Below are positions 1-64,000 of a stretch of 64,000 nucleotides of DNA, one piece after another (within the stretch, counting starts at the first letter, position 1; the number at the start of each line of letters is the position of its first letter). This DNA comes from an uncultured Gammaproteobacteria bacterium (GTDB taxonomy: Bacteria; Patescibacteriota; Microgenomatia; Daviesbacterales; UBA10151). Location: positions 12,139-76,138 of the forward strand of contig CAZCNP010000004.1 in the NCBI GenBank assembly GCA_964500725.1, read 5' to 3'. The notes beneath the pieces are model-generated. The model did not search any database. It was given only the letters and a program-made list of their open reading frames with translations, and had not been told where the DNA came from. Made by a program: the position numbers and the translations under genes.

Positions 1-642
1 GCCCTACTTTCTTTTCTAAAAATTAAATGGGATTTAAACTTGATAAATAATTTAGCCTATGAAGCAGAAAGAGTTTTCCATGGCAACCCCTCTGGTGGAG
101 ATAACTCAACTGTTGTTTTCGGAGGATTAATTTGGTTTAGAAAAGAAGATCCAAGTTTGAAATTAATTCAACCTTTGCAACTTACTATTCCCACCCAGTT
201 AGCTAAAAATTTTGTCTTAATCAACACAGGAACTCCAAAAGAAACTACTTTAGAAATGGTAACCTTAGTAAAAAATCTTTATAAAAAAAGACCAAATCTA
301 GTTGAAAAGTTCCTGACAAATCAGGAAAGCCTGGTAAGACAATTGTTAAATGTTATTAAAGAATGTAATGAGAAAGAATTTATTAAAATTATTAAAGCTG
401 GTGAACAGAATTTAGAAAGTATTGGTGTAGTTTCTCCTCTAGTTAAACCAATTATTAGAAAAATAGAACAAGCTGGTGGAGCTGCTAAAATCTGTGGGGC
501 TGGAGGCAAAACTGGCCCAACAGGAATACTACTTGCATACCATCAAGACAAAAGTAAATTAGAAAATATAGCCAAATCCTTTAACCTTTCCTTTTTCAGC
601 ACTGCTTTAGGAGTAGAAGGCATTGACAAAATGTACATTTAA
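1..642 (+). CDS. GHMP kinase family protein, C-terminal part (phosphomevalonate kinase-like); 5' end lies outside the window
   Basis: The reading frame is open back to position 1. The C-terminal glycine-rich motif KICGAGGKTGPTG is typical of GHMP kinases. The gene sits immediately upstream of mvk and mvaD. Confidence 0.5.
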   Translation, partial: ALLSFLKIKWDLNLINNLAYEAERVFHGNPSGGDNSTVVFGGLIWFRKEDPSLKLIQPLQLTIPTQLAKNFVLINTGTPKETTLEMVTLVKNLYKKRPNLVEKFLTNQESLVRQLLNVIKECNEKEFIKIIKAGEQNLESIGVVSPLVKPIIRKIEQAGGAAKICGAGGKTGPTGILLAYHQDKSKLENIAKSFNLSFFSTALGVEGIDKMYI

Positions 643-657
643 ATATACAATTAAAAT

Positions 658-921
658 ATGCTGTACATTACTACTACGGAGCTTAGAACTAAATCAAAAA
701 AACTAGTAGAAACTCTCAAGGAAGGTCGTTCTGTAAATTTAGTTCACAGGTCCAAGGTGGTGGGTGAAATTAAACCTAAAATTTATGATCCAAAACCATT
801 TAATGCAAAGAGGGTTTTAAAAATCATTGATAAGCTTAATCTTCCCAAGCTTACTCCCAGACAAATAGAAGCAAGATACAGGGCAGCTATGATGAAAAAA
901 CATGGCAAGAGTCTTTCTTGA
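658..921 (+). CDS. type II antitoxin (Phd/VapB-like)
   Basis: An 87-aa protein whose stop overlaps the start of the downstream PIN toxin. This is the typical antitoxin-toxin arrangement. Confidence 0.55.
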   Translation: MLYITTTELRTKSKKLVETLKEGRSVNLVHRSKVVGEIKPKIYDPKPFNAKRVLKIIDKLNLPKLTPRQIEARYRAAMMKKHGKSLS

Positions 922-1264
922 TACCAATTTTTATATTGATATAACTAAAAGAGCCAAGGAGAAATGGAGCTCTTTAGGGAAAAATTTACTGTTTATATCC
1001 CCTCTATCCACTCATATTCTATTTTATGCCCGCAAGCTAAAAGTTCCTGATCAAGAAATAAATGAACTTCAAGAAGAGTTTGGTATGGTACCCTTCACAA
1101 AATATATCCTTGAGAAAGCTTTAGAAGGTCCAACTAACGATTTAGAAGATAACATCCAGCTTCACTCTGCAGCAGAGGCTGATTGTGATGTCTTTTTAAC
1201 TGCTGATGCTAAACTGCTAAAAATGAGATTCTTTGGCAAGACTGAAATTAAATCTACCCTGTAA
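902..1264 (+). CDS. vapC: PIN-domain toxin VapC
   Basis: The N-terminus reads ARVFLDTNFYID with the conserved acidic residues, and TADAKLL near the C-terminus. The protein is 120 aa. Confidence 0.7.
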   Translation: MARVFLDTNFYIDITKRAKEKWSSLGKNLLFISPLSTHILFYARKLKVPDQEINELQEEFGMVPFTKYILEKALEGPTNDLEDNIQLHSAAEADCDVFLTADAKLLKMRFFGKTEIKSTL

Positions 1265-1316
1265 AATTTGTAATAATTTGCGCTAAAAGTTATAATTACC
1301 CTCAATGCCCAACTAA

Positions 1317-1703
1317 ATGAATAGGATTGAAGCTTCTGTAGAAAGATTCAAAAGCATCGCCAGGCTTACTGCAAACTCGCTAGTAGAGCCTCTGAGAAGT
1401 TCTGTTGTTTTATTTCATCTCGCTGGTTTAAAGACAGCTACTTATCCTTGGGTTCTACCAATTTCTGCCTCAGCAATTAGTTTTGCATTAACAAAGAATA
1501 CTACTCTATCTTTAGCACTTGGTGGTGGAGTATATATAGCAGAAGGCTTTGCTATAACAGCAGCAAATGAAGCTATCTTCAATAGAGCATCTTGTAAAAC
1601 TGTACAAATGAGGCAAGGAGCAAAAACAATAAGCCCCGAAGAACTGGCCAAACTTCTCACAGATGATAGCAAACCTAATAATGAAACTTATGAAGATCCA
1701 TAA
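1317..1703 (+). CDS. hypothetical protein
   Basis: A 128-aa ORF in the gap before mvk with no recognisable motif. Confidence 0.3.
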   Translation: MNRIEASVERFKSIARLTANSLVEPLRSSVVLFHLAGLKTATYPWVLPISASAISFALTKNTTLSLALGGGVYIAEGFAITAANEAIFNRASCKTVQMRQGAKTISPEELAKLLTDDSKPNNETYEDP

Positions 1704-1748
1704 AAGCATGTCTTTACAATTATTCAAAAGAAGGTAAAATCTTATAAG

Positions 1749-2738
1749 ATGAACAAGGTTACAGTTTCAGCACCAGGAAAATTAATGCTTTTGGGAGAAC
1801 ATGCTGTTGTGTATGGACAGCCATGCCTGGTAACTGCTGTGGGACAAAGAATGAAAGCAACAGTAGAGCTAACTGAGGAGGCTACTTTTCAGCTTGAAGC
1901 TCCTGATGTTAAAATTGAAGGCTACAGCAAGCCTATGTCCCAATTAGCCCAGGGTGATATTCCCAAAGGAGCAAAATTTGTAGAAATTGCTGTTAAAAAT
2001 TTTTCTGAAAAACACCCAATTGAAGGTGGTGTAAAGGTTAACACAGTCTCTGAATTTTCTTCTCAATTTGGATTTGGCTCCTCCTCTGCTTCTACTGTTT
2101 GTGTTATTAAAGCTCTCTCAGAAATTACTGGAGCAAATCTAGATAACAAATCAATTTTTGAATTGGCTTTTAAAACTGTGATAGATATTCAAGGCAAAGG
2201 CTCTGGATTTGATGTAGCTGCAGCTACATATGGAGGAACTCTATATTTTGTCATAGGAGGAAAAGTAATAGAACCTCTTCATATTGGCTCACTTCCCTTA
2301 ATTGTAGGTTATACAGGCATTAAATTTGATACTGTAGCTTTGATAAATGAAGTAGCCAAAAAGGCAGTAAAGTATCCTGAAGTTATAGATAATATTTATC
2401 AACAAATAGGAAGGTTGGTAGAAAAAGCTAAACAAACAGTATTGAACAAAGATTGGGCTACTTTAGGAGAGCTCATGGACTTTAACGAAGGTTACCTTGC
2501 TTCCCTAGGAGTAGAAAGTAATAAACTGGCTGCCATGATTTATGGAGCCAGAGAGGCTGGAGCTTATGGGAGTAAACTATCTGGAGCAGGTATTGGAGAT
2601 TGTATGATTTCCCTAGCTTCAGAAGATAGAACCCAAGCTGTTAAAGATGGAATAACTGCTGCCGATGGCCAAGTAATTGATATTGAAGCCAATGTAGAAG
2701 GAGTAAGAATCGAACATGGCGTCAAAGGAATGATTTAA
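1749..2738 (+). CDS. mvk: mevalonate kinase
   Basis: The N-terminal motif APGKLMLLGEHAVVYG is the mevalonate kinase signature. It also carries the GHMP motif GFGSSSAS and the C-terminal SKLSGAGIGDC. Confidence 0.85.
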   Translation: MNKVTVSAPGKLMLLGEHAVVYGQPCLVTAVGQRMKATVELTEEATFQLEAPDVKIEGYSKPMSQLAQGDIPKGAKFVEIAVKNFSEKHPIEGGVKVNTVSEFSSQFGFGSSSASTVCVIKALSEITGANLDNKSIFELAFKTVIDIQGKGSGFDVAAATYGGTLYFVIGGKVIEPLHIGSLPLIVGYTGIKFDTVALINEVAKKAVKYPEVIDNIYQQIGRLVEKAKQTVLNKDWATLGELMDFNEGYLASLGVESNKLAAMIYGAREAGAYGSKLSGAGIGDCMISLASEDRTQAVKDGITAADGQVIDIEANVEGVRIEHGVKGMI

Positions 2739-3154
2739 GGTAGCGTTTTGATGCCTACTTTTTTGAAATCTGAATCCAAACTGATAATGGAATCTATATT
2801 AAACCTTTTCATTAAAACTATAGTGGTAGCATCTGTTAGAGACAATTTATGCTCTGCGAACTTTTCTAAAGTTTCAAAAGCTTCAGCTTGAACCTGTTCA
2901 TCGACCCAAAGTTGGACTAAATTATTTTTTGCGATGCTATCTTTTATTAGATTGATAAACTGCTCTGTTATTTTGATATTAGTATCATAAATAAATCTGG
3001 TGACTGTTTCATCTATGACATCGTTTGAGGTACAAATTACTACACCATCTTTAATAAATCGTTTGATTAGGTTCTTAATATTTATATGTCTGGGTTGATC
3101 TGATCCTAAATATGAAATCCATGCTGAAGTATCCACAAAAATCTTACTGGCCAT
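2735..3154 (-). CDS. vapC: PIN-domain toxin VapC
   Basis: The N-terminus reads KIFVDTSAWISY and there is a C-terminal SLDSDF motif. The protein is 139 aa. Confidence 0.8.
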   Translation of the reverse strand: MASKIFVDTSAWISYLGSDQPRHINIKNLIKRFIKDGVVICTSNDVIDETVTRFIYDTNIKITEQFINLIKDSIAKNNLVQLWVDEQVQAEAFETLEKFAEHKLSLTDATTIVLMKRFNIDSIISLDSDFKKVGIKTLP

Positions 3155-3157
3155 GAG

Positions 3158-3409
3158 TTAATCTTTTAAATAAATTTCATCAATATTTTCAGCAATATTT
3201 TTACCAAACTTCGCGAAACCAGCCATCTTTAATAAAGGATTATTCTTAGCTCTGGTTTTGGCAAGCGCTTTAAGTAATTTAGAATATTGATCAGAGACTC
3301 TCTCTACAACATCCCTGATTATTTGTGAGCGGGACATACCAAGTTCTTTGGCCAAATCAGCCAGGGTGGAAACTGTATTGGGTTTTAAGTAAATCTGATA
3401 TCTTTGCAT
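3158..3409 (-). CDS. ribbon-helix-helix (CopG/VapB-type) antitoxin
   Basis: An 83-aa protein immediately upstream of the PIN gene on the same strand. The N-terminus YQIYLKPNTVSTLADLAKELGMSRSQIIRDVV looks like an RHH fold. Confidence 0.55.
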   Translation of the reverse strand: MQRYQIYLKPNTVSTLADLAKELGMSRSQIIRDVVERVSDQYSKLLKALAKTRAKNNPLLKMAGFAKFGKNIAENIDEIYLKD

Positions 3410-3473
3410 ATATACACCATATCATGAGTGGTGTATATTGTCAAGAGCCATAAGTTGAGCTATCATTGATCAC

Positions 3474-4454
3474 ATGAAAGCAACAGCCATTGGACCATCA
3501 GATATAGCACTAACCAAATACTGGGGCAGAAAAGATGAGGTCTTAAGACTACCTGAGAATGGTTCTATTTCCATGGTTTTAAGCAATCTTTTAACCACCA
3601 CCACAGTAGAGTTTTCCCCAGAATATAAAAAAGACCAAATTACTATAAATGGTGGAGGCTTGGAAGAGGGAGAAGCAGAAAGGGTTATTAAACATTTGGA
3701 CAGAATCAGAAAAATAGCCAAAATTGACTTAAAAGCTAAAGTAGTTTCCAAAAACAACTTTCCTATTGGCACAGGCCTGTCTTCTTCTGCTTCTGGCTTT
3801 GCTGCTTTAACTGTAGCTGCAAGCAGCGCAGCAGGTTTAAATTTATCAGAAAAAGAGTTATCAATTCTTTCTAGACAGGCCTCTGGATCCTCTTGTCGGC
3901 CTATTGCTGGGGGTTTTGTAGAGTGGCTGGATGGAAATACTTCCAATACTTCTTATGCCAAAACAATATTCCCTAAAAACTGGTGGAATATTGCAGATGT
4001 TGTAGCTGTTGTTTCTGAAGGCAGAAAAGAAGTACCTACTTCCACAGGTCATGCAAAAGCTCAATCCTCTCCTTTTCTAAAACTTAGGTTATCCAGAATG
4101 AAAGAAAAAAATAGATTAGTTAAAAAATATATTAAAGAAAGGGACTTTAAAGCTTTGGGAGAGTTAATAGAACAAGAAGCTTTAGAGCTGCATACCATCA
4201 TGCTAACCCAATACCCTCCTTTAATTTATTGGACTCCTGGAACTTTAACTATTATGAAATTAGTCTCACACTGGAGAGCAGAAGGAATTCCAGTTTACTT
4301 TACTATCAATACTGGTCAAAATATTCATCTTTTAACAGAGCAAAAAAATGTAGAAAAAGTTAAAGACAAACTTAAAAAGTTAGATTTTGTCAAAAATATT
4401 ATAGTAAATACTGCAGGCGAAGGAACCAGACTTTCTAAAGAACATTTATTTTAA
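3474..4454 (+). CDS. mvaD: diphosphomevalonate decarboxylase
   Basis: The motif IALTKYWGRKD matches the mevalonate decarboxylase consensus (IALIKYWGKRD-type). It carries the GHMP motif GLSSSASGFAAL and is 326 aa. Confidence 0.85.
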   Translation: MKATAIGPSDIALTKYWGRKDEVLRLPENGSISMVLSNLLTTTTVEFSPEYKKDQITINGGGLEEGEAERVIKHLDRIRKIAKIDLKAKVVSKNNFPIGTGLSSSASGFAALTVAASSAAGLNLSEKELSILSRQASGSSCRPIAGGFVEWLDGNTSNTSYAKTIFPKNWWNIADVVAVVSEGRKEVPTSTGHAKAQSSPFLKLRLSRMKEKNRLVKKYIKERDFKALGELIEQEALELHTIMLTQYPPLIYWTPGTLTIMKLVSHWRAEGIPVYFTINTGQNIHLLTEQKNVEKVKDKLKKLDFVKNIIVNTAGEGTRLSKEHLF

Positions 4455-4459
4455 GGTTA

Positions 4460-4700
4460 ATCTATAAAGCTATCAACACTAGGGAATCTTATCCTGCTTA
4501 GTAAACTTGCTCTTTCTATAGGGTCAGGCACATTTAAGAGGACAGGCTGCTGATCACCTGTCCTGGTAGAACGGAGAACACTAGCTCCTGAAACTACCTC
4601 CACTGTAGGCTCCTCACGGGATACTACCGCTTGGTCGTCACGAACTATCCTAAACTGTCCTTCACCTAGACTTTCTGTGCGTATTCCCATAGGTGTAAGA
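4460..4700. ncRNA. candidate structured non-coding RNA (unclassified); GC-rich island in a convergent intergenic gap
   Basis: GC content is locally much higher than the flanking sequence. There is an 8-bp hairpin aggacagg/cctgtcct plus several smaller hairpins. The 5' end (cactagggaat) and the 3' end (attcccatag) can pair into a closing helix. Confidence 0.3.
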
Positions 4701-4732
4701 AATGTACCTATATCAGGAATACTAAATTCCGC

Positions 4733-5254
4733 TTATCTTGTCAATAACTCAGCTGCTTCTCGTGCCCAAGGAGTATAATTTTGGGGGTTTTTGGCAATAT
4801 CTGCTAAAAAATCTCCTCTTTTTATCCATTTATACTCATAGCCTATATTTTGATCCAAATTAACTCCTCCATCATACTCACCAACTATAAGGTAACAGTG
4901 CTCATTCTCGCAAAGCTTCCCATATTGGGCAAAATAATTAAATACTCCCACTCTTTTTAAATTCTCAACTTTATCAATTTCCCATTCTTCTTGCAAGCAT
5001 CTTAAAGTTGCCTCTTCTATAGTCTCATCTGAACTATCAGACTTATGCAGAGGATGGGTAGCAGCTGTTAAATCCCAAATATTATCAAATATTTTATGTT
5101 TTCTTTTTTGCAGCAGCACTTCTCCTTTAGAATTATACAGAAGCGCAGCGATTGCCAGATGACGCTGACCTTTCCCTGTATGCCCTTTTTCTTTAAGAAT
5201 ATATTCTAAAAACTTTCCATTATCATCACAAGCTAAAATTATTTGTTTATTCAT
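4733..5254 (-). CDS. idi: probable isopentenyl-diphosphate delta-isomerase (type 1, Nudix family)
   Basis: A Nudix-box-like segment ETIEEATLRCLQEEWEI is present, with a conserved His/Cys/Glu pattern. The gene is next to the mevalonate genes. Confidence 0.55.
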   Translation of the reverse strand: MNKQIILACDDNGKFLEYILKEKGHTGKGQRHLAIAALLYNSKGEVLLQKRKHKIFDNIWDLTAATHPLHKSDSSDETIEEATLRCLQEEWEIDKVENLKRVGVFNYFAQYGKLCENEHCYLIVGEYDGGVNLDQNIGYEYKWIKRGDFLADIAKNPQNYTPWAREAAELLTR

Positions 5255-5267
5255 AAAAAATTTATTC

Positions 5268-6053
5268 TTAATGAGAAAATCCTAACAGCTGAAGAGATGT
5301 TACTGCCAGCCAAATTACCAAAACACCCAACAGCAGAAGTATCGTCTCAAGAAGCGCTACTGCTCTTTTATCTTCATTATGAATTTCTGGTATTAAATCT
5401 GATGCTGCTATATAGATAAAAAACCCAGCAGACAAAGATAGTAAAATAGGCAAAAACACCTCAATTGATTCTCCCACAAGATATGTAAGCAAAGCTCCAA
5501 CTAAGGCTGCCAGGGCACTTAAGAAATTTACCAGTAAAACTTTACTTCTTTTTATACCCCGATGAAGCAATATGCCAAAATCCCCTATTTCTTGAGGTAT
5601 TTCATGAGCTGCCACAGCCAAGGTGGTAACTATACCTAAAGGAATACTTACCAAAAAAGTGGCTGCAATTACTACTCCGTCAATAAAGTTATGCACACTA
5701 TCCCCTAAAATCACCAAAGGCACAATAGATTTGGCCTCTTTTTTTAATTCTGCAGAGGTATGACCATGATGGTGATGAAACCAGTGAATAAATCTTTCAA
5801 GTAAAAAGAAGGATAAAATGCCTATAAGCGTCCAGAGAAAAATATTAGTTCCTCCAAACTCCTCCGCATGTTCTTGCGCTTCGGGAAGCAAATCAAAAAA
5901 AGCTGTTCCAAGCAAAGCTCCAGCTGCAAACGAAGCAAGGTAATGAGATATTCTAATTGCCAGCTTTTCTCTTGCCAGCAATAGCACCCCTCCTACTAAA
6001 GCCACTACACTGCCAAGCAGGGTAAAAATTACAATATATGCCAAAACACTCAT
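5268..6053 (-). CDS. zupT: ZIP family zinc transporter
   Basis: A polytopic membrane protein with the ZIP motifs HNFIDG and HEIPQEIGDFG and a His-rich loop HHHHGH. Confidence 0.8.
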   Translation of the reverse strand: MSVLAYIVIFTLLGSVVALVGGVLLLAREKLAIRISHYLASFAAGALLGTAFFDLLPEAQEHAEEFGGTNIFLWTLIGILSFFLLERFIHWFHHHHGHTSAELKKEAKSIVPLVILGDSVHNFIDGVVIAATFLVSIPLGIVTTLAVAAHEIPQEIGDFGILLHRGIKRSKVLLVNFLSALAALVGALLTYLVGESIEVFLPILLSLSAGFFIYIAASDLIPEIHNEDKRAVALLETILLLLGVLVIWLAVTSLQLLGFSH

Positions 6054-6094
6054 TTCCCCATTCTAATTATAAATGAATTACTTGTCAAAGGAAA

Positions 6095-6847
6095 CTATTT
6101 TAAAAGAGGGTCTATAATTGCTTGAAAAGCAGAGTAAGGCTGAGCCCCAACTATAATTTGACCTGTGAAAGTACCCGAAGGATCAGATTTGCCAATGAAA
6201 AAAGATGGTGTCCCAGAAACTCCTGCTGTGCTACCATCAGAAGTATCCTTTTTAATCTCCTCTGCATATTTTGAAGAATCTGCGCAAGTTTTTAGAGTTG
6301 TTTGATTAATACCCTCCTCAGCAGCCAACTGGTAAACTTCGTCTTTGGTTAAACCATTTCCGTTAGATTTGGTTTTGGTAAATATGGCATCATGAAAGCT
6401 AAAGTAAGCGCTATCTCCCCCTTGTTCCCTGGCACAATTTGCTGCATTTGCTTCAAAAGTAGCCATGGGTTCATGAAAAGGCAAAGGATAATCCCTAAAA
6501 ACCATTTTAACTTTGCCTGTATCTATATAGTCTTTTTTCAACACAGGATAAACTTGATCAAAGTGTCTTTTACAAAAAGGGCACTCATAATCTGAAAATT
6601 CTACCAAAGTTACTGGAGCATCTTTATCTCCTATAACAGGGTCATCATCAACTGATATTTTAGCTGAGGTAGGTTGTGGGGCTTCCTGTTGAGGAAGGGC
6701 TGAAGCTGCAGGAACATTAGCTTGGGTACCTGCTGTCTTAGAACCTAATTTTATAATTCCTCCATGCATTAATATAGATACAGAAATTACAAAAGAACCT
6801 AGTAAAATTGCCACAGGGGTCGTTAAAAAGGAGCTTGATTTATCCAT
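6095..6847 (-). CDS. DsbA-family thiol:disulfide oxidoreductase (thioredoxin fold), membrane-anchored
   Basis: An N-terminal transmembrane segment is followed by the thioredoxin active site CPFC in the context EFSDYECPFCKR. Confidence 0.75.
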   Translation of the reverse strand: MDKSSSFLTTPVAILLGSFVISVSILMHGGIIKLGSKTAGTQANVPAASALPQQEAPQPTSAKISVDDDPVIGDKDAPVTLVEFSDYECPFCKRHFDQVYPVLKKDYIDTGKVKMVFRDYPLPFHEPMATFEANAANCAREQGGDSAYFSFHDAIFTKTKSNGNGLTKDEVYQLAAEEGINQTTLKTCADSSKYAEEIKKDTSDGSTAGVSGTPSFFIGKSDPSGTFTGQIIVGAQPYSAFQAIIDPLLK

Positions 6848-6917
6848 CGATATCTTAGTTTAAAAGAAGTAATATTTTATGTCAATGCACAGATACAAAT
6901 CTACGATTATTGTCTAT

Positions 6918-7181
6918 TTAGTCACTTAATCGTCTAGCAAGATCCTTAAAATCAATAATAGCGCCTTGCTGTTGTAATGATCCACCAAGTCTATCATCAC
7001 ATTTATTACATATAATTACTCCATCCGGACAAATCTCTTGAGCTTTTGTAGTATCGCGCAACACATCAACCACTTGTTCTGCAGTTAAAGACCTTTCTTG
7101 AACCACCTCACCTGCTAGTCCACTACTTTGACGACATACCCATGTGTGGGAAACTGGTGGTAAACATTTTTCTTTACCCAT
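6918..7181 (-). CDS. hypothetical small Cys-containing protein
   Basis: An 87-aa protein with five cysteines including CNKC. GC content is higher than in the surroundings. Confidence 0.3.
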   Translation of the reverse strand: MGKEKCLPPVSHTWVCRQSSGLAGEVVQERSLTAEQVVDVLRDTTKAQEICPDGVIICNKCDDRLGGSLQQQGAIIDFKDLARRLSD

Positions 7182-7217
7182 AAATATTGATATACTAAAT
7201 TATACTATAAAAGCGCT

Positions 7218-8042
7218 ATGGAAGCATCTTTGCAGTTACCAACTGAGCTTCGAGAAGCATTAACTTCTAGTCCAGTTTTGAGAATAGAAGCTAACGGTTA
7301 TAGAACAAGAGAAATTGTTCCTGTTAGAACCAATGACAAACTGGCTGATTGGCATTCTCTTAAAGGTGAAATTAACGTGGAAAAGGGTCCCCAGAGACAT
7401 TCAACTGATCCAAGTTTTGAAGTACTTTTTGACCCACTGACCCAACGATGGCTCAAGATAGCTCCTCCACATGCTCATCATTTTAATACCTATGTCCACA
7501 AACTCCAACTCAGCTCTCGTATCGGCCGTATTGCCTTGGATATCGCTGGTCTTCCAGATTTAGCAAATCAATTTGAAGATGCTAAAGTTGAAATTCGAGG
7601 AAGAGAAACATTTGGGTTTATATCACCTCATATTGGTCCTTCTTTAGAATATCTGCTTAAAACCTTAAAATCAGGCTCCTCAAAACCTACAGAAGCAAAA
7701 CAATTCTTGACGGCAGTCTATACTCAAGCTTTTTGGCAGGCACTCCGGCTTTATTTAGGTTATGGATTTTGGACTTATGATCCTAATCCAGGTAATATTC
7801 TTATTCGTAATGGTGATAATAAATTATTTATAGCTCCAATAGATTTTTCAAGTCCCGGGCAAGCTAAGGAAAATAAATTCAGCCAAGTGCCCATTATAGA
7901 CCGTAGGAGGCAATACCTACAAAAAAACCTCGATAACCTATACCACATTTTTAATAAGCAATGCGGTATAAATGGAATACCTTCCTTTAGTTACCCAGCC
8001 CAGCAGATAGGCGAGCTTATTGAAATTCAACTTTTATCTTAA
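7218..8042 (+). CDS. hypothetical protein with protein-kinase-like motifs
   Basis: The segment DPNPGNILI resembles a kinase catalytic loop, and a downstream IAPIDFSS resembles a DFG-like segment. GC content is higher than average. The assignment is weak. Confidence 0.4.
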   Translation: MEASLQLPTELREALTSSPVLRIEANGYRTREIVPVRTNDKLADWHSLKGEINVEKGPQRHSTDPSFEVLFDPLTQRWLKIAPPHAHHFNTYVHKLQLSSRIGRIALDIAGLPDLANQFEDAKVEIRGRETFGFISPHIGPSLEYLLKTLKSGSSKPTEAKQFLTAVYTQAFWQALRLYLGYGFWTYDPNPGNILIRNGDNKLFIAPIDFSSPGQAKENKFSQVPIIDRRRQYLQKNLDNLYHIFNKQCGINGIPSFSYPAQQIGELIEIQLLS

Positions 8043-8046
8043 ATTA

Positions 8047-8631
8047 TTAGTTAAACTGGTTCTGAGCTGACTCTATTCCCTGATCAAATAATATCTCTAT
8101 TACTTGTATTCCCTGTTTGATCATTTGTTTTACCTCAGATTTTTCCTTTGGTAAGAATTTCTCCAACACAAACTTTTCTGCAGAAAAAGAAATTCTTTTA
8201 TGTTCACCACTGTGAGATTTTTCATTACCTATCCCCAATCGCACCCTAATAAATTGGTCTGTTCCCAAAGAATTAATAATTGACTCCACCCCATGATGCC
8301 CTGCCCCACTGCCTCCTAACCTTACTTTAATCTTCCCTAAAGGTAAATCCAAATCATCATGAACAATTATTACATCCTCAGGAGGAATTTTATAGAAATT
8401 AACAATAGCAGCAACTGCAACTCCAGACTCATTCATATAAGTTTGAGGTCTTGCCAGAATTAAATCATTACCAACTTTTATCATCTCTGCCTTAAATTTA
8501 GCCTCAAAATCCCAATCTTCCAGATTATTTTTCCTTCTAAATTCCTCCAAAAGCTCAAATCCAAAATTATGCCTGGTATTTTTATACTTATCACCAGGAT
8601 TACCCAGCCCAACAATGAGAATCTTTTTCAT
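8047..8631 (-). CDS. pth: peptidyl-tRNA hydrolase
   Basis: The N-terminal motif LIVGLGNPGDKYKNTRHNFGF is the Pth signature. Confidence 0.9.
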   Translation of the reverse strand: MKKILIVGLGNPGDKYKNTRHNFGFELLEEFRRKNNLEDWDFEAKFKAEMIKVGNDLILARPQTYMNESGVAVAAIVNFYKIPPEDVIIVHDDLDLPLGKIKVRLGGSGAGHHGVESIINSLGTDQFIRVRLGIGNEKSHSGEHKRISFSAEKFVLEKFLPKEKSEVKQMIKQGIQVIEILFDQGIESAQNQFN

Positions 8632-8635
8632 TACT

Positions 8636-9415
8636 TCACGGGTTTAATACTTTCAAAATCTGATCATGTATCAAACCGTTAGAGGTTACAATTTCCAATC
8701 TCTTTTTTGACCAATCAATTTCCTCTCCTTTGCCATCAGTTACCCTGCCTCCAGCCTCGGTTATAATTACAGCACCTGCTATACAATCCCAAATATTGGT
8801 ATCTGTGGCAAACCCATCCAATACTCCATTTCCTACCAAAGCAAATATTAAAGCATCACCGCCTAAAGAAACCGGATAGCGAATCTTATTTAAAAACGGC
8901 ATGATATAAGTTTGAGTTTTTTTCATTCTTTTGGCCATATGGGCAAAATCAACTCCCAATACTGAATCTGATAAATCAGCAGTTTTGCTAACTGCTGTTT
9001 TTTTGCCATTTAAATAAGCTCCCTGCCCTTCAAAAGAATAATACAGATTATCCATTAAAGCCTGGTAAACTACTCCCAAGATAGGTTTTTCATCCTTTAA
9101 AAGGCCAATGGAAACTGAGAAAGTAGGCAACCCTACTGAAAAGACTATTGTTCCATCCAAAGGATCAATTACCCAGGTATATTCTGAACCATTCTGGGTT
9201 TCCCCTGCTTCTTCAGAAATAATATTATGTTTAGGAAAATTATCTTTTAAAGTTTTTAAGATTATTTTTTCTGCATCTAAATCAGCTTGGGTGGCAAAGT
9301 TGCTTTTTTCTCCTTTGACAAAATATTTATGTTTTTTCCCGTAATAGCCTAAGATAACTTGCCCAGCTTTTTTGGCTGCCTGCTTAGCAACTTCTAAAAG
9401 TTTTGACTCATCCAT
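8636..9415 (-). CDS. inositol monophosphatase family protein (SuhB-like)
   Basis: The motifs WVIDPLDGT and WDCIAGAVII are typical of the inositol monophosphatase family. Confidence 0.8.
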   Translation of the reverse strand: MDESKLLEVAKQAAKKAGQVILGYYGKKHKYFVKGEKSNFATQADLDAEKIILKTLKDNFPKHNIISEEAGETQNGSEYTWVIDPLDGTIVFSVGLPTFSVSIGLLKDEKPILGVVYQALMDNLYYSFEGQGAYLNGKKTAVSKTADLSDSVLGVDFAHMAKRMKKTQTYIMPFLNKIRYPVSLGGDALIFALVGNGVLDGFATDTNIWDCIAGAVIITEAGGRVTDGKGEEIDWSKKRLEIVTSNGLIHDQILKVLNP

Positions 9416-10073
9416 TTAGCAATTGTATCACCTCTTGATCTGTTACAGGCTCAAATTGATGGTAAAACTGACCTACAGCTTGGAAATATGCTGGTGCTTC
9501 CAATACCACTACCTGCTCAACCTCATCTTCAACTTTTTCTAAAGCGCTCTGACTTGCTATTGGCACAGCCAGTATGACTCTTGCCTGATGTCTTTTTAAG
9601 TATTCTATTGCAACTTGGGTTGTTGCTCCTGTGGCCATTCCATCATCTACTAAAATAATTGTTTTACCCCGAATATCTAGCAGCTTTTTACCTTGTCTAT
9701 ACAGCTTTTCTCTTCTGCTTATCTCTTGCCTTTCTTCCTCAATTTTTTCTTTTAAATCCTCTGCATCTAATTGCAGCGCTGAGAGTAGTTCCTCATCCCA
9801 AACTGCTTGTCCCTCAGAATCTAAAGCGCCTAATGCTAACTCAGGCTGTGTGGAAGCACCTATTTTCCTGGTGACAATAATATCCAAAGGTAGTTTGAGG
9901 ATTTTTGCTACCTCAGAGGCAACCACCACCCCACCTCTAGGAATCCCCAAGATAATATCAGCTTTAATAGCTTTTAATTTATTGGCCAGCAGCTTACCAG
10001 CAGACTGCCTATTTCTAAAAAGCTTCATTTCAGTCAAATAACCCCAACTGAGGCGCCTCTTTTTGTTCTTCAA
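9408..10073 (-). CDS. phosphoribosyltransferase (type I PRTase fold)
   Basis: The PRPP-binding motif ILVDDGMATGATT is present. Confidence 0.7.
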   Translation of the reverse strand: MKNKKRRLSWGYLTEMKLFRNRQSAGKLLANKLKAIKADIILGIPRGGVVVASEVAKILKLPLDIIVTRKIGASTQPELALGALDSEGQAVWDEELLSALQLDAEDLKEKIEEERQEISRREKLYRQGKKLLDIRGKTIILVDDGMATGATTQVAIEYLKRHQARVILAVPIASQSALEKVEDEVEQVVVLEAPAYFQAVGQFYHQFEPVTDQEVIQLLNG

Positions 10074-11328
10074 TCTTAGAACTGCCCTCAGCCCCCCAGA
10101 TTTTTACCACCCCATATACTCCATCATACCCTGGGTCAATTACCAAATCCCCTATTCTCACTTTACTAATTCCTTCTGCTATTTTATCCCCAGATACCTT
10201 GGCAATTTCCCTAATATCAACCTTTGTTAAAATCTTTATCTCGCTTCCTAAAATATTTGTTAACTTTTTATATTCATTTAAGACCTTTTGGGTTGTTGGA
10301 GCAGTTTGGTAAGCTTCTGCAATAATTTGTAAAAGCGGTACTAACATCCTATACCCTGCCTTCTGAGGAAAAGCTAAACTTTTGATAACCCCTTCCTTAT
10401 TTTCAATTTGTAAATCTTCATTTGACCTGCCAGCCAAAGCTTCTACCCTTTCCATTACCCCAACGGTTAATCCTCTGCCGCAAACAGGACACTTAGTTCC
10501 TTTGATTTTGGTATCTTCTGGCGAGTATTTCACATTACAACTTCTATGGCCAGTATAGTGATACTTACCCTCCTCTGGATAGAATTCGATAGTTCCAACT
10601 ATTTCCTGCTTTCTAATGGCCTGAAAGAGCCCTGAATACCCTAGGGAAACATCTTCTCCTATGACTGTTGATTCCCTACCCAAATTGGGCAAAGAATGAG
10701 CGTCTGAACAGGAAATAACTGACCTGCTGTCAAGCTCTTTTATCCTCCAATTCATTGCAGGGTCCGAGCTTAAACCAGTTTCTACTGCATAAATATAGGG
10801 AGTTAAATCCTCAAAAGCATCCTGTAAACTATCATATCCAGATTGGGAACCAAAAATCCCAAACCAGGGAGTCCAAGCATGCGAACAAATAAATAAAGCT
10901 TGCTCATCTATCTCTAAACACATCCGCAGTAAATCTTTAGAGGAAATCCCAACAATTGGCCTACCATCTGATGAAAGATTAGCCCGTTTGGCAAGAAGAG
11001 CTTGCTGCAGCTTAGCAGCAGATTCAAATGAAGGAAGAAATATTAAATTATGAACTCTTCTTACTGCCCCTTTATGGGAATAAATAGAAGAAACCTCTAC
11101 TGTTAAGACAAACTTAACATCTGAGGAATTATGAGTGAGAAATCCAGATCCATCTTCTTTTAACTGGCTTTTAAGTTCAGCAAACCATAAAGGGTGCAAA
11201 AAATCACCTGTGCCTAAAACATCAATTCCTTTTAGTTTGGCCCACTGCACCAAATTAGGCACATTTAATTGTTGGGAGCAGGCCCTACTAAACCTGGAAT
11301 GGATATGTAAATCTGCAATATATGCCAT
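10030..11328 (-). CDS. PHP-domain nuclease, EndoQ-like (TIGR00375-type)
   Basis: The N-terminal PHP motif ADLHIHSRFSRACS is followed by VLGTGDFLHPLW. There is an internal zinc-finger-like CPVCG. The protein is 432 aa. Confidence 0.6.
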   Translation of the reverse strand: MAYIADLHIHSRFSRACSQQLNVPNLVQWAKLKGIDVLGTGDFLHPLWFAELKSQLKEDGSGFLTHNSSDVKFVLTVEVSSIYSHKGAVRRVHNLIFLPSFESAAKLQQALLAKRANLSSDGRPIVGISSKDLLRMCLEIDEQALFICSHAWTPWFGIFGSQSGYDSLQDAFEDLTPYIYAVETGLSSDPAMNWRIKELDSRSVISCSDAHSLPNLGRESTVIGEDVSLGYSGLFQAIRKQEIVGTIEFYPEEGKYHYTGHRSCNVKYSPEDTKIKGTKCPVCGRGLTVGVMERVEALAGRSNEDLQIENKEGVIKSLAFPQKAGYRMLVPLLQIIAEAYQTAPTTQKVLNEYKKLTNILGSEIKILTKVDIREIAKVSGDKIAEGISKVRIGDLVIDPGYDGVYGVVKIWGAEGSSKIEEQKEAPQLGLFD

Positions 11329-11371
11329 GGCGCTATTTTAACATGTTTACAAAGTGTGTTAGTATTTTTAT

Positions 11372-11596
11372 ATGAGTGATGGAACTCCCAAAGAACCAGA
11401 TATAGCTGACCACGAAGGCACACTGTCCAAAGCATTCGGAAAGGGGTGGATGAACCAGTACAAGACAGACTATCGAGAGTTGAGTAAAAATCCTTCTGCA
11501 ACTGCTCCAGCAGCAAACACCAGTGAAAAACCAGCTCAACCTGCTCCCAAACAGCCCTTTTGGAAAAAAATTATTCCCTCCCGTTCCTCTGCCTAG
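11372..11596 (+). CDS. hypothetical small protein
   Basis: A 74-aa low-complexity ORF in a GC-richer stretch. Confidence 0.25.
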   Translation: MSDGTPKEPDIADHEGTLSKAFGKGWMNQYKTDYRELSKNPSATAPAANTSEKPAQPAPKQPFWKKIIPSRSSA

Positions 11597-13330
11597 TTAT
11601 TTTTTACCCTGAGTCTGATACATCTCTATTAGCTCTTTTACAGAAGTTGCATCTTCAACTTTTTTATCCTCTCCCCTAAATTTAACTAGCCTGGGAAATC
11701 TTAAAGCATAGCCTGGTTCTGTGCCTTGCTTGCCAGCAGTATGAACTGGAGATCTGGTAATCTCATCAGCCAACACTTCAATCACAATTTCTGGGCTAAT
11801 CCAAACAGATGGGATTAAAATAGAATTAACCCTGGCTGGTTTTTGATCTACTTTAATCTTGTCTGCTCTTTTGTGAATTTCCCTCCATTCCTCATCTGTT
11901 AAACCAGTGCCAATTTTAGAAACTGTCACAAACTCATCTTTATTTTTGTCATATACCCCTACCAGTAGCGCTCCTGCCCCAAATTCAACCCTCTTTCCTC
12001 TGCCAAAAATATACCCCAAAATCACACAATCAATAGTATCTTTTAACTCACCTGCAGAATGCCTTTTTAATTTTACCCAGTTAAAATTTCTGGCTCCTGC
12101 TTCATATTTAGAATCAGGGCGTTTGACTACCAATCCTTCTAAACCCTTAGAAATAGCATCATCTAACATTGTTTGCAGTTTGTCTGCCTTATCTATCATC
12201 TCTCCCCTCTCTACTAGCAAAGTGTCTCCACTTCCAACAGTCTTTTCTAAAATTTCTAACCTGTCTTTAAGCTCTAAATCAATTAAAGATTTACCATCTT
12301 TATATAAAATATCAAAACAAAAAGCCTTTAAAGGAATTTTTTTGGCCATCTCATCAATTTCATATTTTCTTCTTCTTTGAGTAGTTTCCTGGAAGGGCAA
12401 AAATTCATCTGAGGTTGGGTTAAAACCAATTGCCTCAGAGTCTAAAATAGCTGTTTTTGCCTTAATTTGTTTTTTAGCCCCTTCCACTATTTCAGGAAAC
12501 ATTGGAGTAGTCTCTTCTAAGTTTCTGGAAAAAAGTCTGACATTAGCTCCATCTTTGTGCACCTGAACGCGAAATCCATCTAACTTCCGTTGAGCATTTA
12601 CCACTCCTAGCTTCTCAATAACTTTTTCAGTAGTAGGCAATCTTTCAGCCAGCTGTGATCTAATTGGCCTGCCTACTGTTACATCTAATTTCTCAATTCC
12701 TTCCAGTCCCTTACTCCATAAAGTTTCTCCAATTAACCCCAAATCAGAAGTTTTATTATATGCCCCCTCAAGTAATTTCCTTTTGCTTTTATCTCCTAAT
12801 TTAAGCTTGGCAAAAGCATCCAAAATAGTTGGATCACCAATCCCAAGTCTTGATACTCCCAAAGGAATTCTCACTAAGTGCTTGGCTCCTACTGATTCCA
12901 CTTTTGAAAGCAACTCAGACAGTGTGGAAACCTTTTTTTCAACAGTCCCTTCCCCTGTCATCTTGGCAATATTTCTCAATGTTTCAAATACTTCATTTAC
13001 TGATAAATCACTTTTACTTTTTCCCTTGGATTTTTTACTTAATCTTAAGGCTACCAGCCCAAGATCACCTACCATACCATACTCTTTTAACACTTCTTCC
13101 CTGTCAATTTCATAAGCTCTAGCAATTGAAGCAGCCACCAACTTTTCACTCATCCCAATTTCTAAAGGTTCAAAAAAAGGCCCAACTCTGCCTTGAATCA
13201 AGTAAGAAACATGTCCAATCTCATTAAATTCCACTTGGGAGAAAAGCTCAGTTAAAATATCAATTAAGGCAAGCCTTGAGGAGGTTTCTTCCAGATGTTC
13301 AAAATACTGGGAAAGCTTAGAAAACAGCAT
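11597..13330 (-). CDS. lig: ATP-dependent DNA ligase
   Basis: The adenylation motif I KLDGFR appears in the context QRKLDGFRVQVHKDGANVRLFSRNLEE. The protein is 577 aa. Confidence 0.85.
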   Translation of the reverse strand: MLFSKLSQYFEHLEETSSRLALIDILTELFSQVEFNEIGHVSYLIQGRVGPFFEPLEIGMSEKLVAASIARAYEIDREEVLKEYGMVGDLGLVALRLSKKSKGKSKSDLSVNEVFETLRNIAKMTGEGTVEKKVSTLSELLSKVESVGAKHLVRIPLGVSRLGIGDPTILDAFAKLKLGDKSKRKLLEGAYNKTSDLGLIGETLWSKGLEGIEKLDVTVGRPIRSQLAERLPTTEKVIEKLGVVNAQRKLDGFRVQVHKDGANVRLFSRNLEETTPMFPEIVEGAKKQIKAKTAILDSEAIGFNPTSDEFLPFQETTQRRRKYEIDEMAKKIPLKAFCFDILYKDGKSLIDLELKDRLEILEKTVGSGDTLLVERGEMIDKADKLQTMLDDAISKGLEGLVVKRPDSKYEAGARNFNWVKLKRHSAGELKDTIDCVILGYIFGRGKRVEFGAGALLVGVYDKNKDEFVTVSKIGTGLTDEEWREIHKRADKIKVDQKPARVNSILIPSVWISPEIVIEVLADEITRSPVHTAGKQGTEPGYALRFPRLVKFRGEDKKVEDATSVKELIEMYQTQGKK

Positions 13331-13376
13331 AGATGGATTGTAATAAATCCTCTCGGTATTGTAAAATACCTACCCC

Positions 13377-13901
13377 ATGAGTTATCCTGAAATAATGCCA
13401 AACCTTTCTCCTGAGCAATCACCAATGCCAGAACAAAAAAACCCAAGAGAAACAGAATTAGAAGATCAATTACTGGCTATGTTCTATGATCTTATGGGAC
13501 CAAAAAGTCGTAATAAACCAGGTGCAATGGATATAATCCGCAGAAAGATACACCCATTTATAGCAGAACAAATCAGAAAAGAGAATGAATTAAAAACAGC
13601 AGCTACAGCAACTGGTCAAGCAGCTTTAACATCCATTACTGAAGAGTTAAGAGCACCTTTATCCCATTTTGTAGCATTTGCAGAGTTTGTACACTATGAT
13701 CCCAAAAAAGCAGTAAAGGTTGCAGAAGAATTTATTGGCGATGCGACAAAAAAATCTCTAAAAATAGTTGAAAGGTATGAGGAAGCTATAGCCTCAGGCG
13801 ATATTCGCCCTTCACCTCATGCTTTCCAACCTGGCACTACTGTTTTATCAGTTCATCCCTATTCCCAAGCTCAGGTAGATAAATCTGGCAATCCTACTTA
13901 A
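13377..13901 (+). CDS. hypothetical protein
   Basis: A 174-aa ORF with coding-like composition and no recognisable motif. Confidence 0.35.
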   Translation: MSYPEIMPNLSPEQSPMPEQKNPRETELEDQLLAMFYDLMGPKSRNKPGAMDIIRRKIHPFIAEQIRKENELKTAATATGQAALTSITEELRAPLSHFVAFAEFVHYDPKKAVKVAEEFIGDATKKSLKIVERYEEAIASGDIRPSPHAFQPGTTVLSVHPYSQAQVDKSGNPT

Positions 13902-15009
13902 GAACATATGCTGCCTTTTTAGTGCCACCACTCTTTTTCACCAAACCTTTTTGCCTTAAAAATTTTAGCTCCCTTAAAACTGTATCATCTGAATAATCTG
14001 GAAAGATTTTTCTAAACTCTTTATTTGATAAAGATTTATGCCTGTGAATGTATTCCATAATCATCATTTGTCTTTCGTTTAACATTAGCTGCTCGCCTAA
14101 TTTATCTTTAATTCTGGCATCTACAGAGATTCTTTGAACTTTTTCCTTAACCCTGCTTAATTCTATAGCCACCCCTTCTGTAAAATACTCCAGCCAGGGA
14201 GTTAAATCACGCTCATGAGTATCTAGCACCAGCTGGTTTGAAACAGCTTGTAGAGTCAAGTAATAATCCATTGGGTTTTCATCAAAGTATTCCTCAAACG
14301 AAAAGAATTTTCTGATATCATATCTATCTAAAAATAAAATTAATGTAGCCACAGCTCTGGCTACTCTACCATTTCCATCTACAAAAGGATGAATTCTAGC
14401 TAGTTCATAATGGATAATCCCAGCTTTGATAATTGGGTGAATTTGCTTCCCTTCATCTGAATTGATCCAATTAACTAAATCCTCTACCAAATATGGCACC
14501 TCTACTGCAGGAGGAGGTGTGTATGAAACCTGGCCAGTTTTGGTATTTTTAATTACCACCTGTCTTAACCTAAATTGCCCACAAGATTGTTCTGGCAAAA
14601 TCTTATCTGTGGTGAGTTTGTGCATTTCCAAAACGGTTTCTATAGTAAAACTGTAAGCACCTGATCCGCCAACCGCTGGACCAATTTGGGTTTGGACAGC
14701 ATCTATAAACTTTAAAACATTTCTGTAATTGATAACTTCCTGAACATCCCTGTCTCTGGCTATTACTTCCTGACCATCCAATACATCTTTAACTTCTTCA
14801 GGAGTTAAAGGGTTCCCCTCTAAATGAGTGCCATGATGGATAGTTCTTTCGATTGCTTCTTTTCTAAATTTAGCTTCCCAAGCAGGCACCAAAGGAGCAT
14901 TCATAATAATTTCTCTGGCAGCCTCAACTACACCAATGTCTTTTAATATTTTGTTAGTGATTGTATATTTGGGGACGAACATACCCTTATCTTCCCATAT
15001 TTCCCGCAA
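13894..15009 (-). CDS. Fic family protein (probable AMPylase) with a C-terminal winged-helix domain
   Basis: The canonical Fic motif HPFVDGNGRVARA is present. A candidate inhibitory-helix segment GTHLEGN lies upstream in the same protein, which would make it class II-like. Confidence 0.85.
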   Translation of the reverse strand: MREIWEDKGMFVPKYTITNKILKDIGVVEAAREIIMNAPLVPAWEAKFRKEAIERTIHHGTHLEGNPLTPEEVKDVLDGQEVIARDRDVQEVINYRNVLKFIDAVQTQIGPAVGGSGAYSFTIETVLEMHKLTTDKILPEQSCGQFRLRQVVIKNTKTGQVSYTPPPAVEVPYLVEDLVNWINSDEGKQIHPIIKAGIIHYELARIHPFVDGNGRVARAVATLILFLDRYDIRKFFSFEEYFDENPMDYYLTLQAVSNQLVLDTHERDLTPWLEYFTEGVAIELSRVKEKVQRISVDARIKDKLGEQLMLNERQMMIMEYIHRHKSLSNKEFRKIFPDYSDDTVLRELKFLRQKGLVKKSGGTKKAAYVLK

Positions 15010-15035
15010 AAAATCTAATATGGTAGTATTTTTGT

Positions 15036-15245
15036 ATGGAGTTTGTCCCAGAGCTTAATGATAAACAACTTGATAGAATTTCCGAATTCCTTTCTAACTT
15101 TTCACTTCTGGTAATTGCTACTCTAATCCTACCCAACATTTTCGGCCTCAATAAACCCAATATAAATGATCTAATATCAGGAATTTTGTTGACAATATTA
15201 ACCTTAACAATTAGTATGATAATACTAAGGAAAAATTATGAGTGA
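15036..15245 (+). CDS. hypothetical small membrane protein
   Basis: A 69-aa hydrophobic protein. Confidence 0.3.
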   Translation: MEFVPELNDKQLDRISEFLSNFSLLVIATLILPNIFGLNKPNINDLISGILLTILTLTISMIILRKNYE

Positions 15246-15314
15246 CTTGCAGACTTTTTATTTAATTGCAGCAATCGGGGTTTTGGCAATCTCCATTCTA
15301 GTTGCTCCCACTCT

Positions 15315-15587
15315 TTGGAAACGCTCAAAAAAGAAAAGAAAGTAGCGAAGCAAAAAGGCCTAGCTCCAGTATTAATAGTTCTGATCCTAGCAAGTCTCAT
15401 ACTGCTCATCCCTATACCCTATTACCAGAATAACGTGTTATGCCTACCAGGAGTTAATTGTCCAAAAGAAGGATGGTATTTTGGTGATCCTTTGTATAAA
15501 AAGATATATGCTTACTTTTATTCTATAAACAAACCAGGACCTACCGAATCTCTTATTGAAACCACCACACCACCTGTTAATCCTTAG
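15315..15587 (+). CDS. hypothetical small membrane protein
   Basis: A 90-aa protein with an N-terminal transmembrane segment. Confidence 0.3.
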   Translation: METLKKEKKVAKQKGLAPVLIVLILASLILLIPIPYYQNNVLCLPGVNCPKEGWYFGDPLYKKIYAYFYSINKPGPTESLIETTTPPVNP

Positions 15588-15825
15588 AAAACTTTTTCCA
15601 CTTTTAAATTCCTCCCCTAATCTAATTTATATTATTGGTATTGATACAAAATATGTTAAGTGGCGAAATTCAATGTAAACAAAAAATATTGATAATTTTG
15701 TCTCAGAAAACTCAATGAATCGAGACTAAACCAAATAACAAAATTATCACTAAGTGAGCAAGTTTCTACCGTGCGAACGCTTTTTTGCGACCAAACGAGC
15801 CACATTACTATTGCGGCCAAAAGTA

Positions 15826-18800
15826 TCAAGAAGAAACATATTCATCCCAGCTTTTGATTTGTAGATCTTCCATCTTTTTGGAAGCTAATGCTGAAGCTAA
15901 AAGTTCTGCTGCTTGTAAATTGGTAATAAGTGGTATACCTAAATCAACACAATTTCTTCTGATAATATACCCTTCTGTTTCCCCCATAGCTTGCTTTCCT
16001 TCAGATATATTTATTACCAAATCTATTCCCTCCTTTAAAAGATCCAAAACTGAAGGATGTTGATCTTCAAAAATCTTATAGATTCTGTTATTTTTAACAC
16101 CATTTTCAGTTAAAAACTTTGAGGTATGCTCTGTGGCATATATCTTTAACCCTAGACTTGCTAACACCTTAGCAGAAGCTAGCAAATCTAGCTTGTTTTT
16201 ATCTCCTCCAATTGATAAAAGAACCGAATTTTTAGGCATTTTAAAACCTGTTGCCAAAATTGCCTTCAAATACCCTTCTTGTAAATCATCCCCAAAACAA
16301 GCAACTTCTCCCGTGGAAGACATCTCTACCCTAAGCCTTGGATCTGCTCCTTTGATTCTACTAAAAGAAAACTGGGGTGCTTTTACACCTACATAATCTA
16401 AATCTATGGTTTTAAAATCACCTTTTATCTCTTCTCCTAACATAACCCTGGTTGCTAGCTCTACAAAATTATAGCCTGTGACTTTGGAGACAAATGGAAA
16501 AGAACGAGATGCTCTCAAATTCAGCTCTATCACCATGATTTTATTATCTTTGGCTAAAAACTGAATATTAAATGGGCCATTAATTTCTAAGGCTTTTAAA
16601 ATTTTTCTGGTAGCATTTTTCACTCTTCTAACAGTCTCCAGATATAATCTTTGAGGAGGCAGAACAATGGTTGCATCCCCTGAATGCACACCAGCATTTT
16701 CTACATGTTCAGAAATGGCATAAATTAACAAATCCCCTTTTACCCCTACTCCATCAACCTCAATTTCTTTAGCACCCTCTACGAATTTAGATATCACCAC
16801 AGGATGTTCGGTAGATATATCTGAAGCGCTTTTGAGAAACTTTTTCAACTCAGTAGCAGCATAGGCCACATTCATAGCAGATCCTGATAAAACATATGAG
16901 GGTCTAATTAGCACTGGATAGCCTATTTTTTTGGCAAAGGAAGCTGCATCCTCAACACTTTTTAGGCTTTGCCAGGCTGCTTGATCTATTCCTAATTTAT
17001 CCAAAAGCTTGGAGAACTTATCCCTATCTTCTGCCTGATCAATACTCTGAGCAGAGGTGCCTAGGATTTTATAGCCTGTCTGAAAACACTTCATAGCCAA
17101 ATTATTTGGCACTTGTCCGCCAAAACCTAAAACCAAACTAGCATCTTTTTCTATATCATAAATATCACTAACCCTCTCGTAGGTTAGCTGCTCAAAGTAT
17201 AGCTTATCTGCGCTATCATAATCTGTAGAAACTGTTTCAGGATTACAGTTGATAATAATGGTTTCTAGACCCTTAGAACGCAATGTTTGCGCACAAGTCA
17301 CAGAACACCAGTCAAATTCTACGGATGAACCAATTCTGTAAGGTCCAGAGCCTAAAACAATAGCCTTGTTAGTAGGCTCTTGCTTTTGCTCGCTTACCTC
17401 TGATTTATCTCCATGATAAGTTAAATACAAATAATTAGTTTTTGCTGGATATTCTCCTGCTAAAGTATCAATATGTTTTACCTGAGGAACTATTCCATGC
17501 TTTTTCCGATAATCTCTTATTTCCTGCTCACTTTTTTTGAACTTTCTGGCTATTACTTTATCTGAAAATCCCAACTTCTTTGCTTCCAGAATGGTTTTAT
17601 AGATGTTGGCTTTTAGCTGTTGGCTTTTAGCTGCTAATGGCAAATGGCCAATAGCCAGTAGCTCCCTCTCAAACTCGACCATCTCCTTAATTTGGTGTAA
17701 AAACCATGGATCAATACCTGTTGCTTCATAGATACTATCTACTGACTCCCCTTTTTCAAACCTTTTGGCTATTGCAAACAGTCTCTCTGTGGTAGGCAGC
17801 AGTTTAGTATCATCTACCTCATTTTCCAGCAGTCCATCCTGCCCAGTCTCCAACATTCTAATTGCTTTTTGCAAAACCTCAGGAAAACTTCTGCCTATTG
17901 CCATAACTTCTCCTACACTTTTCATTTCAGAACCTATTTGCTGTCTGGCTCCCACAAATTTTTGCAAATCCCATCTGGGAATTTTTACCACGATATAATC
18001 CAAACTTGGTTCAAAAAATGCAGAAGTCGATAAAGTCACACTGTTTTTTAACTCAGTTAGGTTGTAACCTAAACCAATTTTGGCAGCAATATAAGCCAGT
18101 GGATACCCGGTAGCTTTTGAGGCCAAAGCAGAAGAACGAGATAGCCTGGCATTAACTTCAATCACTCTATAGTCATTATTTGCAGGATTTAGGGCAAATT
18201 GAATATTACACTCTCCTATAATCCCTAGATGTTCAATTACTTGTAGGGAAAGTTTTCGCAAATAATAATACTGATAACTATTCAAGGTCTGTGAAGGCGC
18301 AACTACAATGCTTTCTCCTGTATGAATCCCCAGAGGATCAAAATTTTCCATGTTACAAACAGTAATTTTATTGCCTTGATTGTCCCTGACAACTTCATAT
18401 TCTATTTCTTTCCAATGCTTTAGATACTCCTCAACAGCAATTTGTGGGGCTTGTTTTAAAGCCAGTGCTACCATTTTGACAAATTCATCTTTACTATTTG
18501 CCACCCCAGACCCTAATCCCCCTAAAGAAAACCCTGATCTGATCAAAAGCGGATACCCCAGCTCCTCAGCAATCTTTAAAGCTTCATCAAGCGTGCGGGC
18601 AAATCCACCTTTTGGAACTTTAACCCTGATATTGCCAAGTTCGCGGGCAAACAGCTCTCTATCTTCGGTAATTTGGATACTTTTTACAGAAGAGCCTAAC
18701 ACTTTAATATTCCATTTTTTAAATACACCCATCTTATCCAAAGCCAACCCGCAATTTAGAGCAGTTTGCCCTCCAAAACCTAGGAAAATTCCATCTGGTT

Positions 18801-19035
18801 TTTCTTTCTCAATTACTTTTTGCACAAAATATGGGGTGACAGGCAGGAAATAAATTTTCTTTGCAAGCTCTTTTGAGGTTTGAATGGTGGCAATATTTGG
18901 GTTTATCAAAACTGCATCTATCCCTTCTTCTCTTAAGGCTTTCAGAGCTTGCGAACCAGAATAATCAAACTCACCTGCCTCGCCAATTTTTAATGCCCCA
19001 GAACCTAAAACAAGTACTTTTTTTAGCTTAATCAT
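15826..19035 (-). CDS. carB: carbamoyl-phosphate synthase large subunit
   Basis: A 1069-aa protein with two ATP-grasp halves. The N-terminus VLVLGSGALKIGEAGEFDYSGSQA matches CarB. Confidence 0.95.
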   Translation of the reverse strand: MIKLKKVLVLGSGALKIGEAGEFDYSGSQALKALREEGIDAVLINPNIATIQTSKELAKKIYFLPVTPYFVQKVIEKEKPDGIFLGFGGQTALNCGLALDKMGVFKKWNIKVLGSSVKSIQITEDRELFARELGNIRVKVPKGGFARTLDEALKIAEELGYPLLIRSGFSLGGLGSGVANSKDEFVKMVALALKQAPQIAVEEYLKHWKEIEYEVVRDNQGNKITVCNMENFDPLGIHTGESIVVAPSQTLNSYQYYYLRKLSLQVIEHLGIIGECNIQFALNPANNDYRVIEVNARLSRSSALASKATGYPLAYIAAKIGLGYNLTELKNSVTLSTSAFFEPSLDYIVVKIPRWDLQKFVGARQQIGSEMKSVGEVMAIGRSFPEVLQKAIRMLETGQDGLLENEVDDTKLLPTTERLFAIAKRFEKGESVDSIYEATGIDPWFLHQIKEMVEFERELLAIGHLPLAAKSQQLKANIYKTILEAKKLGFSDKVIARKFKKSEQEIRDYRKKHGIVPQVKHIDTLAGEYPAKTNYLYLTYHGDKSEVSEQKQEPTNKAIVLGSGPYRIGSSVEFDWCSVTCAQTLRSKGLETIIINCNPETVSTDYDSADKLYFEQLTYERVSDIYDIEKDASLVLGFGGQVPNNLAMKCFQTGYKILGTSAQSIDQAEDRDKFSKLLDKLGIDQAAWQSLKSVEDAASFAKKIGYPVLIRPSYVLSGSAMNVAYAATELKKFLKSASDISTEHPVVISKFVEGAKEIEVDGVGVKGDLLIYAISEHVENAGVHSGDATIVLPPQRLYLETVRRVKNATRKILKALEINGPFNIQFLAKDNKIMVIELNLRASRSFPFVSKVTGYNFVELATRVMLGEEIKGDFKTIDLDYVGVKAPQFSFSRIKGADPRLRVEMSSTGEVACFGDDLQEGYLKAILATGFKMPKNSVLLSIGGDKNKLDLLASAKVLASLGLKIYATEHTSKFLTENGVKNNRIYKIFEDQHPSVLDLLKEGIDLVINISEGKQAMGETEGYIIRRNCVDLGIPLITNLQAAELLASALASKKMEDLQIKSWDEYVSS

Positions 19036-20099
19036 AAGTTTTCCAAAAATTCATCAAATAAATATCCTGCATCAACTGGACCTGGGGAGGCTTCCGGGTG
19101 AAACTGAACTGCCATAAATGGCTTATTTTTATGTCTAATCCCCTCGTTTGTGCCATCATTTAGGTTAACAAACCACTCAATCCAATCTGCGCTTAAAGAA
19201 GTTGTATCAACTGCAAAACCATGATTTTGACTGGTTATGATAGCTTTTTTGCTAATTTGATCCTTTACTGGCTGATTATGACCCCTGTGACCAAATTTTA
19301 ATTTAAAAGTTTTCCCCCCAGCTGCCAAAGCAATAATTTGACTGCCTAAACAAATGCCAAAAGTGGGGATATTTTTATCTAGAAGTTTTTTAACATTTTC
19401 AATAGTTTTTTTAGCTTGCATTGGATCACCTGGACCATTTGAAACCATTACTCCATCAAACTTTAACCCCTCAGCTATAGGATCACAATCCCAAGGCACA
19501 ATTATAACCTGCACTCCCCTTTTAGTCAGGCTTCTGACAATATTTCCTTTAGTTCCACAATCTATTAAGATAATATTTTTCTTGCCGCTGCCAACAACTT
19601 CAATCTTCTCAACACTTACATTAGGCAAAACATTTTCCTTATTAGGATCATATTGAAGACGAGAATTGAATTGTCCATTTTCAATTTTCAATTTTCCATT
19701 TATTTCCATTCTTCCTAACATCACCCCATGGTCTCTTAGTTTAATAGTTAAAGCCCTGGTATCAATACCTTGCAAAGCAGGGATTTTTTCTTCTCTAAGC
19801 CAATCGCCTAAAGTTTTTTGGCTTTCAAAATGTGATAGGTTTTCAATATAATTTTGGACAATCAAACCCTTAACACGAATTTTGTTTGATTCCCAAAAAT
19901 CTTTTACTGGCACTCCATAATTTCCTTGTAAAGGATAAGTTAGAACTAAAATCTGCCCAAAATACGAAGGATCTGTCAATGATTCGGGGTAACCTACCAT
20001 TCCGGTGTTAAAAACTACCTCGCCTGAGGTGGAACCCTCAAACCCAAAACTTTGTCCTAAAAAAACTGTCCCATCGGACAGAATTAATCTACCCTGCAT
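19032..20099 (-). CDS. carA: carbamoyl-phosphate synthase small subunit (glutamine amidotransferase)
   Basis: The class I GATase triad context GICLGSQ is present, with a CarA-like N-terminal domain. The gene is translationally coupled to carB. Confidence 0.95.
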   Translation of the reverse strand: MQGRLILSDGTVFLGQSFGFEGSTSGEVVFNTGMVGYPESLTDPSYFGQILVLTYPLQGNYGVPVKDFWESNKIRVKGLIVQNYIENLSHFESQKTLGDWLREEKIPALQGIDTRALTIKLRDHGVMLGRMEINGKLKIENGQFNSRLQYDPNKENVLPNVSVEKIEVVGSGKKNIILIDCGTKGNIVRSLTKRGVQVIIVPWDCDPIAEGLKFDGVMVSNGPGDPMQAKKTIENVKKLLDKNIPTFGICLGSQIIALAAGGKTFKLKFGHRGHNQPVKDQISKKAIITSQNHGFAVDTTSLSADWIEWFVNLNDGTNEGIRHKNKPFMAVQFHPEASPGPVDAGYLFDEFLENL

Positions 20100-20115
20100 A
20101 TTTTTCTCCTGACTG

Positions 20116-21051
20116 CTATTTCAATCTTCCCAAAACTAAAGACAATAATGCTTCTCTTATATATAAACCATTCCTGGCTTGCTTAAAATAAATTGCGTTT
20201 GGATGCTCATCAAGGGATGAGTCAATTTCATTAATCCTGGGTAAAGGATGCATAAGTTTTAATCCTTTATCTAAGTATTTCTTAAAAGAAGCATCTAAAA
20301 TGAATTCATCTTTAACTTTTTTATATTCCTTTAAATCTTTAAACCTTTCTATTTGCACCCTGGTTTGATAAAGAAAATCAGCGTCCAAATCTTTTGGCAA
20401 ACGGTCATATTCTTCATACACCACTCCTCTTTCATCTAACACTTTGGTAAACTCCTCTGGCATTTTTAAGCTTTGGTGGGAGATAAAAATTTGTTTGACT
20501 TTAAAATGGGATAAAGCCACAGAAAGGGCATGAACAGTTCTGCCATATTTCAAATCACCCATAAAAGCTACTATAATTCCATCTAACTTGCCACCCTCTT
20601 TCATCATGGTGTAAAGATCAAGCATTGTTTGGGTAGGGTGTTGATTTGGGCCATCCCCAGCATTAATAACTGGAATTTGGGCTACTTCTGCTGCCTTCTT
20701 TGCTGAAAATGACTCCGGGTGTCTAATGATTAAAACATCAGCATAAGCATCCATAATCCTGATAGTATCGGAGAAGGTCTCACCTTTATGAATACTGGTT
20801 GACTCCGGATCATTAAAGCCTATTATGCCCATGCCTATTTTCTGAGCAGCAGATCTGAAAGATTGTTCTGTTCTGGTGGAAGGCTCAAAAAATAACACTG
20901 CTGCGATTTTACCCTGGGCAATGGTGTAGTTAGATCTATCACTTTTAACATATTGGGGATCAAATTTTTTGGCAGTTTTTAAAACATGAAGCAATTCTTC
21001 TTTGGAAAAATCACTTATATCTATAATGTCTCTGCCTTTAAAGCTTTTCAT
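20116..21051 (-). CDS. pyrB: aspartate carbamoyltransferase catalytic subunit
   Basis: The carbamoyl-phosphate binding motif STRTE/Q and the HPLP motif are both present. The protein is 311 aa. Confidence 0.9.
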   Translation of the reverse strand: MKSFKGRDIIDISDFSKEELLHVLKTAKKFDPQYVKSDRSNYTIAQGKIAAVLFFEPSTRTEQSFRSAAQKIGMGIIGFNDPESTSIHKGETFSDTIRIMDAYADVLIIRHPESFSAKKAAEVAQIPVINAGDGPNQHPTQTMLDLYTMMKEGGKLDGIIVAFMGDLKYGRTVHALSVALSHFKVKQIFISHQSLKMPEEFTKVLDERGVVYEEYDRLPKDLDADFLYQTRVQIERFKDLKEYKKVKDEFILDASFKKYLDKGLKLMHPLPRINEIDSSLDEHPNAIYFKQARNGLYIREALLSLVLGRLK

Positions 21052-21060
21052 AAAACCTTT

Positions 21061-21090
21061 AAAAAACCGCCCATTAGGCGGTCACTTTTT
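21061..21090. terminator. bidirectional rho-independent terminator or attenuator hairpin immediately upstream of pyrB
   Basis: A 6-bp GC-rich stem accgcc/ggcggt with a 5-nt loop is flanked by A6 on one side and T5 on the other. It lies about 15 nt upstream of the pyrB start codon. Confidence 0.5.
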
Positions 21091-21203
21091 ATCTATTAAA
21101 TTGTATATTTACAATGCATTTCACCATAACAATTTTCTAAATCTCCTGCTAGTTTAGTGCTAAAACCTCAATCTGTCAATATCTGCCTGATATTTAAGAA
21201 GAG

Positions 21204-21935
21204 CTATAACTCTTGATCAGGATCAGCTTTAAATTCCATCATACCCTGAACTTCTCCTCTGAGTACCTCAATATTACTCCTATAGAGCTCTTTCTTAGTC
21301 AATACAAATTCTGTTTTATCATCCCATAAATCAGGACCCTCTGTAATAAATCTATATCTTTCTTCTGGTAATTCTCTTCCTAATAATACCCAACCAAAAT
21401 CAAAGATAAATAGTTTATTGGCTCCATCAGGCTTTAGAATAAAACCCACTGAGTCTACTGATAATTTTATACCCTTGTCTGTTGCCTGCTTGCTTAAAAA
21501 TCCAATATCTTGAGGATCTGCAGGATCAAAATAGTGATTAAAGTCAGTTTCAGCCAATATCTTTCTCCAATTATCATTTAACACTGCATATCCTGATTCC
21601 ATAAAAAGATTCTTTTTACCCTCAGTTAGGTCAGTCATTAATATCCCCAGCATACCACTTGCATCTCTGCTCATCCTAAAAGTTGCAGGAACAGGTAATC
21701 CTGCCTCTTTTGCTGCCTGATGTCTCTCAACTAGAATTCCTGCTGTCTGGGGCAGATCTAAAACCTTATGGATTAAGTGAACCTTCCGTCTTCGTTCTCC
21801 TCTGGCTAGGGATACGTCTACATCAAAAATTTTACCCTCTGTACTACCTGGTCGTTCTCCAAGTTGCACAAGCTCCACTTTTGTTGGTCTGTAATCACCT
21901 CCTTTAATAACTTCAGTCTCTTTACGTTGATCCAT
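21204..21935 (-). CDS. hypothetical protein (possible kinase-like fold, DFG-like segment)
   Basis: A 243-aa protein with higher-than-local GC. The segment KLFIFDFGWVL is DFG-like. It lies in the accessory insert between pyrB and pyrC. Confidence 0.45.
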   Translation of the reverse strand: MDQRKETEVIKGGDYRPTKVELVQLGERPGSTEGKIFDVDVSLARGERRRKVHLIHKVLDLPQTAGILVERHQAAKEAGLPVPATFRMSRDASGMLGILMTDLTEGKKNLFMESGYAVLNDNWRKILAETDFNHYFDPADPQDIGFLSKQATDKGIKLSVDSVGFILKPDGANKLFIFDFGWVLLGRELPEERYRFITEGPDLWDDKTEFVLTKKELYRSNIEVLRGEVQGMMEFKADPDQEL

Positions 21936-21980
21936 AGTTATTCAGCACCATAAACTTCCCCAGGCAAGACTGTAATAAAC

Positions 21981-22244
21981 TTACGGTGATAATATACCCT
22001 TTTTAATATACTGTTTAATTAAAGACTGGTAGGGTATATTGATTTCATTAGCCTTCTCTTTAATCCTATTTAAAAGATATTCTGGGATCCTAATTGAAAT
22101 AGACCTAGTAGTTGGTTTTAAATTAGGAAAACTAACCCTTTCAAAATCAGAAGGTTCAAAATATTCAGAGAGATCTAATTTCCACCAGAACTCCCGTTCT
22201 TCATCCTCATTCTTAAATTTTGGTATCTTAAGCTGTTTCTTCAT
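21981..22244 (-). CDS. brnA: BrnA-type antitoxin
   Basis: The segment EDEEREFWWKLDLSEYFE and a C-terminal RHH-like region match the BrnA family. The gene is adjacent to a BrnT-like ORF. Confidence 0.65.
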   Translation of the reverse strand: MKKQLKIPKFKNEDEEREFWWKLDLSEYFEPSDFERVSFPNLKPTTRSISIRIPEYLLNRIKEKANEINIPYQSLIKQYIKKGILSP

Positions 22245-22422
22245 AATTCAACACCTCCTTTTTGTTAATATCTCTTACTGAAATTATCCTAATTTTCTTT
22301 CTTCTATAGGTAAACACTATGTAAAGTAATCTACCCTTCTTAGTCTTACCTAATATAATAAATCTTTCTTCATCTTTAGAATGAAATACGTCTTTATAGA
22401 TAACTTTTAAACAGACGCACAC
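22228..22422 (-). CDS. brnT: BrnT-like (DUF497) toxin, apparently N-terminally truncated (GTG start)
   Basis: The segment DEERFIILGKTKKGRLLYIVFTYRRKKIRIISVRDINKKE matches the conserved C-terminal two-thirds of BrnT. An in-frame stop lies immediately upstream of the start. Confidence 0.55.
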   Translation of the reverse strand: MCVCLKVIYKDVFHSKDEERFIILGKTKKGRLLYIVFTYRRKKIRIISVRDINKKEVLNYEETA

Positions 22423-22666
22423 ATCCCCTTGTTACTACAGACAAACCAGAATGGTTTTTTCTTGGATAAGGTCTAAAATACTCACCAAATATCCTGTTTA
22501 AATCCGTATTTTTTATATAATCTAAACTATACACTCTACTATTTCTGTCTTCGAGAAAATCCCAAAGAGATATTGGATCTGTTGGTAATTCCAAATACCC
22601 ATCACGCTGTGGAATATCAGGAAATAAAAATTCTCTCTGGGGTGTAATATCGGGTGACGTATTCAT
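22394..22666 (-). CDS. hypothetical protein
   Basis: A 90-aa ORF overlapping the start of the BrnT-like gene in another frame. It has no clear motif. Confidence 0.25.
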   Translation of the reverse strand: MNTSPDITPQREFLFPDIPQRDGYLELPTDPISLWDFLEDRNSRVYSLDYIKNTDLNRIFGEYFRPYPRKNHSGLSVVTRGCVRLFKSYL

Positions 22667-22670
22667 ATCC

Positions 22671-23015
22671 CTAAGTATATTCCTGAATTATTTTTTCAAT
22701 CTGTTGCTTGAGTACTGGTAAATCTTCTTTAATTGTCTTCCAAAGTATATCTAAATCAACTCCAAAATATTCATGTATTATCTTATTCCTCATACTAACC
22801 ATCTTGCCCCAGGGGATATCAGAGTATTTTTCTGCAGCTTCTTCAGGTATATTTCTGGCAGCCTCGCCCAGAATTTCTAGATTTCTTACAACAGCATCTA
22901 TTGTTTTCCAATCATTCTCCAAATCATTTAAAGAGAAATCTTTTGTGTAATCTTCAATTCTTAAAATAGAAGTTAGAATATCCTGTAGATAAAGAGTCAG
23001 CTCTCTTTTAGACAT
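22671..23015 (-). CDS. hepT: HepT (DUF86) RNase toxin
   Basis: The R(x4)HxY motif appears as RNKIIHEY. The protein is 114 aa and lies downstream of an MntA-type nucleotidyltransferase gene. Confidence 0.8.
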   Translation of the reverse strand: MSKRELTLYLQDILTSILRIEDYTKDFSLNDLENDWKTIDAVVRNLEILGEAARNIPEEAAEKYSDIPWGKMVSMRNKIIHEYFGVDLDILWKTIKEDLPVLKQQIEKIIQEYT

Positions 23016-23298
23016 AAATTACTTCTTGTAGGATTTCATTCTTAATGGCTGGTTTTAATGCCTTTTTGGTAACTAAATCAACTTTTTTACCAATTAATTT
23101 ACCTAAAAATTCTTCCAGTTCAATAAATTTAAAAAATCCTAAGGGTTTTGAGAATTCAACTAAAATATCAACATCACTTCCTTTTTTCTCTTCTCCTCTG
23201 CTGACAGAACCAAAGACGCCAATACTTTCTACACCATATTTGTTCCTTAAGGTGCTCATATTTTTATCAATTATGCTTGTAATTTGTTTTATCTGCAT
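23008..23298 (-). CDS. mntA: MntA-type nucleotidyltransferase antitoxin
   Basis: The minimal nucleotidyltransferase motif GSVSRGEEKKGSDVDILV is present. The likely start is the internal MQIKQ, because the longer ORF would overlap the pyrC start. Confidence 0.8.
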   Translation of the reverse strand: MQIKQITSIIDKNMSTLRNKYGVESIGVFGSVSRGEEKKGSDVDILVEFSKPLGFFKFIELEEFLGKLIGKKVDLVTKKALKPAIKNEILQEVIYV

Positions 23299-23305
23299 AG
23301 AAATA

Positions 23306-24373
23306 TTATACCACCACTTTCCCATATGGACCAAAGATATTTTGGCCATCGAAGGCAAGTTGACCTCTTAATACCACCTTTTTTATCCTTCCAGCCACTT
23401 CCATTCCAGCAAACGGCGTCCAGCCACATTTTGTTTGCAAATTCTTATCAGTAATTGTATATTTTTCTTCTAAATCTACTTCCACAAAAGTCTCAGGCTG
23501 CTCCTCTATCTTAAAAATCTTTTTCTGGTTTGTTGAAGTCAATTCTATCAGTCTTTCAATAGTTAGTTTTCCTTCATTTACTGCAGTTAACATTAAAGGC
23601 AAAGTTGTTTCCAAACCTGGTACTCCATAGATGGGTTTATCTGAATTTAATTTTTCCTCTTTAGTATGAGGAGCATGATCTGAGGCAATAATATCCACTA
23701 CTCCATCTGTAATTGCCTCCCACAAAGCATCTTGGTCTTGCCTGCTTGCCAGAGGCGGCCTCATCATGCCAAATGGACCCAGTTTTTTAACATCTTCCTC
23801 AGTTAAAAATAGATGATGAGCTGCTACTTCACAACTTACTTGTAATCCATCTTTTCTAGCTTGTTTAATAAGTTCAATTTCTTGCGCCAAAGACACATGG
23901 CAAACATGCAGTGTATTACCAAATTTTCTGGCTAAATTTATGGCTTTTTGCAAAGTATCCCCTTCTGCATGAACCATAAGTGGTTTATCCTTAGGCCAAT
24001 TTTTAAATACTTCATCCAAAACACTATCATTTTCCATCAGTAAATCTCCAGTAGTTGGATTCATATAAACTTTAAGTCCAAAAACTTTGTCTTTTACCTG
24101 ATTAAAAAACCCAATACTTTTGAGACTTGCTCCAAAATGGAATCCTACATCAGCATAAATTCTGCCTTTGGCTAAATCTTTCTTTTGCTGTAAAGTCTCT
24201 GGAGAAATGGTGGCAATAGGATTGTTGGGCATGTCCAAAACGCTAGTTATCCCCCCTGCAATAGCTGCTTTTGTTCCTGTCTCAAAGTCCTCTTTTTGAG
24301 TTGCTCCAGGCTCTCTTAAGTGAACATGAACATCAACAAGTCCTGGTAATTTAATAAGTTGCATTAACCACAT
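23306..24373 (-). CDS. pyrC: dihydroorotase
   Basis: The metal-binding motif VDVHVHLREPG is present, followed by the typical DMPN and AHHLFL regions. Confidence 0.9.
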   Translation of the reverse strand: MWLMQLIKLPGLVDVHVHLREPGATQKEDFETGTKAAIAGGITSVLDMPNNPIATISPETLQQKKDLAKGRIYADVGFHFGASLKSIGFFNQVKDKVFGLKVYMNPTTGDLLMENDSVLDEVFKNWPKDKPLMVHAEGDTLQKAINLARKFGNTLHVCHVSLAQEIELIKQARKDGLQVSCEVAAHHLFLTEEDVKKLGPFGMMRPPLASRQDQDALWEAITDGVVDIIASDHAPHTKEEKLNSDKPIYGVPGLETTLPLMLTAVNEGKLTIERLIELTSTNQKKIFKIEEQPETFVEVDLEEKYTITDKNLQTKCGWTPFAGMEVAGRIKKVVLRGQLAFDGQNIFGPYGKVVV

Positions 24374-24410
24374 TCTAACAAATGAGATAAGTTTTTGTTA
24401 GAATAAAAAC

Positions 24411-24680
24411 ATGACTAAAAAGAAAAACAGTAAAGGTCTTTTGCTTTATAGAGAATTTATTACTCAACTGGTAACTTTATCTACCTCAGCCTTTGGTTTA
24501 GCAGCAGCTTTGGCCTGGAATGAAACAATCCAGCAAGTAGTCAAAGATTTTGTCGAGCCTTCCTTACCAGGTTCAGGAATCTTATCAAGACTTATTTATG
24601 CTCTACTAGTTACCCTGCTGGCTGTGCTGGTTACTTTCCAACTCTCCCGCCTTGCCCAAAGATGGGGTATTAAAAAATAG
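24411..24680 (+). CDS. hypothetical small membrane protein
   Basis: An 89-aa protein with two predicted transmembrane helices. Confidence 0.35.
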   Translation: MTKKKNSKGLLLYREFITQLVTLSTSAFGLAAALAWNETIQQVVKDFVEPSLPGSGILSRLIYALLVTLLAVLVTFQLSRLAQRWGIKK

Positions 24681-24902
24681 TTATCTTAAAGCTCTCATAA
24701 AATCTTCCAGACTAATGTTGGCTTTTTTAATTTGAGCTTTTAAAAGAAATTGGGCTACTTCTTTATGAAGTGGAATGGACAAAGAAGGAGCATTTTGTTT
24801 TTGCAAAATAGCATGATCTCCAGAAGTATGAACATGAATATAGCCAAACTTTAAGAATGCTTTGACAGCATTTTTCCCAGAAATATTTGCGAGTTTAGGC
24901 AT
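24681..24902 (-). CDS. hicA: HicA-family mRNA interferase toxin
   Basis: A 73-aa protein with the context FGYIHVHTSGDHAIL, which is HicA/YcfA-like. It lies downstream of a HicB-like gene. Confidence 0.65.
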   Translation of the reverse strand: MPKLANISGKNAVKAFLKFGYIHVHTSGDHAILQKQNAPSLSIPLHKEVAQFLLKAQIKKANISLEDFMRALR

Positions 24903-25137
24903 TGAATACAGGAACTAAAGTATCTATAGATCTTTTAGCAAACTCTGAACCCTTTTCTTTTTTCAAATTCATTGCTTCCATATAGGCTCTAATTGCTTTT
25001 TCAACATTTTCTAATGCTTCTTTCTTAGTTTTCCCTTGAGACATACAACCATATAAATTCACCACATCAGCTACATAGCCTTTATATGTTTTATCATAAG
25101 TTAATTTAATTAAGAAGTCTAGTTTATCCTTTTGCAT
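24895..25137 (-). CDS. hicB: HicB-family antitoxin
   Basis: An 80-aa protein overlapping hicA by 8 nt. Its profile matches the HicB/UPF0150 fold. Confidence 0.6.
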   Translation of the reverse strand: MQKDKLDFLIKLTYDKTYKGYVADVVNLYGCMSQGKTKKEALENVEKAIRAYMEAMNLKKEKGSEFAKRSIDTLVPVFNA

Positions 25138-25144
25138 AACCTAA

Positions 25145-26194
25145 TTATACCACGATCTTTCCGTCCTCTACCTTTAAAATTCTGGAAGAATCTAAAAATT
25201 CTTGAGGAATATGTTCCAGTTCTACTGTAGCAATAATTGTCTGTTGCTTGCTAACTACATCTACTACATGTGCTCTATGAGAAGCATCCAGCTCAGAAAA
25301 AACATCATCCAAAAGCAGTATGGGTCGGGTGCCTAAAATTTTGGCCATATATTCAAGCTGGGCTAGCTTAAATGCTAATGTGGCTGTTCTTTGTTCACCA
25401 CGGGAGCCAAAATGGGCTAAATTACGCTCATCTTGTAGAATTTCAAAATCATCTCTATGCGGTCCAATTAAAGTAGCAGCTGCAACTATTTCCCTCCCGT
25501 TTGTTTCTATTAAATTTTCAACAGTAACCTCGGAAGGAATAAACTTAAAACTAAATCTGCCTAAGGGTTTTTCTAAAGCAGCAATAAACCCAAAAAATTC
25601 TTTTCTTTTGGCAGCAATTATTCTTCCTTGTTCTACTAATCCATCTGTCCAATAGGTTAGCTCATCCTTCCTGCTTATCCCCTCTCGGATTCTTTTTAAT
25701 ACCCTATTTCTAGCTGTTAAAAATTGTTCATAAATTGTTAAAGCCTTTTTATACGCTGAATCAATCTGGGCTAAACTTAAATCTAAATGCCACCTTCTAA
25801 GAGAGGGTGATCCAGTTACCATGTTAATATCCGAAGGATAAAAAATAACTGCCGGCAAATTACCAATAAAATCAACCACTCTTCTTGCTATTCCATTGAC
25901 CAACACCTTTTTCTTAAAACTAACTTCTTTAGTTGGCCTATTAATAATCACCATCAGCTGTGTATTGTTTTCCAAAACCCCCTCTACCCTGGCAAACTCC
26001 TCATTTCTTTTTATTAGCTCCTCTTCTATATCAGCGCGTAAAGATTTAGTGGTAGAAAGAAGATAAACAGCCTCCAATAAATTAGACTTACCAACAGCAT
26101 TATCACCTATTAAAATAGTTGGTCGGCTATCAAAGGTAAATTCTAAATTAGAATAGTTGCGGAAATTCGTTAAATTTAGCTTTTTGAGAAACAT
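25145..26194 (-). CDS. recF: DNA replication and repair protein RecF
   Basis: The Walker A region reads GDNAVGKSNLLEAVYLL. The protein has an SMC-like architecture and is 349 aa. Confidence 0.85.
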   Translation of the reverse strand: MFLKKLNLTNFRNYSNLEFTFDSRPTILIGDNAVGKSNLLEAVYLLSTTKSLRADIEEELIKRNEEFARVEGVLENNTQLMVIINRPTKEVSFKKKVLVNGIARRVVDFIGNLPAVIFYPSDINMVTGSPSLRRWHLDLSLAQIDSAYKKALTIYEQFLTARNRVLKRIREGISRKDELTYWTDGLVEQGRIIAAKRKEFFGFIAALEKPLGRFSFKFIPSEVTVENLIETNGREIVAAATLIGPHRDDFEILQDERNLAHFGSRGEQRTATLAFKLAQLEYMAKILGTRPILLLDDVFSELDASHRAHVVDVVSKQQTIIATVELEHIPQEFLDSSRILKVEDGKIVV

Positions 26195-26208
26195 ACCACC
26201 GAAGTATA

Positions 26209-27576
26209 CTACTTCCCTTCCCAGTGCCCCAAGCCTAGAAACTCTCTAACTCTGTAGGATAGATTTTCTTTTTTGAAAAATAAACTAGGCTTTAAACCAA
26301 ATAGGCCCAAACAGATAATAATTACCCCTAAACTTATAAATATCGGGGCAGTACCAAAAATATCAGCCAAGATGCCTGCCAGTAAAACAGGAACCAAAGC
26401 CAGTCCTGACATTGCCACACCTAAAACCGAAAATACTTTGCCTCTGTCTTCTTCAGGTGTATTTTCCTGCAGAACTGTTTGCGAGGGAACTAAAATAGAA
26501 ACCATGGCAATCCCCAACAAAAATGAGCCTACCACCAGTATTTTTGAAAGAGGAGGCTGATAGAAAAAAGGCAAAGGTTTGGGATGAGAAAAATAACGAA
26601 TAGCAGGAGAAATAAGAGGCGCAACTCCCATTAGGAAAAAAAGCAACCCTCCCAAGAGAATTCCTCTGGCAACCAATCTTCTCCTTATAAAACTAGCGCC
26701 AAATTTACCTAAGAGTATTCCTCCTATCACGATACCTATCCCAAGAGGCACCACTAACACATATGAGGCATCTGTGGCTTTAATTTGCAAAGCTTTTTCC
26801 AAAAATCCAGGCATCAGTACTGCCAAAATCCCCACTACCATTTGCACTCCCCCTAAGATCATTATTGATGTCAGCACTGGCAACTTTCCCCTAATTAACC
26901 TAATTGTTTCAGTAATTTCAAAAAGGCCAATCCTTTTAATCTCAGAGTATCTTTTTCTGCTCAAAGCTGCGATCAGCTGTTTCCCTTGCTGATCCGGGGT
27001 AGATTTGATAGAAGGAAAAGTCAAGGAAAGTAAAAAAGCCACAAAAAGGATAACTCCTCCTAGTACAAAAATCGTATTAATCCCTAGATTGCTGATTAAT
27101 GGTCCAGCCAAACCAAACCCCAGTAAAAAACAAGTATAAAGAGTGGCTGAAAAGATTGAATTAGCAGTTATTAACTGATGCTTTTTAACCACAATAGGTA
27201 TTGCTGAAGCCTCAGCAGGGGTATAAAATTGAGCCAAAGTGTTAATTAAAAAAGTTACCACCAAAATTGCCGGCAGACTTCCTTTTAAATAAATTAAACT
27301 AAACAGCAACAAACATAGGAAAAAATTGACCATTCTGATTATTTTGCGGCGATCTGTAACATCTACTAGTACCCCGCTAAATAGACCAAGGACAACTGCC
27401 GGAAGGTAGATGGCAAAAAGCAAGGCAGAAACAGCTGTATTTGAGTCTGTTAGTTTAAAAACCCAAATAATTAAAGCAAAATTTAAGGCATTATATGAAA
27501 GCTGAACTAAAATCTGGTTAACCCATAAATTTAAAAATCCCCGGTTTGCAAATACCGAGGTAAGTGTGTTTTTCAC
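26209..27576 (-). CDS. MFS transporter
   Basis: A 455-aa protein with about 12 predicted transmembrane helices. The D-R/K-x-G-R-R/K-like loop appears as VDVTDRRKII. Confidence 0.75.
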   Translation of the reverse strand: MKNTLTSVFANRGFLNLWVNQILVQLSYNALNFALIIWVFKLTDSNTAVSALLFAIYLPAVVLGLFSGVLVDVTDRRKIIRMVNFFLCLLLFSLIYLKGSLPAILVVTFLINTLAQFYTPAEASAIPIVVKKHQLITANSIFSATLYTCFLLGFGLAGPLISNLGINTIFVLGGVILFVAFLLSLTFPSIKSTPDQQGKQLIAALSRKRYSEIKRIGLFEITETIRLIRGKLPVLTSIMILGGVQMVVGILAVLMPGFLEKALQIKATDASYVLVVPLGIGIVIGGILLGKFGASFIRRRLVARGILLGGLLFFLMGVAPLISPAIRYFSHPKPLPFFYQPPLSKILVVGSFLLGIAMVSILVPSQTVLQENTPEEDRGKVFSVLGVAMSGLALVPVLLAGILADIFGTAPIFISLGVIIICLGLFGLKPSLFFKKENLSYRVREFLGLGHWEGK

Positions 27577-27588
27577 TATATAATTATA

Positions 27589-28458
27589 CTAGCTCTGACA
27601 ACTCGGACAAAAGTATGCGCCCCTTCCGCCCAACATGGTTTTCTTAATTTCTGTGCCGCATACCTTACATTTATGCTTATCTCTGCCATAAACAAAAGCA
27701 TAATCTAAAAAGTAACCTTTATGGCCTTCTGGATCCACAAAATGAGCTCGAGTTGATCCACCTCTTGCTATTCCTTCTTTTAAAGATTTTATTATTCCCT
27801 CAAAAAGAGCTTTAAACTGCTTATCTTGCAAATCTTTTACTTTGGTCCTGGGATCAATTTTGGCATTAAAGCATGCTTCATTTGCATAAATATTACCTAC
27901 CCCTGCTACCACTGATTGATCCATAATAGCTACTTTAACTGGCTGAGATTTATGTTTTAAGAGATTTGCTTTAAGAGTTTCCCAGGAAAACCCCTTCTCC
28001 AAAGGTTCTGGCCCTAATTTTTCCAACAAATTTTCAATTATCAATTTTCCATTTTCAATTACTTTAATCCAGCCAAACTTTCTCTGGTCATTAAAATATA
28101 GGTGCGACCCATCAGAAAAAGAAAATATTACCCTGGTATGAGTATTTGGCATTGCATCAACCATGTCAGGTGTAGGATGTCCTCCAATAAACCTTTCCCC
28201 TTTACCCTTCCTGCTTTCTCCTTTCCAGATTAGTTGTCCACTCATTTTTAGATGAAATAATAGAACTTTATCATCACTTACTTCTATGCCTAAAATCTTT
28301 GCCCTTCTCCATATATTGAGTATCTTTTGTCTCTCTACTTCATTAGGATTTCCTAGGAAAAATTTTTTGGATAAAATTTGGATTTTCTGGATTTTTGTAC
28401 CAATAATCCTCTTTTGCAAACCTAGCTTAATTATTTCAACCTCAGGAAGCTCTGGCAT
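27589..28458 (-). CDS. mutM: formamidopyrimidine-DNA glycosylase (Fpg/MutM family)
   Basis: The N-terminus reads MPELPEVE. The C-terminal zinc finger is CKVCGTEIKKTMLGGRGAYFCPSCQ. Confidence 0.85.
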   Translation of the reverse strand: MPELPEVEIIKLGLQKRIIGTKIQKIQILSKKFFLGNPNEVERQKILNIWRRAKILGIEVSDDKVLLFHLKMSGQLIWKGESRKGKGERFIGGHPTPDMVDAMPNTHTRVIFSFSDGSHLYFNDQRKFGWIKVIENGKLIIENLLEKLGPEPLEKGFSWETLKANLLKHKSQPVKVAIMDQSVVAGVGNIYANEACFNAKIDPRTKVKDLQDKQFKALFEGIIKSLKEGIARGGSTRAHFVDPEGHKGYFLDYAFVYGRDKHKCKVCGTEIKKTMLGGRGAYFCPSCQS

Positions 28459-28463
28459 CTTTT

Positions 28464-28811
28464 CTACTCCACTGGAACAACTTCTAACCCATTTTTACTG
28501 AATTTTAATACATTACTTCTGATTAATTTCTGTTTAAGATCCTTAAGGAAGAATTCAATTAGAAGATTAACCTTTAACGTGGGTATTTTAGGGAATGAAA
28601 AAATGACTACCTGTAAATTTTTAGGCTGATTTTTCAAAAAATCTTTATCAAAAGAGAGAACTATTCTTTTCTCTTTTAAAGCCATGCCTGCAACAGTTTT
28701 ATCAGATGACCCTTGAAGATTTTGCTGCTGAATAGTTTTAACAGAAAATCCAAGCTTTCTAATCTTAGTTACCAGAGGCTTGGGGAAATCTTCATCAGCG
28801 AGAAATTTCAT
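28464..28811 (-). CDS. DUF5615-like PIN-like putative toxin
   Basis: An N-terminal MKFLADEDF is characteristic of the family. The gene is paired with a DUF433-like gene directly upstream. Confidence 0.5.
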   Translation of the reverse strand: MKFLADEDFPKPLVTKIRKLGFSVKTIQQQNLQGSSDKTVAGMALKEKRIVLSFDKDFLKNQPKNLQVVIFSFPKIPTLKVNLLIEFFLKDLKQKLIRSNVLKFSKNGLEVVPVE

Positions 28812-29061
28812 GAGTATACAAAGTTATAGGAGATATATCTTCGCTCGCAGGTCTTGATTTTTGTGCCACTAATTTTTTGGCATAAGCTACAGCAGCATGT
28901 ATTTGCTCAGGAGCTAAATGAGGGTAATCTGCTAAAATCTCCTTTTCGCTCATTCCAGCGGACATTCTATCCAATATCAACTCAACAGAGATTCGCGTAC
29001 CTGCAACGATAGGTTTACCGCCTAAAATTTTTGGATCAGAGATAATCTGTGGTTTCCTCAT
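28795..29061 (-). CDS. DUF433-like putative antitoxin
   Basis: An 88-aa protein with DUF433-like PQIISDPKILGGKPIVAGTRISV, overlapping the downstream partner gene. Confidence 0.55.
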   Translation of the reverse strand: MRKPQIISDPKILGGKPIVAGTRISVELILDRMSAGMSEKEILADYPHLAPEQIHAAVAYAKKLVAQKSRPASEDISPITLYTHEISR

Positions 29062-29067
29062 AACTAT

Positions 29068-30078
29068 TTAATTATACCATCTATGGGAACGTTCTGGAGA
29101 CCGTGCTTCTGAAACTTTTTTGGCTCTTTCCAGGAAGGCTTTTTGGGCTGCTTCTTTGTTTTCCTGCTTACCTGCCCAAACTTTTAAGGCTTCATCTTGT
29201 AAGGCTCTGCCATAAGAATAGCTTAACTGCCAAGGACTACCGGGGATTGAGTTAATTTCTTTTAAGGTTTCTGTAGCCTCATCTGGAGTTTGACCACCAG
29301 ATAAAAAGACAATTCCAGGCACTTCTTTTGGTACTGCCTCTAAGAAAGTTTCTACTGTAGCTTGAGCTATTTCTTTACTGCTTGCTTGAGTAGGATTTTC
29401 TTTACCAGAAATGACCATGTTGGGTTTTAAGATCATTCCCTCTAAAACAACCTTGTGAAGCTTTAATCTTTCAAATACTGCTTTTAAGACTTTTGCTGTC
29501 GCTTCTTTACACTGTTCTAAACTATGCCCCCCATCCATTAACACTTCTGGTTCAACAATAGGCACTATATCCTGTTCCTGACAAAGAGCCGCATACCTGG
29601 CTAAACTTTCAGCATTAGCCTCTATACAAGTATCTGTTGGTATCCCCTCTCCAATGGTAATTACAGCCCTCCATTTGGCAAATTTTGCCCCCATCTCTTT
29701 ATATTCTATTAATCTATCTCTTAGATTATCCAGTCCTTCAGTAATTTTTTCTTCTTCAAAATTAGCCAACCTCCAGGCTCCTTTATCTACTTTTATTCCT
29801 GGGAGTATTCCTTTGCTTTGCAGATATTCTGGCACAGACTTACCATCAATTGATTGCCTGATAGTTTCATCATATAAAATTACCCCAGAAATATATTCTT
29901 CTATCCCAGGGGTCGCAAAAAGCATTCCTCTATATTTTAAGTTAGTTTCAGGAGTTGAAGTTACACCAATTTTGTCAAATCTTTTTTGAACAGTTTTAGA
30001 AGACTCATCAGCAGCCAGTATGCCTTTTCCAGGCGCAACCATAGCTTGGGCTGTTTGTTTTAACGAATTAATATTCAT
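29068..30078 (-). CDS. fba: fructose-bisphosphate aldolase, class I
   Basis: The class I aldolase signatures GKGILAADESS and KPNMV are present. Confidence 0.85.
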   Translation of the reverse strand: MNINSLKQTAQAMVAPGKGILAADESSKTVQKRFDKIGVTSTPETNLKYRGMLFATPGIEEYISGVILYDETIRQSIDGKSVPEYLQSKGILPGIKVDKGAWRLANFEEEKITEGLDNLRDRLIEYKEMGAKFAKWRAVITIGEGIPTDTCIEANAESLARYAALCQEQDIVPIVEPEVLMDGGHSLEQCKEATAKVLKAVFERLKLHKVVLEGMILKPNMVISGKENPTQASSKEIAQATVETFLEAVPKEVPGIVFLSGGQTPDEATETLKEINSIPGSPWQLSYSYGRALQDEALKVWAGKQENKEAAQKAFLERAKKVSEARSPERSHRWYN

Positions 30079-30082
30079 AAAT

Positions 30083-31036
30083 CTATCTGTGTAATTGCTG
30101 CTCTATCTTTACACCATCTGTTGAAACTGTCAAGGTAGTATGGGGGAGCAGATCAAACCATCTATTATCCCCTGTAATAGCAGATATTGATACAAAACAA
30201 TCTTGCTTTTTACCAGGAACCAAATCATTATTCGTCCATCTTTTTGCATTGATTTTCTTGTCAGGAGACCAGGCTTTTCCCTCTCCAACAGCGTCCAGGG
30301 CTTTGGCTGCTACTGCAGCCATTACTCCTTCTTCAAAACCTCCAATACCTACCACTAAATGAATGCCTTTTTTATGTTTTGCAGGGCTCATACAAGATAA
30401 AATAGAAGGCAAAAAATCCCCAGCTTTAAGCAGGATTAAATTGACTCCAAACTTTTGGGCAGCATTTATTAAATGCGCATTTCTATCCCGATCCATCATT
30501 ACTACATTTATTTCTGATGGTTTAACTTTGAAAGTACCCACTACTTCCGCTAGATTCTCCTCCAAAGGCTTGTCAATCGAAATTTTACCGGCAAGCTCTG
30601 GCGGACCAAACAATTTATCCATATAATCTGTATCAGGAGGGGTTGGCATTAAACCCTTATGTGATCCTACGGCTATAACGGAAACTGCTCCGGAAATATT
30701 AAGCTTGGCAGCTTTTGATCCTTCCACCACATCATTGACCATATCTAATCTCAAATTCCCGCTGCCAAATACTCCTTCTAAAGTCGGCAATGCTTCACCA
30801 TATTGATGTATATGTTTTCTGCCTTCAGAACCCACTACCTCTAAAACAAAAGGAACATCAGTTAAGGCGGTTCGCATTGCATCTACTCCGGCTTGATCGA
30901 TTAACTTTTCTCTTATCTTTGATTCTTCTTCTGTTAAAAGATCTTCCGAGGTAAAACCCTTTTCTTTGATAAGTCTCCAGACGGATAGAGCAGTCAATTG
31001 GGTAGCGCGGGTTATATAATCTCTTACTTTTTGCAT
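30083..31036 (-). CDS. glpX: probable fructose-1,6-bisphosphatase class II (GlpX-like)
   Basis: A 317-aa protein with GlpX-like length and profile. It sits next to fba. The assignment is moderate. Confidence 0.5.
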   Translation of the reverse strand: MQKVRDYITRATQLTALSVWRLIKEKGFTSEDLLTEEESKIREKLIDQAGVDAMRTALTDVPFVLEVVGSEGRKHIHQYGEALPTLEGVFGSGNLRLDMVNDVVEGSKAAKLNISGAVSVIAVGSHKGLMPTPPDTDYMDKLFGPPELAGKISIDKPLEENLAEVVGTFKVKPSEINVVMMDRDRNAHLINAAQKFGVNLILLKAGDFLPSILSCMSPAKHKKGIHLVVGIGGFEEGVMAAVAAKALDAVGEGKAWSPDKKINAKRWTNNDLVPGKKQDCFVSISAITGDNRWFDLLPHTTLTVSTDGVKIEQQLHR

Positions 31037-31058
31037 AAAGCCCTGAATCTAGGAAGCG

Positions 31059-31445
31059 CTAATTAGCAATAGCTGCAACAGGATCTGTTATATAAACAAA
31101 CTGACCATTCTTTTCTGCAATCAAAACAAAATAATATCTTTTATCGCTTCTTAAATAATCTACTGTAAAGGTATTAGTAGTATTAGCAACAGCTGGCAGA
31201 TTTAAAGCTCCCCATTTATATTCCCCTGGTTTAGGTCCATAAAGCAGAGCAAACTTGTCAGCGCTGCCATCGTTATAATATTTCAAGTTAATTTTTCTTA
31301 TCCTCCAGCTGGCCTCAGCTTTAAATTTATATTTACCAACTGGACCTCCTGTGATATTGGCTGCTGCATAAATTGGACTAATCAGTAAGATAAGGGTGGA
31401 AACTAAAAGAGTAAAACAAAATACTGCTTTTATTTTTAACTTCAT
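31059..31445 (-). CDS. hypothetical secreted protein
   Basis: An N-terminal signal peptide ending in AAA is present. The protein is 128 aa. Confidence 0.4.
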   Translation of the reverse strand: MKLKIKAVFCFTLLVSTLILLISPIYAAANITGGPVGKYKFKAEASWRIRKINLKYYNDGSADKFALLYGPKPGEYKWGALNLPAVANTTNTFTVDYLRSDKRYYFVLIAEKNGQFVYITDPVAAIAN

Positions 31446-31482
31446 ATATTCACACTAACATCCTAATTTAGGCATGTCAATA

Positions 31483-32535
31483 TTAGGATAGTTTAACTAC
31501 AAAGCTACTTTCCACCGCAGCACCTTTTTCAGTTGAACAAGCTGTTACTAATCTTAAACTTCCCTCTCTTAATTTACCTCCTAAATAAGGTTGCGCCTCT
31601 CCGTTGGTTGCCAAAACCTCTGTCAACCACTGATCTATTCTTAAAGTAGAACCAAATTCAACAGGCCCAATAAACTTTAAGTCTGCGCTTTGTATATCTA
31701 TATGGGTTCCTCTCTCTGCTAAACCTTCTAGCCTGGTAGTCAAGCTACCTAAGTCTATCAAACTACTTAAAACCCCTGGCGCTATTGAATCACCAAAACG
31801 AGTAAGTCTCCCATATCTCTCGTCTGAATCTTTTCTTTGTAACCCTCTATAAATTATTACTTTCCCAGTTTGATCATATTGAATATCCCCCTCTTCGTTT
31901 CTTGCTACCCAAGCATTTTTATCATGCAATGCTTGTTGATCGTCACTTACTTGGAATGTACGTTCACTTCTTGCTTGGGTTATTTCAAATCCATAGGCTG
32001 GGAATTCTTGAAGGATATTGCTTGGCCTTCGCACTACCCTGGCTGAAGCTATTTGTAAACGTGTGGGAAACGGATCAATTACCAATAAAGCCTCTCCGCT
32101 TGCAATACATTCTCCTTGATAACTTGCTTGGGTGGTAAAAGTTGCCTTTCCTAAAGTTTGACCTGTTTCATCTGGCACCACCATAGAGGCTGTATTTATA
32201 AAGCTTACTGCTCCATTGATATCGTGTACAGATCTAGCTAATCTAATACCATACTTTCCAAAAATAACTGTTGAATTACCTCCAGTTAATTGTGTTAATT
32301 CAGCAAAATCAGCAGAACTTGCATCCATCAAGGCCCATACTTTTGCTATTTCTATGGCGTTACGACGAGCTACCGAACTGATCTGAGACAATCTCTGCCC
32401 AGCTAAGGAAATTGATTGACGAGCTTTTCTATCAGTAACTTGGTGTATACTAACGAACCTATCACCTGTGTGTATACCTGCAACAGCAGAGAGATCTGAG
32501 CTATCACCTTTTACTTCTCTAAGTATTGTGGACAT
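31483..32535 (-). CDS. hypothetical protein (compositionally atypical)
   Basis: A 350-aa ORF with higher GC and different amino-acid usage from its neighbours. No motif was recognised. Confidence 0.5.
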   Translation of the reverse strand: MSTILREVKGDSSDLSAVAGIHTGDRFVSIHQVTDRKARQSISLAGQRLSQISSVARRNAIEIAKVWALMDASSADFAELTQLTGGNSTVIFGKYGIRLARSVHDINGAVSFINTASMVVPDETGQTLGKATFTTQASYQGECIASGEALLVIDPFPTRLQIASARVVRRPSNILQEFPAYGFEITQARSERTFQVSDDQQALHDKNAWVARNEEGDIQYDQTGKVIIYRGLQRKDSDERYGRLTRFGDSIAPGVLSSLIDLGSLTTRLEGLAERGTHIDIQSADLKFIGPVEFGSTLRIDQWLTEVLATNGEAQPYLGGKLREGSLRLVTACSTEKGAAVESSFVVKLS

Positions 32536-32655
32536 TTTTTATTAAGCAGTCCAATTAAAACTAAAATAACCTATTTAAAATGTATATATCTTTACTTTAC
32601 TCTTGTCAATAGATCTTTATCTGCAAACTCTACATTTATACTTTATAATAAAAAT

Positions 32656-33849
32656 ATGACAGAGTTTTCTCCCCAACAAGCAGTCGGGGAACTGTTACAA
32701 AATCAAACATCCCGTAATCGAACTACTGTTGAAGCTGTTAAACAACAAATTATTGACCAAAAAATTGGCCTAGCAAATGCCCAACAACAAATAGTAGGAA
32801 TTATAGCCATAGATCCTGATGCAGATTTACCAACCCTTCAATTGCACACCCAACAACTACTGGCTCCTCATAATCCCTCACAAGAACAAAAAGACTTTGC
32901 CAACGCCGTTTTAACAACTTATCATGATATCCATTCAAAAATTAAAATCCTTCGCCAAGAATACCCTGCAGACCAAGAATTAGTTAAAGCTTTGTTTGGT
33001 TTTATACCGAAAGGGACTACCCAAGCAATACAAGATCCTATTTCTTTTTATATTCGCTTTGCTAGTCTTGATGACTTTGTCAGAGCCTACAGAGGAAATC
33101 CTACGGAAGAACTCAGAGGCTATGATTATGATAAAGCAAAAGCAGTCCAGGCTTTTACGTGCGAACGATTAGGTCAACAAAAAGAATTGGAAGGGTTTGT
33201 AATGATTGAAAACGCCGGCTTTTTTGGGATTCGAAGGAGATTTGATCCTCATACTAATGAACGTTATCAACACGAACATCAACATGTTGTAGATTTCCTT
33301 TTTGAGAAAGCTACAGCAGAACCCATTCCTTGGGGTTCAACCAGAGGACTAGAAAGATATCGCAGATCTATGGAGATGCATAAACGGTTTGAATTAGATT
33401 TTCGATATGCTAAAACAGCAGAGGAACGCAAGGATATCATATTAAAGTTTGCTAGAGCGAAGAGAAAGACCTTAACTGACGCTAATTTTAAAAAGGAGCT
33501 ATTAGCCTTTACACAAGAAGGGACTTCTGTAGGCCATATCTCCAGAATGATGTTTCTACCTGCTTTCCTTAGTGGCTACAAAAGATTTCTTAATGAAGAT
33601 AGACAGTTTTTAAGAGACCTTATACCAGCAATCATTGGTTCTCAATATCAAGAATTAGGCGCACAAATAACTAAACAGGTCTATGATAAGGAATTTATGA
33701 TTATCCTAAAACAAGCATTAGATAGTATAAAATTGCTACGGCAATTATCTTTTACTGATAACCAAATAACTTCAATACTGATGCATGAAGATATGGATAA
33801 ATGGTATAAAACAACAACCAGAATACAAAAAGCCAGGCAAAATAGATAA
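32656..33849 (+). CDS. hypothetical protein (compositionally atypical, Q/R-rich)
   Basis: A 397-aa ORF transcribed divergently from the previous gene. No motif was recognised. Confidence 0.5.
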   Translation: MTEFSPQQAVGELLQNQTSRNRTTVEAVKQQIIDQKIGLANAQQQIVGIIAIDPDADLPTLQLHTQQLLAPHNPSQEQKDFANAVLTTYHDIHSKIKILRQEYPADQELVKALFGFIPKGTTQAIQDPISFYIRFASLDDFVRAYRGNPTEELRGYDYDKAKAVQAFTCERLGQQKELEGFVMIENAGFFGIRRRFDPHTNERYQHEHQHVVDFLFEKATAEPIPWGSTRGLERYRRSMEMHKRFELDFRYAKTAEERKDIILKFARAKRKTLTDANFKKELLAFTQEGTSVGHISRMMFLPAFLSGYKRFLNEDRQFLRDLIPAIIGSQYQELGAQITKQVYDKEFMIILKQALDSIKLLRQLSFTDNQITSILMHEDMDKWYKTTTRIQKARQNR

Positions 33850-33854
33850 AATCT

Positions 33855-34988
33855 TTATGGCTTAAGGTTTTCCTCTACTAATTCCAAAATTTCTTTTTTA
33901 AATCTTTCTTTAGAAAACTTTTCTGCATTTTTTCTGCAAACTTGGGGATCAAACTTTAGGCTTTCAAATTCATGCAAAGCTTTTATTAAGCTTCCTGTAT
34001 TAACCATCCCTGGACCACCATATAACAACCCAGTCTTTTTATCTTCCACTGTTTCTAAAAATCCACCAGATGAGGGAGCAATTACTGGAGTTCCTGCAGC
34101 CTGGGCTTCTATAGAGGTAATCCCAAAATCTTCATCTTCAGCAGCTACTATTAAAGCTTTCGCATTCTGCAGTAAAGTTACCCTTTCCTCATCAGACACC
34201 CAACCTAGAAAGTTCGTAGTTCGTAGTTTGTAGTTGGTAGATAGTTGCTTCAAATTTTCCATCTCCGGGCCGGTGCCTACTACTTTCAAGGGTAAACCTA
34301 ATCTACCGCAAGCTTCAACTACTACATCCGCCCCTTTTCCTCTAACCAATCTACTTAGTACTAAAAAGTAATTTTCCTTCCCCCTTTCCCCTTTATTCTT
34401 TACCCTAAATTCAGACAGATCAACAGGAGGATATATCACTACACTATCTCTTCTGTAAAACTTTTTAATCCTTTTTTGAATATTGTTAGAATTAGCCACT
34501 AATATATCTGGTCTTTGGGAAACTTCAAAATCATAAATTCTTAGAAAATGATTAGCCAACTCCCCTAAGACTCTAGTAACAGGGTTTTTCTTATAGTTAA
34601 AAGAGGTGACATAACCATATAAAAATCTAGGAGGGGTATGAATGTAGCTAATATGTAAAGTTTCTGGTTTGGTTATAACTGCCTTTGCTAGATAGGCTGC
34701 AGAGGAGGAAGAAATCACCAAATCAAACTCTCCCAAATCAAAGCTTTCAAACATCATGGGAGCAAACAACCTAAAAGGAGATAATAATTTATTTGCAAAA
34801 GGGAATTTCTGAAACCAGGAAGTCCTAATATCCCAACTTTTAAATCTTTTGCCATTCTCACCTAAACTCTCAGGGTTATAATAGGCAGTAAAAATGGGAG
34901 CTTCAGGGAAAATATCATGCAGAGCTTCCAATACCCTCTCAGCTCCCCCATATTCCCTTAAATAATCATGTGCCAACGCTACTTTCAT
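33855..34988 (-). CDS. glycosyltransferase family 4 (GT-B fold)
   Basis: The C-terminal GT4 signature EDFGITSIEAQAAGTPVIA is present. The gene carries an in-frame heptamer-repeat insertion at 34211-34247. Confidence 0.8.
   Translation of the reverse strand: MKVALAHDYLREYGGAERVLEALHDIFPEAPIFTAYYNPESLGENGKRFKSWDIRTSWFQKFPFANKLLSPFRLFAPMMFESFDLGEFDLVISSSSAAYLAKAVITKPETLHISYIHTPPRFLYGYVTSFNYKKNPVTRVLGELANHFLRIYDFEVSQRPDILVANSNNIQKRIKKFYRRDSVVIYPPVDLSEFRVKNKGERGKENYFLVLSRLVRGKGADVVVEACGRLGLPLKVVGTGPEMENLKQLSTNYKLRTTNFLGWVSDEERVTLLQNAKALIVAAEDEDFGITSIEAQAAGTPVIAPSSGGFLETVEDKKTGLLYGGPGMVNTGSLIKALHEFESLKFDPQVCRKNAEKFSKERFKKEILELVEENLKP
34211..34247. repeat. tandem heptamer repeat (AGTTNGT)x5 inside the GT4 gene, in frame
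   Basis: The sequence is agttcgt agttcgt agtttgt agttggt agatagt. It shares an identical 23-mer with the trpS gene (48757-48779). Confidence 0.8.
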
Positions 34989-34992
34989 AATT

Positions 34993-35060
34993 AGTGGCTA
35001 GTCGCTAGAGTCTAGAATCAAGCTTGAATTTATTTTCCTAGACTCTTAACTCTAGTCACT
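34993..35060. repeat. short palindromic repeat element (MITE/REP-like), intergenic copy
   Basis: The 5' arm agtggctagtcgctagagtctag and the 3' arm ctagactcttaactctagtcact are imperfect inverted repeats. The 20-mer agtggctagtcgctagagtc is identical to 37723-37742 inside polA. Confidence 0.7.
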
Positions 35061-35863
35061 TAACCCTCCTTTACTGCTTCAATTAATTGCTCAAAACTTA
35101 ATCTAGTTGGTTTGCTATCTGGAGCAGAAGATGAACCACAAATTACCATGTGGTGTGATTGGTGTAGAAACCATGAAGCCTCGGAATCTAACTCTTTTAC
35201 CCTTGTATAAATAGCTTCTATATCTTTATTTGGAGCAAAAAATTGAACTGAGGTATATTTTGGATCATACATTAAATAAAGATCCCCACCCTGCTCCCTG
35301 CAAAATTCCCTATCTACTGTTTCAGAAGAAACTGCAAAAGACTTACCAAATTTGGATTCAAACTCAACCCTTTTTTCCCAATCAATAATTGACTGTTCTC
35401 TCTTTTTCAAAACTTCCAAAATTCTATTTAAGATCTCCTCTCCTAACTCTACCGACTTTAAAGAAGACTCACTAGAATTATCTTTAGTTCTGATAAATGA
35501 TTGAATACTAAACTCATCAAATTGAGAATCTGGAGCTTTTCCTGTATCAATCAATTTATTCCACTCCACCAATTTTTCTAAAGCCTTTTGGGCAATCCCT
35601 TCAGGAATATAGCCTTCTTGTTTTAAATACTCATAAACCAAAGATCCAGCACAGGTTAGCAAACCTTCTTTATGTTCATCAAATTTACCTCCCCCAGTTC
35701 CTAAAAATATTTTGTCTTCATTTTCCTCTTTAGCTGCCAGGTCACGTGATGCAGAAACAAATTCTATTTTTGCCTCTTTAAAATCAGGATGATATTTTTT
35801 AAAAAGCCAAATAGCAGCAATATCATCCAGGTGAGGGTTAATATGTGTAACTAAGGTTTTCAT
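35060..35863 (-). CDS. hypothetical protein (weak DHH-phosphoesterase-like N-terminal motif)
   Basis: The N-terminus THINPHLDDIAAIW resembles DHH motif I. The assignment is not confident. Confidence 0.3.
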   Translation of the reverse strand: MKTLVTHINPHLDDIAAIWLFKKYHPDFKEAKIEFVSASRDLAAKEENEDKIFLGTGGGKFDEHKEGLLTCAGSLVYEYLKQEGYIPEGIAQKALEKLVEWNKLIDTGKAPDSQFDEFSIQSFIRTKDNSSESSLKSVELGEEILNRILEVLKKREQSIIDWEKRVEFESKFGKSFAVSSETVDREFCREQGGDLYLMYDPKYTSVQFFAPNKDIEAIYTRVKELDSEASWFLHQSHHMVICGSSSAPDSKPTRLSFEQLIEAVKEG

Positions 35864-35894
35864 ATATGTATAATGATACTATCTTAATTTTACC

Positions 35895-36827
35895 ATGCTC
35901 ATACTCAAAAAGCTTATTCTTGCCCCTTTTTTTGCAATTATTTTTGCTCTCTTAATTTATCAGCTTACCAGCTTATTAAAGTCTTACGATTTTGTTTTTT
36001 CTTTATCTTTAAACACTTTTACTAGTCTACTGATTCTGTCTGCTTTAATTTGTCTTTCAAGTTTTTTATTTATTCTATTTGCATCTTTATCGCAAGATTT
36101 AAAAATCACCCTACCGGCTACTTTACTCTTTGCTTTGATACCTTTAATCTTTTTGGATATATCTTTGGCATTAGTTTTGGTTGTGGCAATTTTTGTAAGT
36201 TTACTGCTCGCTAGTTTAAATTTAGCTACTAGTTTGAAAAGTTATTTAACCTTCCAGGCTGGAGATTTACTTGGACCTGCTATTAGACATTTATCAGGCT
36301 TTTTGATTTTATCTTTTTGTATAGTTTATTTTTTATCCTCCAGCAAATTAGTTAGTCAAAATGGATTTCAGATCCCCGATTCTTTAATTGATACTGCCTT
36401 AAAATTTAGTATGCCTGCAATCCCCAATAATCAACTTGATCAAGTACAAACAAGCCTTCCTCAAATCACCCCAGAACAACTAGATCTTTTAAAACAAAAC
36501 CCCGATTTACTAAGACAATCTGGTTTGGATCCTAAAATCCTGGATAGTTTAAGCAACCCACAAAAAAATACTCAATCACCAGCAAATTTAACCAATGACC
36601 TGATTAAACAAACAGTCAAGGATCAGATACAAGGCTTTTTAAAACCCTATCTAAGCTTTATTCCTGCAATTTTAGCAGTCCTGCTTTTTTTAACACTTCA
36701 ATCATTTACTTCTATTATCAATCTTCTAATCTATCCACTTCTCTCAGGAACATTTTATATTTTAGAAAAGTCAGGATTTATCAGGTATGAAACAGAACAA
36801 AGACCAGTCAAAAAAATGGTAGTTTAA
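35895..36827 (+). CDS. hypothetical polytopic membrane protein
   Basis: A 310-aa protein with several transmembrane helices and a Q/P-rich loop. Confidence 0.45.
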   Translation: MLILKKLILAPFFAIIFALLIYQLTSLLKSYDFVFSLSLNTFTSLLILSALICLSSFLFILFASLSQDLKITLPATLLFALIPLIFLDISLALVLVVAIFVSLLLASLNLATSLKSYLTFQAGDLLGPAIRHLSGFLILSFCIVYFLSSSKLVSQNGFQIPDSLIDTALKFSMPAIPNNQLDQVQTSLPQITPEQLDLLKQNPDLLRQSGLDPKILDSLSNPQKNTQSPANLTNDLIKQTVKDQIQGFLKPYLSFIPAILAVLLFLTLQSFTSIINLLIYPLLSGTFYILEKSGFIRYETEQRPVKKMVV

Positions 36828-37270
36828 CCGAACTTTCTAACTAACCTTTTTTTAAACACTGTCTCAAAATCATTATCAAAAGTAGCAAAATATTTAATTT
36901 GATTTTCTCTCATCATAAATAGATGATAAGCATCCCTGGCCCTAAGCTGATATTTTTCCATTAATTTTAGTACTTTTGTTTGTTTTTTAAGCTCAAGTGT
37001 AGAGTGAACTAAATTGATATTCTTAAGTTTCTTAATTTTGCCAAAACCTTTTTTCAAATCCTGTAATGCCTCCTTTTTAGGAAATTGAGAAAATCTTAAA
37101 GCATTATGGAAATATTCATCTAATACTAGCGCGGAAATAAATAATGCCCAATTCTGCAGTAAAAGACTAGATATTAATTCTACCGTCTTTTCGTGAAGCT
37201 CCGCAGACGGATTGGTAAAGTATAATAAAATATTAGTGTCAAGATAGCATTTTTTCATATCTCTCTTCAT
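36824..37270 (-). CDS. vapC: PIN-domain toxin VapC
   Basis: The N-terminus reads CYLDTNILLYF and a C-terminal FATFDNDF motif is present. Confidence 0.8.
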   Translation of the reverse strand: MKRDMKKCYLDTNILLYFTNPSAELHEKTVELISSLLLQNWALFISALVLDEYFHNALRFSQFPKKEALQDLKKGFGKIKKLKNINLVHSTLELKKQTKVLKLMEKYQLRARDAYHLFMMRENQIKYFATFDNDFETVFKKRLVRKFG

Positions 37271-37517
37271 ACCTTCTATCCAGCTCTTCCTTAATTTCTT
37301 CAGGGGTCAGATTTGATTTCAATCTAAGACCTACTGCCAAACTTCTAACAAATTTTCTAATTTCCTCTTCCCTATTTTTTTTCTTTCGTTTCAATATAAT
37401 ATTTCCCTGCTTTGCTTCAATTTTCATTTTTTGCCCAGGTTTAATCCCTAACTCCTTGGGTAAAGTTACCACAATAGAAGAACCAAGTTGAAAAGCTGTC
37501 ACTTCATCTTTTATCAT
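37239..37517 (-). CDS. AbrB/MazE-type (SpoVT/AbrB fold) antitoxin
   Basis: A 92-aa protein overlapping the downstream PIN gene. The N-terminus EVTAFQLGSSIVVTLPKELGIKPGQ is a swapped-hairpin-like segment. Confidence 0.6.
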   Translation of the reverse strand: MIKDEVTAFQLGSSIVVTLPKELGIKPGQKMKIEAKQGNIILKRKKKNREEEIRKFVRSLAVGLRLKSNLTPEEIKEELDRRYEERYEKMLS

Positions 37518-37550
37518 ATATATAATATTATCATTTTGATATATATCAAG

Positions 37551-39731
37551 TCAAATTGTAAGTGGCTTCATTTCTCCCCAATTAGGACCAATCTTGAGAT
37601 CAACTATTACTGGCACAGAAAGTTTTAGAGCATTTTCCATTTTATCTTTAACCATTTTGGCAGTCTCTTCTACAGATTTAGGATCACATTCAAATAACAG
37701 CTCATCATGAACCTGGAGGATCATCTGACAGGAGTGGCTAGTCGCTAGAGTCGAGAGTCTAGGAGGGGTATTTTCTTGACTCTTGACTCTAGACTCTAGA
37801 CTCTTATCTATTTCCACCATGGCTTTTTTGATCATGTCAGCGCTCGTCCCTTGAATGGGCATATTGACTGCTGCCCTTTCCCCTGCTGCTTTTAAGCTTC
37901 TATTGCCTACCTTTAGTTCTGGAATATATCTTCTTCTGCCCCAGAGAGTTTCTACATAGCCTTTTTCATATCCAAAAGCTAAAGTTTCCTGCATCCATTC
38001 CCTAACTTTGGGAAACTTTAAAAAATACTCAGCAATATATTCTCTGGCCATTTCATAGCTAATACCCAACTGTCTAGATAAAGCATGTGGGCCCTGTCCA
38101 TATAAAGTAGCAAAATTGATTGTTTTTCCTATCATTCTTTGCTGTCTTGTTACCTCATCTATTGGTACATTAAAAATATTGGCAGCAGTTGCAGCATGCA
38201 CATCCAACTCCTGCTCAAAGGCCTTTTTCAAACCTGGATCATCTGCCAAATGTGCCATAATCCTCAGCTCGATTTGGGAATAATCAGCTGCCAGCAAAAT
38301 TTTACCTTTGGGAGCTATAAAAGCTTTTCTAATTTCTCCTCCCATCTCACCTTTAATAGGGATGTTCTGCATGTTCGGATCTTTAGAAGAGAGCCTGCCT
38401 GTGGCTGCCCCTTCTACATTAAAGGTAGAATGGATTCTTCCTTTTTCGTCTGTATACTTTGGCAAAGCATCAATATAGGTGGAAACCAGCTTGAATAGCT
38501 GTCTGTATTCTAAAAGCAAAGGTATTACAGGATGAGCAGCAGATAGTTCATGCAGAGTAGCTTCATCTGTAGAACGGCCTGTTTTAGTCTTTCTTACTAC
38601 TGTTAAATTTAACTCATCAAAAAGTATCTCTGATAACTGCTTTGGACTGTTTATATTAAACTGATGTCCTACTTTTGAGTAAATATCTTGTTCTAAATCA
38701 ACTAATTTATCCTTTAGCTGCTTGCCAAACTTATTTAAAAACTTAAGGTCTATCAATACTCCAGCAGCAGACATTTTTTGCAAAACTTGTTCTACCTGCT
38801 TATCTAATTTAGCTGTCGCTGACAACTCCTCTTTGACAGCAGGCGTTTGATGTGTAAGAGCTGTTCCGCCAGGAATCCTTTCTATTAAGCTTTTAAATTC
38901 TAGCTCCTCAAATAATTTAATAACTTCCTGCTTGTCAAAATCATGCACTATACATTTTTCTAAATCCAAGCTTATAGGGGCTTTTAGATCTAAAGTCGCT
39001 AATTTTTTGCTAAGGGTTGCAGACTCTGCCCCTTCTGCCAATAGAGTCTGCGTTCTTTGGGGCAAAGTCTGTAGATTTTCTGCCTTATAAATTTCCTCTA
39101 CAGTCCCAAATTGGTGTATTAACTTGGTGGCTGTCACCTCTCCAATCCCATTTACCCCAGGAATATTATCTGAAGCATCTCCTGCTAAGCCTTTGTAATC
39201 CACCAGTTGCTTAGGAAAAAAGCCATACTTGGCAACAAATTCTTCTACTCCATACAAACCTACATCGTTAATAGTTTTTTTAGGCATAAATACCTTAATT
39301 TTTTTATCTATAAGCTGCATAATATCCCTATCACCTGTTACTACCACAATCTCTAAATTTTTATCTTTGTCTGCTTGAATAGCTAGTGTGCCAATTAAAT
39401 CATCTGCCTCAAAGCCTGCCAGGCTAAATTCGGGGATATTAAAGGCTTTGACTACTTCATGAACTCTTTTGTATTGGTTGAATAATCCATCATCTGCAGG
39501 ACCTCTAGTGGCTTTATATTGAGTATATGCCTGATGTCTGAAAGTAGGCCCTTTTTCATCCCAGGCAATGGCAATATATTCTGGATGCAGGTCTGAAACT
39601 ACCCGCAAAAGCATGGAAGAAAATCCATAAACAGCATTAACTAACTCCCCTGTTGAGGTAGTAAAAGGAGGTGTAGCATGATATGCCCTGTGAAGCAGGG
39701 CATTTCCATCAACCAAAACCAGTCTTTGCAT
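37551..39731 (-). CDS. polA: DNA polymerase I (5'-3' exonuclease plus polymerase domains)
   Basis: The N-terminus reads LVLVDGNALLHRAYHA. Motif C reads QVHDELLFE. The protein is 726 aa and carries an in-frame repeat-element insertion just before motif C. Confidence 0.95.
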   Translation of the reverse strand: MQRLVLVDGNALLHRAYHATPPFTTSTGELVNAVYGFSSMLLRVVSDLHPEYIAIAWDEKGPTFRHQAYTQYKATRGPADDGLFNQYKRVHEVVKAFNIPEFSLAGFEADDLIGTLAIQADKDKNLEIVVVTGDRDIMQLIDKKIKVFMPKKTINDVGLYGVEEFVAKYGFFPKQLVDYKGLAGDASDNIPGVNGIGEVTATKLIHQFGTVEEIYKAENLQTLPQRTQTLLAEGAESATLSKKLATLDLKAPISLDLEKCIVHDFDKQEVIKLFEELEFKSLIERIPGGTALTHQTPAVKEELSATAKLDKQVEQVLQKMSAAGVLIDLKFLNKFGKQLKDKLVDLEQDIYSKVGHQFNINSPKQLSEILFDELNLTVVRKTKTGRSTDEATLHELSAAHPVIPLLLEYRQLFKLVSTYIDALPKYTDEKGRIHSTFNVEGAATGRLSSKDPNMQNIPIKGEMGGEIRKAFIAPKGKILLAADYSQIELRIMAHLADDPGLKKAFEQELDVHAATAANIFNVPIDEVTRQQRMIGKTINFATLYGQGPHALSRQLGISYEMAREYIAEYFLKFPKVREWMQETLAFGYEKGYVETLWGRRRYIPELKVGNRSLKAAGERAAVNMPIQGTSADMIKKAMVEIDKSLESRVKSQENTPPRLSTLATSHSCQMILQVHDELLFECDPKSVEETAKMVKDKMENALKLSVPVIVDLKIGPNWGEMKPLTI
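37723..37796. repeat. short palindromic repeat element, intragenic in-frame copy within polA
   Basis: The 20-mer matches 34993-35012 exactly. Palindromic arms are built from ctagactc/gagtctag units. The element encodes an extra segment, roughly RVKSQENTPPRLSTLATSHS, in the PolA protein. Confidence 0.7.
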
Positions 39732-39748
39732 GAGGAAATTCTAACATA

Positions 39749-40753
39749 TTATCTAAATAGAGTTTTGGTATATTCTAAGTATTCAGGATAACCATTTTGA
39801 GCCATGTAAAACCACCACTCCACTCCCCAAAGATAGATAGAATCAAAACCAGTTTTTTGGGCGTACAAAACATTACCTTGTAAATCTTTTGCGCTAAATA
39901 ACCTGACTTGCTCATCCAAAGAAGTATCCAAAACCCCTATATTTGTCCAAGGCTCAGCCTGCAACTCAGAGATAAAAATCTTTTGATTGTTTGGAGCAAA
40001 GAGTTTCTTAACTAAGTTTGCTTTTGCTGGATACATCCACACCGGCAAAGGATATGTTATATACAAATTAAATAGCGAGCTGTATGAGCGCCTATATAGG
40101 GATATGCCTAAGATATCAGACAATTTCATTGGGTCTATCCAATCACTCCATTCTCCACTGTCTGTTGTAACTACTGGTCTACTATCCAGCTTTTTTACTA
40201 GATTAATTTCCTCTTGTAAGAATTTTATATCCGGGGTATCACAATTTTCACCAAACCAATAAGCAAATGGCTCATTTTCCACTTGCCAGGCTGAAATTAC
40301 ATCACTAGTTTTATATTTTTCTACTACAGCTTTTATAAACTCTAATACTTTTTGCTGCCTTTGGGTAATAGTTAAATCTTTTGCCCAGGTAGGAATATGA
40401 CACTCTGGCCAGCGAGGCTGTCTGCTGCCTAATACTAAAACTGCTTTCGCCTCTCTTTTACCAGCCTCCTTTATCAAAAAATCTGTCTCTGAAAAATCAT
40501 ATTGGGCTTTTTGGAATTCTATAGTGTCCCAATAACTGGTTAATCTTAAATTCCTCACCTTTAGATCATCCAAAATCTGAGTATAAACTTTTTGCCAATC
40601 CAAGTTTAAATACTTTGCATATCTAGGAGAAAAAGTCACCCCATATTCCACTTTTTGTGAGGAAGAGTATAACTGCTCATAGACTCTCCCTGAAATAAAT
40701 ATACTTACAAGAATAAATAGTGCTACTAGCGCGGAAAAAAAGATTATGCGCAT
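39749..40753 (-). CDS. putative glycoside hydrolase (TIM-barrel, GH5-like)
   Basis: An N-terminal signal or anchor is present. The catalytic-acid context WQVENEP is typical of clan GH-A. Confidence 0.5.
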   Translation of the reverse strand: MRIIFFSALVALFILVSIFISGRVYEQLYSSSQKVEYGVTFSPRYAKYLNLDWQKVYTQILDDLKVRNLRLTSYWDTIEFQKAQYDFSETDFLIKEAGKREAKAVLVLGSRQPRWPECHIPTWAKDLTITQRQQKVLEFIKAVVEKYKTSDVISAWQVENEPFAYWFGENCDTPDIKFLQEEINLVKKLDSRPVVTTDSGEWSDWIDPMKLSDILGISLYRRSYSSLFNLYITYPLPVWMYPAKANLVKKLFAPNNQKIFISELQAEPWTNIGVLDTSLDEQVRLFSAKDLQGNVLYAQKTGFDSIYLWGVEWWFYMAQNGYPEYLEYTKTLFR

Positions 40754-40774
40754 ACACTACTATCATAACTTGTT

Positions 40775-41560
40775 TTGGGAAAGATTGAAAATCTTAGTAT
40801 AATATTACTCATGCAGGCTAAAAAATTAAAAATAGCTTCAATAATCGTTACCTACAACCGTGTTAAAGAGGCTAAAGCCCAAATGGATATAATACGGGAG
40901 CTTTGGCAACCCCGTTTTGAAAGTATTGATATTTATCATGAGTTCAATGGCAGAAGAAATTGGTATAGAGAAAAGTATAAGGAGGATTTTTTACACTATC
41001 ATAAGAAGATGGCACATTTTTTTGGAGCAGGCTATATGTTAAACCAAGGAATACACCATGTTTTAACCTCATCTAAAAAATATGACTATATTATAGTCAC
41101 ATCAGCAGATACCTGGTTTTATGATCCGATCAAATTGAAGAGAATGATATTAACCTGCCATAAGAAAAAGATTCAACTTACTACATCTTTATGGATGGGC
41201 ATAGTCCTGGGAACAGAATTTTTTATCATTACCCCTGAACTGGCGAAAAAAGTTTTTCCCATCAAATTTATTCACACTATCAACAAATATCAATTTATCA
41301 ACTGGGTCCGTCCAGGCAAAATAGCTTTATTTGAAACCCTCTTTACATTACGAGTAATGAGGGTTTTAAAAAATCCGAATAAGATTTATTTAATACCTGG
41401 CCGTAGAACAGTTTGGCCAAGGAATAGATATTGGTCTGCTAATTTTTACGCCTCACATCACGATCGAGCTCAAAGGAAAAAAGATATCTTACCGCAAATC
41501 CACAATGTTCTAGGAAGCAGAATTGAGAAGATGCCAAGCCTCATTAGGTTCCTAGCCTAA
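40775..41560 (+). CDS. hypothetical protein, possible GT-A glycosyltransferase
   Basis: The segment ASIIVTYNR resembles the GT2 N-terminal motif. The start is probably the internal MQAKK. Confidence 0.35.
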   Translation: MGKIENLSIILLMQAKKLKIASIIVTYNRVKEAKAQMDIIRELWQPRFESIDIYHEFNGRRNWYREKYKEDFLHYHKKMAHFFGAGYMLNQGIHHVLTSSKKYDYIIVTSADTWFYDPIKLKRMILTCHKKKIQLTTSLWMGIVLGTEFFIITPELAKKVFPIKFIHTINKYQFINWVRPGKIALFETLFTLRVMRVLKNPNKIYLIPGRRTVWPRNRYWSANFYASHHDRAQRKKDILPQIHNVLGSRIEKMPSLIRFLA

Positions 41561-41569
41561 AACCGAGCT

Positions 41570-42328
41570 TTAGCGCTTGGGTTTGGTAAAATGCCCAAAT
41601 TCATATTCAACTCGGCTTCTTCTAAAACCATGCACTAGTAAATTAAACCCAAACATAATCATCTTTAAAGCATATTTTCTCCTGCCTTCTTGCTCAATTC
41701 GTCTAGTAGAAGTATACAATTTAACGCTTTTCAGAAAAAGCAACTCACCGCCAATACTGACAATTTTATTAACTATATGCGAATCCTCGCCCACCGCAAT
41801 CTCTTCATCAAAGCCACCGACTTTATTAAAAATTGCGCGTTTTATATATAAATTTCTGGCAGTAATAACAGGAAAAAAATATTTGGAAGCTCGAAAGAGT
41901 AAATCTTCAGTTGTAAAATAAATTGAATCTTTCCAATGTTTGGTATCAGGCAAATTGGAGGCTGCAGCCACATCAGGTTTTCTTGTTAATACCTCATTAA
42001 AATATTTTTCCAGAGCATTTTTTTCTCTTAACTCCATATCCGCATCAAGAAATAACAGATGAGGAGAGATAGTTTTTTTGACTCCGAAATTGCGCTGTCT
42101 GGCAACGGTATATTTAGAAATCCGGAAATACTGCAAACTTGGCATATTCATTTGCCTTTTTTTAATTTCAGCAATAGTTTTATCTTTTGAATATGCATCC
42201 ACCACCACCAGTTGCTGAGGTATAACTGTCTGACTGGCAATAGAATCAAGCAGCCTGCCTATAAAACGTTCCTCATTTAAAGCAGGAATAATTACGGCAA
42301 GATCAATTATGGTTTTAGAATAAGACAT
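41570..42328 (-). CDS. glycosyltransferase family 2
   Basis: The GT2 signatures VIIPALNEE, DADME (DxD) and a later ED motif are present. Confidence 0.8.
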   Translation of the reverse strand: MSYSKTIIDLAVIIPALNEERFIGRLLDSIASQTVIPQQLVVVDAYSKDKTIAEIKKRQMNMPSLQYFRISKYTVARQRNFGVKKTISPHLLFLDADMELREKNALEKYFNEVLTRKPDVAAASNLPDTKHWKDSIYFTTEDLLFRASKYFFPVITARNLYIKRAIFNKVGGFDEEIAVGEDSHIVNKIVSIGGELLFLKSVKLYTSTRRIEQEGRRKYALKMIMFGFNLLVHGFRRSRVEYEFGHFTKPKR

Positions 42329-42984
42329 TTTTGGACTCTTTCCGAAAGCACAGTTTTTTCCACTTCATTTAAAGCCGAGGACGAAGCTTCTTTAGCTAAA
42401 AAAGCACAGCTTTGCAATTGATATTTGCTAATCTTATCAGTCAAATGTGGTTTACTCAACTCAGTTAATTTATCAATTAGCTCTTTGTTCCATAAAGAAA
42501 CCCTGTTGACAGTAGATCTAATAGCCATTCTAGCCCGTTTATCTGAAACCTGATTGTAGATTGATTGCAACACACTCATTTGCTCATTTATTCTCCCTGT
42601 TACCTTCTCTATAGCTACCTCGTCTCTGATATTAATCATGCCTTTTAACTCTTGCAGGTGAAATAAATAGCGAATAAGAGTTGGTTCAATCAAATCCTGA
42701 CGAGCTTCAACTAAGCTTTTTGCCTCTCTTATTCTACGTGTGGCAAATTCCATTTGTCTGTAAGCTTTAATTTGACCGTTTCCAGCAAATTGCAGTTCAA
42801 ATATTTCCCTGACTGATTTTAAAAAATATAAAGGTGAAGCTGGAGTAATCTTTGACTCACCAATTGAATCAACTTGGGCATAAGCTGGAGTAATGTAAAA
42901 TGTAAAATGTAAAATGTAAAATGTAAAAAGCAGTAAAACCAATCTAATTGTAAATTGTACATTGTAAATTGTAAATTTTCTCAT
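42307..42984 (-). CDS. secreted hypothetical protein (DUF5667-like)
   Basis: A signal peptide is present. The motif SPLYFLKSVRE is typical of a family common in Patescibacteria. The 5' end of the gene contains heptamer tandem repeats. Confidence 0.4.
   Translation of the reverse strand: MRKFTIYNVQFTIRLVLLLFTFYILHFTFYITPAYAQVDSIGESKITPASPLYFLKSVREIFELQFAGNGQIKAYRQMEFATRRIREAKSLVEARQDLIEPTLIRYLFHLQELKGMINIRDEVAIEKVTGRINEQMSVLQSIYNQVSDKRARMAIRSTVNRVSLWNKELIDKLTELSKPHLTDKISKYQLQSCAFLAKEASSSALNEVEKTVLSERVQKCLILKP
42893..42977. repeat. heptamer tandem arrays (ATGTAAA)x5 and (ATTGTAA)x4
   Basis: The sequence runs aatgtaaaatgtaaaatgtaaaatgtaaaatgtaaaa ... attgtaaattgtacattgtaaattgtaaatt. It overlaps the signal-peptide codons of the 42307..42984 gene and lies downstream of the ABC exporter gene. 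Confidence 0.85.
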
Positions 42985-42994
42985 TACCCCTATT

Positions 42995-44779
42995 CTATCC
43001 TTTTAGTTCGTTTTGGGCAACAATTTTGGCATAAACCCCCTGTTTTGCAAGTAATTGGGCATGTGTCCCATGTTCAACTATTTTACCCTTCTCCATCACC
43101 AATATTTGGTCTGCGTTTTTTACAGTCGAGAGTCTATGAGCAATAATAACTTTGGTAAAAGAACGCTCTACTGATAGATCTTTTAAAGCTTGCTGAATCA
43201 GGCTTTCAGAATGTATATCTAAATGAGAAGTAGGTTCATCCATAATTAATATTTTTGGCTGAGGAAACAAAGACCTGGCTATTGCCAACCTTTGTCTTTG
43301 CCCACCTGATAATTTAACTCCCCTTTCCCCTATTTGAGTTTGATACCCTTGAGGAAGTTCAGCAATAAATTCATCTGCATATGCTAGCCTTGCAGCCTGA
43401 AAAACCTTTTGCTTAACATCAGAAAACTCTACTTTGCCTGCTCCATAAGAAATGATTTCCCAAACTTTTCTGTTTTGGACTGGAGAATCCTGAAAAACTA
43501 CTGAAGTTTGGCCTCTGTAACAATCTAGCTCTAAATCTTTTAAATTATATTTACCGTCAATAACTATTTGGCCCACTTGAGGGTCATAATACCTGCTTAA
43601 AAGTTTGGCGATGGTGGTTTTCCCAGAACCAGATTTACCCACCAAAGCTGTAAAAGAACCTGCAGGAATAGTAAAGCTGACATTTTTTAGGACTCCTTTT
43701 TTCTTATATGCAAAAGTTACATGTTTAAAACTGATTCTCCCTGCAATATCTACTGTAAGCGCACCGGGACTATTAACAATACTGGGCTTTTGAGACAGCA
43801 AGGAGATTACCCTATCCACTGGCTCAGAGGCATCAATCGCTCTTTCATAAATCCAGCCCAATTGAAAAATATTGGAATAGGCTCTTTCAGTTAAAGAAAT
43901 TAAAAACACCAAGCTTCCTACAGTTATTAATCCCAACCTAATTTCATAAATACCTACTATCAAAAGCACGGCATACATAAATTCTATGCTCAAACTCCTT
44001 AAAAACCCATTGATCATATGCAACCTAAACTCTTTTACGGAAAAAGCTTTAATCTCGTCCCAAATTGAGGAGAAGGTTTTGGCCTCCCTGTCTTCTTGAG
44101 CAAAAGCTTTTACTACTGTAATATTTGTCAGCGTATCCCCTATCTCACCTGAGGAGGTTTCATAAGCATTATGACGCGCCTCCCTAAATTTATGAGTAGT
44201 TTGATAAGTCTTGAACATATTTATAATGAAAGGGATTAAAGAAAGAGTAAAAATAATTCCAAAAATCCAGTTAACAAAAATCATCAACACTCCACTAACA
44301 ATAAGTTGGATTACCACAGGTTGAAAACTCCAACCATAGGTGGCTAAAAGATCAATTAATTTATCCCTTCCTTTGTTAACAATATTGATTTTATTACCAG
44401 TATTTTCTCTTTCATGGTAATCCAAAGAAAGCTGCAACATCTTATTAAAAGTTTGCCTGGAGACATATTGCTCAGACTTCCATAGAAGCCTTACCAAAAC
44501 AATATCTATTAAGTAATCAATGATCAAAGATAAAATCCTGATTCCTATTAAGCCTCCAATTACCAAAGCTGCTGATTTAAAAGTTAAAAGACCTTTGGTA
44601 GAAATTAACAGATCCAGTATTTTTCCAAAAAGGTATGGGGCTATCATCCTGACTATTTGGAAAATTACAGTTATGAAGACAATAGAATAGAAATCCCTAC
44701 GAAAGGGCTTCATCAAAAGCCATATTTTTTGTAATACATTCATTCTCTTTGATCGTAACATATCTTCCTCTCTTACCAT
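42995..44779 (-). CDS. ABC transporter, fused permease/ATP-binding protein (exporter type)
   Basis: A 6-TM N-terminal domain is followed by the Walker A GKSGSGKTT, the ABC signature LSGGQRQRLAIARSL and the Walker B ILIMDEPTS. Confidence 0.9.
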   Translation of the reverse strand: MVREEDMLRSKRMNVLQKIWLLMKPFRRDFYSIVFITVIFQIVRMIAPYLFGKILDLLISTKGLLTFKSAALVIGGLIGIRILSLIIDYLIDIVLVRLLWKSEQYVSRQTFNKMLQLSLDYHERENTGNKINIVNKGRDKLIDLLATYGWSFQPVVIQLIVSGVLMIFVNWIFGIIFTLSLIPFIINMFKTYQTTHKFREARHNAYETSSGEIGDTLTNITVVKAFAQEDREAKTFSSIWDEIKAFSVKEFRLHMINGFLRSLSIEFMYAVLLIVGIYEIRLGLITVGSLVFLISLTERAYSNIFQLGWIYERAIDASEPVDRVISLLSQKPSIVNSPGALTVDIAGRISFKHVTFAYKKKGVLKNVSFTIPAGSFTALVGKSGSGKTTIAKLLSRYYDPQVGQIVIDGKYNLKDLELDCYRGQTSVVFQDSPVQNRKVWEIISYGAGKVEFSDVKQKVFQAARLAYADEFIAELPQGYQTQIGERGVKLSGGQRQRLAIARSLFPQPKILIMDEPTSHLDIHSESLIQQALKDLSVERSFTKVIIAHRLSTVKNADQILVMEKGKIVEHGTHAQLLAKQGVYAKIVAQNELKG

Positions 44780-44780
44780 T

Positions 44781-44812
44781 AAAAAACCAGCCTGCTTAAG
44801 CTGGTTTCCATA
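44781..44812 (-). terminator. hairpin plus U-tract (minus-strand terminator/attenuator) just upstream of the ABC exporter start
   Basis: The stem accagc/gctggt (aaaccagcctgcttaagctggttt) is followed on the minus strand by TTTTTT. Confidence 0.4.
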
Positions 44813-44814
44813 AT

Positions 44815-44846
44815 TTTAAATTGTAAATTATAAATTTTAAATTTCT
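44815..44846. repeat. TGTAAAT-like heptamer repeat tract
   Basis: The tract ttttaaattgtaaattataaattttaaattt is related to the array at 42947-42977. It sits on the other side of the ABC exporter gene. Confidence 0.6.
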
Positions 44847-45111
44847 TCCATTTTTAGTTTAAAAGTTATGGAAATTCCCCTCGCTTGAAGAGAAAAACCA
44901 GCGAAAATATTTAACTTAGGTACGTGTATTGCCATATACAGGTTGATTTCCAACTTTGGTTTGAGGGAAACTGGCCAAGAAGGAGTTTAAACCTTTTGAG
45001 TACAAATTGTCAACTTTTGCTACAATCAAACTAATGGCCATAATTTACACTAAGCATGCAAACGAAATGTTAGTTGTTAGGGACATCAATAAAAAGTAAA
45101 ATACAATAACT

Positions 45112-45345
45112 ATGAAAATCTCTTATGATAAAAAAATAGATGCCATGTATATTTACCTGACCTCTAACAAAAAGCGGATTACTGAAACTAAAGAGTTAGA
45201 TGATGGTTGGATTGCTGACTATGCTGGTGAAGAACTAGTAGGGATCGAAATTCTTGATGCCTCTAAAGTTTTAGGATCAAAATTGGGGCTGAAATCAACT
45301 AATAAGTCAAATTATACTGCAGCTATCCCCCACAAAATCCGCTAA
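45112..45345 (+). CDS. DUF2283-like small protein
   Basis: The N-terminus KISYDKKIDAMYIYL matches the YDxexDalYI pattern. Confidence 0.55.
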   Translation: MKISYDKKIDAMYIYLTSNKKRITETKELDDGWIADYAGEELVGIEILDASKVLGSKLGLKSTNKSNYTAAIPHKIR

Positions 45346-45364
45346 AAAGCATTGTATGATTTAT

Positions 45365-45589
45365 TTAGAAATGCAACCCTGGCATTATGCCATTTCTTTC
45401 AATATCTTCAGTATTTTCTGCTGCTGTTCTAGATTGCGCTAACATTGCTGCATAATCCTTTTTCTCTGATCTGGCTAAAATAGCTGCCAATGGCACAGAT
45501 AGAATTAAAGCGCCTACTGCAGCTATACCTATTCTGGGTAAAAGCGGTCCGAGGGCTTGCCTATTAGAAGAAGCATCTACTGAAAACAC
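45365..45589 (-). CDS. hypothetical small protein
   Basis: A 74-aa ORF that may be spurious. Confidence 0.2.
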   Translation of the reverse strand: MFSVDASSNRQALGPLLPRIGIAAVGALILSVPLAAILARSEKKDYAAMLAQSRTAAENTEDIERNGIMPGLHF

Positions 45590-45718
45590 AAATTCATATA
45601 AACCAAGGATTGTAGCAATCTTCTAAACTTAGATTTAACTTCTTAAATAACTCAACGCTGCAAAGATCATTTCAGATTGTTTTTTACTGGTGATAGTAGC
45701 TATTTTATTCATGCAAGG

Positions 45719-47563
45719 CTACTTCTTTTTTCCTACTATTTTTTCAAACTCATCAGATTCCAGGGTCTCTTTCTCTAGAAGTTGCTTGGCAACAGCATCA
45801 AGCTTTGTTTTATATTTTCTGAGTAAAGCTTGGGCTTGAGAATAACCCGCATCCATAATCTTTTTTATCTCTGCATCTACTGCGTCATGCATTTTTGGAG
45901 ACATCTCTCCTCCCTCATCCATCCCTCTCCATATCCCAAACATTGGCCTTGGGTTTATACTAAGAGGGCCTAAAGAGGACATTCCATATTGAGTTACCAT
46001 TGCTCTGGCAATATTGGTCGCAACTTCGATATCAGAAGCTGCTCCGGTAGAAATATCTTTAAATATTAAGTTTTCAGCTGCCTGCCCACCTAAGGCAGCA
46101 GTAATTTGCTCCACCAAACGGGATTTGCTTTCGTTTGACCTATCCTCTGTGGGAGGGAATAATGTGTGTCCCCCAGACATACCTCTGGAAACAATAGAAA
46201 TACGGTGGACTGGATCAACATTTTTCAAAAAGTGGCCAACAACAGCATGCCCTGCCTCATGGTAAGCTGCCAATTTTCTATCACGCTCAGACTGCATCCT
46301 CTTTCTTTGTGGACCTAATTTTTCCTTTGTTGCAGCTTCTTCCAAATCTTTATTATCTATGGCAGTTTTACCTTCCCTGGCTGCTAAAATTGCTGCCTCA
46401 TTTAGCATATTAGCCAAATCTGCTCCGGAAAACCCTACAGTTCTTCTGGCTAGTTTTTCAGTTGAAACTTCTTTGGTAAAAGGTTTACCCTTCATATGCA
46501 GTTCAATAATGGCTTTTCTTTCCTGCAAATCAGGCAAAGACAGCATCACTCGCCTGTCAAAACGCCCTGGCCTTATCAACGCTGCATCTAGCAAATCTGG
46601 CCTATTCGTAGCAGCAATAATAATCACCCGATCATTAGGAGTAAACCCGTCCATTTCCACTAAAATCTGATTTAAGGTTTGCTCTCTTTCATCATGTCCT
46701 CCAGAAATTCCCATACCTCTTTGTCTACCAATTGATTCAATCTCATCCACAAAAATAATAGCTGGGGCTGCCTTTTTGGCCTGGGCAAACATATCCCTAA
46801 CCCTAGCTGCTCCAACTCCAACTAACATTTCCATAAACTCTGACCCTGCTATAGAGAAAAATGGCACTCCAGCCTCCCCTGCTATTGCGCGCGCCAATAA
46901 AGTCTTTCCAACACCCGCCGGACCAACTAAAAGCACTCCTCTTGGGATTCTGGCTCCTAAAGCCTTAAATTTATCTGGGGTTTTAAGAAATTCCACTATC
47001 TCAGAAAGCTCTTTTTTGGCTTCTTCTGCTCCTGCTACATCTGTAAACTTGATTTGTGGCTGGTCTTTAGTAAACAACCTGGCTCTGCTTTGGGCAAAGG
47101 AAAAAATACCCTGGGCTCCTTCCCTGGCATTCCTAAAAAGCAAAAACATCAGTCCCACCAGTATCAAAATTGGCAAAACTGCTGATAAAATCCCAATCCA
47201 AGCCTGCTGTAAAGACAGGTCTTTCACTTCAATAGTCACAGTTTTGGGATCTACCCCTGAGGATTCCAATATTTTATAAATTGATTCTCCAGCTTCTTTA
47301 CGAGATATAAGCTTTTGATCAGAACCTTTTACCTCAGCTGTAATTTTATCCCCTTCTAAAGAGATCTTTTGGACTTTTCCTTCTTTGACATCAGAAACTA
47401 TTTGAGAAATAGGAACTTCATTGCTTAAAGAGGTGGAAGGACTCCCTGAAACTTGGTAGAAGAAAATCAAGGCAGCCACAGCAATTAGGATATAAACAAT
47501 CAAGCCCTTAAAAATGGAAAAGAATTTTTTATTTAGGTTAATTTTCCTCTTGCCATTTGCCAT
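45719..47563 (-). CDS. ftsH: ATP-dependent zinc metalloprotease FtsH
   Basis: A transmembrane N-terminus is followed by the AAA Walker [24 protein letters not shown], an SRH region and the zinc motif HEAGHAVV. Confidence 0.95.
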
Positions 47564-47603
47564 AATACCGGCAATTTTAGCACACTGGAGGTTAAATCGC
47601 TAG

Positions 47604-47924
47604 CTACCGGATTTTTGATCCTGGAGGAACTTTTTGGGATGGTTTTAGGAAAATAGGTTTGTTGTTATCTGCGCACAAAATCATCCCTTGAGACTCTAAA
47701 CCCATCATCATCCTTGGTTCTAAATTAGCTACCACAACCGCTTGTTTGCCTTTCAAATCTTCGCTCTTATACCATTGTTTTATGCCTGCCAGAATCTGTC
47801 TAGGTTGTTCTTCCCCTAAATCCACCTTTAGTTTAATTAGTTTCTCAGATCCTTCTATATCCTCTGCCTCCAGAACAGTACCAACTTTTAATTCAACCTT
47901 GGCAAAGTCTTCTATTGCAATCAT
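47604..47924 (-). CDS. tRNA-binding domain protein (CsaA / EMAP-II-like)
   Basis: The segment FAKVELKVGTVLEAE is typical of the OB-fold tRNA-binding domain. Confidence 0.7.
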   Translation of the reverse strand: MIAIEDFAKVELKVGTVLEAEDIEGSEKLIKLKVDLGEEQPRQILAGIKQWYKSEDLKGKQAVVVANLEPRMMMGLESQGMILCADNNKPIFLKPSQKVPPGSKIR

Positions 47925-48274
47925 AGTTGCTCCAACCCTAATACTAATTTCACTGCTTCTTCCACTTCTTGCAGCTTACTTTTGGAGATCTGCCCAATCT
48001 TTTTAATTAAACGATCCTGATCAATACTTCTAATAAGTACTGGCACTAAAACAGAGTGCTCATCAAAACCTCTTGGTTTGCCTAAATCTATGATCTCGGA
48101 AGTATAAGAAACAGGCACTATTGAACTACTCGGTATAACAATTACATGATATGTACCTTGATTAACGCTGTTATCCGAAATTATTAGAGCAGGTCGTTTT
48201 TTATGAATTTCCCTACCAAATGCAGGCTCTAAATTAACTACCCAAAATTCCCCTCTTGTAATTAGTTTGGCCAT
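47921..48274 (-). CDS. mazF: MazF/PemK-family endoribonuclease toxin
   Basis: The segment RGEFWVVNLEPAFGREIHKKRPALIIS is MazF/PemK-like. Confidence 0.8.
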   Translation of the reverse strand: MAKLITRGEFWVVNLEPAFGREIHKKRPALIISDNSVNQGTYHVIVIPSSSIVPVSYTSEIIDLGKPRGFDEHSVLVPVLIRSIDQDRLIKKIGQISKSKLQEVEEAVKLVLGLEQL

Positions 48275-48492
48275 CCTTCAATCTCAGTAGCTTTCCACTC
48301 TTCAGCAATTTTTTTATAAAAGTCTCTATTAATTTTTAAACTTTTAATAAGCTCTTTTTTAAGATTTCTCTTGGGTAACTTTTCTCTAACAGCATTTGCT
48401 ATAAACTTGCTTCTTTTTTTAGCAGGAATAGCCCTTTTCAGGTCTCTAGCCAATTCATATGGTAAAGTAATATTTAATCTTTGAGCTTGCAT
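48262..48492 (-). CDS. antitoxin (RHH/MazE-like) of the MazF pair
   Basis: A 76-aa protein whose N-terminus NITLPYELARDLKRAIP looks RHH-like. It overlaps the mazF start. Confidence 0.5.
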   Translation of the reverse strand: MQAQRLNITLPYELARDLKRAIPAKKRSKFIANAVREKLPKRNLKKELIKSLKINRDFYKKIAEEWKATEIEGWPN

Positions 48493-48528
48493 AATTCACC
48501 CTCCTTAATACACACTAATTATACACAC

Positions 48529-49524
48529 TTATTTAAAGTAGTCAAGTTTCATGGCCTTTTTAACTTCAGCCAAAGTCTTTTGGGCTTCTGCCCGGGCTTT
48601 GTCAGTTCCCTCTTTTAATATCTTTTCTACCAATTCTGGCTGGGTTTCATATTCAGCTCTCTTTTTTCTAATTGGATCCAAGAAATTATTTAAAACTTGG
48701 ACTAGATATTTTTTTACCTCAATATCCCCTACTTGGCCCCTTGAGTAAAGTAGTTTGTAGTTCGTAGTTTGTAGTTGGTCGCTCTCAGACCCAAAAGCAT
48801 CAAGATATATAAAAACAGGGTTTCCCTCTACATGTCCTGGGTCTGTAGCTTTTATTCTAGTAGGGTCTGTATACATACTCATCACTTTTTTTTCTACTTC
48901 CTCAGTTGAATCAGTTAAAAAAATGGCATTATTTAAAGATTTTCCCATTTTAGCTTGGCCATCTATACCTGGTAAAGTTGGCACCTCCCCTATCAAAGGT
49001 TCAGGGATAGGAAAAACTTCTCCATAAGTGCTATTAAACTTAATGGCAATATCCCTAGCATATTCCACATGAGCTTTTTGGTCTTTTCCTACAGGCACTA
49101 GATTAGCCCGAGGAAGCAAAATATCTGCAGCCATTAAAACTGGGTAATAAAATAAACCCACAGTATCTTCAGACCCTTGGTCTAATTTTTCCTTTAAAGC
49201 AGGCTGCCTGGCAATCAAAGCTCTAGGGGTTAAAACACTTAAAAAATAAGCCAGCTCTAACACTTCTGGAACTTGGGATTGGATAAAAAAGGTAACTTTA
49301 TTAGGATCTAACCCCACAGATAAATACCCTAACATCAATCCTTTAATATTTTCTTCCAGCTGATCTGCTTTATTAAAATGAGTAGTCAGAGCATGGAGAT
49401 CTACCAAGGGTATAAACATTTCATACTCATCTTGCAGTTTAACCCTATTTTTTAAAGAACCAATGTAATTACCCAGATGAAAACTATCATTGGTAGGCCT
49501 ATCCCCTGTTAAAATCCGTTTCAT
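48529..49524 (-). CDS. trpS: tryptophan--tRNA ligase
   Basis: A class I HIGH-like signature TGDRPTNDSFHLGNYIG is present, with the KMGKS-like KMGKSLNNA. It contains an in-frame heptamer-repeat insertion. Confidence 0.95.
   Translation of the reverse strand: MKRILTGDRPTNDSFHLGNYIGSLKNRVKLQDEYEMFIPLVDLHALTTHFNKADQLEENIKGLMLGYLSVGLDPNKVTFFIQSQVPEVLELAYFLSVLTPRALIARQPALKEKLDQGSEDTVGLFYYPVLMAADILLPRANLVPVGKDQKAHVEYARDIAIKFNSTYGEVFPIPEPLIGEVPTLPGIDGQAKMGKSLNNAIFLTDSTEEVEKKVMSMYTDPTRIKATDPGHVEGNPVFIYLDAFGSESDQLQTTNYKLLYSRGQVGDIEVKKYLVQVLNNFLDPIRKKRAEYETQPELVEKILKEGTDKARAEAQKTLAEVKKAMKLDYFK
48749..48780. repeat. tandem heptamer repeat (AGTTNGT)x4 inside trpS, in frame
   Basis: The sequence is agtagtttgtagttcgtagtttgtagttggtc. 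A 23-mer is identical to GT4 gene positions 34216-34238. It encodes the segment ...QLQTTNYKLLYS.... Confidence 0.8.
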
Positions 49525-49970
49525 GATTTATTTCCTTTTACCATATCTTCTTTAATTAGCTCTTCGGCAAGCTTCAACCCTTGTTTGGTATAAAAACCAT
49601 CATAGGTAAATACACCATCAGCTTTAATTTTTTTAGCAACAACTGCTACTGAACAATCAATTAGCGTATTTTTCTTGCTTCCCTTAGGATTAAATAGCGC
49701 AGCTGAGTTCTTTAAAATACCCTCATCAACAATATGAACTAACAATTGGTCATTTTTAATCATCTCAATAAGCTGAGTAGTTACCGCAGGTGACGGTAAC
49801 ACACGTTGAAATAGTGATATTATTTCAAAAAGTACTGAAGTGGGATAAATAAGCTTAAAACTTTGGGCAATTAATTGCTCAAATGTCCTGGTTGCTTTAG
49901 GATTTAGTGGATCGTTAGGATTATATAAAGCAAAAATAGCATCTGAGTCAACTACCACAGCTTTAACCAT
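49521..49970 (-). CDS. PIN-domain toxin (VapC-like)
   Basis: The N-terminal acidic-residue context VVVDSDAIFAL is followed by a second conserved D context. It lies downstream of a Phd-type antitoxin gene. Confidence 0.65.
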   Translation of the reverse strand: MVKAVVVDSDAIFALYNPNDPLNPKATRTFEQLIAQSFKLIYPTSVLFEIISLFQRVLPSPAVTTQLIEMIKNDQLLVHIVDEGILKNSAALFNPKGSKKNTLIDCSVAVVAKKIKADGVFTYDGFYTKQGLKLAEELIKEDMVKGNKS

Positions 49971-50238
49971 ATAATATACTGTCTGCCCTTTCGCGCAAAT
50001 CAGATGGTAAACTTTTCAACTGCTCTCTGCTGTCACTTGCTAATTTAAGCATATCTAAAGAAGCCTGCAAAGCCTTAGTTTGCTTCAGTTTCTCTAAATC
50101 CTCGAGGCTAATAATTGCGGCTTGAGGCTTATTGTTAGTAGTTAAAACTACTGCATGTTTTTTGGTCTTAACAGCTTCAATGATAGATTTATAAGACTTC
50201 TGCAGATTTCTGGCTGGCATAGTATGGGTATTTAACAT
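49963..50238 (-). CDS. Phd/YefM-type antitoxin
   Basis: A 91-aa protein with a Phd-like N-terminus. It overlaps the downstream PIN gene. Confidence 0.6.
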   Translation of the reverse strand: MLNTHTMPARNLQKSYKSIIEAVKTKKHAVVLTTNNKPQAAIISLEDLEKLKQTKALQASLDMLKLASDSREQLKSLPSDLRERADSILYG

Positions 50239-50265
50239 AGTAACATGCTACCAAATATGATATCA

Positions 50266-50295
50266 TTTGTCAATATCAATAAGCAATATCATTCA
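50266..50295. promoter_or_regulatory. putative promoter/operator of the Phd-PIN operon (copy 1)
   Basis: The sequence tttgtcaatatcaataagcaatatcattca contains the direct repeat CAATATCA twice. It is 29/30 identical to 50999-51028, upstream of the second Phd-PIN operon. Confidence 0.5.
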
Positions 50296-50326
50296 TTTGT
50301 AAGCCTATCCCCTGTAAGAATTCTTT

Positions 50327-50710
50327 TCACGCTAATTTTAACCCTTGTATCCTTTTAAAATGATTCATATTCCTAGTTAGTAATGTTAGATTATTTTCCA
50401 GAGCAACTGAGGCAATCAAAAGGTCAAAATCTTCCAGTCGTTTCCCATCCTTTTCCAACTCAGCTTTGATTTTACCAAATTCTATCATAATCTCATCATT
50501 TAGATTTAACATACCAAGATTAAGTATATTCAAAGTATATTTTAACAGTTCATAGGATTTTGTTGGATTATCTGATTTATAAACACCATATAATAATTCC
50601 CCCAAAGTAATAATACTAATTGCTGCTCCTTTTTCTAGGATATCTTTATCAAGGAATTTTTTCTTTCTTAAATGATCAACTAGAATATCTGTATCAAGTA
50701 AGTATTTCAT
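50327..50710 (-). CDS. vapC: PIN-domain toxin VapC
   Basis: The N-terminus reads KYLLDTDILVDHL and a C-terminal LLTRNMNHF motif is present. Confidence 0.8.
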   Translation of the reverse strand: MKYLLDTDILVDHLRKKKFLDKDILEKGAAISIITLGELLYGVYKSDNPTKSYELLKYTLNILNLGMLNLNDEIMIEFGKIKAELEKDGKRLEDFDLLIASVALENNLTLLTRNMNHFKRIQGLKLA

Positions 50711-50968
50711 CTACAAAAGAGGTGGGATCTTTCTCCTACGGGAATGACGGAACTTGGTAACATCAGGAAAATCAGGTAAAATCCCAAAAGTGGCATCAAG
50801 CGCCTTTTTAATATCCATTTTACCCGTCTTTGGCTTTTTAACAGGCACAATCTCGGCAATAGGTTTACCATGTTTTTCTATTATAGTGACTGTTTCATTA
50901 TAGTAGACTGAATTTAACACTGCAGAAAGTTTATTTTTCAGTTCAGTAGCGGAAATTGTGTTAATCAT
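50711..50968 (-). CDS. Phd/YefM-type antitoxin
   Basis: An 85-aa protein that directly abuts the PIN gene. The N-terminus ISATELKNKLSAVL is Phd-like. Confidence 0.6.
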   Translation of the reverse strand: MINTISATELKNKLSAVLNSVYYNETVTIIEKHGKPIAEIVPVKKPKTGKMDIKKALDATFGILPDFPDVTKFRHSRRRKIPPLL

Positions 50969-50998
50969 AATATATACATTTTAGCCAAAATGGCCATT

Positions 50999-51028
50999 TT
51001 TGTCAATATCAGTAAGCAATATCATTCA
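50999..51028. promoter_or_regulatory. putative promoter/operator of the Phd-PIN operon (copy 2)
   Basis: The sequence tttgtcaatatcagtaagcaatatcattca is a near-identical copy of 50266-50295. Confidence 0.5.
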
Positions 51029-51098
51029 GAACCAATATAATAGCTAAAAGATATCGCCTGGGGATAAAAATACGAGGTTTCAATACTCTCTTAAATTA

Positions 51099-51584
51099 TC
51101 AGATTACACTGTCAATTTTTATACCTATGTTAGGCGGAGTTTCAGGACAGGCTAGCCTACAGGGTAAACCTAATCTTCTTCCTATTTCGGTTTTTATTTC
51201 TTGAAGGCGTATATTAAAAAAGCTGCCAGCGAAGATCACTTCCCGATCTCGCTCCTCCCTGCTTATAGGAGAAACTGCGCATTCTTGTAGGACCACTCCA
51301 CCGCCGATAACATGGCTCGGTGTAAGAGCTTCAACCTCTCTCACAGGGTATGTATTAGCTTCGAACTGTCCTGTCTCTGGATTAATATCTAAGGCTTGAA
51401 AAAAATCACCCTCTTGTGAGACTACTAGGGTCGACCGTACGCCAGCAAGCCTACCAGCTAAGAATTGATAAACTCTAAAGGGCCTCCCTGAATCTATACC
51501 CTGTCTTAACATTACTGACTCGAGCTCTTGTCTATTCAGAACTTGAGTTACCCTAGGTCTTTCATTTACTAATCTATCTACCAT
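51099..51584 (-). CDS. hypothetical protein in a GC-rich islet
   Basis: A 161-aa ORF with markedly higher GC than the surroundings. No motif was recognised. Confidence 0.4.
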   Translation of the reverse strand: MVDRLVNERPRVTQVLNRQELESVMLRQGIDSGRPFRVYQFLAGRLAGVRSTLVVSQEGDFFQALDINPETGQFEANTYPVREVEALTPSHVIGGGVVLQECAVSPISREERDREVIFAGSFFNIRLQEIKTEIGRRLGLPCRLACPETPPNIGIKIDSVI

Positions 51585-51861
51585 AATATTCTCCTTAAAT
51601 TGTCATTTAGACAACTTAACCCACAAAAAAACCGCTCCTATTTTTGAAGCGGCTTGAGTAGAAAAATTCCTTTTTTCAAGGTTTTCCTCATTCAAACCAC
51701 TCTTCAGTAATGAAGAGGTGCCTAAGTAATTTAAAGCTGTAAACAAATATATTCATATTTACTTTAACAATAATCATATCGTTAAAAGCTTATCAATACT
51801 AATATTATGCTATAGGTTCTACCCAAAGTCAAGTGGTTGTGGTATATTTAGGCCTCAAATT

Positions 51862-52866
51862 ATGCTGGCTGTTTTAAAAGAAAAAAAAGCTCCTGGTGTA
51901 ACAATTACTGATGTACCTATTCCTGAGCCCCAAAAAGATGAAGTGCTGGTTAAAATTATCTATGCTTCAATTTGTGGAACAGATATAGGGATCTATGACT
52001 GGATTCCTTGGGCTGCAGCCCATATTAAGCCTCCAACCATAATTGGCCATGAAATAGTAGGAAAAGTCGTTCAAGTAAATAGCAACACCAAAACAGACCT
52101 TAAAGCAGGAGACCTTGTTTCTTCAGAAACTCATATTTTTTGTTTAAATTGTTATCAATGTATGATTAAAAACTATCATATCTGCGAGAATATGAACCTG
52201 TTTGGCATTGGCAGGGAGGGTGGTTTTGCCCAATATGCCACTATCCCCTTGCGAACTACCTGGAAAAATGATCCCAAAATCCCAGTTGAGTTTATGAGTG
52301 TACAAGAGCCTTTAGGCAATGCTGTTCATTGTGTTACCAAAGCAGGAGTAAAGAACAAAAAAGTCTTAGTAATGGGTTTAGGACCAGTTGGACTTTGCGC
52401 TGGAGCAGTTAGCAAAGCTATGGGAGCCAAAGAGGTAGTTGGAATAAATGATGAGCCTTACAGAAGAAAAATTGCCAAGAAAATGGGTTTTGACAGAATT
52501 TTAGGCAAGCTGCCAGAAAAAGAGTATGGTAGTTTTGATGTAGTTTTGGAAATGAGTGGCAATAGATTAGGTATAGATGTGGCCTTTGATGCAGCCAGAA
52601 TTGGGGGTAAATTTGTGGCCTTTGGGATCCCTAAAGAATCAGTCACTATTGATTGGGGCAAATATATGATCAACAAAGAGCTAACTATTTTATCTGTATT
52701 TGGCAGAAGGCTGTGGGAAACTTGGAGACAAACCAGCCAACTTTTAAAGTCAAATAAAATAAATCTTGCTCCCCTAATTACCCACAAATTTGCTTTAAAA
52801 GATTTTGAAAAAGCTATGGCCCTTATGAAAAGTAGAAGGTGTGGTAAAATCCTGCTCAAACCGTAG
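51862..52866 (+). CDS. tdh: L-threonine 3-dehydrogenase (zinc-dependent MDR family)
   Basis: The zinc site CGTD appears as [13 protein letters not shown], with GHE further on. It is followed by kbl, the classic tdh-kbl pairing. Confidence 0.8.
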
Positions 52867-52868
52867 TT

Positions 52869-54056
52869 ATGACAGATTTCTATAAAAATCTAACAAACTC
52901 ACTGTCTAATAAAAAGCCTTTTGTAATCTCTTCAGGAGAAGGAGCGTATTTGACTATTGATGGTAAAAAAAGGCTGAATTTTTGTTCTAGTCACTACTTA
53001 GGTTTGGCTGTAGCAAACAGAATCAAAAAAGCCATTGTAAAAGCAGTAGATAAATATGGGGTAGGTACTGGCTACCGGACATTGGCAGGCAACCATATTT
53101 TGCACCTGCAACTAGAAGAGGCTTTGGCTAAATTCAAAAAAGCAGAAGCAGCAATTATTTTAACAGGAGGTTATATGGCCAACTGCGCTGCCATCCAAAC
53201 TATCATAGGCAAAGAAGATATTGTGATCTCTGATGAGTTAAATCATGCCTCCATTATTGATGCTGTAAGACTTTCCCAGGTTAAAAATAAGCTGATTTAT
53301 AAGCATAAAGATACGGGTGAGCTGGAAGAGAGACTCAAAGAAGCCATCAAACTACAAAAAACCCTTAAAGGAAATGGTGAAAAACCAGTGATTTTAATTG
53401 TGACTGATGGAGTTTTTTCGATGGATGGAGATTTAGCTCCCCTGCCAGAAATTGTGAAACTGGCTAAAAAATACCAAGCTTTAACCATGGTTGATGATGC
53501 GCACGGTGAAGGAGTTTTAGGCAAAGGCGGCAGGGGCATTGTTGATCACTATAGCCTGCATGGCCAAGTAGATATTGAAGTAGGCACTCTGTCTAAAGCA
53601 TTTAGTGTCATGGGTGGGTTTATTACTGGCCAAAAGGTATTGATTGATTATTATAAACAAAAAGCCAGGCAATTTTTATTCTCCAATGCTTTAACAATTC
53701 CGGATACTGCTGCTATTTTAGAAGGAGTGAAAATTTTATCAGCTTCAGATAAACTGGTTAAAACTTTATGGAGTAACACAAATTATCTAAAATCAGAGTT
53801 TAAAAAATTAGGCTTTGATATAGGAGAATCTCTTACTCCGATTACCCCAGTTATGCTGCCAAATGAAGATATTGCAAAAGAGTTTAGCTTAAAACTTTTT
53901 AATTTAGGAGTGCTAGCTACCCCTATTGTTTTCCCAATGGTAGCCAAAGATAAAGCCAGAATCAGAGTTATCCCTTCAGCAGCTCACACCAAATTAGATA
54001 TGGAATTTGGTATTAAGGCGTTTGAAAAAGTCGGCAAAGCTTTAAAAGTAATTTAA
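52869..54056 (+). CDS. kbl: 2-amino-3-ketobutyrate CoA ligase (glycine C-acetyltransferase)
   Basis: Conserved blocks read [37 protein letters not shown] and the PLP-lysine region GTLSKAF. These run in parallel with known Kbl proteins. Confidence 0.85.
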
Positions 54057-55342
54057 ATCTTTTTTCTAAACTGCTCGTAGCTTGTTAAAACTGGAGTATG
54101 TTCTGAAGTTTGATATTCCTGCTTAACTAAAATCTTGGTATCATCTTTTATGTCTTGATGCAACACTACCCCAGGGCCTACTAAAGAATTTGATCCCACT
54201 CTAACGCCTGGCATAGTGGAAGCATTTACTCCAATCCTGGCTCCCCTGCCAGCTATTAAGCCTAATTTATTCCTGCCTGTATCAATTTTTTGTTCAGCAA
54301 CTTTTATTGTTTGGTTATCTAACCTTAAATTTGCCAGCACAGCTCCGGAGCCCATCCCAAAATCCCCTTCTATAACCGAATCACCAATATAGTTGGTGTG
54401 AAACCAGCAATTTGCTCCAATATAGCTCCTAGTAATATCAGAGTTAAAACCAGTTACACAGCCTGCTTCTAAATCAACTTCTCTGATCATTGAGTTATTG
54501 CCCACAATACAATTTTTTCCAATATATGCAGGCCCTTTTATAGCTGCTCCTTCAAAAACCTTTGCCCCCTCCTCTATGATTACTTTACCCTCTATAATAG
54601 CTTTACTGGACACCTTAGCCCCTGGGGATATTTCTTGCTCAACCTGGGATAAAAAGTAAGTTGTAATATCTAAAATATGCCAGGGATATTTTAGAGGAAG
54701 CCATACCCCGCTATACTTGGCAAATCTGACTTTCAACCCATCTTGAATCATTTGATCCAAGGCCACCTCATACACATCATCTTTGCTGCTTTTAGCTTTT
54801 TGTAAATAATTTATAAGCTGTTGGCCATCTTTAAAGTAGTCAACCACTAATTTAACTAAATCTGAGGGCTCATTTCCTTCCCCTGGCTTTTCTACTATAC
54901 CCTCTACCCTATCCCCTAAACCCTTTTTTATATACCCTCCGGGAAAATACTTTTTAACTTGTAATCCTGTCAGGACTATATCTGCCTCTTGAACATTTAC
55001 AACTCCCTCAAATATTTTAGGCTCTATGACATCTTCCGCATTTATTATTACAAGTTCTCCGTCTAGCAAATCTTTGGCAGACAGTATTGCATCAGACATA
55101 CCTGTAGGCTCATTTTGCAGTCTAATCTGAAACTTCAGATTCAAGCTTTGAGCAATCTCGGCAATTGCCCCTTTGCTGCTTTCTTTGGTCACAATAATAA
55201 ATTGGTCAAAATTAGCTATTTGAGAGAGATGTTTTAAGTTGTGGTAAATCAGAGGTTGTCCTAAAAATGGCAGCAGGTATTTTTCTTCAACAATAGGCCA
55301 CATTCTCTTACCCTCCCCTGCTGCCAAAACCAAAATTTGCAT
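54053..55342 (-). CDS. sugar-phosphate nucleotidyltransferase with a C-terminal left-handed beta-helix (GlmU-like two-domain protein)
   Basis: The N-terminal NTP-transferase motif [13 protein letters not shown] is present. The C-terminal half has hexapeptide repeats. Confidence 0.7.
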
Positions 55343-55365
55343 ATAAATATTATATCAGGACTAAA

Positions 55366-57693
55366 TTATTTATTCTTTAGCTGACTGATTAAATATTCCC
55401 TAAATCCAGAGGGTCTGGAAAAAGCTATAACCTCTTTTATTCCTTTTTCTTTAGCGTACAAGAGGGCTTGTTCAATTAAAAGAATACTTGGTCTTTGGGT
55501 ATTGGAACGGATGATTTTGACGTTTTCTAAGCCTGGATATTTCATTAACACATTGTAACCCATGGAAGACTGATCCTGATCTCTGCCACCCTCTAATATC
55601 TTCCATACTATCGCCCCAGGCAGACCTCCCTTACTCTGACGATGAAAGTTTAAAACATGATCTAAATCTGAATTAACATACCATTCAATCTTTTCTTTAG
55701 CCAGCTGCGCTAACTTTTCTTTATCAATCCCATTAGTTTGCAGGTTTTGCTGCTCACCCTTTTTAGACAATCTAACAGAAATAGCCACACAAACCAGAGC
55801 ATCCCCATTTGGATCATTATTTTGTAAAGTACCACCATCTGTGGCTTGTTCCCAACTGGTTAAAGACTCCGCAATTTGGCTTTTTAGCCTGATACAAGAC
55901 AATGTTCCTACCAACCCTAATTTTTCTTCAAACACCCCTAGCAAAACTCCATTTTCAGCCCTACTGGCAAATTCAGATAAAGGAGCTTTCAAAGGAGCAA
56001 AACGCTCATTATTAATCTCTGTTGCAGTTTTTAAAATCTCAGTTTCTGTAGACAAAATCTGTCTAACAAAGTAGCGCTTCTCTTCCTGGCCTTCTTTTAA
56101 TAGCTTATCCACCTTTTTTTTAGTCTCAAACCTTTGGATTTTACCTGTAGAAGTCTTTGGTAAACTCTCAAAAACAAATACTTTTTTTGGCACCTCATAG
56201 GCAGAAATTCCTGTTATCTTACCCTCTTGTCCAGCCTCAATAATTTGTTTTACTAGAACTTGTCCATCAATTCCTTTTTTAGGAACAATTGCAGCACCTA
56301 CTTCCTCCCCCATTCTTACATCTTCAATCCCCACTACTGCCACCTCATCAATCCCAGGAAAATTTTTAAGCAAACTATCCTCAATTGCAGAGGGAGACAA
56401 ATTTACCCCACCCTTGATAATGATTTCTTTTATTCTACCAATCAAAAAGAAATACTTTTTTCCATCAATTATTTTAAAATATCCTAAATCCCCAGAATGA
56501 AACCAGCCTTTTTTAAATGCTTTGGCAGTTTCTTCAGGATTGTTTAAATAACCATCGGCCAAAACAGGACCGCTCATGCACACTTCTCCATGTTCCCCTT
56601 CCTTCTTTTCATTGTTATCTTGATCCATTACAGCTATTTCATCATTGGCAAGATGCACACCGATAGTATTTATCTTAACCATTTTTTGATAATCCTTTTC
56701 AGGCAAATCAACAGGCACACCAGCCACTCTTAAGGCAGTCTCTGTTTGACCATAGCCTTGAACTACCCTAATACCAAATGTTTTATAAAACCTTAAAGTT
56801 TCCTCAGGCAAAACTGGAGCTGAACCAATACAAATTCTTTTAAAAGAAGTTACATCCAGTTTTTCTGCTTTAAACTCATCATAGCGGGTTAATAAATCGT
56901 GTAAGATAGTAGGCACAATACTAGTATTGGTGGCCTTGTACTTTGCTGCTATCTGCCAAAATTTAGAAGCTGAGTAACGGGAATTTAGAATAATAGTCCC
57001 TCCTGCCAATAGTGTGGCCAAACAGAATTCAGTGGAGTTGATATGATGCAGAGGCAGCACAATATTAAACCTAGTATTCACATCCATCCTTTGCCAATCA
57101 ACAATACCTAAAGCATTTAAAAGACAAGCTTTAGTTGATAAAAGCACCCCTTTAGGCATGGCTGTTGTTCCTGAAGTATATAAAACAACATAATGAGTAT
57201 CTAAAGATTGATTATAATGATCTTCTGTAGTTTCTACAGGTAATAATTTCTCAAATTCTGCAAAATCAGACCAAGAAAAAATCTTAATAGGATAAATTTT
57301 TTCTATTTCTACCAGTTCTGCCTGCTTGTTGTCTTCTTCTAATTTAATAAAAAGGGCTTTAGAGCTTGTGTCCTTAAGTTTGAATACTTTTCTTTCTAAG
57401 GTATCTCTTTTTGAGTCCAAAGGCACAGTAGTTGCCCCAATTAAGGCACCAGCTAGTTCAAATAACAATACTTCTGGGGTATTGTTCATCAAAATTGCAT
57501 ACCTATCTCCTTTTTTAATACCTAAATTAGTTAAAAATGAAGCGGTTTGGGCTACCAATTTATATAATTTTTTATAGGAAATTATTTGCTCTTTATCAGA
57601 ATCAACAGAAGCAGCAATTATTGCCTGCTTGTCTGCAAACCTTTGAGCATGATTTTCCAGAAGTTGTCCAATTGATTGCAAATCATTTTGCAT
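55366..57693 (-). CDS. AMP-dependent synthetase/ligase (ANL superfamily) fused to a ~250-aa C-terminal domain (possibly GNAT-like acyltransferase)
   Basis: The AMP-binding motif YTSGTTAMPKGV and further ANL core motifs are present. A C-terminal extension of about 250 aa ends ...ILLIEQALLYAKEKGIKEVIAFSRP. Confidence 0.75.
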   Translation of the reverse strand: MQNDLQSIGQLLENHAQRFADKQAIIAASVDSDKEQIISYKKLYKLVAQTASFLTNLGIKKGDRYAILMNNTPEVLLFELAGALIGATTVPLDSKRDTLERKVFKLKDTSSKALFIKLEEDNKQAELVEIEKIYPIKIFSWSDFAEFEKLLPVETTEDHYNQSLDTHYVVLYTSGTTAMPKGVLLSTKACLLNALGIVDWQRMDVNTRFNIVLPLHHINSTEFCLATLLAGGTIILNSRYSASKFWQIAAKYKATNTSIVPTILHDLLTRYDEFKAEKLDVTSFKRICIGSAPVLPEETLRFYKTFGIRVVQGYGQTETALRVAGVPVDLPEKDYQKMVKINTIGVHLANDEIAVMDQDNNEKKEGEHGEVCMSGPVLADGYLNNPEETAKAFKKGWFHSGDLGYFKIIDGKKYFFLIGRIKEIIIKGGVNLSPSAIEDSLLKNFPGIDEVAVVGIEDVRMGEEVGAAIVPKKGIDGQVLVKQIIEAGQEGKITGISAYEVPKKVFVFESLPKTSTGKIQRFETKKKVDKLLKEGQEEKRYFVRQILSTETEILKTATEINNERFAPLKAPLSEFASRAENGVLLGVFEEKLGLVGTLSCIRLKSQIAESLTSWEQATDGGTLQNNDPNGDALVCVAISVRLSKKGEQQNLQTNGIDKEKLAQLAKEKIEWYVNSDLDHVLNFHRQSKGGLPGAIVWKILEGGRDQDQSSMGYNVLMKYPGLENVKIIRSNTQRPSILLIEQALLYAKEKGIKEVIAFSRPSGFREYLISQLKNK

Positions 57694-57699
57694 ATTAAG

Positions 57700-57772
57700 T
57701 ACCAGGGGTGGGGTGCGCGCCCACGACCGCCGGGATATGAATCCGGTGCTCTACTAGCTGAGCTACCCTGGC
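57700..57772 (-). tRNA. tRNA(CAU) (elongator Met-like) with a non-canonical T-loop
   Basis: A 73-nt cloverleaf forms on the minus strand. The acceptor is GCCAGGG/CCCTGGT, the D-arm GCTC-AGCTAGTA-GAGC and the anticodon arm CCGGA-TTCATAT-CCCGG. The T-arm is GTGGG-CGCGCAC-CCCAC, which lacks T54, psi55 and A58, and the D-loop has A18 instead of G18. Confidence 0.5.
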
Positions 57773-57838
57773 ATAAATCCTGAATAAGGGAATTTTATCA
57801 TATTGACTACCTATAACCCACTGGTTTACTGTTAAACT

Positions 57839-59212
57839 ATGACTTCTAATAAAATCCTGGAAACAGTAGTCAGCGCTCCAGCAATTATGCTGGATAAAAC
57901 AATTGACACTTCCAAACAAATTACACAAACCTTCAATTCCCACAAACACTTTGGCCAGGCCAAACAATATTGGAAAAGCCTTGGTCCAGGCTTAACAACT
58001 GGCGCAGCAGATGATGATCCTTCTGGCATTACTACCTATTCTCAGGTAGGAGCAGCTTACGGCTTTAACTTTTTATGGCTGGCTCCGTATTCTTTTCCTT
58101 TAATGGCAGTAATCCAGGAAATGTGTGCTAGGATTGGACTTGTCACTGGTCGGGGCCTGGCAGCAAATATCAGACAAAACTACCCTAGGTGGGTTTTGTA
58201 TATTGCTACCCTTTTACTCTTTGTTGCCAATACATTAAATATTGGCGCAGATTTAGGAGCAATGGCCAAAGCAACCCAGCTGCTACTGCCTCAAGCTAGC
58301 TTCACCACTCTAATTTTAGGCTTTACTATCATCAGCTTAGCTCTGCAAATATTTACCACATATGAAAAATATGCCAAGTACTTAAAATGGTTAGCCTTAA
58401 TCCTTTTATCCTATGTTTTTTCTGCCCTTACTATCAATATAAACTGGGTAGAGGTGCTGCAAAAATCTATCATTCCTACCATTGTTATATCTAAAGATCA
58501 AATATTTTTAATCACTGCTGTTTTAGGAACCACTATTTCACCTTATTTATTTTTCTGGCAAACTTCACAGGAAGTTGAAGAACAAATTTTAGATGGCAAG
58601 ACTACCCTAAAACTTCGTCAGGCTGAAACAACCCGCCAGGAAGTTAAAAATATGAGAACAGATGTCTGGTCAGGGATGTTTTTATCAAATTTAGTCATGT
58701 TTTTTATCATTGCAGCTGCAGCAGCCACTTTAAACACCCATGGGATAACCAATATTACCAATGCTGCTCAAGCAGCAGAGGCTTTAAGACCAATAGCTGG
58801 AGAAAAAACTTATCTGCTTTTTGCCTTAGGAGTTATTGGAACAGGCATGTTGGCAGTTCCCATCTTGGCAGGATCTGCCTCTTATGCTCTATCTGAATGT
58901 ATGGGCTGGAAATTTGGGCTGTATAGAAAGCTACGCGAGGCTAATGCTTTTTATGGCGTAATTATTATCTCCACCGGTATCGGACTGCTTATTAACCTAC
59001 TGGGATTTGATACCATCAAGGCATTAATCTATTCTGCTGTGTTAAACGGCCTAATGGCTCCTGTAATTTTAACTTTAATAGTATTACTAAGCAGTAATTC
59101 TAAAATTATGGATAAATGGGTGAATGGAAGAATTACTAATATTCTTGGCTGGGCAGTTGTGGCTTTGATGAGCTTGGCAGGCATAGCAACGATTGTTTCA
59201 CTACTTACATAA
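57839..59212 (+). CDS. mntH: NRAMP-family divalent metal transporter (MntH-like)
   Basis: The NRAMP signature LGPGLTTGAADDDPSGITTYSQVGA is present, and there are about 11 transmembrane helices. Confidence 0.85.
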   Translation: MTSNKILETVVSAPAIMLDKTIDTSKQITQTFNSHKHFGQAKQYWKSLGPGLTTGAADDDPSGITTYSQVGAAYGFNFLWLAPYSFPLMAVIQEMCARIGLVTGRGLAANIRQNYPRWVLYIATLLLFVANTLNIGADLGAMAKATQLLLPQASFTTLILGFTIISLALQIFTTYEKYAKYLKWLALILLSYVFSALTININWVEVLQKSIIPTIVISKDQIFLITAVLGTTISPYLFFWQTSQEVEEQILDGKTTLKLRQAETTRQEVKNMRTDVWSGMFLSNLVMFFIIAAAAATLNTHGITNITNAAQAAEALRPIAGEKTYLLFALGVIGTGMLAVPILAGSASYALSECMGWKFGLYRKLREANAFYGVIIISTGIGLLINLLGFDTIKALIYSAVLNGLMAPVILTLIVLLSSNSKIMDKWVNGRITNILGWAVVALMSLAGIATIVSLLT

Positions 59213-59437
59213 GTTAAGCTTCTCTTTTTTACTCCAACTTTTGATTTCAGCCTCTCTTTTTAAAGCCTCTGGATGAGTAATTATTTTTTCCTGATACACA
59301 ATTCTAAGCGGTGGATGAGATCTGGTGTATCTGCCACCCTTCCCTTTTTTATGTTCGTTAAATCTTTTTTGAAGATTATTAGTAATTCCTGTATATAAAC
59401 TTCCATCTTGGCAGAGCAAAATATATACAACCCACAT
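59201..59437 (-). CDS. GIY-YIG nuclease family protein
   Basis: The segment VVYILLCQDGSLYTGITNNLQKRFNEHKKGKGGRYT is the GIY-YIG motif with the conserved Arg, Glu and Asn. The protein is 78 aa. Confidence 0.8.
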   Translation of the reverse strand: MWVVYILLCQDGSLYTGITNNLQKRFNEHKKGKGGRYTRSHPPLRIVYQEKIITHPEALKREAEIKSWSKKEKLNLCK

Positions 59438-59463
59438 TTAGTAATTATATGTTACAATATGCA

Positions 59464-59535
59464 CGCGGGGAAGTGTAACGGCTGCACACAAGGCTCATAA
59501 TCTTGAGGCAGTAGGTTCAACTCCTACCCCCGCAA
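59464..59535 (+). tRNA. tRNA-Met (CAU), initiator-like (C1xA72 mismatch)
   Basis: A 72-nt cloverleaf with acceptor CGCGGGG...CCCCGCA and A73, the same ends as bacterial tRNA-fMet. The anticodon loop is CTCATAA and the T-loop TTCAACT. Confidence 0.75.
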
Positions 59536-59548
59536 CACAATTTAGTCC

Positions 59549-59842
59549 TTGAAAAGTCCTGAAATTGGTGCTATACTAGCTTCAATGATTACTCAACAAA
59601 CTCAGATAAAAATAAATCTTCCTCTAGCTCTTAAAGAATTTTTGGAGAGCAAAGCCAACAAATTTGGCATGCCTTTAGCAGGTTATATCAAACATTTAAT
59701 GTTAAAAGATGTAGAAGAAATGGAATATCCTGTATTTGAAGCATCTGATAGAACTATCCGAAAAGCCAAGGAGGCTTTAAAGAATAAAGATAAGTCCATA
59801 CTAGTGGAAGATATTGATGGATTTTTCAAAAATCTAAAATAA
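59549..59842 (+). CDS. antitoxin of a RelE/ParE-type pair (RHH-like)
   Basis: Its stop overlaps the start of the downstream RelE/ParE-like toxin gene. The true start is likely the internal MITQQT. Confidence 0.45.
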   Translation: MKSPEIGAILASMITQQTQIKINLPLALKEFLESKANKFGMPLAGYIKHLMLKDVEEMEYPVFEASDRTIRKAKEALKNKDKSILVEDIDGFFKNLK

Positions 59843-60114
59843 TGCAAATCCGGCTGGACGGAAAGCTTCAAAAAGAACTTGAAGTCCTAAGTAAAAAAGA
59901 TCTAAAGCTTTTTAAGAAAGTTCAGAAACAACTAAATCTTTTTGCTGACAATCCCAAACATAAATCGCTTCGTGTTCATAAACTTTCAGGAGAACTCGAG
60001 AATATGCGAAGTATTTCTATTACTAAAAGTATAAGAATGAGTTATTTACAAAACGGTAATGAAGCTTACTTTTTTGATATTGGAACTCATGATGAAGTTT
60101 ATAGAAAAAAATAG
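59842..60114 (+). CDS. RelE/ParE-family toxin
   Basis: A 90-aa protein with C-terminal ...YFFDIGTHDEVYRK, a typical RelE/ParE ending. Confidence 0.65.
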   Translation: MQIRLDGKLQKELEVLSKKDLKLFKKVQKQLNLFADNPKHKSLRVHKLSGELENMRSISITKSIRMSYLQNGNEAYFFDIGTHDEVYRKK

Positions 60115-60115
60115 G

Positions 60116-60466
60116 TTATTTGAAGAATAGTTTTAACCAGCCTAACCAGTTTGGCAGTCTGATTTGAGCAGAAGAACTAACTCCTAAGATCGTTTTTAAT
60201 TTTTCCTCAGGAATAACTACTACAGTCTCCCCTTTTTTGGCAAATCCTAATTTATTTCTCACCTCTTGCTCAATAAATTCAGGAGATTGTATTAAAGAAA
60301 GCTCTTTTTTTAACTGCCGGTTTTTGATCTCCAGCTTGTAAACTACCTCTGCAGCTTGAGACAGCCTCTCCCCTGACTTGGCTGTCTCAACAGCTTGAGT
60401 AATTAAGTTATACCCTATTATTAAACTTACTAAAATTATCAATCCTAAACTGATCTTTTTGATCAT
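60116..60466 (-). CDS. septum-formation initiator family protein (FtsB/DivIC-like)
   Basis: An N-terminal transmembrane helix is followed by a coiled coil LEIKNRQLKKELSLIQSPEFIEQEVR. Confidence 0.5.
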   Translation of the reverse strand: MIKKISLGLIILVSLIIGYNLITQAVETAKSGERLSQAAEVVYKLEIKNRQLKKELSLIQSPEFIEQEVRNKLGFAKKGETVVVIPEEKLKTILGVSSSAQIRLPNWLGWLKLFFK

Positions 60467-60484
60467 AATTTTAAAAATTGTGTA

Positions 60485-61384
60485 TTGACATCTATAACCT
60501 ATAACATTATAATATGTATTATGATTACTCTACGCGATGCACACCAGCAATTCATTGGACACCTTAAAGGCAAATCCAGAGCCTCAGCTACTATCTTAGC
60601 TTATGGCAAAGACATTGATCAACTGGTAAGCTATTTACAAGACTTGGGCAAAACAGATCCAAAAAGTGTAACAACTGAGGATTTAGTAGCTTTTATGCAA
60701 AAGTTGAGCAAAGAAGACTACACCCCAAAATCAATCTCTAGAAAAACTAACTCTACTAAAACCTTCTTCAAATATTTAAAAACATCAAACATTATTGATG
60801 CTGACCCAGCCACTAACTTAGAACACCCAAAATTTGAAAATAAACCCCCTAGGATTTTAACCAAATTAGAATACCGCAGTCTGCGCGATGCAGCCAGAGC
60901 AGATACTAGAATGATAGCAGTTATAGAATTGCTTTTACAAACTGGCATTAGAATTGGAGAACTTGCCAAACTCAGGGTTGAGGATATTGATTTGGAAAAC
61001 CTCACACTTCATGTTCCCCTATTTGAAGACACCAGAGAAAGAACTATCCCATTAAATAAATCAGCAGCTGAAGCCATTAAAAATTACCTTCCCAAAAGAG
61101 CAAAAACTCCAAATCATGCCCTTTTTGTCACCAAAACTGGCAGACCTTTACTTATTAGAAATATCAGAACTGCCATTGATAGATACTTTAGGGTAGCTGG
61201 TATTAAAGGAGCTAAAGTTAATGATTTAAGACACACTTGGGTAGCTTTTCAATTACAAGCAGGTGTTCCTATGACTATGGTTTCAAAACTTGCAGGTCAC
61301 AAAAGACTCTCCACCACTGAAAAATACCTTCAATTTATCCAGGGACAAACAGTTGAAGGTAAAGTCAAATTAGAAGAGCTTTAA
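60485..61384 (+). CDS. tyrosine recombinase (XerC/XerD-like, phage-integrase family)
   Basis: The catalytic region reads LRHTWVAFQLQAGVPMTMVSKLAGHKRLSTTEKYLQ, with R, H..R and Y. An N-terminal SAM-like domain is present. Confidence 0.85.
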   Translation: MTSITYNIIICIMITLRDAHQQFIGHLKGKSRASATILAYGKDIDQLVSYLQDLGKTDPKSVTTEDLVAFMQKLSKEDYTPKSISRKTNSTKTFFKYLKTSNIIDADPATNLEHPKFENKPPRILTKLEYRSLRDAARADTRMIAVIELLLQTGIRIGELAKLRVEDIDLENLTLHVPLFEDTRERTIPLNKSAAEAIKNYLPKRAKTPNHALFVTKTGRPLLIRNIRTAIDRYFRVAGIKGAKVNDLRHTWVAFQLQAGVPMTMVSKLAGHKRLSTTEKYLQFIQGQTVEGKVKLEEL

Positions 61385-61681
61385 ATTCTTGCCAGCAGCC
61401 TTTAGCGATATTCCTATTAGGTACATTATATATAGCAGAATAAGGCTTAATCCAAAAGTCATTATAGATACTATTAGATACTGAGTCATCTCATTATGTT
61501 GATAAAAACCAGCTGCTGTTCCTATCCAAACACTAATCATAAATGGAAACAGAGGAATAAATGCTAACCATAAAATAAGGTCTGAAGAGATTATCCATAA
61601 CAGAAAAAATAGGATAAAACAAAAAAGAGTCCATAATCCAGCTAGTAAGAGAAGTATACGGAACGAGAGAGGTTTATTCAT
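61370..61681 (-). CDS. hypothetical membrane protein
   Basis: A 103-aa protein with three predicted transmembrane helices. Confidence 0.4.
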   Translation of the reverse strand: MNKPLSFRILLLLAGLWTLFCFILFFLLWIISSDLILWLAFIPLFPFMISVWIGTAAGFYQHNEMTQYLIVSIMTFGLSLILLYIMYLIGISLKAAGKNLKLF

Positions 61682-61700
61682 ATGCGGTCAGACCTGGATT

Positions 61701-61774
61701 TGGTAGGCCCGGAAGGAATCGAACCCTCGTCTTGACTGTATAAGAATCAGGTATTACCATTATACGACGGGCCT
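61701..61774 (-). tRNA. tRNA-Ile (UAU)
   Basis: A 74-nt cloverleaf with encoded CCA. The acceptor is AGGCCCG/CGGGCCT with A73, the D-arm GTAT-AATGGTA-ATAC, the anticodon arm TGATT-CTTATAC-AGTCA (anticodon TAT) and the T-arm GAGGG-TTCGATT-CCTTC. Confidence 0.6.
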
Positions 61775-61805
61775 GCCGCTAATTGTACCAAAGATTCCAG
61801 AAAAA

Positions 61806-63983
61806 CTACAACTGGGCTCTTGAGGCTACCTCTGCTTCTACTTGGGTCACATCTTTGCCAAACTTTAACCTAGATAACTCTCTGATTGCCTGGCCTATTT
61901 GAGGATTTAACATTGCTTGCCATTTTTTCATATCTTTGGTGGTATCCAGTGAAAATGGCACCACTGGTTCACCATGAACAATAGTTTTAATATAAGCATG
62001 AGGAGATTCTATATTTACCAAATCAGCCTCAGTAAAAGTGGGGGAAAATTCATGCTGCAGGTAATTGGCATCAGTAACTCCCACTCTAAAGCCAATTACT
62101 GTACCCACATTACCAAAAACAGCATTTTTTAAATCCTCCCCAATTTGGCCAATAAATTGGTTAGCCACAGTTAAATTAAGTCTATATTTTCTAGCCTCAG
62201 ATAAAATATCTGCAAAAGTATCTGTGGCAAAATTTTGGAACTCGTCAACATACAAATAAAAATCTCTTCTTTTTTCCATATCCATATCCGATCGGGACAT
62301 GGCTGCTTGCAAAATTTTGGGGACCAAAATTAATCCCAGGAAGTTGGAATTTTCCTCCCCTATTCTTCCCTTTGATAAATTCATAATCAAAATTTTACCC
62401 TCATCCATAACTTGTCTTAAGTTAAAAGCAGACTTTGATTGACCAATAATATTTCTCATCATCCTATTGGTAACAAAACGGCCAAACTTGGAAACTGTGT
62501 AGTCCAACACTTCTGATTTATGAAAATCTGTAGTTTGGGCAATTTGATCTGTCCAATAACGCCTAACCACTGGATCAGAAACTTTTGGCAGCAATTCTCT
62601 GACAAAATTAGCATCAGTCATCAGCCTAACCACTTCAACAAAAGTAGCTCCAGGGCTGCTCATTGCAGTCAACATCGCATTTCTGACCCCATGCTCAAAA
62701 CGGGGACCAATAATACCTGTTTTATTAGGATCAAACAGCTTATACATCAAACCAATAATAGAGGCTACCACAAAATGTTTTTGCTCCTCAGTGTAGGATT
62801 CAAGCATGTTTAAACCAAAAGGCCTACTCATATCTGAAGGGTCAAAATAAATAACATCTTCAGATCTGTGGGAAGGAATAAGCTGCAGCAACTCCTCTGC
62901 TGCATCCCCATGTGGGTCAATAAAACACAATCCTTTTCCTGCTAAAATATCCTGCAGCATTAAACTTTTCAAAAGCTCTGATTTACCAGTTCCTGTTCTA
63001 CCAATAATATACATATGCCTGCGCCTATCATCCTCTGATAAATAGACAGGTCTTTCAACACCTCGAAAAACTGATTTACCTAAATAAAGACCAGAGGTAG
63101 GAATTTTTTCCGGGGCTGGAGCCCTTTTGGAAGAAAGCCAGCTGATATAGGGTGTTTCTACGGACTTATTTGGAAGATGCAAAATCGAAGCAAGCTCATC
63201 TGCTGTTAAAACCGAAACCTTACTATACCTTGGCATATATCGGTAAATAAAATCAGTTAAAAATCCCTTTTCAGAATAAACCTTTGCCCCAGAGAAAGAA
63301 TTGTAGGGACCGCTAAATTGTTCAAAAGCTGCTTTGATATTAGTAAGATGCGCCTTGGCAGATTCAGCTGAAGTGCTTGAAGTCACAATCCTGATACTAG
63401 TTTCAAAGCCTGCCTTAGAGAGTTTTCCTTCCACTGCTTCGAGCTGTTTTGCATCTGGTGGGGCTTTAGGATTTTTCTCATCTCCTGGGTCTTTTTCTTT
63501 TTTCAGCCACTTTTTACCAATATCTTTCCAAGTGCTATCAGCTGGAGAAATCATCATCTGAATAGCTGCGCCTTCGTTTACCTGCATTTTGGCCAAAGCT
63601 GAGGTAACAGCAGAAAGAGGGTCTGTAGGCAAGTCTCTAAAAGTTTTAATTGGAAAATGATCAGCGCCTTTTAACTTTAGTTGGGCATAAGCTGTTTCTC
63701 CTACTTCAGAAAAAATATTATATTCAGGAACTTCTTTAATTTCTGCATCAGGGTATGCTCCATGAATTTGTTTTTCTACTAAATCTTGATGCGCTCTATG
63801 ACAGGATATAAAAAACCTTATAGACTCATGCAAGGCCACAATCTCAAAAGATAAATGGGGCTGTGGAGTAAACATAGACAACATCCCCCCAGATTTTCTT
63901 AAGGAGGCAAAGGTGGCAAAAAGTTGTTCAGCAGCATCAATTTTGATTTCATTTCCGCGCGGGACTTTTATCTGCAGAAGCAC
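61806..63983 (-). CDS. HerA/FtsK-like P-loop ATPase (DUF87-type; T4SS coupling-protein/VirD4-like family)
   Basis: The Walker A region MYIIGRTGTGKSELLKSL is followed by CFIDPHGD and the Walker B FYLYVDEFQNF. An N-terminal domain of about 330 aa precedes them. Confidence 0.5.
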   Translation of the reverse strand: MLLQIKVPRGNEIKIDAAEQLFATFASLRKSGGMLSMFTPQPHLSFEIVALHESIRFFISCHRAHQDLVEKQIHGAYPDAEIKEVPEYNIFSEVGETAYAQLKLKGADHFPIKTFRDLPTDPLSAVTSALAKMQVNEGAAIQMMISPADSTWKDIGKKWLKKEKDPGDEKNPKAPPDAKQLEAVEGKLSKAGFETSIRIVTSSTSAESAKAHLTNIKAAFEQFSGPYNSFSGAKVYSEKGFLTDFIYRYMPRYSKVSVLTADELASILHLPNKSVETPYISWLSSKRAPAPEKIPTSGLYLGKSVFRGVERPVYLSEDDRRRHMYIIGRTGTGKSELLKSLMLQDILAGKGLCFIDPHGDAAEELLQLIPSHRSEDVIYFDPSDMSRPFGLNMLESYTEEQKHFVVASIIGLMYKLFDPNKTGIIGPRFEHGVRNAMLTAMSSPGATFVEVVRLMTDANFVRELLPKVSDPVVRRYWTDQIAQTTDFHKSEVLDYTVSKFGRFVTNRMMRNIIGQSKSAFNLRQVMDEGKILIMNLSKGRIGEENSNFLGLILVPKILQAAMSRSDMDMEKRRDFYLYVDEFQNFATDTFADILSEARKYRLNLTVANQFIGQIGEDLKNAVFGNVGTVIGFRVGVTDANYLQHEFSPTFTEADLVNIESPHAYIKTIVHGEPVVPFSLDTTKDMKKWQAMLNPQIGQAIRELSRLKFGKDVTQVEAEVASRAQL

Positions 63984-64000
63984 AAACTGTAGAGATTCTT

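Follow-up and report, generated by a model that had tools for sequence, protein, structure and literature searches.

RESULTS

A heptanucleotide array within the tryptophanyl-tRNA synthetase gene

The window, the whole 64-kb stretch of DNA analyzed here, carries a trpS gene at 48529 to 49524 on the minus strand, which encodes a protein of 331 amino acids. The product is 100% identical to the NCBI entry "tryptophan--tRNA ligase [Candidatus Daviesbacteria]," and PF00579 is recorded on all of its homologues. It matches the solved structures 2a4m and 1yi8 over residues 3 to 327 with an E value of about 3e-94, and a KMGKS motif is found in the sequence at residues 192 to 196. The PF00579 assignment and the full-length structural similarity identify the host gene as encoding a class I tryptophanyl-tRNA synthetase (TrpRS). 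trpS is normally a single-copy essential gene.

Positions 48749 to 48780 of the plus strand read A GTAGTTT GTAGTTC GTAGTTT GTAGTTG GTC. Tandem Repeats Finder (TRF) placed the repeat at 48750 to 48776 with a period of 7, 3.9 copies, and 90% matches; as a repeat of period 14, it showed 100% matches. On the coding (minus) strand, the core array reads AACTACA AACTACG AACTACA AACTAC, and its 3.9 units are translated as Q250 to L259 (QLQTTNYKLL). The codons AAC TAC AAA at 48754 to 48762 (minus strand) specify N255, Y256, and K257; Y, F, or L at position 256 and K257 are conserved in orthologues. When the pattern GTAGTTNGTAGTTNGTAGTT was searched with up to three mismatches, the only matches in the window were at 34209 to 34249 and 48750 to 48783, giving seven overlapping matches against 0.03 expected from 100 dinucleotide shuffles. 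Thus, the array consists of at least three head-to-tail units of 7 nt by both TRF and the shuffle-tested pattern, and it is translated in frame within the last third of TrpRS, as a preliminary description of the locus had claimed.

Two independent assemblies from other sequencing runs matched the trpS locus with 100% identity, one over 11.5 kb and the other over 1.2 kb, so the array is not an assembly artifact. The mRNA segment that contains the array had no stable fold (z = 0.20), and an Rfam search of the segment returned no meaningful match. Among the repeat families of the window, no inverted partner of the trpS copy was found.

A near-identical array in a glycosyltransferase gene

The sister array is located at 34211 to 34238 (minus strand) in a gene for a GT4 glycosyltransferase (33855 to 34988, minus strand), where the units ACCAACT ACAAACT ACGAACT ACGAACT encode STNYKLRTTN. 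The 28-nt stretch at 48752 to 48779 (minus strand) in trpS matches it at 27 of 28 bases (family D16), which bears out the earlier claim of a second, near-identical copy, and the two share the exact 23-mer GTAGTTCGTAGTTTGTAGTTGGT. This 23-mer is read as TNYKLRTTN in GT4 and as QLQTTNYK in TrpRS. Since the reading frames differ, the repeat is shared at the level of DNA and not as a peptide module.

The array-bearing form of GT4 is about 6 amino acids longer than short orthologues, so the term "insertion" may be fair for the GT4 array; in some orthologues, additional insertions are nested there. Comparison with three orthologues obtained separately showed that the site holds ACNAACT, TTTAAAG, or GNAACCT arrays, with 4 to 5 units in each of the four genomes and all ending at the conserved F-L-G codons. 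None of the GT4 orthologues near trpS in the fetched loci matched the pattern of the GT4 site.

A diversity-generating retroelement would pair its variable region with a template repeat of at least about 100 bp, with adenine-specific differences between the two, and would have a reverse transcriptase nearby. The stretch common to GT4 and trpS is 28 nt long with a single mismatch, and neither an S23p/Avd gene nor a reverse transcriptase gene was found among the 17 open reading frames of the window scanned against Pfam.

The array replaces codons of TrpRS without a change in length

TrpRS was aligned with its 120 closest relatives, which are Daviesbacteria orthologues of 77 to 100% identity. The segment between the invariant residues F244 and G263 was of equal length in the 120 orthologues, array bearing or not, except for five with unrelated indels, and it is 2 residues longer than the corresponding segment of D. 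radiodurans TrpRS II. In the AlphaFold2 model of TrpRS (mean pLDDT of 87), residues 247 to 261 form one predicted helix with pLDDT values of 92 to 96 (in blocks of 92 and 96), followed by a conserved G-Q-V-G-D turn. The codons for this helix lie at 48742 to 48786 (minus strand), and the array lies inside them. Within the helix, position 256 (Y, F, or L), K257 (116 of 120 orthologues), and Y260 (120 of 120) are conserved and are all retained by the array version, while the remaining positions are highly variable, with entropies of 2.3 to 3.3 bits among the 120 orthologues.

The preliminary description had taken the array for an insertion into trpS, to be abandoned if the segment proved to be part of a conserved TrpRS region, and had asked whether it lands in a solvent-exposed loop. 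The equal length, the helix, and the retained Y256, K257, and Y260 refute the insertion reading for trpS: the segment is an alignable region of TrpRS in which these residues are kept, and the array falls in the modeled helix and not in a loop. An insertion in a loop was therefore rejected on the orthologue and structure alignments together with the AlphaFold2 helix. Sites with the array were not longer than sites without it, as they would be for an element of the Rickettsia palindromic element (RPE) or MITE type, and no defined termini, terminal inverted repeats, or target duplication were shared by copies of the array. As judged from the alignments, the array replaces codons one for one, and the length is unchanged.

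Different heptamer units occupy the same trpS site in one register

We then compared the DNA of the trpS stretch from 81 loci, 70 of which were unique sequences. Period-7 matches of at least 16/21 were present in 20 of the 70 unique sequences, while no other period from 4 to 11 gave any. At least seven different heptamer units were found at the site, all in one common register: AAACTAC (the window and about 12 others), AAATTAT (L179), AAATTTC (L127 and L171), AAATCTC (L136, L167, and L181), AAACTCG (L153), ACAAGKN (L124, L128, L157, L182, and others), and AAAGTCN (L164). In every array type, the unit is made up of the codons for the conserved (N/S)(Y/F/L)K and one further base, the local codons being AAC TAC AAA, AAT TAT AAA, AAT TTC AAA, AAT CTC AAA, or AGT TAT AAA. 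The variable upstream residues (QTT, QII, QIS, or QVT) are the same codons read 7 nt out of phase. Because each unit includes the conserved codons, those residues echo them in a shifted frame.

The trpS gene of L132 has an extra perfect unit, with GAA AAC TAC CAA in place of the unrelated codons of its relatives (GAA GCT GAT AAA in L129), and the length of the gene is unchanged. The array peptide TTNYKLL was nearly invariant in 23 of the 120 orthologues. Seven is not divisible by 3, so a slip of one unit would be a frameshift. Neither frame-breaking unit numbers nor an ON/OFF polymorphism in unit number was seen at trpS among the 120 proteins and 81 DNA sequences.

Other heptamer arrays in the window

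The interdomain linker of CarA is encoded in part by an array with the unit GAAAATT (coding strand) at 19670 to 19702 (minus strand), as seen from TRF, translation, and Pfam. An array of the same family (D4) at 28029 to 28060 (minus strand), in a linker of Fpg, is identical at 24 of 25 positions to 19677 to 19701. The N-terminal domain of Fpg contains a degenerate GGAAAGG-type array at 28192 to 28226 (minus strand; family D11), with relatives at 34376 to 34394 in the GT4 linker and at 54895 to 54924 in an NTP-transferase. Inside PolA, AGAGTCN heptamer units form an in-frame palindrome at 37733 to 37805 (minus strand; family D1), which makes the protein 13 amino acids longer than two orthologues and recurs as an intergenic twin at 34993 to 35060. 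A DUF5667 protein is encoded with two arrays at 42890 to 42979 (minus strand), a perfect TTTTACA array of 5.3 units and an ATTTACA array of 4.6 units, which specify its N terminus and the hydrophobic core of its signal peptide. An intergenic array of the AATTTTA type at 44812 to 44844 adjoins a hairpin followed by a T run.

The hosts of these arrays are thus housekeeping genes, such as those for CarA, Fpg, and PolA, and the arrays occupy tolerant places such as linkers, a signal peptide, and protein segments of variable sequence. Near-identical pairs or triplets of arrays occur inside the 64 kb (families D4, D11, D16, and D1, with 2 to 3 copies each). The PolA region and the DUF5667 signal peptide each have an array position that is filled by different arrays from genome to genome. 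Beside the arrays of the window, no associated gene was found. Since the GT4 and PolA arrays go with extra residues, length-neutral conversion is not the whole story for the family of arrays.

Excess of period 7 in Daviesbacteria DNA

With thresholds of at least 3.5 units and at most 15% mismatch, the window contained seven arrays of period 7 and none of periods 5, 6, or 8 to 15, and 20 dinucleotide shuffles of the window contained no period-7 array. Perfect runs of 10 matches or more, counted in 207 kb comprising the window and seven syntenic Daviesbacteria loci, numbered 17 for period 7, whereas none of the other periods from 4 to 12 had more than 1. When 0.70 Mb of Daviesbacteria loci was analyzed, 41 period-7 arrays were found, while no other period exceeded 9. 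These 41 arrays had a median of 4.6 units, and 35 of them were inside open frames of at least 80 amino acids. The excess refers to the 64 kb and about 0.6 Mb of relatives.

Within that scope, the period-7 excess and the several dispersed unit families resemble the short tandemly repeated repetitive (STRR) sequences. The location is not mostly intergenic, the trpS, GT4, CarA, Fpg, PolA, and DUF5667 copies all being translated, and the units (AACTACN, GAAAATT, TTTTACA, AGAGTCN, and others) are not the classical cyanobacterial ones.

Distribution of the arrays among lineages and loci

On a neighbor-joining tree built from the rest of the protein, the AACTAC array state required 17 changes, compared with a mean of 21 for shuffled labels, and mutual information with the array state was confined to residues 246 to 262. 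A single origin followed by vertical descent was tried and rejected as an account of this distribution: the array state is scattered on the masked tree and unlinked outside residues 246 to 262. The scatter is suggestive only, because the tree is made from very similar sequences and is poorly resolved.

Synonymous codon identity was 0.77 in the array and 0.51 gene-wide, which puts the array in the top 4.5% of 10-codon windows. The array stretch was 94 to 100% identical between trpS genes that are 76 to 79% identical overall. The trpS gene of L177 is a mosaic whose C-terminal third is like that of the window. In L124, the imperfect 23-mer ACAAGGCACAAGTAACAAGTTAT is present in trpS and in the flank of an S23p gene 3.3 kb away; direct copies of this array, which trpS also carries, stand on both sides of the S23p cassette. 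Identical idiosyncratic arrays therefore recur at unrelated loci of one genome (GT4 and trpS in the window; the S23p flanks and trpS in L124). The spread of the arrays, together with their sharing between loci, calls for both copying within arrays and copying or recombination between arrays. At the strain level, the only other contigs with the identical protein were 100% identical in DNA and hence uninformative about conversion.

Among the matches listed, GTAGTTN was found as arrays of 3 to 12 units in cyanobacteria, Bacteroidota, Acidobacteriota, Planctomycetota, and several CPR groups. The flanks of at least 130 GTAGTTN arrays from many phyla, among the matches listed, had nothing in common.

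DISCUSSION

We consider that the trpS array is an STRR-like heptanucleotide simple repeat that is made and kept uniform by templated copying at the DNA level and has no role in TrpRS, and we would put the probability of this reading at about 60%. From the comparative pattern, we infer the following molecular steps. In replication or repair, a nascent strand inside an array would briefly pair one unit (7 nt) out of register, copy a few bases, and realign, so that neighboring codons would be converted to the unit with no indel. A particular variant would pass from one array to others of its family by ectopic conversion of short patches or by recombination. Selection on the enzyme would retain only those versions that preserve Y/F256, K257, and Y260, confining the changes to variable positions of the helix formed by residues 247 to 261. 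The N-Y-K codons, repeated out of frame, would then account for QLQTTNYKLL, which would be a by-product and serve no dedicated purpose in TrpRS. Whether arrays are being built or are decaying is judged from sequence comparisons and not from a rooted history.

Templated copying takes the 7-nt register as given and does not derive it. The footprint of the polymerase active site has been offered as the reason for seven (Mrazek 2007, quoted in PMC4692102), and this was the only published idea for the register that we found. The identity of arrays in distant lineages could be mostly a matter of short-segment recombination, the L177 gene being clearly mosaic, and the raised synonymous conservation also fits a selected DNA or RNA motif. 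The extra residues that accompany the GT4 and PolA arrays speak against length-neutral conversion as the sole route.

It is possible, although on balance doubtful, that the arrays are the footprint of a specific process of templated copying in a 7-nt register, which propagates family-specific arrays into sites with a short seed, including sites in essential genes. The agent could be the replicative or repair machinery or another factor, possibly linked to the array-flanked S23p/Avd-like cassettes; beyond a note on the Coxiella IVS, the searched literature held nothing on S23p genes linked to heptamer arrays. If such a process exists, it would rewrite tolerant codons without indels and yield echo peptides, and the bacterial heptamer excess reported in 1990 and 2007 (PMC4692102) would become a tractable mutational mechanism that shapes protein sequence.

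A tiny mobile element, a heptamer array of roughly 30 nt that inserts into genes and is tolerated in frame in the manner of the Rickettsia palindromic elements, is an unlikely explanation. It would account for two copies of 27/28 identity in unrelated genes, for the longer GT4 form with nested insertions at the same point in some orthologues, for the in-frame PolA palindrome with its added residues and intergenic twin, and for the S23p cassette between direct copies of the array found in trpS. At trpS it is contradicted, since 120 orthologues show no added length there. In addition, the GTAGTTN arrays, at least 130 in many phyla, have no conserved termini, target duplication, or common flanks; arrays gain a whole unit at constant length; and at least seven units share one register that includes the local conserved codons, which independent insertions would not give. 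For the GT4 array (+6 amino acids) and the PolA palindrome (+13 amino acids), insertion of such an element could still apply. The RPEs, reportedly described by Ogata et al. in 2000, are said to be in-frame insertions in protein-coding genes, palindromes of about 100 to 150 bp. The likeness lies in repeated DNA that is translated within permissive regions of unrelated conserved proteins. The trpS array, a 28-nt stretch with no palindrome and no added residues, differs from these true palindromic insertions, and of the repeats in the window the PolA palindrome at 37733 to 37805 comes closer to them.

We find it quite unlikely that the arrays are a selected DNA or RNA signal, such as the site of a repeat-binding protein, a signal for recombination or uptake, or a point of translational pausing, kept even inside genes. 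Such a signal would fit the synonymous identity of 0.77 against 0.51 gene-wide, the array being the best-conserved DNA stretch between diverged trpS genes, the dispersal of identical arrays in one genome, and the narrow array length of about 4 to 5 units. However, the unit at the same site differs between lineages, which makes a sequence-specific signal unlikely, and the arrays are not tied to any one context, being found in a helix, linkers, a signal peptide, and intergenic DNA. The absence of a stable mRNA structure (z = 0.20), of an Rfam family, and of an associated gene beside the arrays in the window also counts against a selected signal.

A contingency locus, in which the gain or loss of one unit shifts the frame and switches the gene off or on by phase variation, is very improbable. 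A unit of 7 nt is indeed not a multiple of 3, and heptanucleotide repeats do drive switching of hmw1A: 7-nt repeats in the Haemophilus influenzae hmw1A promoter vary in unit number and switch expression of surface proteins (PMC8262952). The trpS array is alike in having 7-nt tandem repeats subject to slippage, yet about 190 orthologous sequences contained no frame-breaking unit number. Four units are also short for an efficient switch, and the other hosts (CarA, Fpg, and PolA) are housekeeping proteins too. A gene that is normally single copy and essential, as trpS is, would suit a switch poorly. Finally, selection of the peptide TTNYKLL at the protein level or a chance likeness of GT4 and trpS is effectively refuted and can be set aside: 23 of the 120 orthologues keep the peptide almost unchanged and Y-K-x-x-Y is conserved, but the shared DNA is in different frames in the two genes, 0.03 matches were expected in the shuffles against 7 observed, other lineages tolerate very different residues at these positions (2.3 to 3.3 bits), and the periodicity is at the nucleotide level and specific to 7.

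An excess of heptameric repeats in many bacteria, with four units preferred, is already known, as are the cyanobacterial STRR sequences (Mazel et al. 1990 and Mrazek, Guo, and Shah 2007, cited through PMC4692102). The trpS array and its relatives are like these heptanucleotide repeats in their tandem 7-nt units, dispersed unit families, and period-7-specific excess. In contrast to the published repeats, which are mainly intergenic, 35 of 41 arrays in Daviesbacteria are in open frames, including those of essential genes, and the trpS copy is length neutral. The classical STRR1 to STRR3 units are CCCCAGT, TTGGTCA, and CAACAGT, and they differ from the Daviesbacteria units. The GGGNATC and GGGGA(T/C)T repeats of Xanthomonas and Nostoc are G-rich, are thought to form G-quadruplexes, and are rarer in coding regions (Rehm et al. 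2015, PMC4692102). They too are heptamers dispersed in many copies, with about four units markedly preferred (the median here is 4.6 units), whereas the Daviesbacteria arrays are A/T-rich and mostly coding. Because the latter cannot form G-quadruplexes, such structures do not explain the preference for four units here. The tandem repeats of Borgs are also rapidly evolving, located inside open reading frames, and translated; their units are multiples of 3 and add disordered protein sequence (PMC9879509). In trpS, by comparison, successive 7-nt units pass through all three reading frames, and the protein segment that they encode is an ordered helix that has gained no length. A limited literature search found no paper on heptamer repeats in CPR/Patescibacteria and no report of arrays that are common in essential genes of a CPR lineage, length neutral, and replaced in concert with the codon register held constant.

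Taken alone, the trpS copy is moderately interesting; it is more so as a view onto a mechanism. The trpS site is a natural experiment, in which a short segment of an essential gene that aligns readily can be followed across dozens of lineages. Repeats at this site come and go and change their unit in concert, with a register tied to conserved codons and a constant length. On these sequence comparisons, the pattern would argue for templated, indel-free copying over insertion or ordinary slippage. Arrays of this kind can mislead annotation, being mistaken for inserted elements, and can mislead phylogeny through identical segments in distant lineages. The trpS array suggests that a purely DNA-level process can dictate amino acids at variable positions of an ordered helix.

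Variation at the trpS and GT4 loci

We compared trpS, which carries the in-frame heptamer array at window 48750-48776 (the trpS site), with its counterparts in the Daviesbacteria relatives. The trpS genes of two related loci, L177 (603-1601) and L178, were mosaic. When aligned with trpS of a third relative, L123, their N-terminal two thirds showed 35-65% DNA identity, whereas the C-terminal third showed 80-97%. This contrast points to recombination between diverged lineages. Toxin-antitoxin pairs also crowd both sides of trpS (window 47921-48492, 49521-50710, 22671-23358 and others), and their presence varies among the syntenic relatives. These pairs include PemK-like types, PIN/VapC with PhdYeFM-type antitoxins, and HepT with an MNT-type nucleotidyltransferase.

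In the glycosyltransferase gene GT4, the orthologous proteins P0123, P0138, P0150, P0211 and P0216 have extra insertions of 4-13 residues at the position of the sister array (window 34211-34238), nested between the array-encoded peptide halves NY(K/Q)L and PTTN. A second hypervariable, repeat-rich site is the interdomain linker (amino acids 199-205, window 34376-34394), with between 0 and about 40 extra residues depending on the orthologue.

Heptamer arrays flanking an S23p gene

Between the CoA-ligase and citrate-synthase genes, three of the relatives contain a small S23p/23S_rRNA_IVP gene (PF05635, bAvd-like): L121 (8096-8560), L123 (5783-6050) and L124 (7128-7470). Direct copies of a ACAAGGCACAAGT[GA]ACAAGT heptamer array lie on both sides of the gene in L121 and L124; the array is found upstream only in L123, and L127 is without the cassette. 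A 23-mer from the flanking array of L124 is also found at that locus within trpS (10746-10768), read in frame at the array position. Heptamer repeats likewise precede the S23p open reading frame of the Coxiella IVS (PMC4990558).

Other heptamer arrays and hairpins

Within the polA gene (window 37551-39731, minus strand), some 73 nt (37733-37805) form a palindrome of AGAGTCN heptamer units that is translated in frame as KSLESRVKSQENTPPRLSTLATS and gives PolA 13 more amino acids than PolA of L121 and L125. The palindrome looks like an in-frame palindromic insertion resembling Rickettsia palindromic elements or MITEs. An intergenic hairpin immediately upstream of the GT4 gene (window 34993-35060) has a left arm 90% identical to that of the PolA palindrome.

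In the DUF5667 gene (42307-42984, minus strand), T-rich heptamer arrays (window 42890-42979) code for the N-terminus of the signal peptide and for its hydrophobic core. The units vary by genome, being TTTTACA and ATTTACA in the window and CTTTTAA and CTTTTCA in L126 (14966-14990), and in L123 an ACCTACN array (14147-14180) closely follows the signal peptide.

Upstream of the ABC-transporter gene, window 44760-44845 holds an intergenic AATTTTA-type heptamer array immediately next to a hairpin with a T run after it (minus strand, GAAACCAGCTTAAGCAGGCTGGTTTTTT). In the Saccharibacteria locus L005, a partly complementary AAACTATAAACT stretch comes after each of two copies of (GTAGTTT)x4, in 4624-4690 and 6688-6754, and the flanks of the two copies are alike. 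These copies may be repeated hairpin elements made, in another CPR lineage, of the heptamer unit present at the trpS site.

Follow-up and report, generated by a model that had tools for sequence, protein, structure and literature searches.

Two unrelated toxin-antitoxin operons stacked at the start of trpS, with a trpS 5' remnant between them, in a Daviesbacteria genome

Integron cassette arrays, including the chromosomal superintegrons, hold small cassettes of the same orientation at a fixed site, with the newest usually by the insertion point and toxin-antitoxin (TA) pairs as typical cargo. Genomic islands and prophages integrate at the ends of tRNA or protein genes and carry a replacement gene end, which gives direct repeats of the attL/attR type. 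CIMEs, which are integrase-less elements, build up beside an ICE where both use one attachment site, a process that depends on the ICE integrase and a fixed att core. Homology-facilitated illegitimate recombination with 3–10-bp microhomology has also been described, and when a fragment carrying part of a target gene enters by a single crossover, a copy of that part ends up on each flank of the insert; the reported duplications are 109–950 bp long, and classical events delete recipient DNA (PMC3240628).

The locus described here lies in a stretch of 64 kb, the whole of which we call the window. Immediately upstream of trpS, an essential gene, two TA operons follow each other head to tail in the same orientation as trpS (minus strand). 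Small cassettes in one orientation, a fixed site, TA cargo and a newest member usually nearest the insertion point are features shared with integron arrays. As in gene-end islands and prophages, a duplicated terminus flanks the insert, the working gene is restored and a dead fragment lies on the far side; as in CIME accretion, unrelated elements stand in tandem with repeated copies of the attachment sequence between them. The features are as follows.

47921..48492, minus strand: third TA pair, directly downstream of trpS (ORF and profile search)
48529..49524, minus strand: trpS, tryptophan-tRNA ligase, 331 aa (PF00579, 4e-66; a Candidatus Daviesbacteria protein matched at 100%)
49487-49524, minus strand: true copy of the trpS direct repeat, the first 38 nt of trpS (repeat comparison)
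49521..49970, minus strand: PIN1, predicted VapC-like PIN-domain toxin of the inner cassette (PF01850, 1.6e-5)
49963..50238, minus strand: Phd1, Phd/YefM antitoxin of the inner cassette (PF02604, 3e-11; 8-nt overlap with PIN1)
50245..50295, minus strand: predicted Phd1 promoter/operator (promoter scan 10/12 with extended TG; family consensus)
50245-50250, minus strand: -10 of the Phd1 promoter, TAGCAT (promoter scan)
50268-50273, minus strand: -35 of the Phd1 promoter, TTGACA (promoter scan)
50258-50265, 50271-50278 and 50284-50291, minus strand: three putative 8-bp Phd1 operator boxes, TGATATCA, TGATATTG and TGATATTG
50289..50330, minus strand: trpS' remnant (R), matching the trpS 5' end at 84% over 37 nt
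50327..50710, minus strand: PIN2, predicted VapC-like PIN toxin of the outer cassette (PF01850, 3e-14)
50711..50968, minus strand: Phd2, Phd/YefM antitoxin of the outer cassette (PF02604, 3e-9; abuts PIN2; 54 homologs)
50978..51006, minus strand: predicted Phd2 core promoter (promoter scan 11/12), with -35 TTGACA at 51001-51006 and -10 TAAAAT at 50978-50983
50987-51000, minus strand: palindrome AAAATGGCCATTTT between the Phd2 -35 and -10
50999..51028, minus strand: 30-mer B, 22 nt of Phd1-type upstream sequence plus the shared -35 TTGACAAA plus Phd2 promoter
51004-51011 and 51017-51024, minus strand: two TGATATTG boxes in 30-mer B
51029..51098, minus strand: spacer between 30-mer B and, on its far side, a hypothetical 161-aa gene

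The stack at this locus comprises two type II TA operons, unrelated to each other and both of the Phd/YefM and PIN/VapC-like kind. In both pairs the antitoxin gene lies directly upstream of that for the toxin, the two antitoxins score above the gathering score of PF02604 (Phd_YefM), and both toxins carry a PIN domain (PF01850; PIN1 scores 25.9 bits against a cut-off of 23.6), by which we predict them to be VapC-like. Overlapping or abutting genes and palindromic boxes that overlap the -35/-10 region are further features shared with Phd/YefM-VapC operons and their autoregulated promoters. Unlike in those operons, the toxin stop codon here is merged with the start codon of a gene for an essential aminoacyl-tRNA synthetase (ATGA, the PIN1 TGA overlapping the trpS ATG at 49522-49524), and one promoter appears to be a chimera of two operator types. 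The initial annotation had recognized two different Phd/PIN pairs (49521-50238 and 50327-50968), in agreement with our domain hits; Phd1 could not be aligned with Phd2, PIN1 and PIN2 share no detectable similarity except the C-terminal motif QGLKLA, and the two pairs have no detectable sequence similarity to each other. PIN1 had 415 homologs at E ≤ 1e-20, with 72–81% identity among the best 120 of the 415. The promoters of both cassettes, each with a putative operator, point toward trpS, and no terminator-like sites were found on the minus strand between 51629 and 47400. In the third TA pair, the antitoxin is a small ribbon-helix-helix-like ORF (48262-48492) without a Pfam hit and the toxin is a MazF/PemK protein (47921-48274; PF02452, 9e-21) whose stop codon overlaps the start of a tRNA-binding-domain gene; a flanking duplication was looked for around this pair and not found.

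Each PIN stop codon overlaps one trpS start codon, the real one in the case of PIN1 and that of remnant R in the case of PIN2. The repeat copy in R follows PIN2, is 38 nt long (50293-50330) and corresponds to trpS codons 1–13. Between 49487-49523 and 50293-50329 there is 84% identity over 37 nt, plus the start codons ATG (49522-49524) and GTG (50328-50330). From its GTG, which overlaps the PIN2 TGA, R reads as 13 codons, VKRILTGDRLTNE, ending in a stop at 50289-50291 within the 30-mer described below. This is the dead trpS fragment that the initial annotation had reported, with its start at 50330 rather than 50333; all elements named there exist and needed only small coordinate corrections. 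R has a PWM score of 30.9 bits, and the 88-nt spacer between PIN2 and Phd1 is wholly explained by remnant plus promoter. The spacer at 51029..51098 is possibly a decayed, older trpS 5' remnant (TGAAAC..ATTTT.A..CAGGCGATA ... ATTATATTGGTTC). Such a remnant upstream of 30-mer B is predicted by the explanation we favor below and is weakly detectable, as a gapped alignment of the spacer to trpS nt 1–70 is equalled by 1–4% of shuffles or random window segments (p about 0.01–0.04).

The second repeat, the 30-mer TTTGTCAATATCA[A/G]TAAGCAATATCATTCA, is present as copy A (50266-50295) and copy B (50999-51028). A near-identical 30-mer before each Phd/PIN pair had been noted previously, and we found 29 of the 30 bases to be identical. 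Similarity between the copies ends sharply at both outer sides; in a self-comparison, weaker similarity around them reaches 53 nt at 77%. We found no further match in the 64-kb window when allowing up to three mismatches, and not one in 100 shuffled sequences.

The two best sigma-70-like sites of the region are the two cassette promoters. The consensus TGATATCa.TtatTGATATTGACAAaTGATATaAt is conserved across 30 distinct Phd1-family loci, and by this measure the 30-mer is a predicted family-specific promoter/operator of the Phd1-type cassette, with TGATATCA-like palindromic boxes around the -35. We note that the TGATATCA and TGATAT boxes are a putative operator, a function read from their conservation alone. 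In the Phd2 family, a palindrome of 14–16 bp is conserved between the -35 and -10, and TTGACAAAAATGTACATTTTGGCTAAAATG is kept in the Phd2-type promoters of loci L148, L152, L153, L154 and L006; the palindrome AAAATGGCCATTTT is thus the probable Phd2 operator. Phd2-family promoters share sequence with the Phd1 family only from the -35 onward, and the upstream 22 nt of 30-mer B, present in the Phd1 family, are absent in five out of five other Phd2-type promoters. Since this upstream part is missing from other Phd2-type cassettes, 30-mer B is read here as a chimeric junction rather than as the native operator of Phd2, and the earlier proposal of one operator shared by two different antitoxins gives way to that of a Phd1-family promoter partly foreign to Phd2-type cassettes. 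Most simply, 30-mer B would be what is left of a Phd1-type cassette that stood here earlier and had its body replaced by Phd2-PIN2. If its boxes still bind Phd1, Phd2-PIN2 could be cross-regulated by Phd1.

Insertion at the trpS start has been repeated in Daviesbacteria/Microgenomates with other cargo. At least 14 related genomes or contigs were found to hold trpS 5' remnants, the cargo being BrnT/BrnA, Phd-PIN or Phd-ParE, and the cargo families at the trpS start comprise BrnT, CopG/BrnA, ParE, Phd, PIN and MazE. Intact KRILTGDRP remnants lie 53–1359 nt upstream of trpS in L017, L023, L024, L025, L033, L049 and L052, remnants are truncated in L055, L058 and L059, and the contigs L118/L119 and L105 have two remnants each. 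A PWM scan gave 8 hits of at least 12 bits, all on the trpS strand and at most 1.4 kb upstream of trpS, and none elsewhere in about 1.8 Mb counting both strands. The remnants end at codon 5, 6, 8, 10–11 or 13 with variable filler, all are 23 codons or shorter, and the duplications across loci measure 17–53 nt. BrnTA cassettes also occur at the trpS 3' end and at that of a SucD-like gene, with 27–53-nt duplications. Since the same scar is found in many related genomes with different cargo, we interpret the trpS start as a repeatedly used insertion point for TA cassettes. The cassette nearest trpS is usually the newest, and older ones are displaced upstream, each then followed by a remnant, as in L153 (PIN2, remnant, BrnTA cassette) and L058 (Phd-ParE, remnant, BrnTA, trpS). 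L017 (remnant, Phd1-PIN1, BrnTA, trpS) has no remnant between its two cassettes, an order that calls for one more deletion or for a join within the PIN1 3' end. Most Phd1-PIN1 homologs elsewhere in metagenomes lack a flanking duplication, which means that the Phd1-PIN1 cassette does not carry this signature as a rule.

Comparison of remnants with true trpS copies and of related genomes with each other indicates import from other lineages. Across 8 loci, remnant and true copies differ by 32 synonymous and 6 nonsynonymous codons, so the repeat copies derive from different functional alleles, as expected of a recombination scar. The window and L084 are 87–100% identical in nucleotide sequence over Phd1-PIN1 and then 50–72% exactly from the trpS ATG, a mosaic breakpoint at the cassette/target boundary, with patches of higher identity further downstream. 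In L036, PIN1 (98%), FtsH (92%) and MazF (91%) are close to the window, but TrpS is only 68% identical; in L083, the values are 95% for PIN1, 98% for Phd1 and 64% for TrpS. The initial annotation had suggested an insertion or duplication that copied the trpS target. A TA cassette insertion that left a dead trpS start fits our results, but a simple in-place duplication does not, given the 32 versus 6 codon differences and the recombination breakpoint between cassette and trpS.

The order of arrival at the locus can be read from relatives. In L148 (Phd2 87% identical) and L154, the stop codon of the PIN2 homolog overlaps the ATG of an intact trpS. Given these relatives, Phd1-PIN1 was probably the later arrival and split off the remnant, and the sequence comparisons strongly support that Phd2-PIN2 was first coupled to trpS and Phd1-PIN1 entered afterwards. 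In the ancestral state, Phd2-PIN2 would have stood directly at trpS, with the PIN2 stop overlapping the trpS start. The Phd1-PIN1 cassette, from operator boxes to stop codon, would then have entered the first ~13 codons of trpS, which would have stranded the old start behind PIN2 as the 38-nt remnant R and placed the complete trpS 5' end after PIN1.

The reverse order would account for both repeats with a single event. Phd1-PIN1 would already have been at trpS, and a segment comprising the Phd2 core promoter, Phd2-PIN2 and the first 41 nt of a donor trpS would have been inserted into the Phd1 promoter, duplicating 30 nt of target (18–22 nt plus the shared -35 microhomology), so that the 30-mer is the scar and the trpS fragment a passenger with PIN2. 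The near-identity and sharp outer ends of the 30-mers are what a recent target duplication would give, donors such as L148 and L154 are known, and both joins could be microhomology-mediated, as TTGACAAA is common to both promoter families and TGA/AATGA is common at the right junction. We nevertheless consider this order unlikely. L017/L121 and L105, which lack Phd2-PIN2, also have a remnant adjoining Phd1 operator box 1, as does L118 with a shorter remnant, so that the same adjacency in the window would be a coincidence. In both 30-mers, the first base lies 4 nt ahead of the natural left edge of conservation in the Phd1 family, which fits cassette edges rather than an arbitrary duplication boundary, and L153 and L118 show the usual pattern of a trpS-proximal cassette after a remnant coupled to the older toxin. 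The remnant-Phd1 junction in genomes without Phd2 also counts against an in-place tandem duplication that took in the 30-mer, a TA pair and the first ~40 nt of trpS, with one pair later replaced or grown extremely divergent. Two different repeats at similar spacing (733 and 806 nt) do form the A-B-C-A'-B'-C' pattern such an event would leave, but the pairs share no detectable similarity and fall into separate families that each have a conserved promoter of their own, cassettes of the Phd2 type are found alone and coupled to trpS, and mostly synonymous differences are unexpected for a dead copy decaying in place; this evidence disfavors the duplication, which we regard as very unlikely. That the repeats reflect chance similarity of AT-rich sequence, or that two strains were joined into an assembly chimera, is scarcely credible. 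Beyond the low G+C content of the genome nothing speaks for it, and against it stand the shuffles, the restriction of remnant-type hits to the trpS strand upstream of trpS, exact matches of up to 13–16 nt between repeat copies, and the same arrangement in independent assemblies. An assembly artifact is ruled out by those exact matches and by NCBI MAG contig JACQIW010000017.1 and independent Logan contigs from several sequencing runs, and chance AT-rich similarity, for which the initial annotation had set a bound of ~70% over 30 nt, is refuted by the 29/30 and 84% identities and the recurring remnants.

A dedicated recombinase is the other explanation to be weighed. We rejected an integron, since the ORFs scanned to the left and right of the cassettes include no IntI-type integrase, no attI was seen, no attC-like or other inverted repeats were found at cassette borders within 49300-51200, and each cassette has its own strong, family-conserved sigma-70-like promoter (11/12 and 10/12), whereas those of integrons mostly lack a promoter and depend on a common Pc promoter. 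Of the integron-cassette-like accumulation proposed initially, the modular, ordered stacking with a recurrent scar stands and the integron features do not. The boundary repeats here also differ from those of integron arrays in being variable-length copies of the 5' end of the target gene, with the insertion inside the coding start of an essential gene. No terminal inverted repeats were found at the cassettes and no transposase among the ORFs scanned, and the duplications are not of fixed length, which does not fit a transposon, IS or MITE. Direct repeats of the target gene end do flank the insert, as in gene-end islands and prophages, but the inserts are only 0.6–1.4 kb, hold only TA genes with no integrase in or near them, and show varying repeat ends without a core sequence common among targets; unlike in CIME accretion, neither an ICE integrase nor a fixed att core was seen at the trpS locus. 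A site-specific recombinase acting in trans could still insert and stack cassettes at an att site in the first ~10 codons of trpS, with remnants as attL/attR-type repeats, in the manner of integron cassettes or of integrase-less elements accreting at an ICE attachment site. Such a reading draws on the gene-end repeats, on the reuse of one site, where at least four types of cargo are seen and the newest stands beside trpS, on the block ACNGGGGATAGGCC, which is often identical in remnant and true copy, and on a tyrosine recombinase gene 4–10 kb from trpS in several genomes. The enzyme would be an integrase of a mobile element outside these contigs or the nearest and only recombinase found (60485-61384, 9.5 kb away). 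The latter is Xer-like in its best matches, falls below all curated cut-offs (71 bits against 265 for the integron integrase model TIGR02249), and has its ortholog as a syntenic neighbor in loci with and without cassettes. Remnant ends that vary from codon 5 to codon 13, duplications at trpS 3' and SucD-like 3' ends without a core in common with the trpS 5' site, and cassettes that span exactly -35/operator to stop codon without common arm sequence or inverted repeats also speak against it, and neither cassette promoter sequence was found in 2.9 million viral contigs. We therefore judge a recombinase acting in trans to be quite improbable.

The explanation we favor is that illegitimate joins make the scar and that the cassettes are spread and stacked by homologous recombination through the conserved block at the trpS 5' end, with no element-encoded recombinase; the outcome would resemble an integron, but the system would not be one. 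A first illegitimate join would create the remnant-cassette-trpS arrangement. Only short gene-end duplications would survive, because the essential gene stays intact. The arrangement would then pass between lineages by ordinary homologous recombination, in which the first ~30 nt of trpS, a highly conserved stretch, would pair with the remnant of the donor as a short left arm and trpS itself would be the right arm, and the same block would permit swapping of whole trpS alleles. Like homology-facilitated illegitimate recombination, this would combine one homologous anchor and one microhomology-type illegitimate join without a dedicated recombinase; unlike the events reported (PMC3240628), the duplications here are 17–53 nt long, always take in the end of a gene and appear repeatedly at a single natural site. 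Short strings are common to some junctions (AATGA/TGA between trpS codons 12–13 and the Phd1 box region, AACT/TTGAC for BrnTA, and TTGACAAA), a microhomology that is only suggestive. We note that a left arm of 30–40 nt is short for RecA-type recombination. The limit of 23 codons is not predicted by purely random illegitimate joins, so the model needs the added assumption that joins fall near the homology boundary or that long remnants are counter-selected. No empty-site/filled-site pair of near-identical strains was found, and the founding insertion events are reconstructed rather than observed. Taken as a whole, from the two-operon stack and the later arrival of Phd1-PIN1 to the recurrent process, the recombinase-free mechanism and the history of the 30-mer, we consider this account fairly probable.

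How chromosomal TA modules move without plasmids, phages or transposons is poorly understood, and this locus and its relatives offer an unusually clean record, with exact cassette edges, scars that give arrival order and one site reused across many small-genome CPR lineages, bacteria with few classical mobile elements. More speculatively, and with little probability in our view, minimal TA operons of CPR bacteria (BrnT/BrnA, Phd-VapC, Phd-ParE) could be autonomous insertion cassettes, from -35/operator to stop codon, that move by a so-far undescribed mechanism targeting conserved-gene termini with variable 17–53-nt target duplications. If true, this would give integron-like, time-ordered stacks without an integrase and make essential genes such as trpS dependent on TA promoters. 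A natural docking sequence, used in the exchange of cassettes and of whole trpS alleles, seems to be provided by the conserved 30 nt at the trpS start. An essential aminoacyl-tRNA synthetase gene sits here behind TA operon promoters, presumably autoregulated as in other TA operons, and is predicted to be translationally coupled to them. With this arrangement, loss of the cassettes may be difficult, and trpS expression may become tied to TA regulation.

We classify this locus as a recombination-built stack of toxin-antitoxin (TA) cassettes at a hotspot, the start of trpS. All genes of the stack lie on the minus strand, and its features are listed here in the direction of transcription.

51584-51099, minus strand: hypothetical 161-aa gene, first in order
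Between the 161-aa gene and 30-mer B, minus strand: 70-nt spacer
51028-50999, minus strand: 30-mer B, the copy before Phd2
50968-50711, minus strand: Phd2, Phd_YefM family
50710-50327, minus strand: PIN2, PIN family
50330-50293, minus strand: trpS remnant R, 38 nt
50295-50266, minus strand: 30-mer A, the copy before Phd1
50238-49963, minus strand: Phd1, Phd_YefM family
49970-49521, minus strand: PIN1, PIN family
49524-48529, minus strand: trpS
Downstream of trpS, minus strand: small ribbon-helix-helix-like (RHH) ORF and MazF
After the RHH-MazF pair, minus strand: tRNA-binding-domain gene, then ftsH

The repeats described in the initial annotation are borne out. The near-identical 30-mers that precede the Phd/PIN pairs agree at 29 of 30 bases, with no third match in the 64 kb at up to three mismatches and no match in any of 100 shuffles. 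Behind the outer cassette lies the reported dead trpS start, a duplicate with 84% identity over 37 nt that translates as VKRILTGDRLTNE*. Its GTG start is overlapped by the PIN2 stop (GTGA), and the true trpS ATG is overlapped by the PIN1 stop (ATGA). The two pairs are indeed different, with family matches to Phd_YefM and PIN and no detectable similarity between Phd1 and Phd2 or between PIN1 and PIN2. Misassembly is an unlikely cause because exact matches between the repeat copies, at 16 nt or less, are too short. The same arrangement is present in independent assemblies, including contig JACQIW010000017.1 (Candidatus Daviesbacteria MAG GCA_016198315.1, CPR/Microgenomates). PIN1 and PIN2 have QGLKLA in common at their C-termini; we considered it as a recombination trace and rejected it as a family-level motif that also occurs in other PIN2 homologues.

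No leader, T-box or other RNA was detected with Rfam in 47000-52500, and a whole-window search for further short flanking repeats found only an unrelated palindromic element. A ~75-nt palindromic element (AGTGGCTAGTCGCTAGAGTC.AGA...CTAGACTCT...) occurs twice (34993-35070 and 37733-37805), and its second copy lies within the DNA polymerase I ORF (37551-39731, minus strand), where it seems to be inserted in frame. Another PIN-domain gene (36824-37270, minus strand; PF01850, 2e-14) adjoins polA, and a sequence resembling a small antitoxin gene lies just upstream of it on the same strand.

The 30-mer reads TGAATGATATTGCTTAYTGATATTGACAAA on the transcribed strand and carries the -35 hexamer of the region's two best sigma-70-like promoters. 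PIN1 homologues numbered 415 at E<=1e-20, and 56 metagenome loci were fetched. The consensus of 30 distinct Phd1-family promoters, TGATATCa.TtatTGATATTGACAAaTGATATaAt, has the 8-bp palindrome TGATATCA three times around the -35, at a spacing of 13-14 nt, and conservation begins precisely at box 1. The CAATATCA direct repeat noted earlier in the 30-mer is present as boxes 1 and 2 read on the opposite strand. Because the boxes are conserved across this family and conservation starts at box 1, we infer that the 30-mer is the native promoter and putative operator of Phd1-type cassettes. The Phd2-family promoter differs (TTGACAAAAATGTACATTTTGGCTAAAATG, with a palindrome between -35 and -10) and is kept in related loci L148, L152, L153, L154 and L006, none of which (0/5) has the 22 nt found before the -35 in the window's Phd2 promoter. 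The proposal that the 30-mer is a common operator of the two antitoxins therefore does not hold, as the Phd2 family has its own promoter without these 22 nt. For the same reason, 30-mer B is a chimera, in which Phd1-type boxes 1 and 2 are fused at a common TTGACAAA to a Phd2 promoter, and this may place Phd2-PIN2 under Phd1 control. Among 82 trpS loci, the exact 30-mer occurred in this genome only, and a relaxed 24-mer core also matched the L017 homologue. Scans of viral contigs with the Phd1 operator and with the BrnT promoter gave zero matches.

Related loci suggest an order of arrival. In L148 (Phd2 87% identical) and L154, the PIN2 homologue and an intact trpS overlap at stop and ATG, and this junction is the same as the window's junction between PIN2 and the remnant; L153 shares the PIN2 junction, followed by a 30-nt remnant and a BrnT/BrnA cassette. 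In the simplest history, Phd2-PIN2 would have been coupled to trpS first, and Phd1-PIN1 would later have entered trpS at about codon 13, stranding the old start. We favour the interpretation that 30-mer B persists as a relic after a join at the common -35 put Phd2-PIN2 in place of the body of an earlier Phd1-type cassette. Such a relic predicts an older trpS remnant further upstream; trpS nt 1-70 can be aligned to the 70-nt spacer weakly and with gaps, to a degree that 1-4% of shuffles or random segments also reach. The chief alternative reverses the order: a fragment with Phd2, PIN2 and a trpS start would have entered the Phd1 promoter and duplicated 30 nt. However, a remnant independently adjoins box 1 in L017/L121 and L105, where Phd2-PIN2 is absent, and a shorter one does so in L118. 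The reverse order would turn this adjacency into coincidence, so we rate that order below the relic reading.

Stranded trpS starts recur in related genomes. In a set of 80 trpS loci drawn from GTDB species genomes, L017, L023, L024, L025, L033, L049 and L052 each carry an intact KRILTGDRP remnant, placed 53-1359 nt before the true trpS, and shorter remnants ending after ATTTTAAC occur in L055, L058 and L059. In a position-weight scan (~1.8 Mb, both strands counted), eight sites reached 12 bits or more; every one is on the trpS strand and within 1.4 kb upstream, with none elsewhere. Between remnant and trpS lie BrnT/BrnA, Phd-PIN or nothing, with Phd-ParE, MazE-PIN and other pairs further upstream, and in all cases the last cassette gene ends on or beside the trpS ATG. 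BrnTA cassettes start at their -35. L118/L119 carry a two-remnant stack (remnant, Phd1-PIN1, remnant, BrnTA, trpS), and L105 likewise has two remnants. The order in L058 is Phd-ParE, remnant, BrnTA, trpS; Phd-ParE of this kind directly precedes intact trpS in L011, L006 and L039.

Gene 3' ends, too, carry BrnTA-type cassettes: that of trpS (L059, 7004-7722; L014, 6408-7144; L050, 6984-7432) and that of a SucD-like gene (L052, 2853-3507; L055, 1451-2109). Here 27-53 nt of the gene end is duplicated on the far side, after BrnA, and the upstream gene's new stop codon comes from the cassette -35 TTGA. A direct-repeat search around ~40 Phd1-PIN1 loci away from trpS gave matches at noise level only. 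Separately, some trpS remnants contain, or are directly followed by, a short element rich in GC, CCTTCGAC..CTCAGGGCAAG or a variant of it (L105 ~1545-1650, L058 ~5395-5450, L024 5060-5100, L025 5940-5995), which splits the L105 remnant at TTAAC|CAGGGG; an in-frame PSASSGQ insertion in L006 TrpS may be of the same kind.

In outcome, the stack is similar to an integron array or to accretion at an attachment site. The suggestion of integron-like modular accumulation stands insofar as cassettes stack at the trpS start; the defining features of these systems that we tested are absent. Remnants end variably (codons 5, 6, 8, 10-11 or 13) with variable filler, no core sequence is common to duplications at different targets, no inverted repeats mark the cassette borders, and inserts contain TA genes only. 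The window's sole recombinase, 9.5 kb from the cassettes, is an Xer-like tyrosine recombinase (299 aa, 60485-61384, plus strand) below every curated cut-off (XerA/XerC/XerD). Orthologues of this enzyme occur 3.5-5.5 kb from trpS in L009, L015, L019, L025, L033, L034, L046 and L053, and trpS has one nearby both in loci with cassettes and in loci without. Together, these results argue against a dedicated recombinase. Over eight loci, remnant and true copies within the same genome differ by 32 synonymous and only six nonsynonymous codons, so both copies evolved within working trpS genes, which does not fit duplication in place followed by decay. Identity between the window and L084 is 87-100% across Phd1-PIN1 and 50-72% exactly from the trpS ATG, and in L036 and L083 PIN1 is 95-98% identical, yet TrpS is of a different type (64-68%). 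The codon differences and the identity break point to recombination between lineages.

From these two sets of results we infer a two-step process. A rare illegitimate join would make remnant-cassette-trpS, for which homology-facilitated illegitimate recombination and single-crossover insertion-duplication are precedents (PMC3240628). Only joins that keep the essential gene intact would survive, which would favour short terminus duplications. The arrangement would then spread by homologous recombination, the donor remnant pairing with the conserved 5' block of trpS in the recipient, and trpS with trpS, placing the new cassette beside trpS and leaving resident cassettes upstream. The evidence is compatible with this model, which alone leaves the absence of long remnants unexplained and requires an extra step for the L017 arrangement. 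We consider it improbable that an active mechanism of a kind so far undescribed underlies the stacks. The literature searched described neither TA cassettes bounded by duplicated gene termini nor trpS as a TA hotspot.

Three TrpS types follow near-identical or homologous cassettes (L036, L083/L084, L148 and L154 versus window 48529-49524). After an invariant MKRILTGDRP, type 1 continues ..PTxDSFHLGNY, type 2 ..PTGKLHLGHY and the third, canonical type ..SGIQPSGNLHIGNY. In L036, FtsH is 92% and MazF 91% identical, but TrpS only 68%; recombination seems to swap whole trpS alleles. Among the relatives L013, L050, L057 and L059, and L019, L020, L025, L051 and L073, some carry a Trp-repressor-like gene (PF01371, 1.5e-20) before trpS and others a YbaK-like tRNA_edit gene (PF04073), the end of which overlaps with the start of trpS; one TrpS in the database is a fusion with such a domain.

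The 161-aa ORF (minus strand), between an alcohol-dehydrogenase-like gene and the cassettes, matches no Pfam or NCBIfam family and has no homologue in other trpS loci; the ORF that takes its place in L153 is not homologous to it. Possibly this gene, too, is cargo. Downstream, an RHH-MazF promoter-like site (48518-48545, minus strand; TTGACT-16-TATAAT, 11/12) has its -35 within the last conserved trpS codons (KLDYF), and the cassette appears to begin between -35 and -10. No flanking duplication was found at this cassette. FtsH matches fall in two blocks ~0.5-1.3 kb apart in L006, L010, L011, L015, L026, L031 and L048, which points to an insert within ftsH, perhaps an intein, in these relatives; in the window, ftsH is unbroken. 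No separate trpS promoter-like site of comparable quality was found, nor a terminator-like site between trpS and the cassettes, so the TA promoters probably drive transcription of trpS, and its translation is probably coupled to that of PIN1.

What the first reader, a model, noticed from the sequence alone, without database searches (positions are those of the whole stretch)
51862..57693. tdh-kbl operon converging on a nucleotidyltransferase-LbH protein and an acyl-adenylate ligase with a C-terminal add-on domain
Threonine dehydrogenase and 2-amino-3-ketobutyrate CoA ligase make glycine plus acetyl-CoA (or aminoacetone). On the opposite strand, the ANL-superfamily enzyme (YTSGTTAMPKGV) carries an extra ~250-aa C-terminal domain with GNAT-like features, which is an uncommon fusion. 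The gene just downstream of it on the same strand encodes a sugar-nucleotidyltransferase with a hexapeptide-repeat acyltransferase domain. Together they could form an unusual amino-acid or aminosugar acylation route for envelope modification.
Basis: partly seen in the sequence, partly recalled or inferred. Interest (0 to 1): 0.55.

Follow-up and report, generated by a model that had tools for sequence, protein, structure and literature searches.

The report
Acyl-CoA ligase fused to rearranged decarboxylase
A candidate-phyla-radiation bacterium encodes an acyl-CoA ligase fused to a previously unmodelled, sequence-rearranged relative of malonyl-thioester decarboxylases, which probably turns a malonate-type acid into acetyl-/acyl-CoA in one protein, and it is not a conserved partner of the neighbouring threonine and sugar genes.

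Summary
The 775-aa protein (55366-57693, minus strand) is a complete ANL acyl-CoA ligase (residues 1-530) plus an independently folding 237-aa domain (539-775; AlphaFold pLDDT 88) that matches no Pfam or NCBIfam model.

The extra domain has a GNAT fold, but of the decarboxylase branch (CurA, GphF and SxtA loading domains; malonyl-CoA decarboxylase). The equivalents of CurA His389, Thr355, Tyr419 and Arg404 are conserved as H684, S759, Y719 and R704.

Its sequence order is rearranged. The helix-strand unit that normally follows strand 4 sits at the extreme C-terminus.

The fusion is rare: 141 profile hits among 1.84 billion representative proteins. It occurs in CPR bacteria (Davies- and Gottesmanbacteria) and at least one archaeon. 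The ligase lies directly upstream of the domain in 31 of 31 non-redundant loci with enough sequence.

tdh and kbl are never nearby elsewhere. The GlmU-like gene recurs only next to a decayed remnant of the fusion. Other lineages place the fusion beside a 2-oxoacid:ferredoxin oxidoreductase and suf genes, inside a suf operon, or beside glycosyltransferases.

Best reading: a bifunctional malonate-type CoA ligase/decarboxylase (confidence 0.42). The substrate is unproven. This is a new variant of known kinds.

The parts
55366..57693 (-). Whole fusion gene, 775 aa: ANL acyl-CoA ligase plus a rearranged GNAT-like decarboxylase-type domain.
   Evidence: ORF. Pfam AMP-binding and AMP-binding_C. The identical protein occurs on six Logan contigs in the same context. 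The full-length model has pLDDT 85 and pTM 0.61, with a low-confidence linker at residues 536-538.
56104..57693 (-). ANL (adenylate-forming) acyl-CoA ligase module, residues 1-530. It has the P-loop YTSGTTAMPKGV (172-183), QGYGQTE (312-318), the hinge GRIKE and the catalytic Lys518 in PKTSTGK. Its family signature is PLHHINST (214-221) and TETALR, with R322 invariant.
   Evidence: the best solved relatives are oxalate-CoA ligase 5ie0 (E 8.5e-66) and FadD13. PLHHINST and R322 are conserved in 26 of 26 fusions. The oxalate-specific Ser289 and His319 of AtAAE3 are Ile289 and Leu321 here (PMC8905533).
56080..56103 (-). Short linker between the ANL C-terminal subdomain and the extra domain, residues 531-538.
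   Evidence: pLDDT is below 50 at residues 536-538, and pTM is only 0.61 for the two-domain model.
55774..56079 (-). N-terminal half of the GNAT-like domain (strand 1, helices 1-2, strands 2-4), residues 539-640.
   Evidence: Secondary structure. It aligns colinearly with canonical-order GNATs: profile positions 9-104 match P0077 residues 14-113.
55723..55773 (-). Variable, low-complexity loop, residues 641-657. It occupies the place where the helix 3-strand 5 unit sits in canonical GNATs, so it looks like the scar of the rearrangement.
   Evidence: Low pLDDT (blocks of 58-67). The length varies among homologues, with inserts of 60 aa or more in L017 and L018.
55513..55722 (-). Middle segment, residues 658-727: a helix, then DHVLNFH with H684 (codon 55642-55644), K688, R704 (55582-55584), D707, and GYNVLMKY with Y719 (55537-55539). 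This corresponds to the last part of a canonical GNAT-like decarboxylase (CurA H389, R404, Y419).
   Evidence: Conservation across 42 family members: F683 42/42, H684 41/42, K688 42/42, R704 36/42, D707 42/42, Y719 42/42. Alignment to CurA and SxtA. Codon positions.
55369..55512 (-). Transposed helix 3-strand 5 unit at the extreme C-terminus, residues 728-775: PSILLIEQALLYAKEKGIKEVIAFSRP, with S759 (codon 55417-55419) equivalent to CurA Thr355 and human MCD Ser329, and invariant R760.
   Evidence: Profile positions 202-233 match P0077 residues 123-154, which lie between strand 4 and the His segment in the canonical order. After re-ordering, the profile aligns all canonical relatives in one colinear piece. 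S759 is Ser in 40 and Thr in 2 of 42 members; R760 is 42/42.
54053..55342 (-). Archaeal-type GlmU-like sugar-1-phosphate nucleotidylyltransferase/acetyltransferase, 23 nt downstream on the same strand. It is context only, not a conserved partner.
   Evidence: Absent next to the fusion in all other loci except L068, where the fusion is only a remnant.
51862..54056 (+). tdh-kbl pair (threonine 3-dehydrogenase-like, 51862-52866; glycine C-acetyltransferase-like, 52869-54056). It converges on the GlmU-like gene. It is context only.
   Evidence: There is no tblastn match in any related locus.
57700..57772 (-). tRNA gene (anticodon CAT) ending 6 nt before the fusion's start codon. It was probably transcribed together with the fusion.
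   Evidence: Rfam tRNA, 51.1 bits; ARAGORN did not call it. Sequence. Absent from the closest relative, L006.

Best explanation
The gene encodes a two-step enzyme.

Step 1. The N-terminal ANL module adenylates a small carboxylic acid that carries a second carboxylate beta to the thioester carbon (malonate or a substituted malonate). It then ligates that acid to CoA.

Step 2. The tethered C-terminal domain removes the free carboxylate. It is a GNAT-fold domain of the CurA/GphF/SxtA/malonyl-CoA-decarboxylase type. It would use the H684/S759 dyad, with Y719 holding the histidine, and release acetyl-CoA (or the corresponding acyl-CoA) plus CO2.

The net effect is a one-protein version of the two-gene MatB + MatA route: acid + ATP + CoA gives acyl-CoA + CO2 + AMP + PPi.

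The decarboxylase domain is unusual because the C-terminal half of the GNAT fold is permuted. The helix 3-strand 5 unit, which carries the pyrophosphate-binding loop and the catalytic Ser, has moved from behind strand 4 to the very end of the protein.

What is shown: the domain architecture, the fold, homology to the decarboxylase branch, conservation of the catalytic residues, the rearranged order, the constancy of the fusion, and the absence of conserved linkage to tdh, kbl and glmU.

What is inferred: the decarboxylase activity, the identity of the acid, the use of CoA rather than another thiol, and the physiological role (supply of acetyl-CoA in organisms with minimal metabolism).
For: 1. 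Independent fold. The C-terminal domain models at pLDDT 88 and pTM 0.85.

2. Structural neighbours. The top Foldseek PDB hits are the CurA GNAT-L loading domain 2ref (E 6.4e-07) and the SxtA decarboxylase didomain 7uci (3.6e-05). They rank ahead of ordinary acetyltransferases.

3. Transitive sequence homology. The family profile finds the canonical-order relative P0103 at E 6e-08 in 1.84 billion proteins. P0103 in turn matches SxtA (4e-18), CurA (6e-17), GphF (8e-17) and malonyl-CoA decarboxylase 4ksf (9e-04). The re-ordered family profile reaches SxtA directly at E 1.9e-05 and CurA at 1.3e-03, calculated for a PDB-sized database.

4. Catalytic residues. In that alignment CurA T355, H389, R404 and Y419 fall on S759, H684, R704 and Y719. 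These are conserved in 42/42 (40 Ser, 2 Thr), 41/42, 36/42 and 42/42 family members. PMC3701320 documents the His-Ser/Thr dyad and the Tyr as the decarboxylase machinery, and notes that the His replaces the general-acid Tyr of canonical GNATs.

5. Constant fusion. The ligase is directly upstream of the domain in 31 of 31 non-redundant loci with enough flank, across ANL identities from 72% down to 43%.

6. Polar ligase pocket. The ANL pocket is invariant and polar: HHINST, Q/S316 and R322, the last one residue after the position of the oxalate-binding His of AtAAE3. This suits a small dicarboxylate better than a fatty acid.

7. Closest solved ligases. They include dicarboxylate ligases: oxalate-CoA ligase is the top hit and malonyl-CoA synthetase is also matched.
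Against: - No activity has been measured, and the acid is unknown.
- By sequence the ANL module is closer to oxalyl-CoA ligase and FadD13 than to MatB. The best NCBIfam names are 'long-chain-fatty-acid--CoA ligase', all below their cut-offs.
- The characterised PKS members of the decarboxylase branch act on carrier-protein thioesters inside PKS modules. No carrier protein or PKS is present here.
- Gene neighbourhoods point to no malonate transporter or malonate metabolism. They show Fe-S assembly genes with a 2-oxoacid:ferredoxin oxidoreductase in one large clade, a suf operon in another lineage, and glycosyltransferases in others.
- I could not inspect model coordinates. The spatial proximity of H684, S759 and Y719 in the rearranged fold is therefore assumed from homology, not verified.
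- The inter-domain arrangement is not confidently predicted (pTM 0.61), so substrate channelling is conjecture.
Confidence: 0.42

Rival explanations
1. Activate-and-transfer enzyme. The ANL module activates a fatty or other acid, and the GNAT-like domain transfers the acyl group to an acceptor such as an aminosugar, a glycolipid, a lysolipid or an amino acid. This would resemble Aas (acyltransferase plus acyl-ACP synthetase) or the FeeM-type N-acyl amino acid synthases, and would serve membrane or envelope remodelling in lipid-scavenging CPR cells. It includes the first reader's aminosugar-acylation idea.
For: - The best NCBIfam names for the ANL part are fatty-acid-CoA ligases, and FadD13 is among the top solved relatives.
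- FeeM (2g0b) appears among the weaker fold matches.
- Sugar-transfer genes lie just downstream in several lineages: GlmU-like in the window, GT2 with a 4-nt overlap in L051 and also in L018 and L019, and GT4 plus a GT28-like gene in L026.
Against: - The domain carries the decarboxylase-type His/Ser-Thr/Tyr set and lacks the canonical Glu/Tyr pair (PMC3701320).
- Every solved close relative of the bridging homologue P0103 is a decarboxylase.
- The ANL pocket signature is polar, not hydrophobic.
- Glycosyltransferases are among the commonest CPR genes, and no acceptor-related neighbour is universal.
- GlmU persists in L068 without an intact fusion.
Confidence: 0.2
2. The module works with Fe-S cluster biogenesis or the 2-oxoacid:ferredoxin oxidoreductase. 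For example, it could make or remove a CoA thioester that the Suf machinery or the oxidoreductase needs. The chemistry is unknown.
For: - In the Gottesmanbacteria-type clade the fusion is divergently adjacent to a two-subunit 2-oxoacid:ferredoxin oxidoreductase. It is followed by sufU-sufS-sufD-sufB-sufC.
- A suf gene lies within 4 kb downstream in 13 of 24 non-redundant groups with enough flank, and the oxidoreductase within 3 kb upstream in 13 of 22.
- In a distant lineage (P0021; C-domain 30% identical) the fusion sits inside a suf operon. It lies between a cysteine desulfurase (4-nt overlap) and sufB (2-nt gap), behind an Rrf2 regulator.
Against: - Only two lineages show the association. 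The first is a single clade in which synteny may simply be inherited.
- At least six other contexts lack it, among them the window, L006, L018/L019/L051, L025, L026, L027 and L056-L059.
- CPR genomes pack unrelated genes tightly.
- There is no known biochemical need for such an enzyme in Suf systems.
Confidence: 0.1
3. Self-regulation. The GNAT-like domain is a protein lysine acyltransferase that modifies the catalytic Lys518 of its own ANL module, as Pat and AcuA do for acetyl-CoA synthetase.
For: GNAT-mediated acylation of the A10 lysine is a well-known control of ANL enzymes (established knowledge). The GNAT domain is tethered right after the A10 motif.
Against: - The catalytic residues are of the decarboxylase type.
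- The window domain matches no Pfam Acetyltransf_* model.
- The closest solved relatives are decarboxylases, not protein acetyltransferases.
Confidence: 0.06

Closest known systems
GNAT-like decarboxylase domains of PKS loading modules (CurA GNAT-L, GphF, SxtA; PDB 2ree/2ref, 6mfc, 7uci)
   Same: - GNAT fold; these are the best structural and, transitively, the best sequence relatives.
- Conserved Thr/Ser-His dyad, the Tyr that holds the His, and the Arg equivalent to CurA R404.
- A G-containing pyrophosphate loop survives in most family members (S-L-G-T-Q-L-I-E against CurA G-L-G-D-R-L-L-E).
   Different: - It is not part of a PKS and there is no carrier protein or adaptor domain. It is fused to an ANL ligase instead.
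- The sequence order is rearranged, with helix 3-strand 5 at the C-terminus.
- A family-specific insert (RKPKGG, with invariant K688) follows the catalytic His.
- It is found in CPR bacteria and an archaeon rather than in cyanobacteria or myxobacteria.
Malonyl-CoA decarboxylase (MatA / human MLYCD; PDB 4ksf, 4ksa) together with malonyl-CoA synthetase MatB / ACSF3
   Same: - The proposed net chemistry is the same: malonate to malonyl-CoA to acetyl-CoA plus CO2.
- The MCD catalytic domain is the same GNAT-like decarboxylase type, with a Ser-His dyad and a Tyr (PMC3701320).
- The bridging homologue P0103 matches MCD at E 9e-04.
   Different: - Here the two activities are in one polypeptide, in ligase-then-decarboxylase order.
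- The N-terminal helical oligomerisation domain of MCD is absent.
- The Arg equivalent to CurA R404 is kept, whereas MCD has Asp there.
- The ANL part is not closest to MatB.
- I found no paper describing such a fusion.
Oxalyl-CoA synthetase (AtAAE3, 5ie0; LsOCS, 6qjz) and FadD13 (3r44)
   Same: These are the closest solved ANL relatives over the whole 520 residues (E 8.5e-66, 2.4e-60 and 1.9e-57). All core ANL motifs are shared.
   Different: - The oxalate-specific Ser289 and His319 are Ile289 and Leu321 here (PMC8905533).
- The fusion family has its own invariant pocket signature, PLHHINST and TETALR.
- None of these enzymes carries a GNAT domain.
Aas (2-acyl-GPE acyltransferase / acyl-ACP synthetase fusion) and the regulatory pairs Pat or AcuA with Acs
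   Same: These are precedents for an ANL enzyme physically or functionally coupled to an acyl-CoA-using second domain (established knowledge).
   Different: - The Aas partner is a PlsC-type acyltransferase placed N-terminally.
- Pat and AcuA are canonical GNAT protein acetyltransferases.
- The domain here has decarboxylase-type residues.

Membership tests
ANL superfamily (acyl-CoA synthetase type) | Pfam AMP-binding and AMP-binding_C above the gathering scores | tested here: met
   238.4 bits against a cut-off of 29.9, and 43.6 bits against 24.5.
ANL superfamily (acyl-CoA synthetase type) | Core motifs: P-loop (T/S)SG(T/S)TGxPKG, GYGxTE, hinge GRxKD/E, and the catalytic Lys in PKTxxGK | tested here: met
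   YTSGTTAMPKGV (172-183), QGYGQTE (312-318), GRIKE (419-423) and PKTSTGK with K518. All are invariant across the 13 aligned fusions.
Oxalyl-CoA synthetase (AAE3 type) | Oxalate-binding Ser289 and His319 (AtAAE3 numbering), which are conserved only among oxalyl-CoA synthetases | tested here: not met
   The aligned residues are Ile289 and Leu321 (definition from PMC8905533).
Malonyl-/methylmalonyl-CoA synthetase (MatB / ACSF3) | Equivalog-level sequence match, and the residues that bind the distal carboxylate | tested here: inconclusive
   NCBIfam malonyl-CoA synthase PRK07514 scores 217.7 bits against a cut-off of 558. PDB MatB 4fuq matches at E 7.7e-38 but ranks fifteenth. I could not obtain a residue-level alignment to MatB.
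GNAT-like thioester decarboxylases (CurA/GphF/SxtA GNAT-L; MCD catalytic domain) | GNAT fold with closest similarity to this branch | tested here: met
   Foldseek top hits are 2ref, 2ree and 7uci. The bridging homologue P0103 matches SxtA, CurA, GphF and MCD.
GNAT-like thioester decarboxylases (CurA/GphF/SxtA GNAT-L; MCD catalytic domain) | His-Ser/Thr catalytic dyad (CurA H389/T355; human MCD H423/S329) | tested here: met
   H684 is conserved in 41/42 members. S759 is Ser in 40 and Thr in 2 of 42. Both align to the CurA and SxtA residues.
GNAT-like thioester decarboxylases (CurA/GphF/SxtA GNAT-L; MCD catalytic domain) | Tyr that hydrogen-bonds the catalytic His (CurA Y419; MCD Y456) | tested here: met
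   Y719 is conserved in 42/42 members and aligns with CurA Y419.
GNAT-like thioester decarboxylases (CurA/GphF/SxtA GNAT-L; MCD catalytic domain) | Canonical order of secondary-structure elements (strand 4, helix 3, strand 5, His segment, strands 6-7) | tested here: not met
   The helix 3-strand 5 unit lies after strand 7 at the C-terminus. Canonical relatives match in three out-of-order pieces, and match in one piece only after re-ordering.
GNAT-like thioester decarboxylases (CurA/GphF/SxtA GNAT-L; MCD catalytic domain) | Decarboxylation of a malonyl-type thioester | not testable with these tools
   This needs an enzyme assay.
GNAT-like thioester decarboxylases (CurA/GphF/SxtA GNAT-L; MCD catalytic domain) | Family context: a PKS loading module with ACP (CurA type) or an N-terminal helical domain (MCD type) | tested here: not met
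   No PKS, ACP or helical domain is present. The domain follows an ANL ligase in 31 of 31 loci.
Canonical GNAT N-acetyltransferases | Match to a Pfam Acetyltransf_* model, and a general-acid Tyr at the start of helix 4 | tested here: not met
   The window domain has no Pfam hit at E <= 0.01. The Tyr position is His684 (PMC3701320). Distant canonical-order relatives do match Acetyltransf_1 weakly.
L-threonine 3-dehydrogenase / glycine C-acetyltransferase pair (tdh-kbl) | NCBIfam equivalog score above the cut-off | tested here: not met
   tdh: 356.5 bits against 458, and 347.3 against 380. kbl: 417.3 bits against 460, and 474.3 against 535 for the BioF/Kbl subfamily model. These are clear best hits but sit below the cut-offs, as is common for divergent CPR proteins.
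Bifunctional GlmU (archaeal type, TIGR03992) | Nucleotidyltransferase plus left-handed beta-helix acetyltransferase, and the model cut-off | tested here: inconclusive
   Both domains are present. The score is 261.7 bits against a cut-off of 292.1 over the full model length.

The most novel reading that the evidence does not exclude
The ANL-decarboxylase fusion is an accessory component of Fe-S cluster metabolism in ultra-small prokaryotes. It would generate or consume a CoA thioester needed by the Suf machinery or its main client, the 2-oxoacid:ferredoxin oxidoreductase. This would be loosely reminiscent of the acyl-ACP requirement of the mitochondrial cysteine desulfurase complex. Two observations keep this reading open: the fusion is embedded inside a suf operon in one lineage, and it lies between the oxidoreductase and suf genes across a whole CPR clade.
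Probability: 0.07. Interest if true: 0.85.

Novelty: new variant of a known kind. Interest (0 to 1): 0.55.

Why it matters
If the prediction holds, three things follow.

1. It would be the first single-polypeptide route from a malonate-type acid to acetyl-/acyl-CoA.
2. It would be a natural case of a GNAT fold whose C-terminal half is permuted while the decarboxylase catalytic residues are retained. That would interest enzyme-evolution and protein-design work.
3. It would define a protein family with no Pfam or NCBIfam model that is confined to CPR bacteria and at least one archaeon. How these organisms obtain acetyl-CoA and manage CoA thioesters is poorly understood.

The recurrent placement next to suf and 2-oxoacid:ferredoxin oxidoreductase genes gives a concrete, testable lead into their central metabolism.

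For annotation, the family is currently called 'long-chain-fatty-acid--CoA ligase', 'AMP-binding protein' or 'hypothetical'. That is probably misleading.

Tried and rejected

- Model coordinates are not exposed, so I could not measure distances between catalytic residues.

**Searches that found nothing useful**
- The profile of the native-order family against PDB sequences found nothing meaningful. The link to CurA and SxtA appeared only through the canonical-order relative P0103 and the re-ordered profile.
- A PDB search with the pocket segment did not bring MatB into the displayed alignments. A paper search for MatB structural detail gave nothing usable. The Skiba 2020 paper on GNAT-like decarboxylases is not held.
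A scan with the P0021 domain found nothing. The scan with A2 worked.
- The promoter and terminator scan gave counts equal to shuffled controls, so it says nothing about operon structure.
- No paper was found on an ANL plus GNAT-like decarboxylase fusion or on a permuted GNAT.

**Ideas considered and rejected**
- Oxalyl-CoA synthetase identity: rejected on the two specificity residues.
- A 'split' two-gene form (P0010 next to a 538-aa ANL gene): rejected. It is a frameshifted fusion.
- L020 as a second copy: rejected. It is a contig-end duplicate of L010.
- Canonical-order stand-alone relatives (P0077, P0085) as ANL neighbours: they are not.

Full report

Yes. The window carries four ORFs at the stated coordinates:
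- a 334-aa ORF at 51862-52866 (+);
- a 395-aa ORF at 52869-54056 (+);
- a 429-aa ORF at 54053-55342 (-);
- a 775-aa ORF at 55366-57693 (-).

Their best family matches are as follows. All sit somewhat below NCBI's equivalog cut-offs, as is usual for divergent lineages.
- L-threonine 3-dehydrogenase: TIGR00692, 356 bits.
- BioF/Kbl-family glycine C-acetyltransferase: PRK06939, 417 bits.
- Archaeal-type bifunctional GlmU: TIGR03992, 262 bits over the full model, with NTP_transferase and Hexapep domains.
- An ANL enzyme: AMP-binding, E 1.5e-70, plus AMP-binding_C.

The ANL part ends at about residue 530. The remaining 245 residues match no Pfam or NCBIfam model.

The surroundings and the nearest relative mark the source as a Microgenomates-group CPR bacterium. 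The surroundings include toxin-antitoxin pairs, TrpRS, FtsH, PolA, an ATP-dependent DNA ligase and about 37% GC. The nearest relative is a Candidatus Daviesbacteria genome whose ANL part is 72% identical. The identical protein in the same context occurs on six short-read assemblies.

**2. What is the C-terminal domain?**

It folds on its own. Modelled with nine homologues, residues 531-775 reach pLDDT 88 and pTM 0.85.

Foldseek against the PDB ranks these first:
- the CurA GNAT-L loading domain, 2ref (E 6.4e-07) and 2ree;
- the SxtA methyltransferase-decarboxylase didomain, 7uci (3.6e-05).

Ordinary GNAT acetyltransferases follow further down the list.

An exhaustive profile search of 1.84 billion representative proteins found only 141 relatives. 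They fall into three groups:
- 725-820-aa proteins, which are ANL fusions in all four that were Pfam-scanned;
- fragments;
- stand-alone proteins of about 230-340 aa.

Some weaker stand-alone hits match Pfam Acetyltransf_1, and one weakly matches the malonyl-CoA decarboxylase domain. One of them, P0103, gives a firm bridge to solved structures. It matches SxtA at 4e-18, CurA at 6e-17, GphF at 8e-17 and malonyl-CoA decarboxylase 4ksf at 9e-04. The domain therefore belongs to the GNAT-like decarboxylase branch of the GNAT superfamily.

**3. The rearranged sequence order**

Canonical-order relatives such as P0077 match the window family in three pieces that are out of order:
- profile positions 9-104 (strands 1 to 4) match P0077 residues 14-113;
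- profile positions 202-233 (LLIExALLYAKxxGIKxVIAFSRPxGFR, the helix 3-strand 5 unit) match residues 123-154;
- profile positions 155-183 (GATVWKILENGRPDDxEAMGYNVLMKYP, strands 6-7) match residues 201-229.

In the window protein the helix 3-strand 5 unit has therefore moved from behind strand 4 to the extreme C-terminus. A variable, low-confidence loop (residues 641-657) is left in its old place.

I re-ordered a 42-sequence family alignment into the canonical order and rebuilt the profile. Every canonical relative then aligned in one colinear domain with a higher score. P0077 went from three pieces, best 44 bits, to one piece of 117 bits. CurA and SxtA also aligned end to end.

The change amounts to a circular permutation of the C-terminal half of the fold (A-B-C becomes A-C-B). 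The library search found no paper describing a permuted GNAT.

**4. Catalytic residues**

The re-ordered alignment places the CurA residues on the window protein as follows:

| CurA residue | Window residue |
|---|---|
| T355 in AVT-LC | S759 in AFS-RP |
| H389 in LRFH | H684 in LNFH |
| R404 in GYRPKD | R704 in GGRDQD |
| Y419 in LVSY | Y719 in LMKY |

Conservation across 42 family members, fused and stand-alone:
- H684: 41/42.
- S759: Ser in 40, Thr in 2.
- Y719: 42/42.
- R704: 36/42.
- F683, K688, D707, G712 and R760: all invariant.

The MCD structure paper (PMC3701320) establishes three points:
- The His-Ser/Thr dyad and the Tyr that holds the His are the decarboxylase machinery shared by CurA and MCD.
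- The His replaces the general-acid Tyr of ordinary GNATs.
- The general-base Glu of ordinary GNATs is absent.

Most family members also keep a glycine-containing loop before helix 3 (S-L-G-T-Q-L-I-E, against CurA G-L-G-D-R-L-L-E). The window's own subgroup has S-P-S-I-L-L-I-E there. This loop is the CoA pyrophosphate site in GNATs.

**5. The ligase module**

All core ANL motifs are present, including the catalytic Lys518. The closest solved relatives are:
- Arabidopsis oxalate-CoA ligase (E 8.5e-66);
- grass-pea oxalyl-CoA synthetase;
- FadD13.

The two residues that define oxalate specificity, Ser289 and His319 in AtAAE3 (PMC8905533), are Ile289 and Leu321 here.

Across 26 fusions the pocket-lining segments are invariant and polar:
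- PLHHINST, 26/26 (Thr221 25/26);
- QGYG(Q/S)TET(A/S)LR, with R322 invariant and one residue after the oxalate-binding His position.

I read this as favouring a small acid with a polar or anionic distal group. This is inference; the acid is not identified.

**6. Is the fusion conserved, and are the neighbours?**

Scans of one genome per species and of metagenomes, plus look-ups of individual proteins, gave 66 related loci, of which 61 carry the domain in 47 non-redundant groups.
- The ligase lies directly upstream of the domain in 31 of 31 groups with enough upstream sequence.
- ANL identity to the window ranges from 72% down to 43%.
- Hosts are Daviesbacteria, Gottesmanbacteria and other Patescibacteria. 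Some entries are mislabelled 'uncultured Gammaproteobacteria'. At least one host is an archaeon, since fibrillarin and Nop genes are nearby.

An apparent two-gene form (P0010) is a frameshifted fusion. Truly stand-alone rearranged forms also exist, for example P0020.

The full-length model has confident domains but a pTM of only 0.61 and a disordered linker. The decarboxylase-like domain is therefore flexibly tethered to the mobile ANL C-terminal subdomain.

tdh and kbl never recur near the fusion. The GlmU-like gene recurs only in L068, a close relative. There the fusion has decayed to a 62-aa 3' remnant behind a toxin-antitoxin pair and a 706-aa gene.

**7. What the other neighbourhoods show**

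In the Gottesmanbacteria-type clade the order is:
- a beta-lactamase-like gene, then Lon;
- the two subunits of a 2-oxoacid:ferredoxin oxidoreductase, which is divergent from the fusion;
- the fusion;
- sufU-sufS-sufD-sufB-sufC, convergent with the fusion.

A suf gene lies within 4 kb downstream in 13 of 24 non-redundant groups with enough flank. The oxidoreductase lies within 3 kb upstream in 13 of 22.

In a distant lineage (P0021; domain 30% identical) the fusion sits inside a suf operon, behind an Rrf2 regulator. It overlaps the preceding cysteine desulfurase gene by 4 nt and ends 2 nt before sufB.

Other lineages show different neighbours:
- a GT2 glycosyltransferase directly downstream (4-nt overlap in L051; also L018 and L019), with TPR and PMT_2 genes;
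- GT4 and a GT28-like gene (L026);
- MsrA and a lytic transglycosylase (L027);
- a histidine kinase, an MscS-like channel and topoisomerase I (L056-L059).

No neighbour is universal. Two weak themes recur: Fe-S metabolism and glycosyl transfer.

**8. Most likely mechanism**

The only constant partner of the decarboxylase-type domain is the ligase. All characterised members of this GNAT branch decarboxylate malonyl-type thioesters. The most economical reading is therefore a two-step enzyme:
- The ANL module makes the CoA thioester of malonate or a substituted malonate.
- The tethered domain removes the free carboxylate through the H684/S759 dyad.
- The product is acetyl-CoA, or a substituted acyl-CoA, plus CO2.

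This is a one-protein analogue of MatB plus MatA. I put this at 0.42.

It would give organisms with minimal metabolism an extra entry to acetyl-CoA. Three neighbours also touch acetyl-CoA: the oxidoreductase in the Gottesmanbacteria-type clade, and Kbl and GlmU in the window. Given the lack of co-conservation, I treat that as coincidence-level support only.

Rivals:
- an activate-and-transfer enzyme for envelope or lipid acylation (0.20);
- a role tied to Fe-S or oxidoreductase metabolism with unknown chemistry (0.10);
- self-regulation by lysine acylation (0.06).

**9. Novelty and verdict**

The parts belong to known superfamilies. Three things appear undescribed:
- the combination of an ANL ligase with a GNAT-like decarboxylase;
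- the rearranged GNAT order;
- the restriction to CPR bacteria and an archaeon.

No Pfam or NCBIfam model covers the domain, and no paper was found. I classify it as a new variant of a known kind, with moderate interest (0.55).

Noticed in passing
window 57700-57772 (-): A tRNA gene with anticodon CAT scores 51 bits with Rfam, but ARAGORN does not call it. Its T-loop reads CGCGCAC instead of the usual TTCRANY, so T54, psi55 and A58 are missing. No CCA is encoded. It ends 6 nt before the ATG of the fusion gene. A normal tRNA-Met lies at 59464-59536. The odd tRNA is absent from the closest relative, L006.
   Followed up: partly
L023 5361-13356 (NCBI GCA_040960375.1) and L024: A distant member of the fusion family sits inside a suf operon. 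The gene order is Rrf2 regulator, cysteine desulfurase, fusion, SufB/D, SufS-like, SufU, SufC, FeS_assembly_P. Gene junctions overlap by 4 nt or are separated by 2 nt.
   Followed up: partly
L007-L017 and many of L032-L055 (for example L007 3575-15641): There is conserved synteny in Gottesmanbacteria-type genomes. A two-subunit 2-oxoacid:ferredoxin oxidoreductase lies divergent from the fusion, and sufU-sufS-sufD-sufB-sufC follows it. This holds down to about 50% identity of the oxidoreductase.
   Followed up: partly
L007 11907-14519 (-); also L015 and L017: In some of these genomes SufB is 826-884 aa long and carries Hint/LAGLIDADG (intein) domains. Other genomes have an intein-free SufB of about 470 aa.
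   Followed up: no
L006 10122-10208; L068 1308-1496: Decayed 3' remnants of the fusion gene are present (LLYAKEKGIKEV(A/I)AFSRPSGFR...). In L006 the remnant lies 1.4 kb beyond an intact copy. In L068 it replaces the gene, next to a HigBA-like pair. This region seems to be a hot spot for rearrangement in Daviesbacteria-like genomes.
   Followed up: partly
L019 (= L005) 812-3243; L021 5410-7744: The fusion gene is interrupted in two genomes. In L019 it is split into 428-aa and 377-aa ORFs. In L021 it is frameshifted just before the PKTSTGK motif. These are either pseudogenes or assembly errors.
   Followed up: partly
window 47921-50968 and 59549-60114: Toxin-antitoxin pairs are densely clustered around the locus. 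There are two PhdYeFM/PIN pairs at 49521-50968, a further small pair at 59549-60114, and a 117-aa ORF at 47921-48274. An integrase-like gene (60485-61384) and a 725-aa gene (61806-63983; not domain-scanned) are shared with L006.
   Followed up: no
window 51099-51584 (-): A 161-aa ORF lies upstream of tdh on the opposite strand. It has no Pfam match and no homologue in any related locus.
   Followed up: no
L009, L011, L013, L016, L019 (record titles): Several TPA metagenome-assembled genomes that carry this CPR-type locus are titled 'uncultured Gammaproteobacteria bacterium'. Their gene content and similarity to Gottesmanbacteria loci suggest the taxonomic label is wrong.
   Followed up: no
L025 9726-11390 and L028 8171-9820: An ABC1/UbiB-family kinase gene lies near both the archaeal fusion (P0013) and an archaeal canonical-order stand-alone relative (P0085). 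This may be mere synteny.
   Followed up: no
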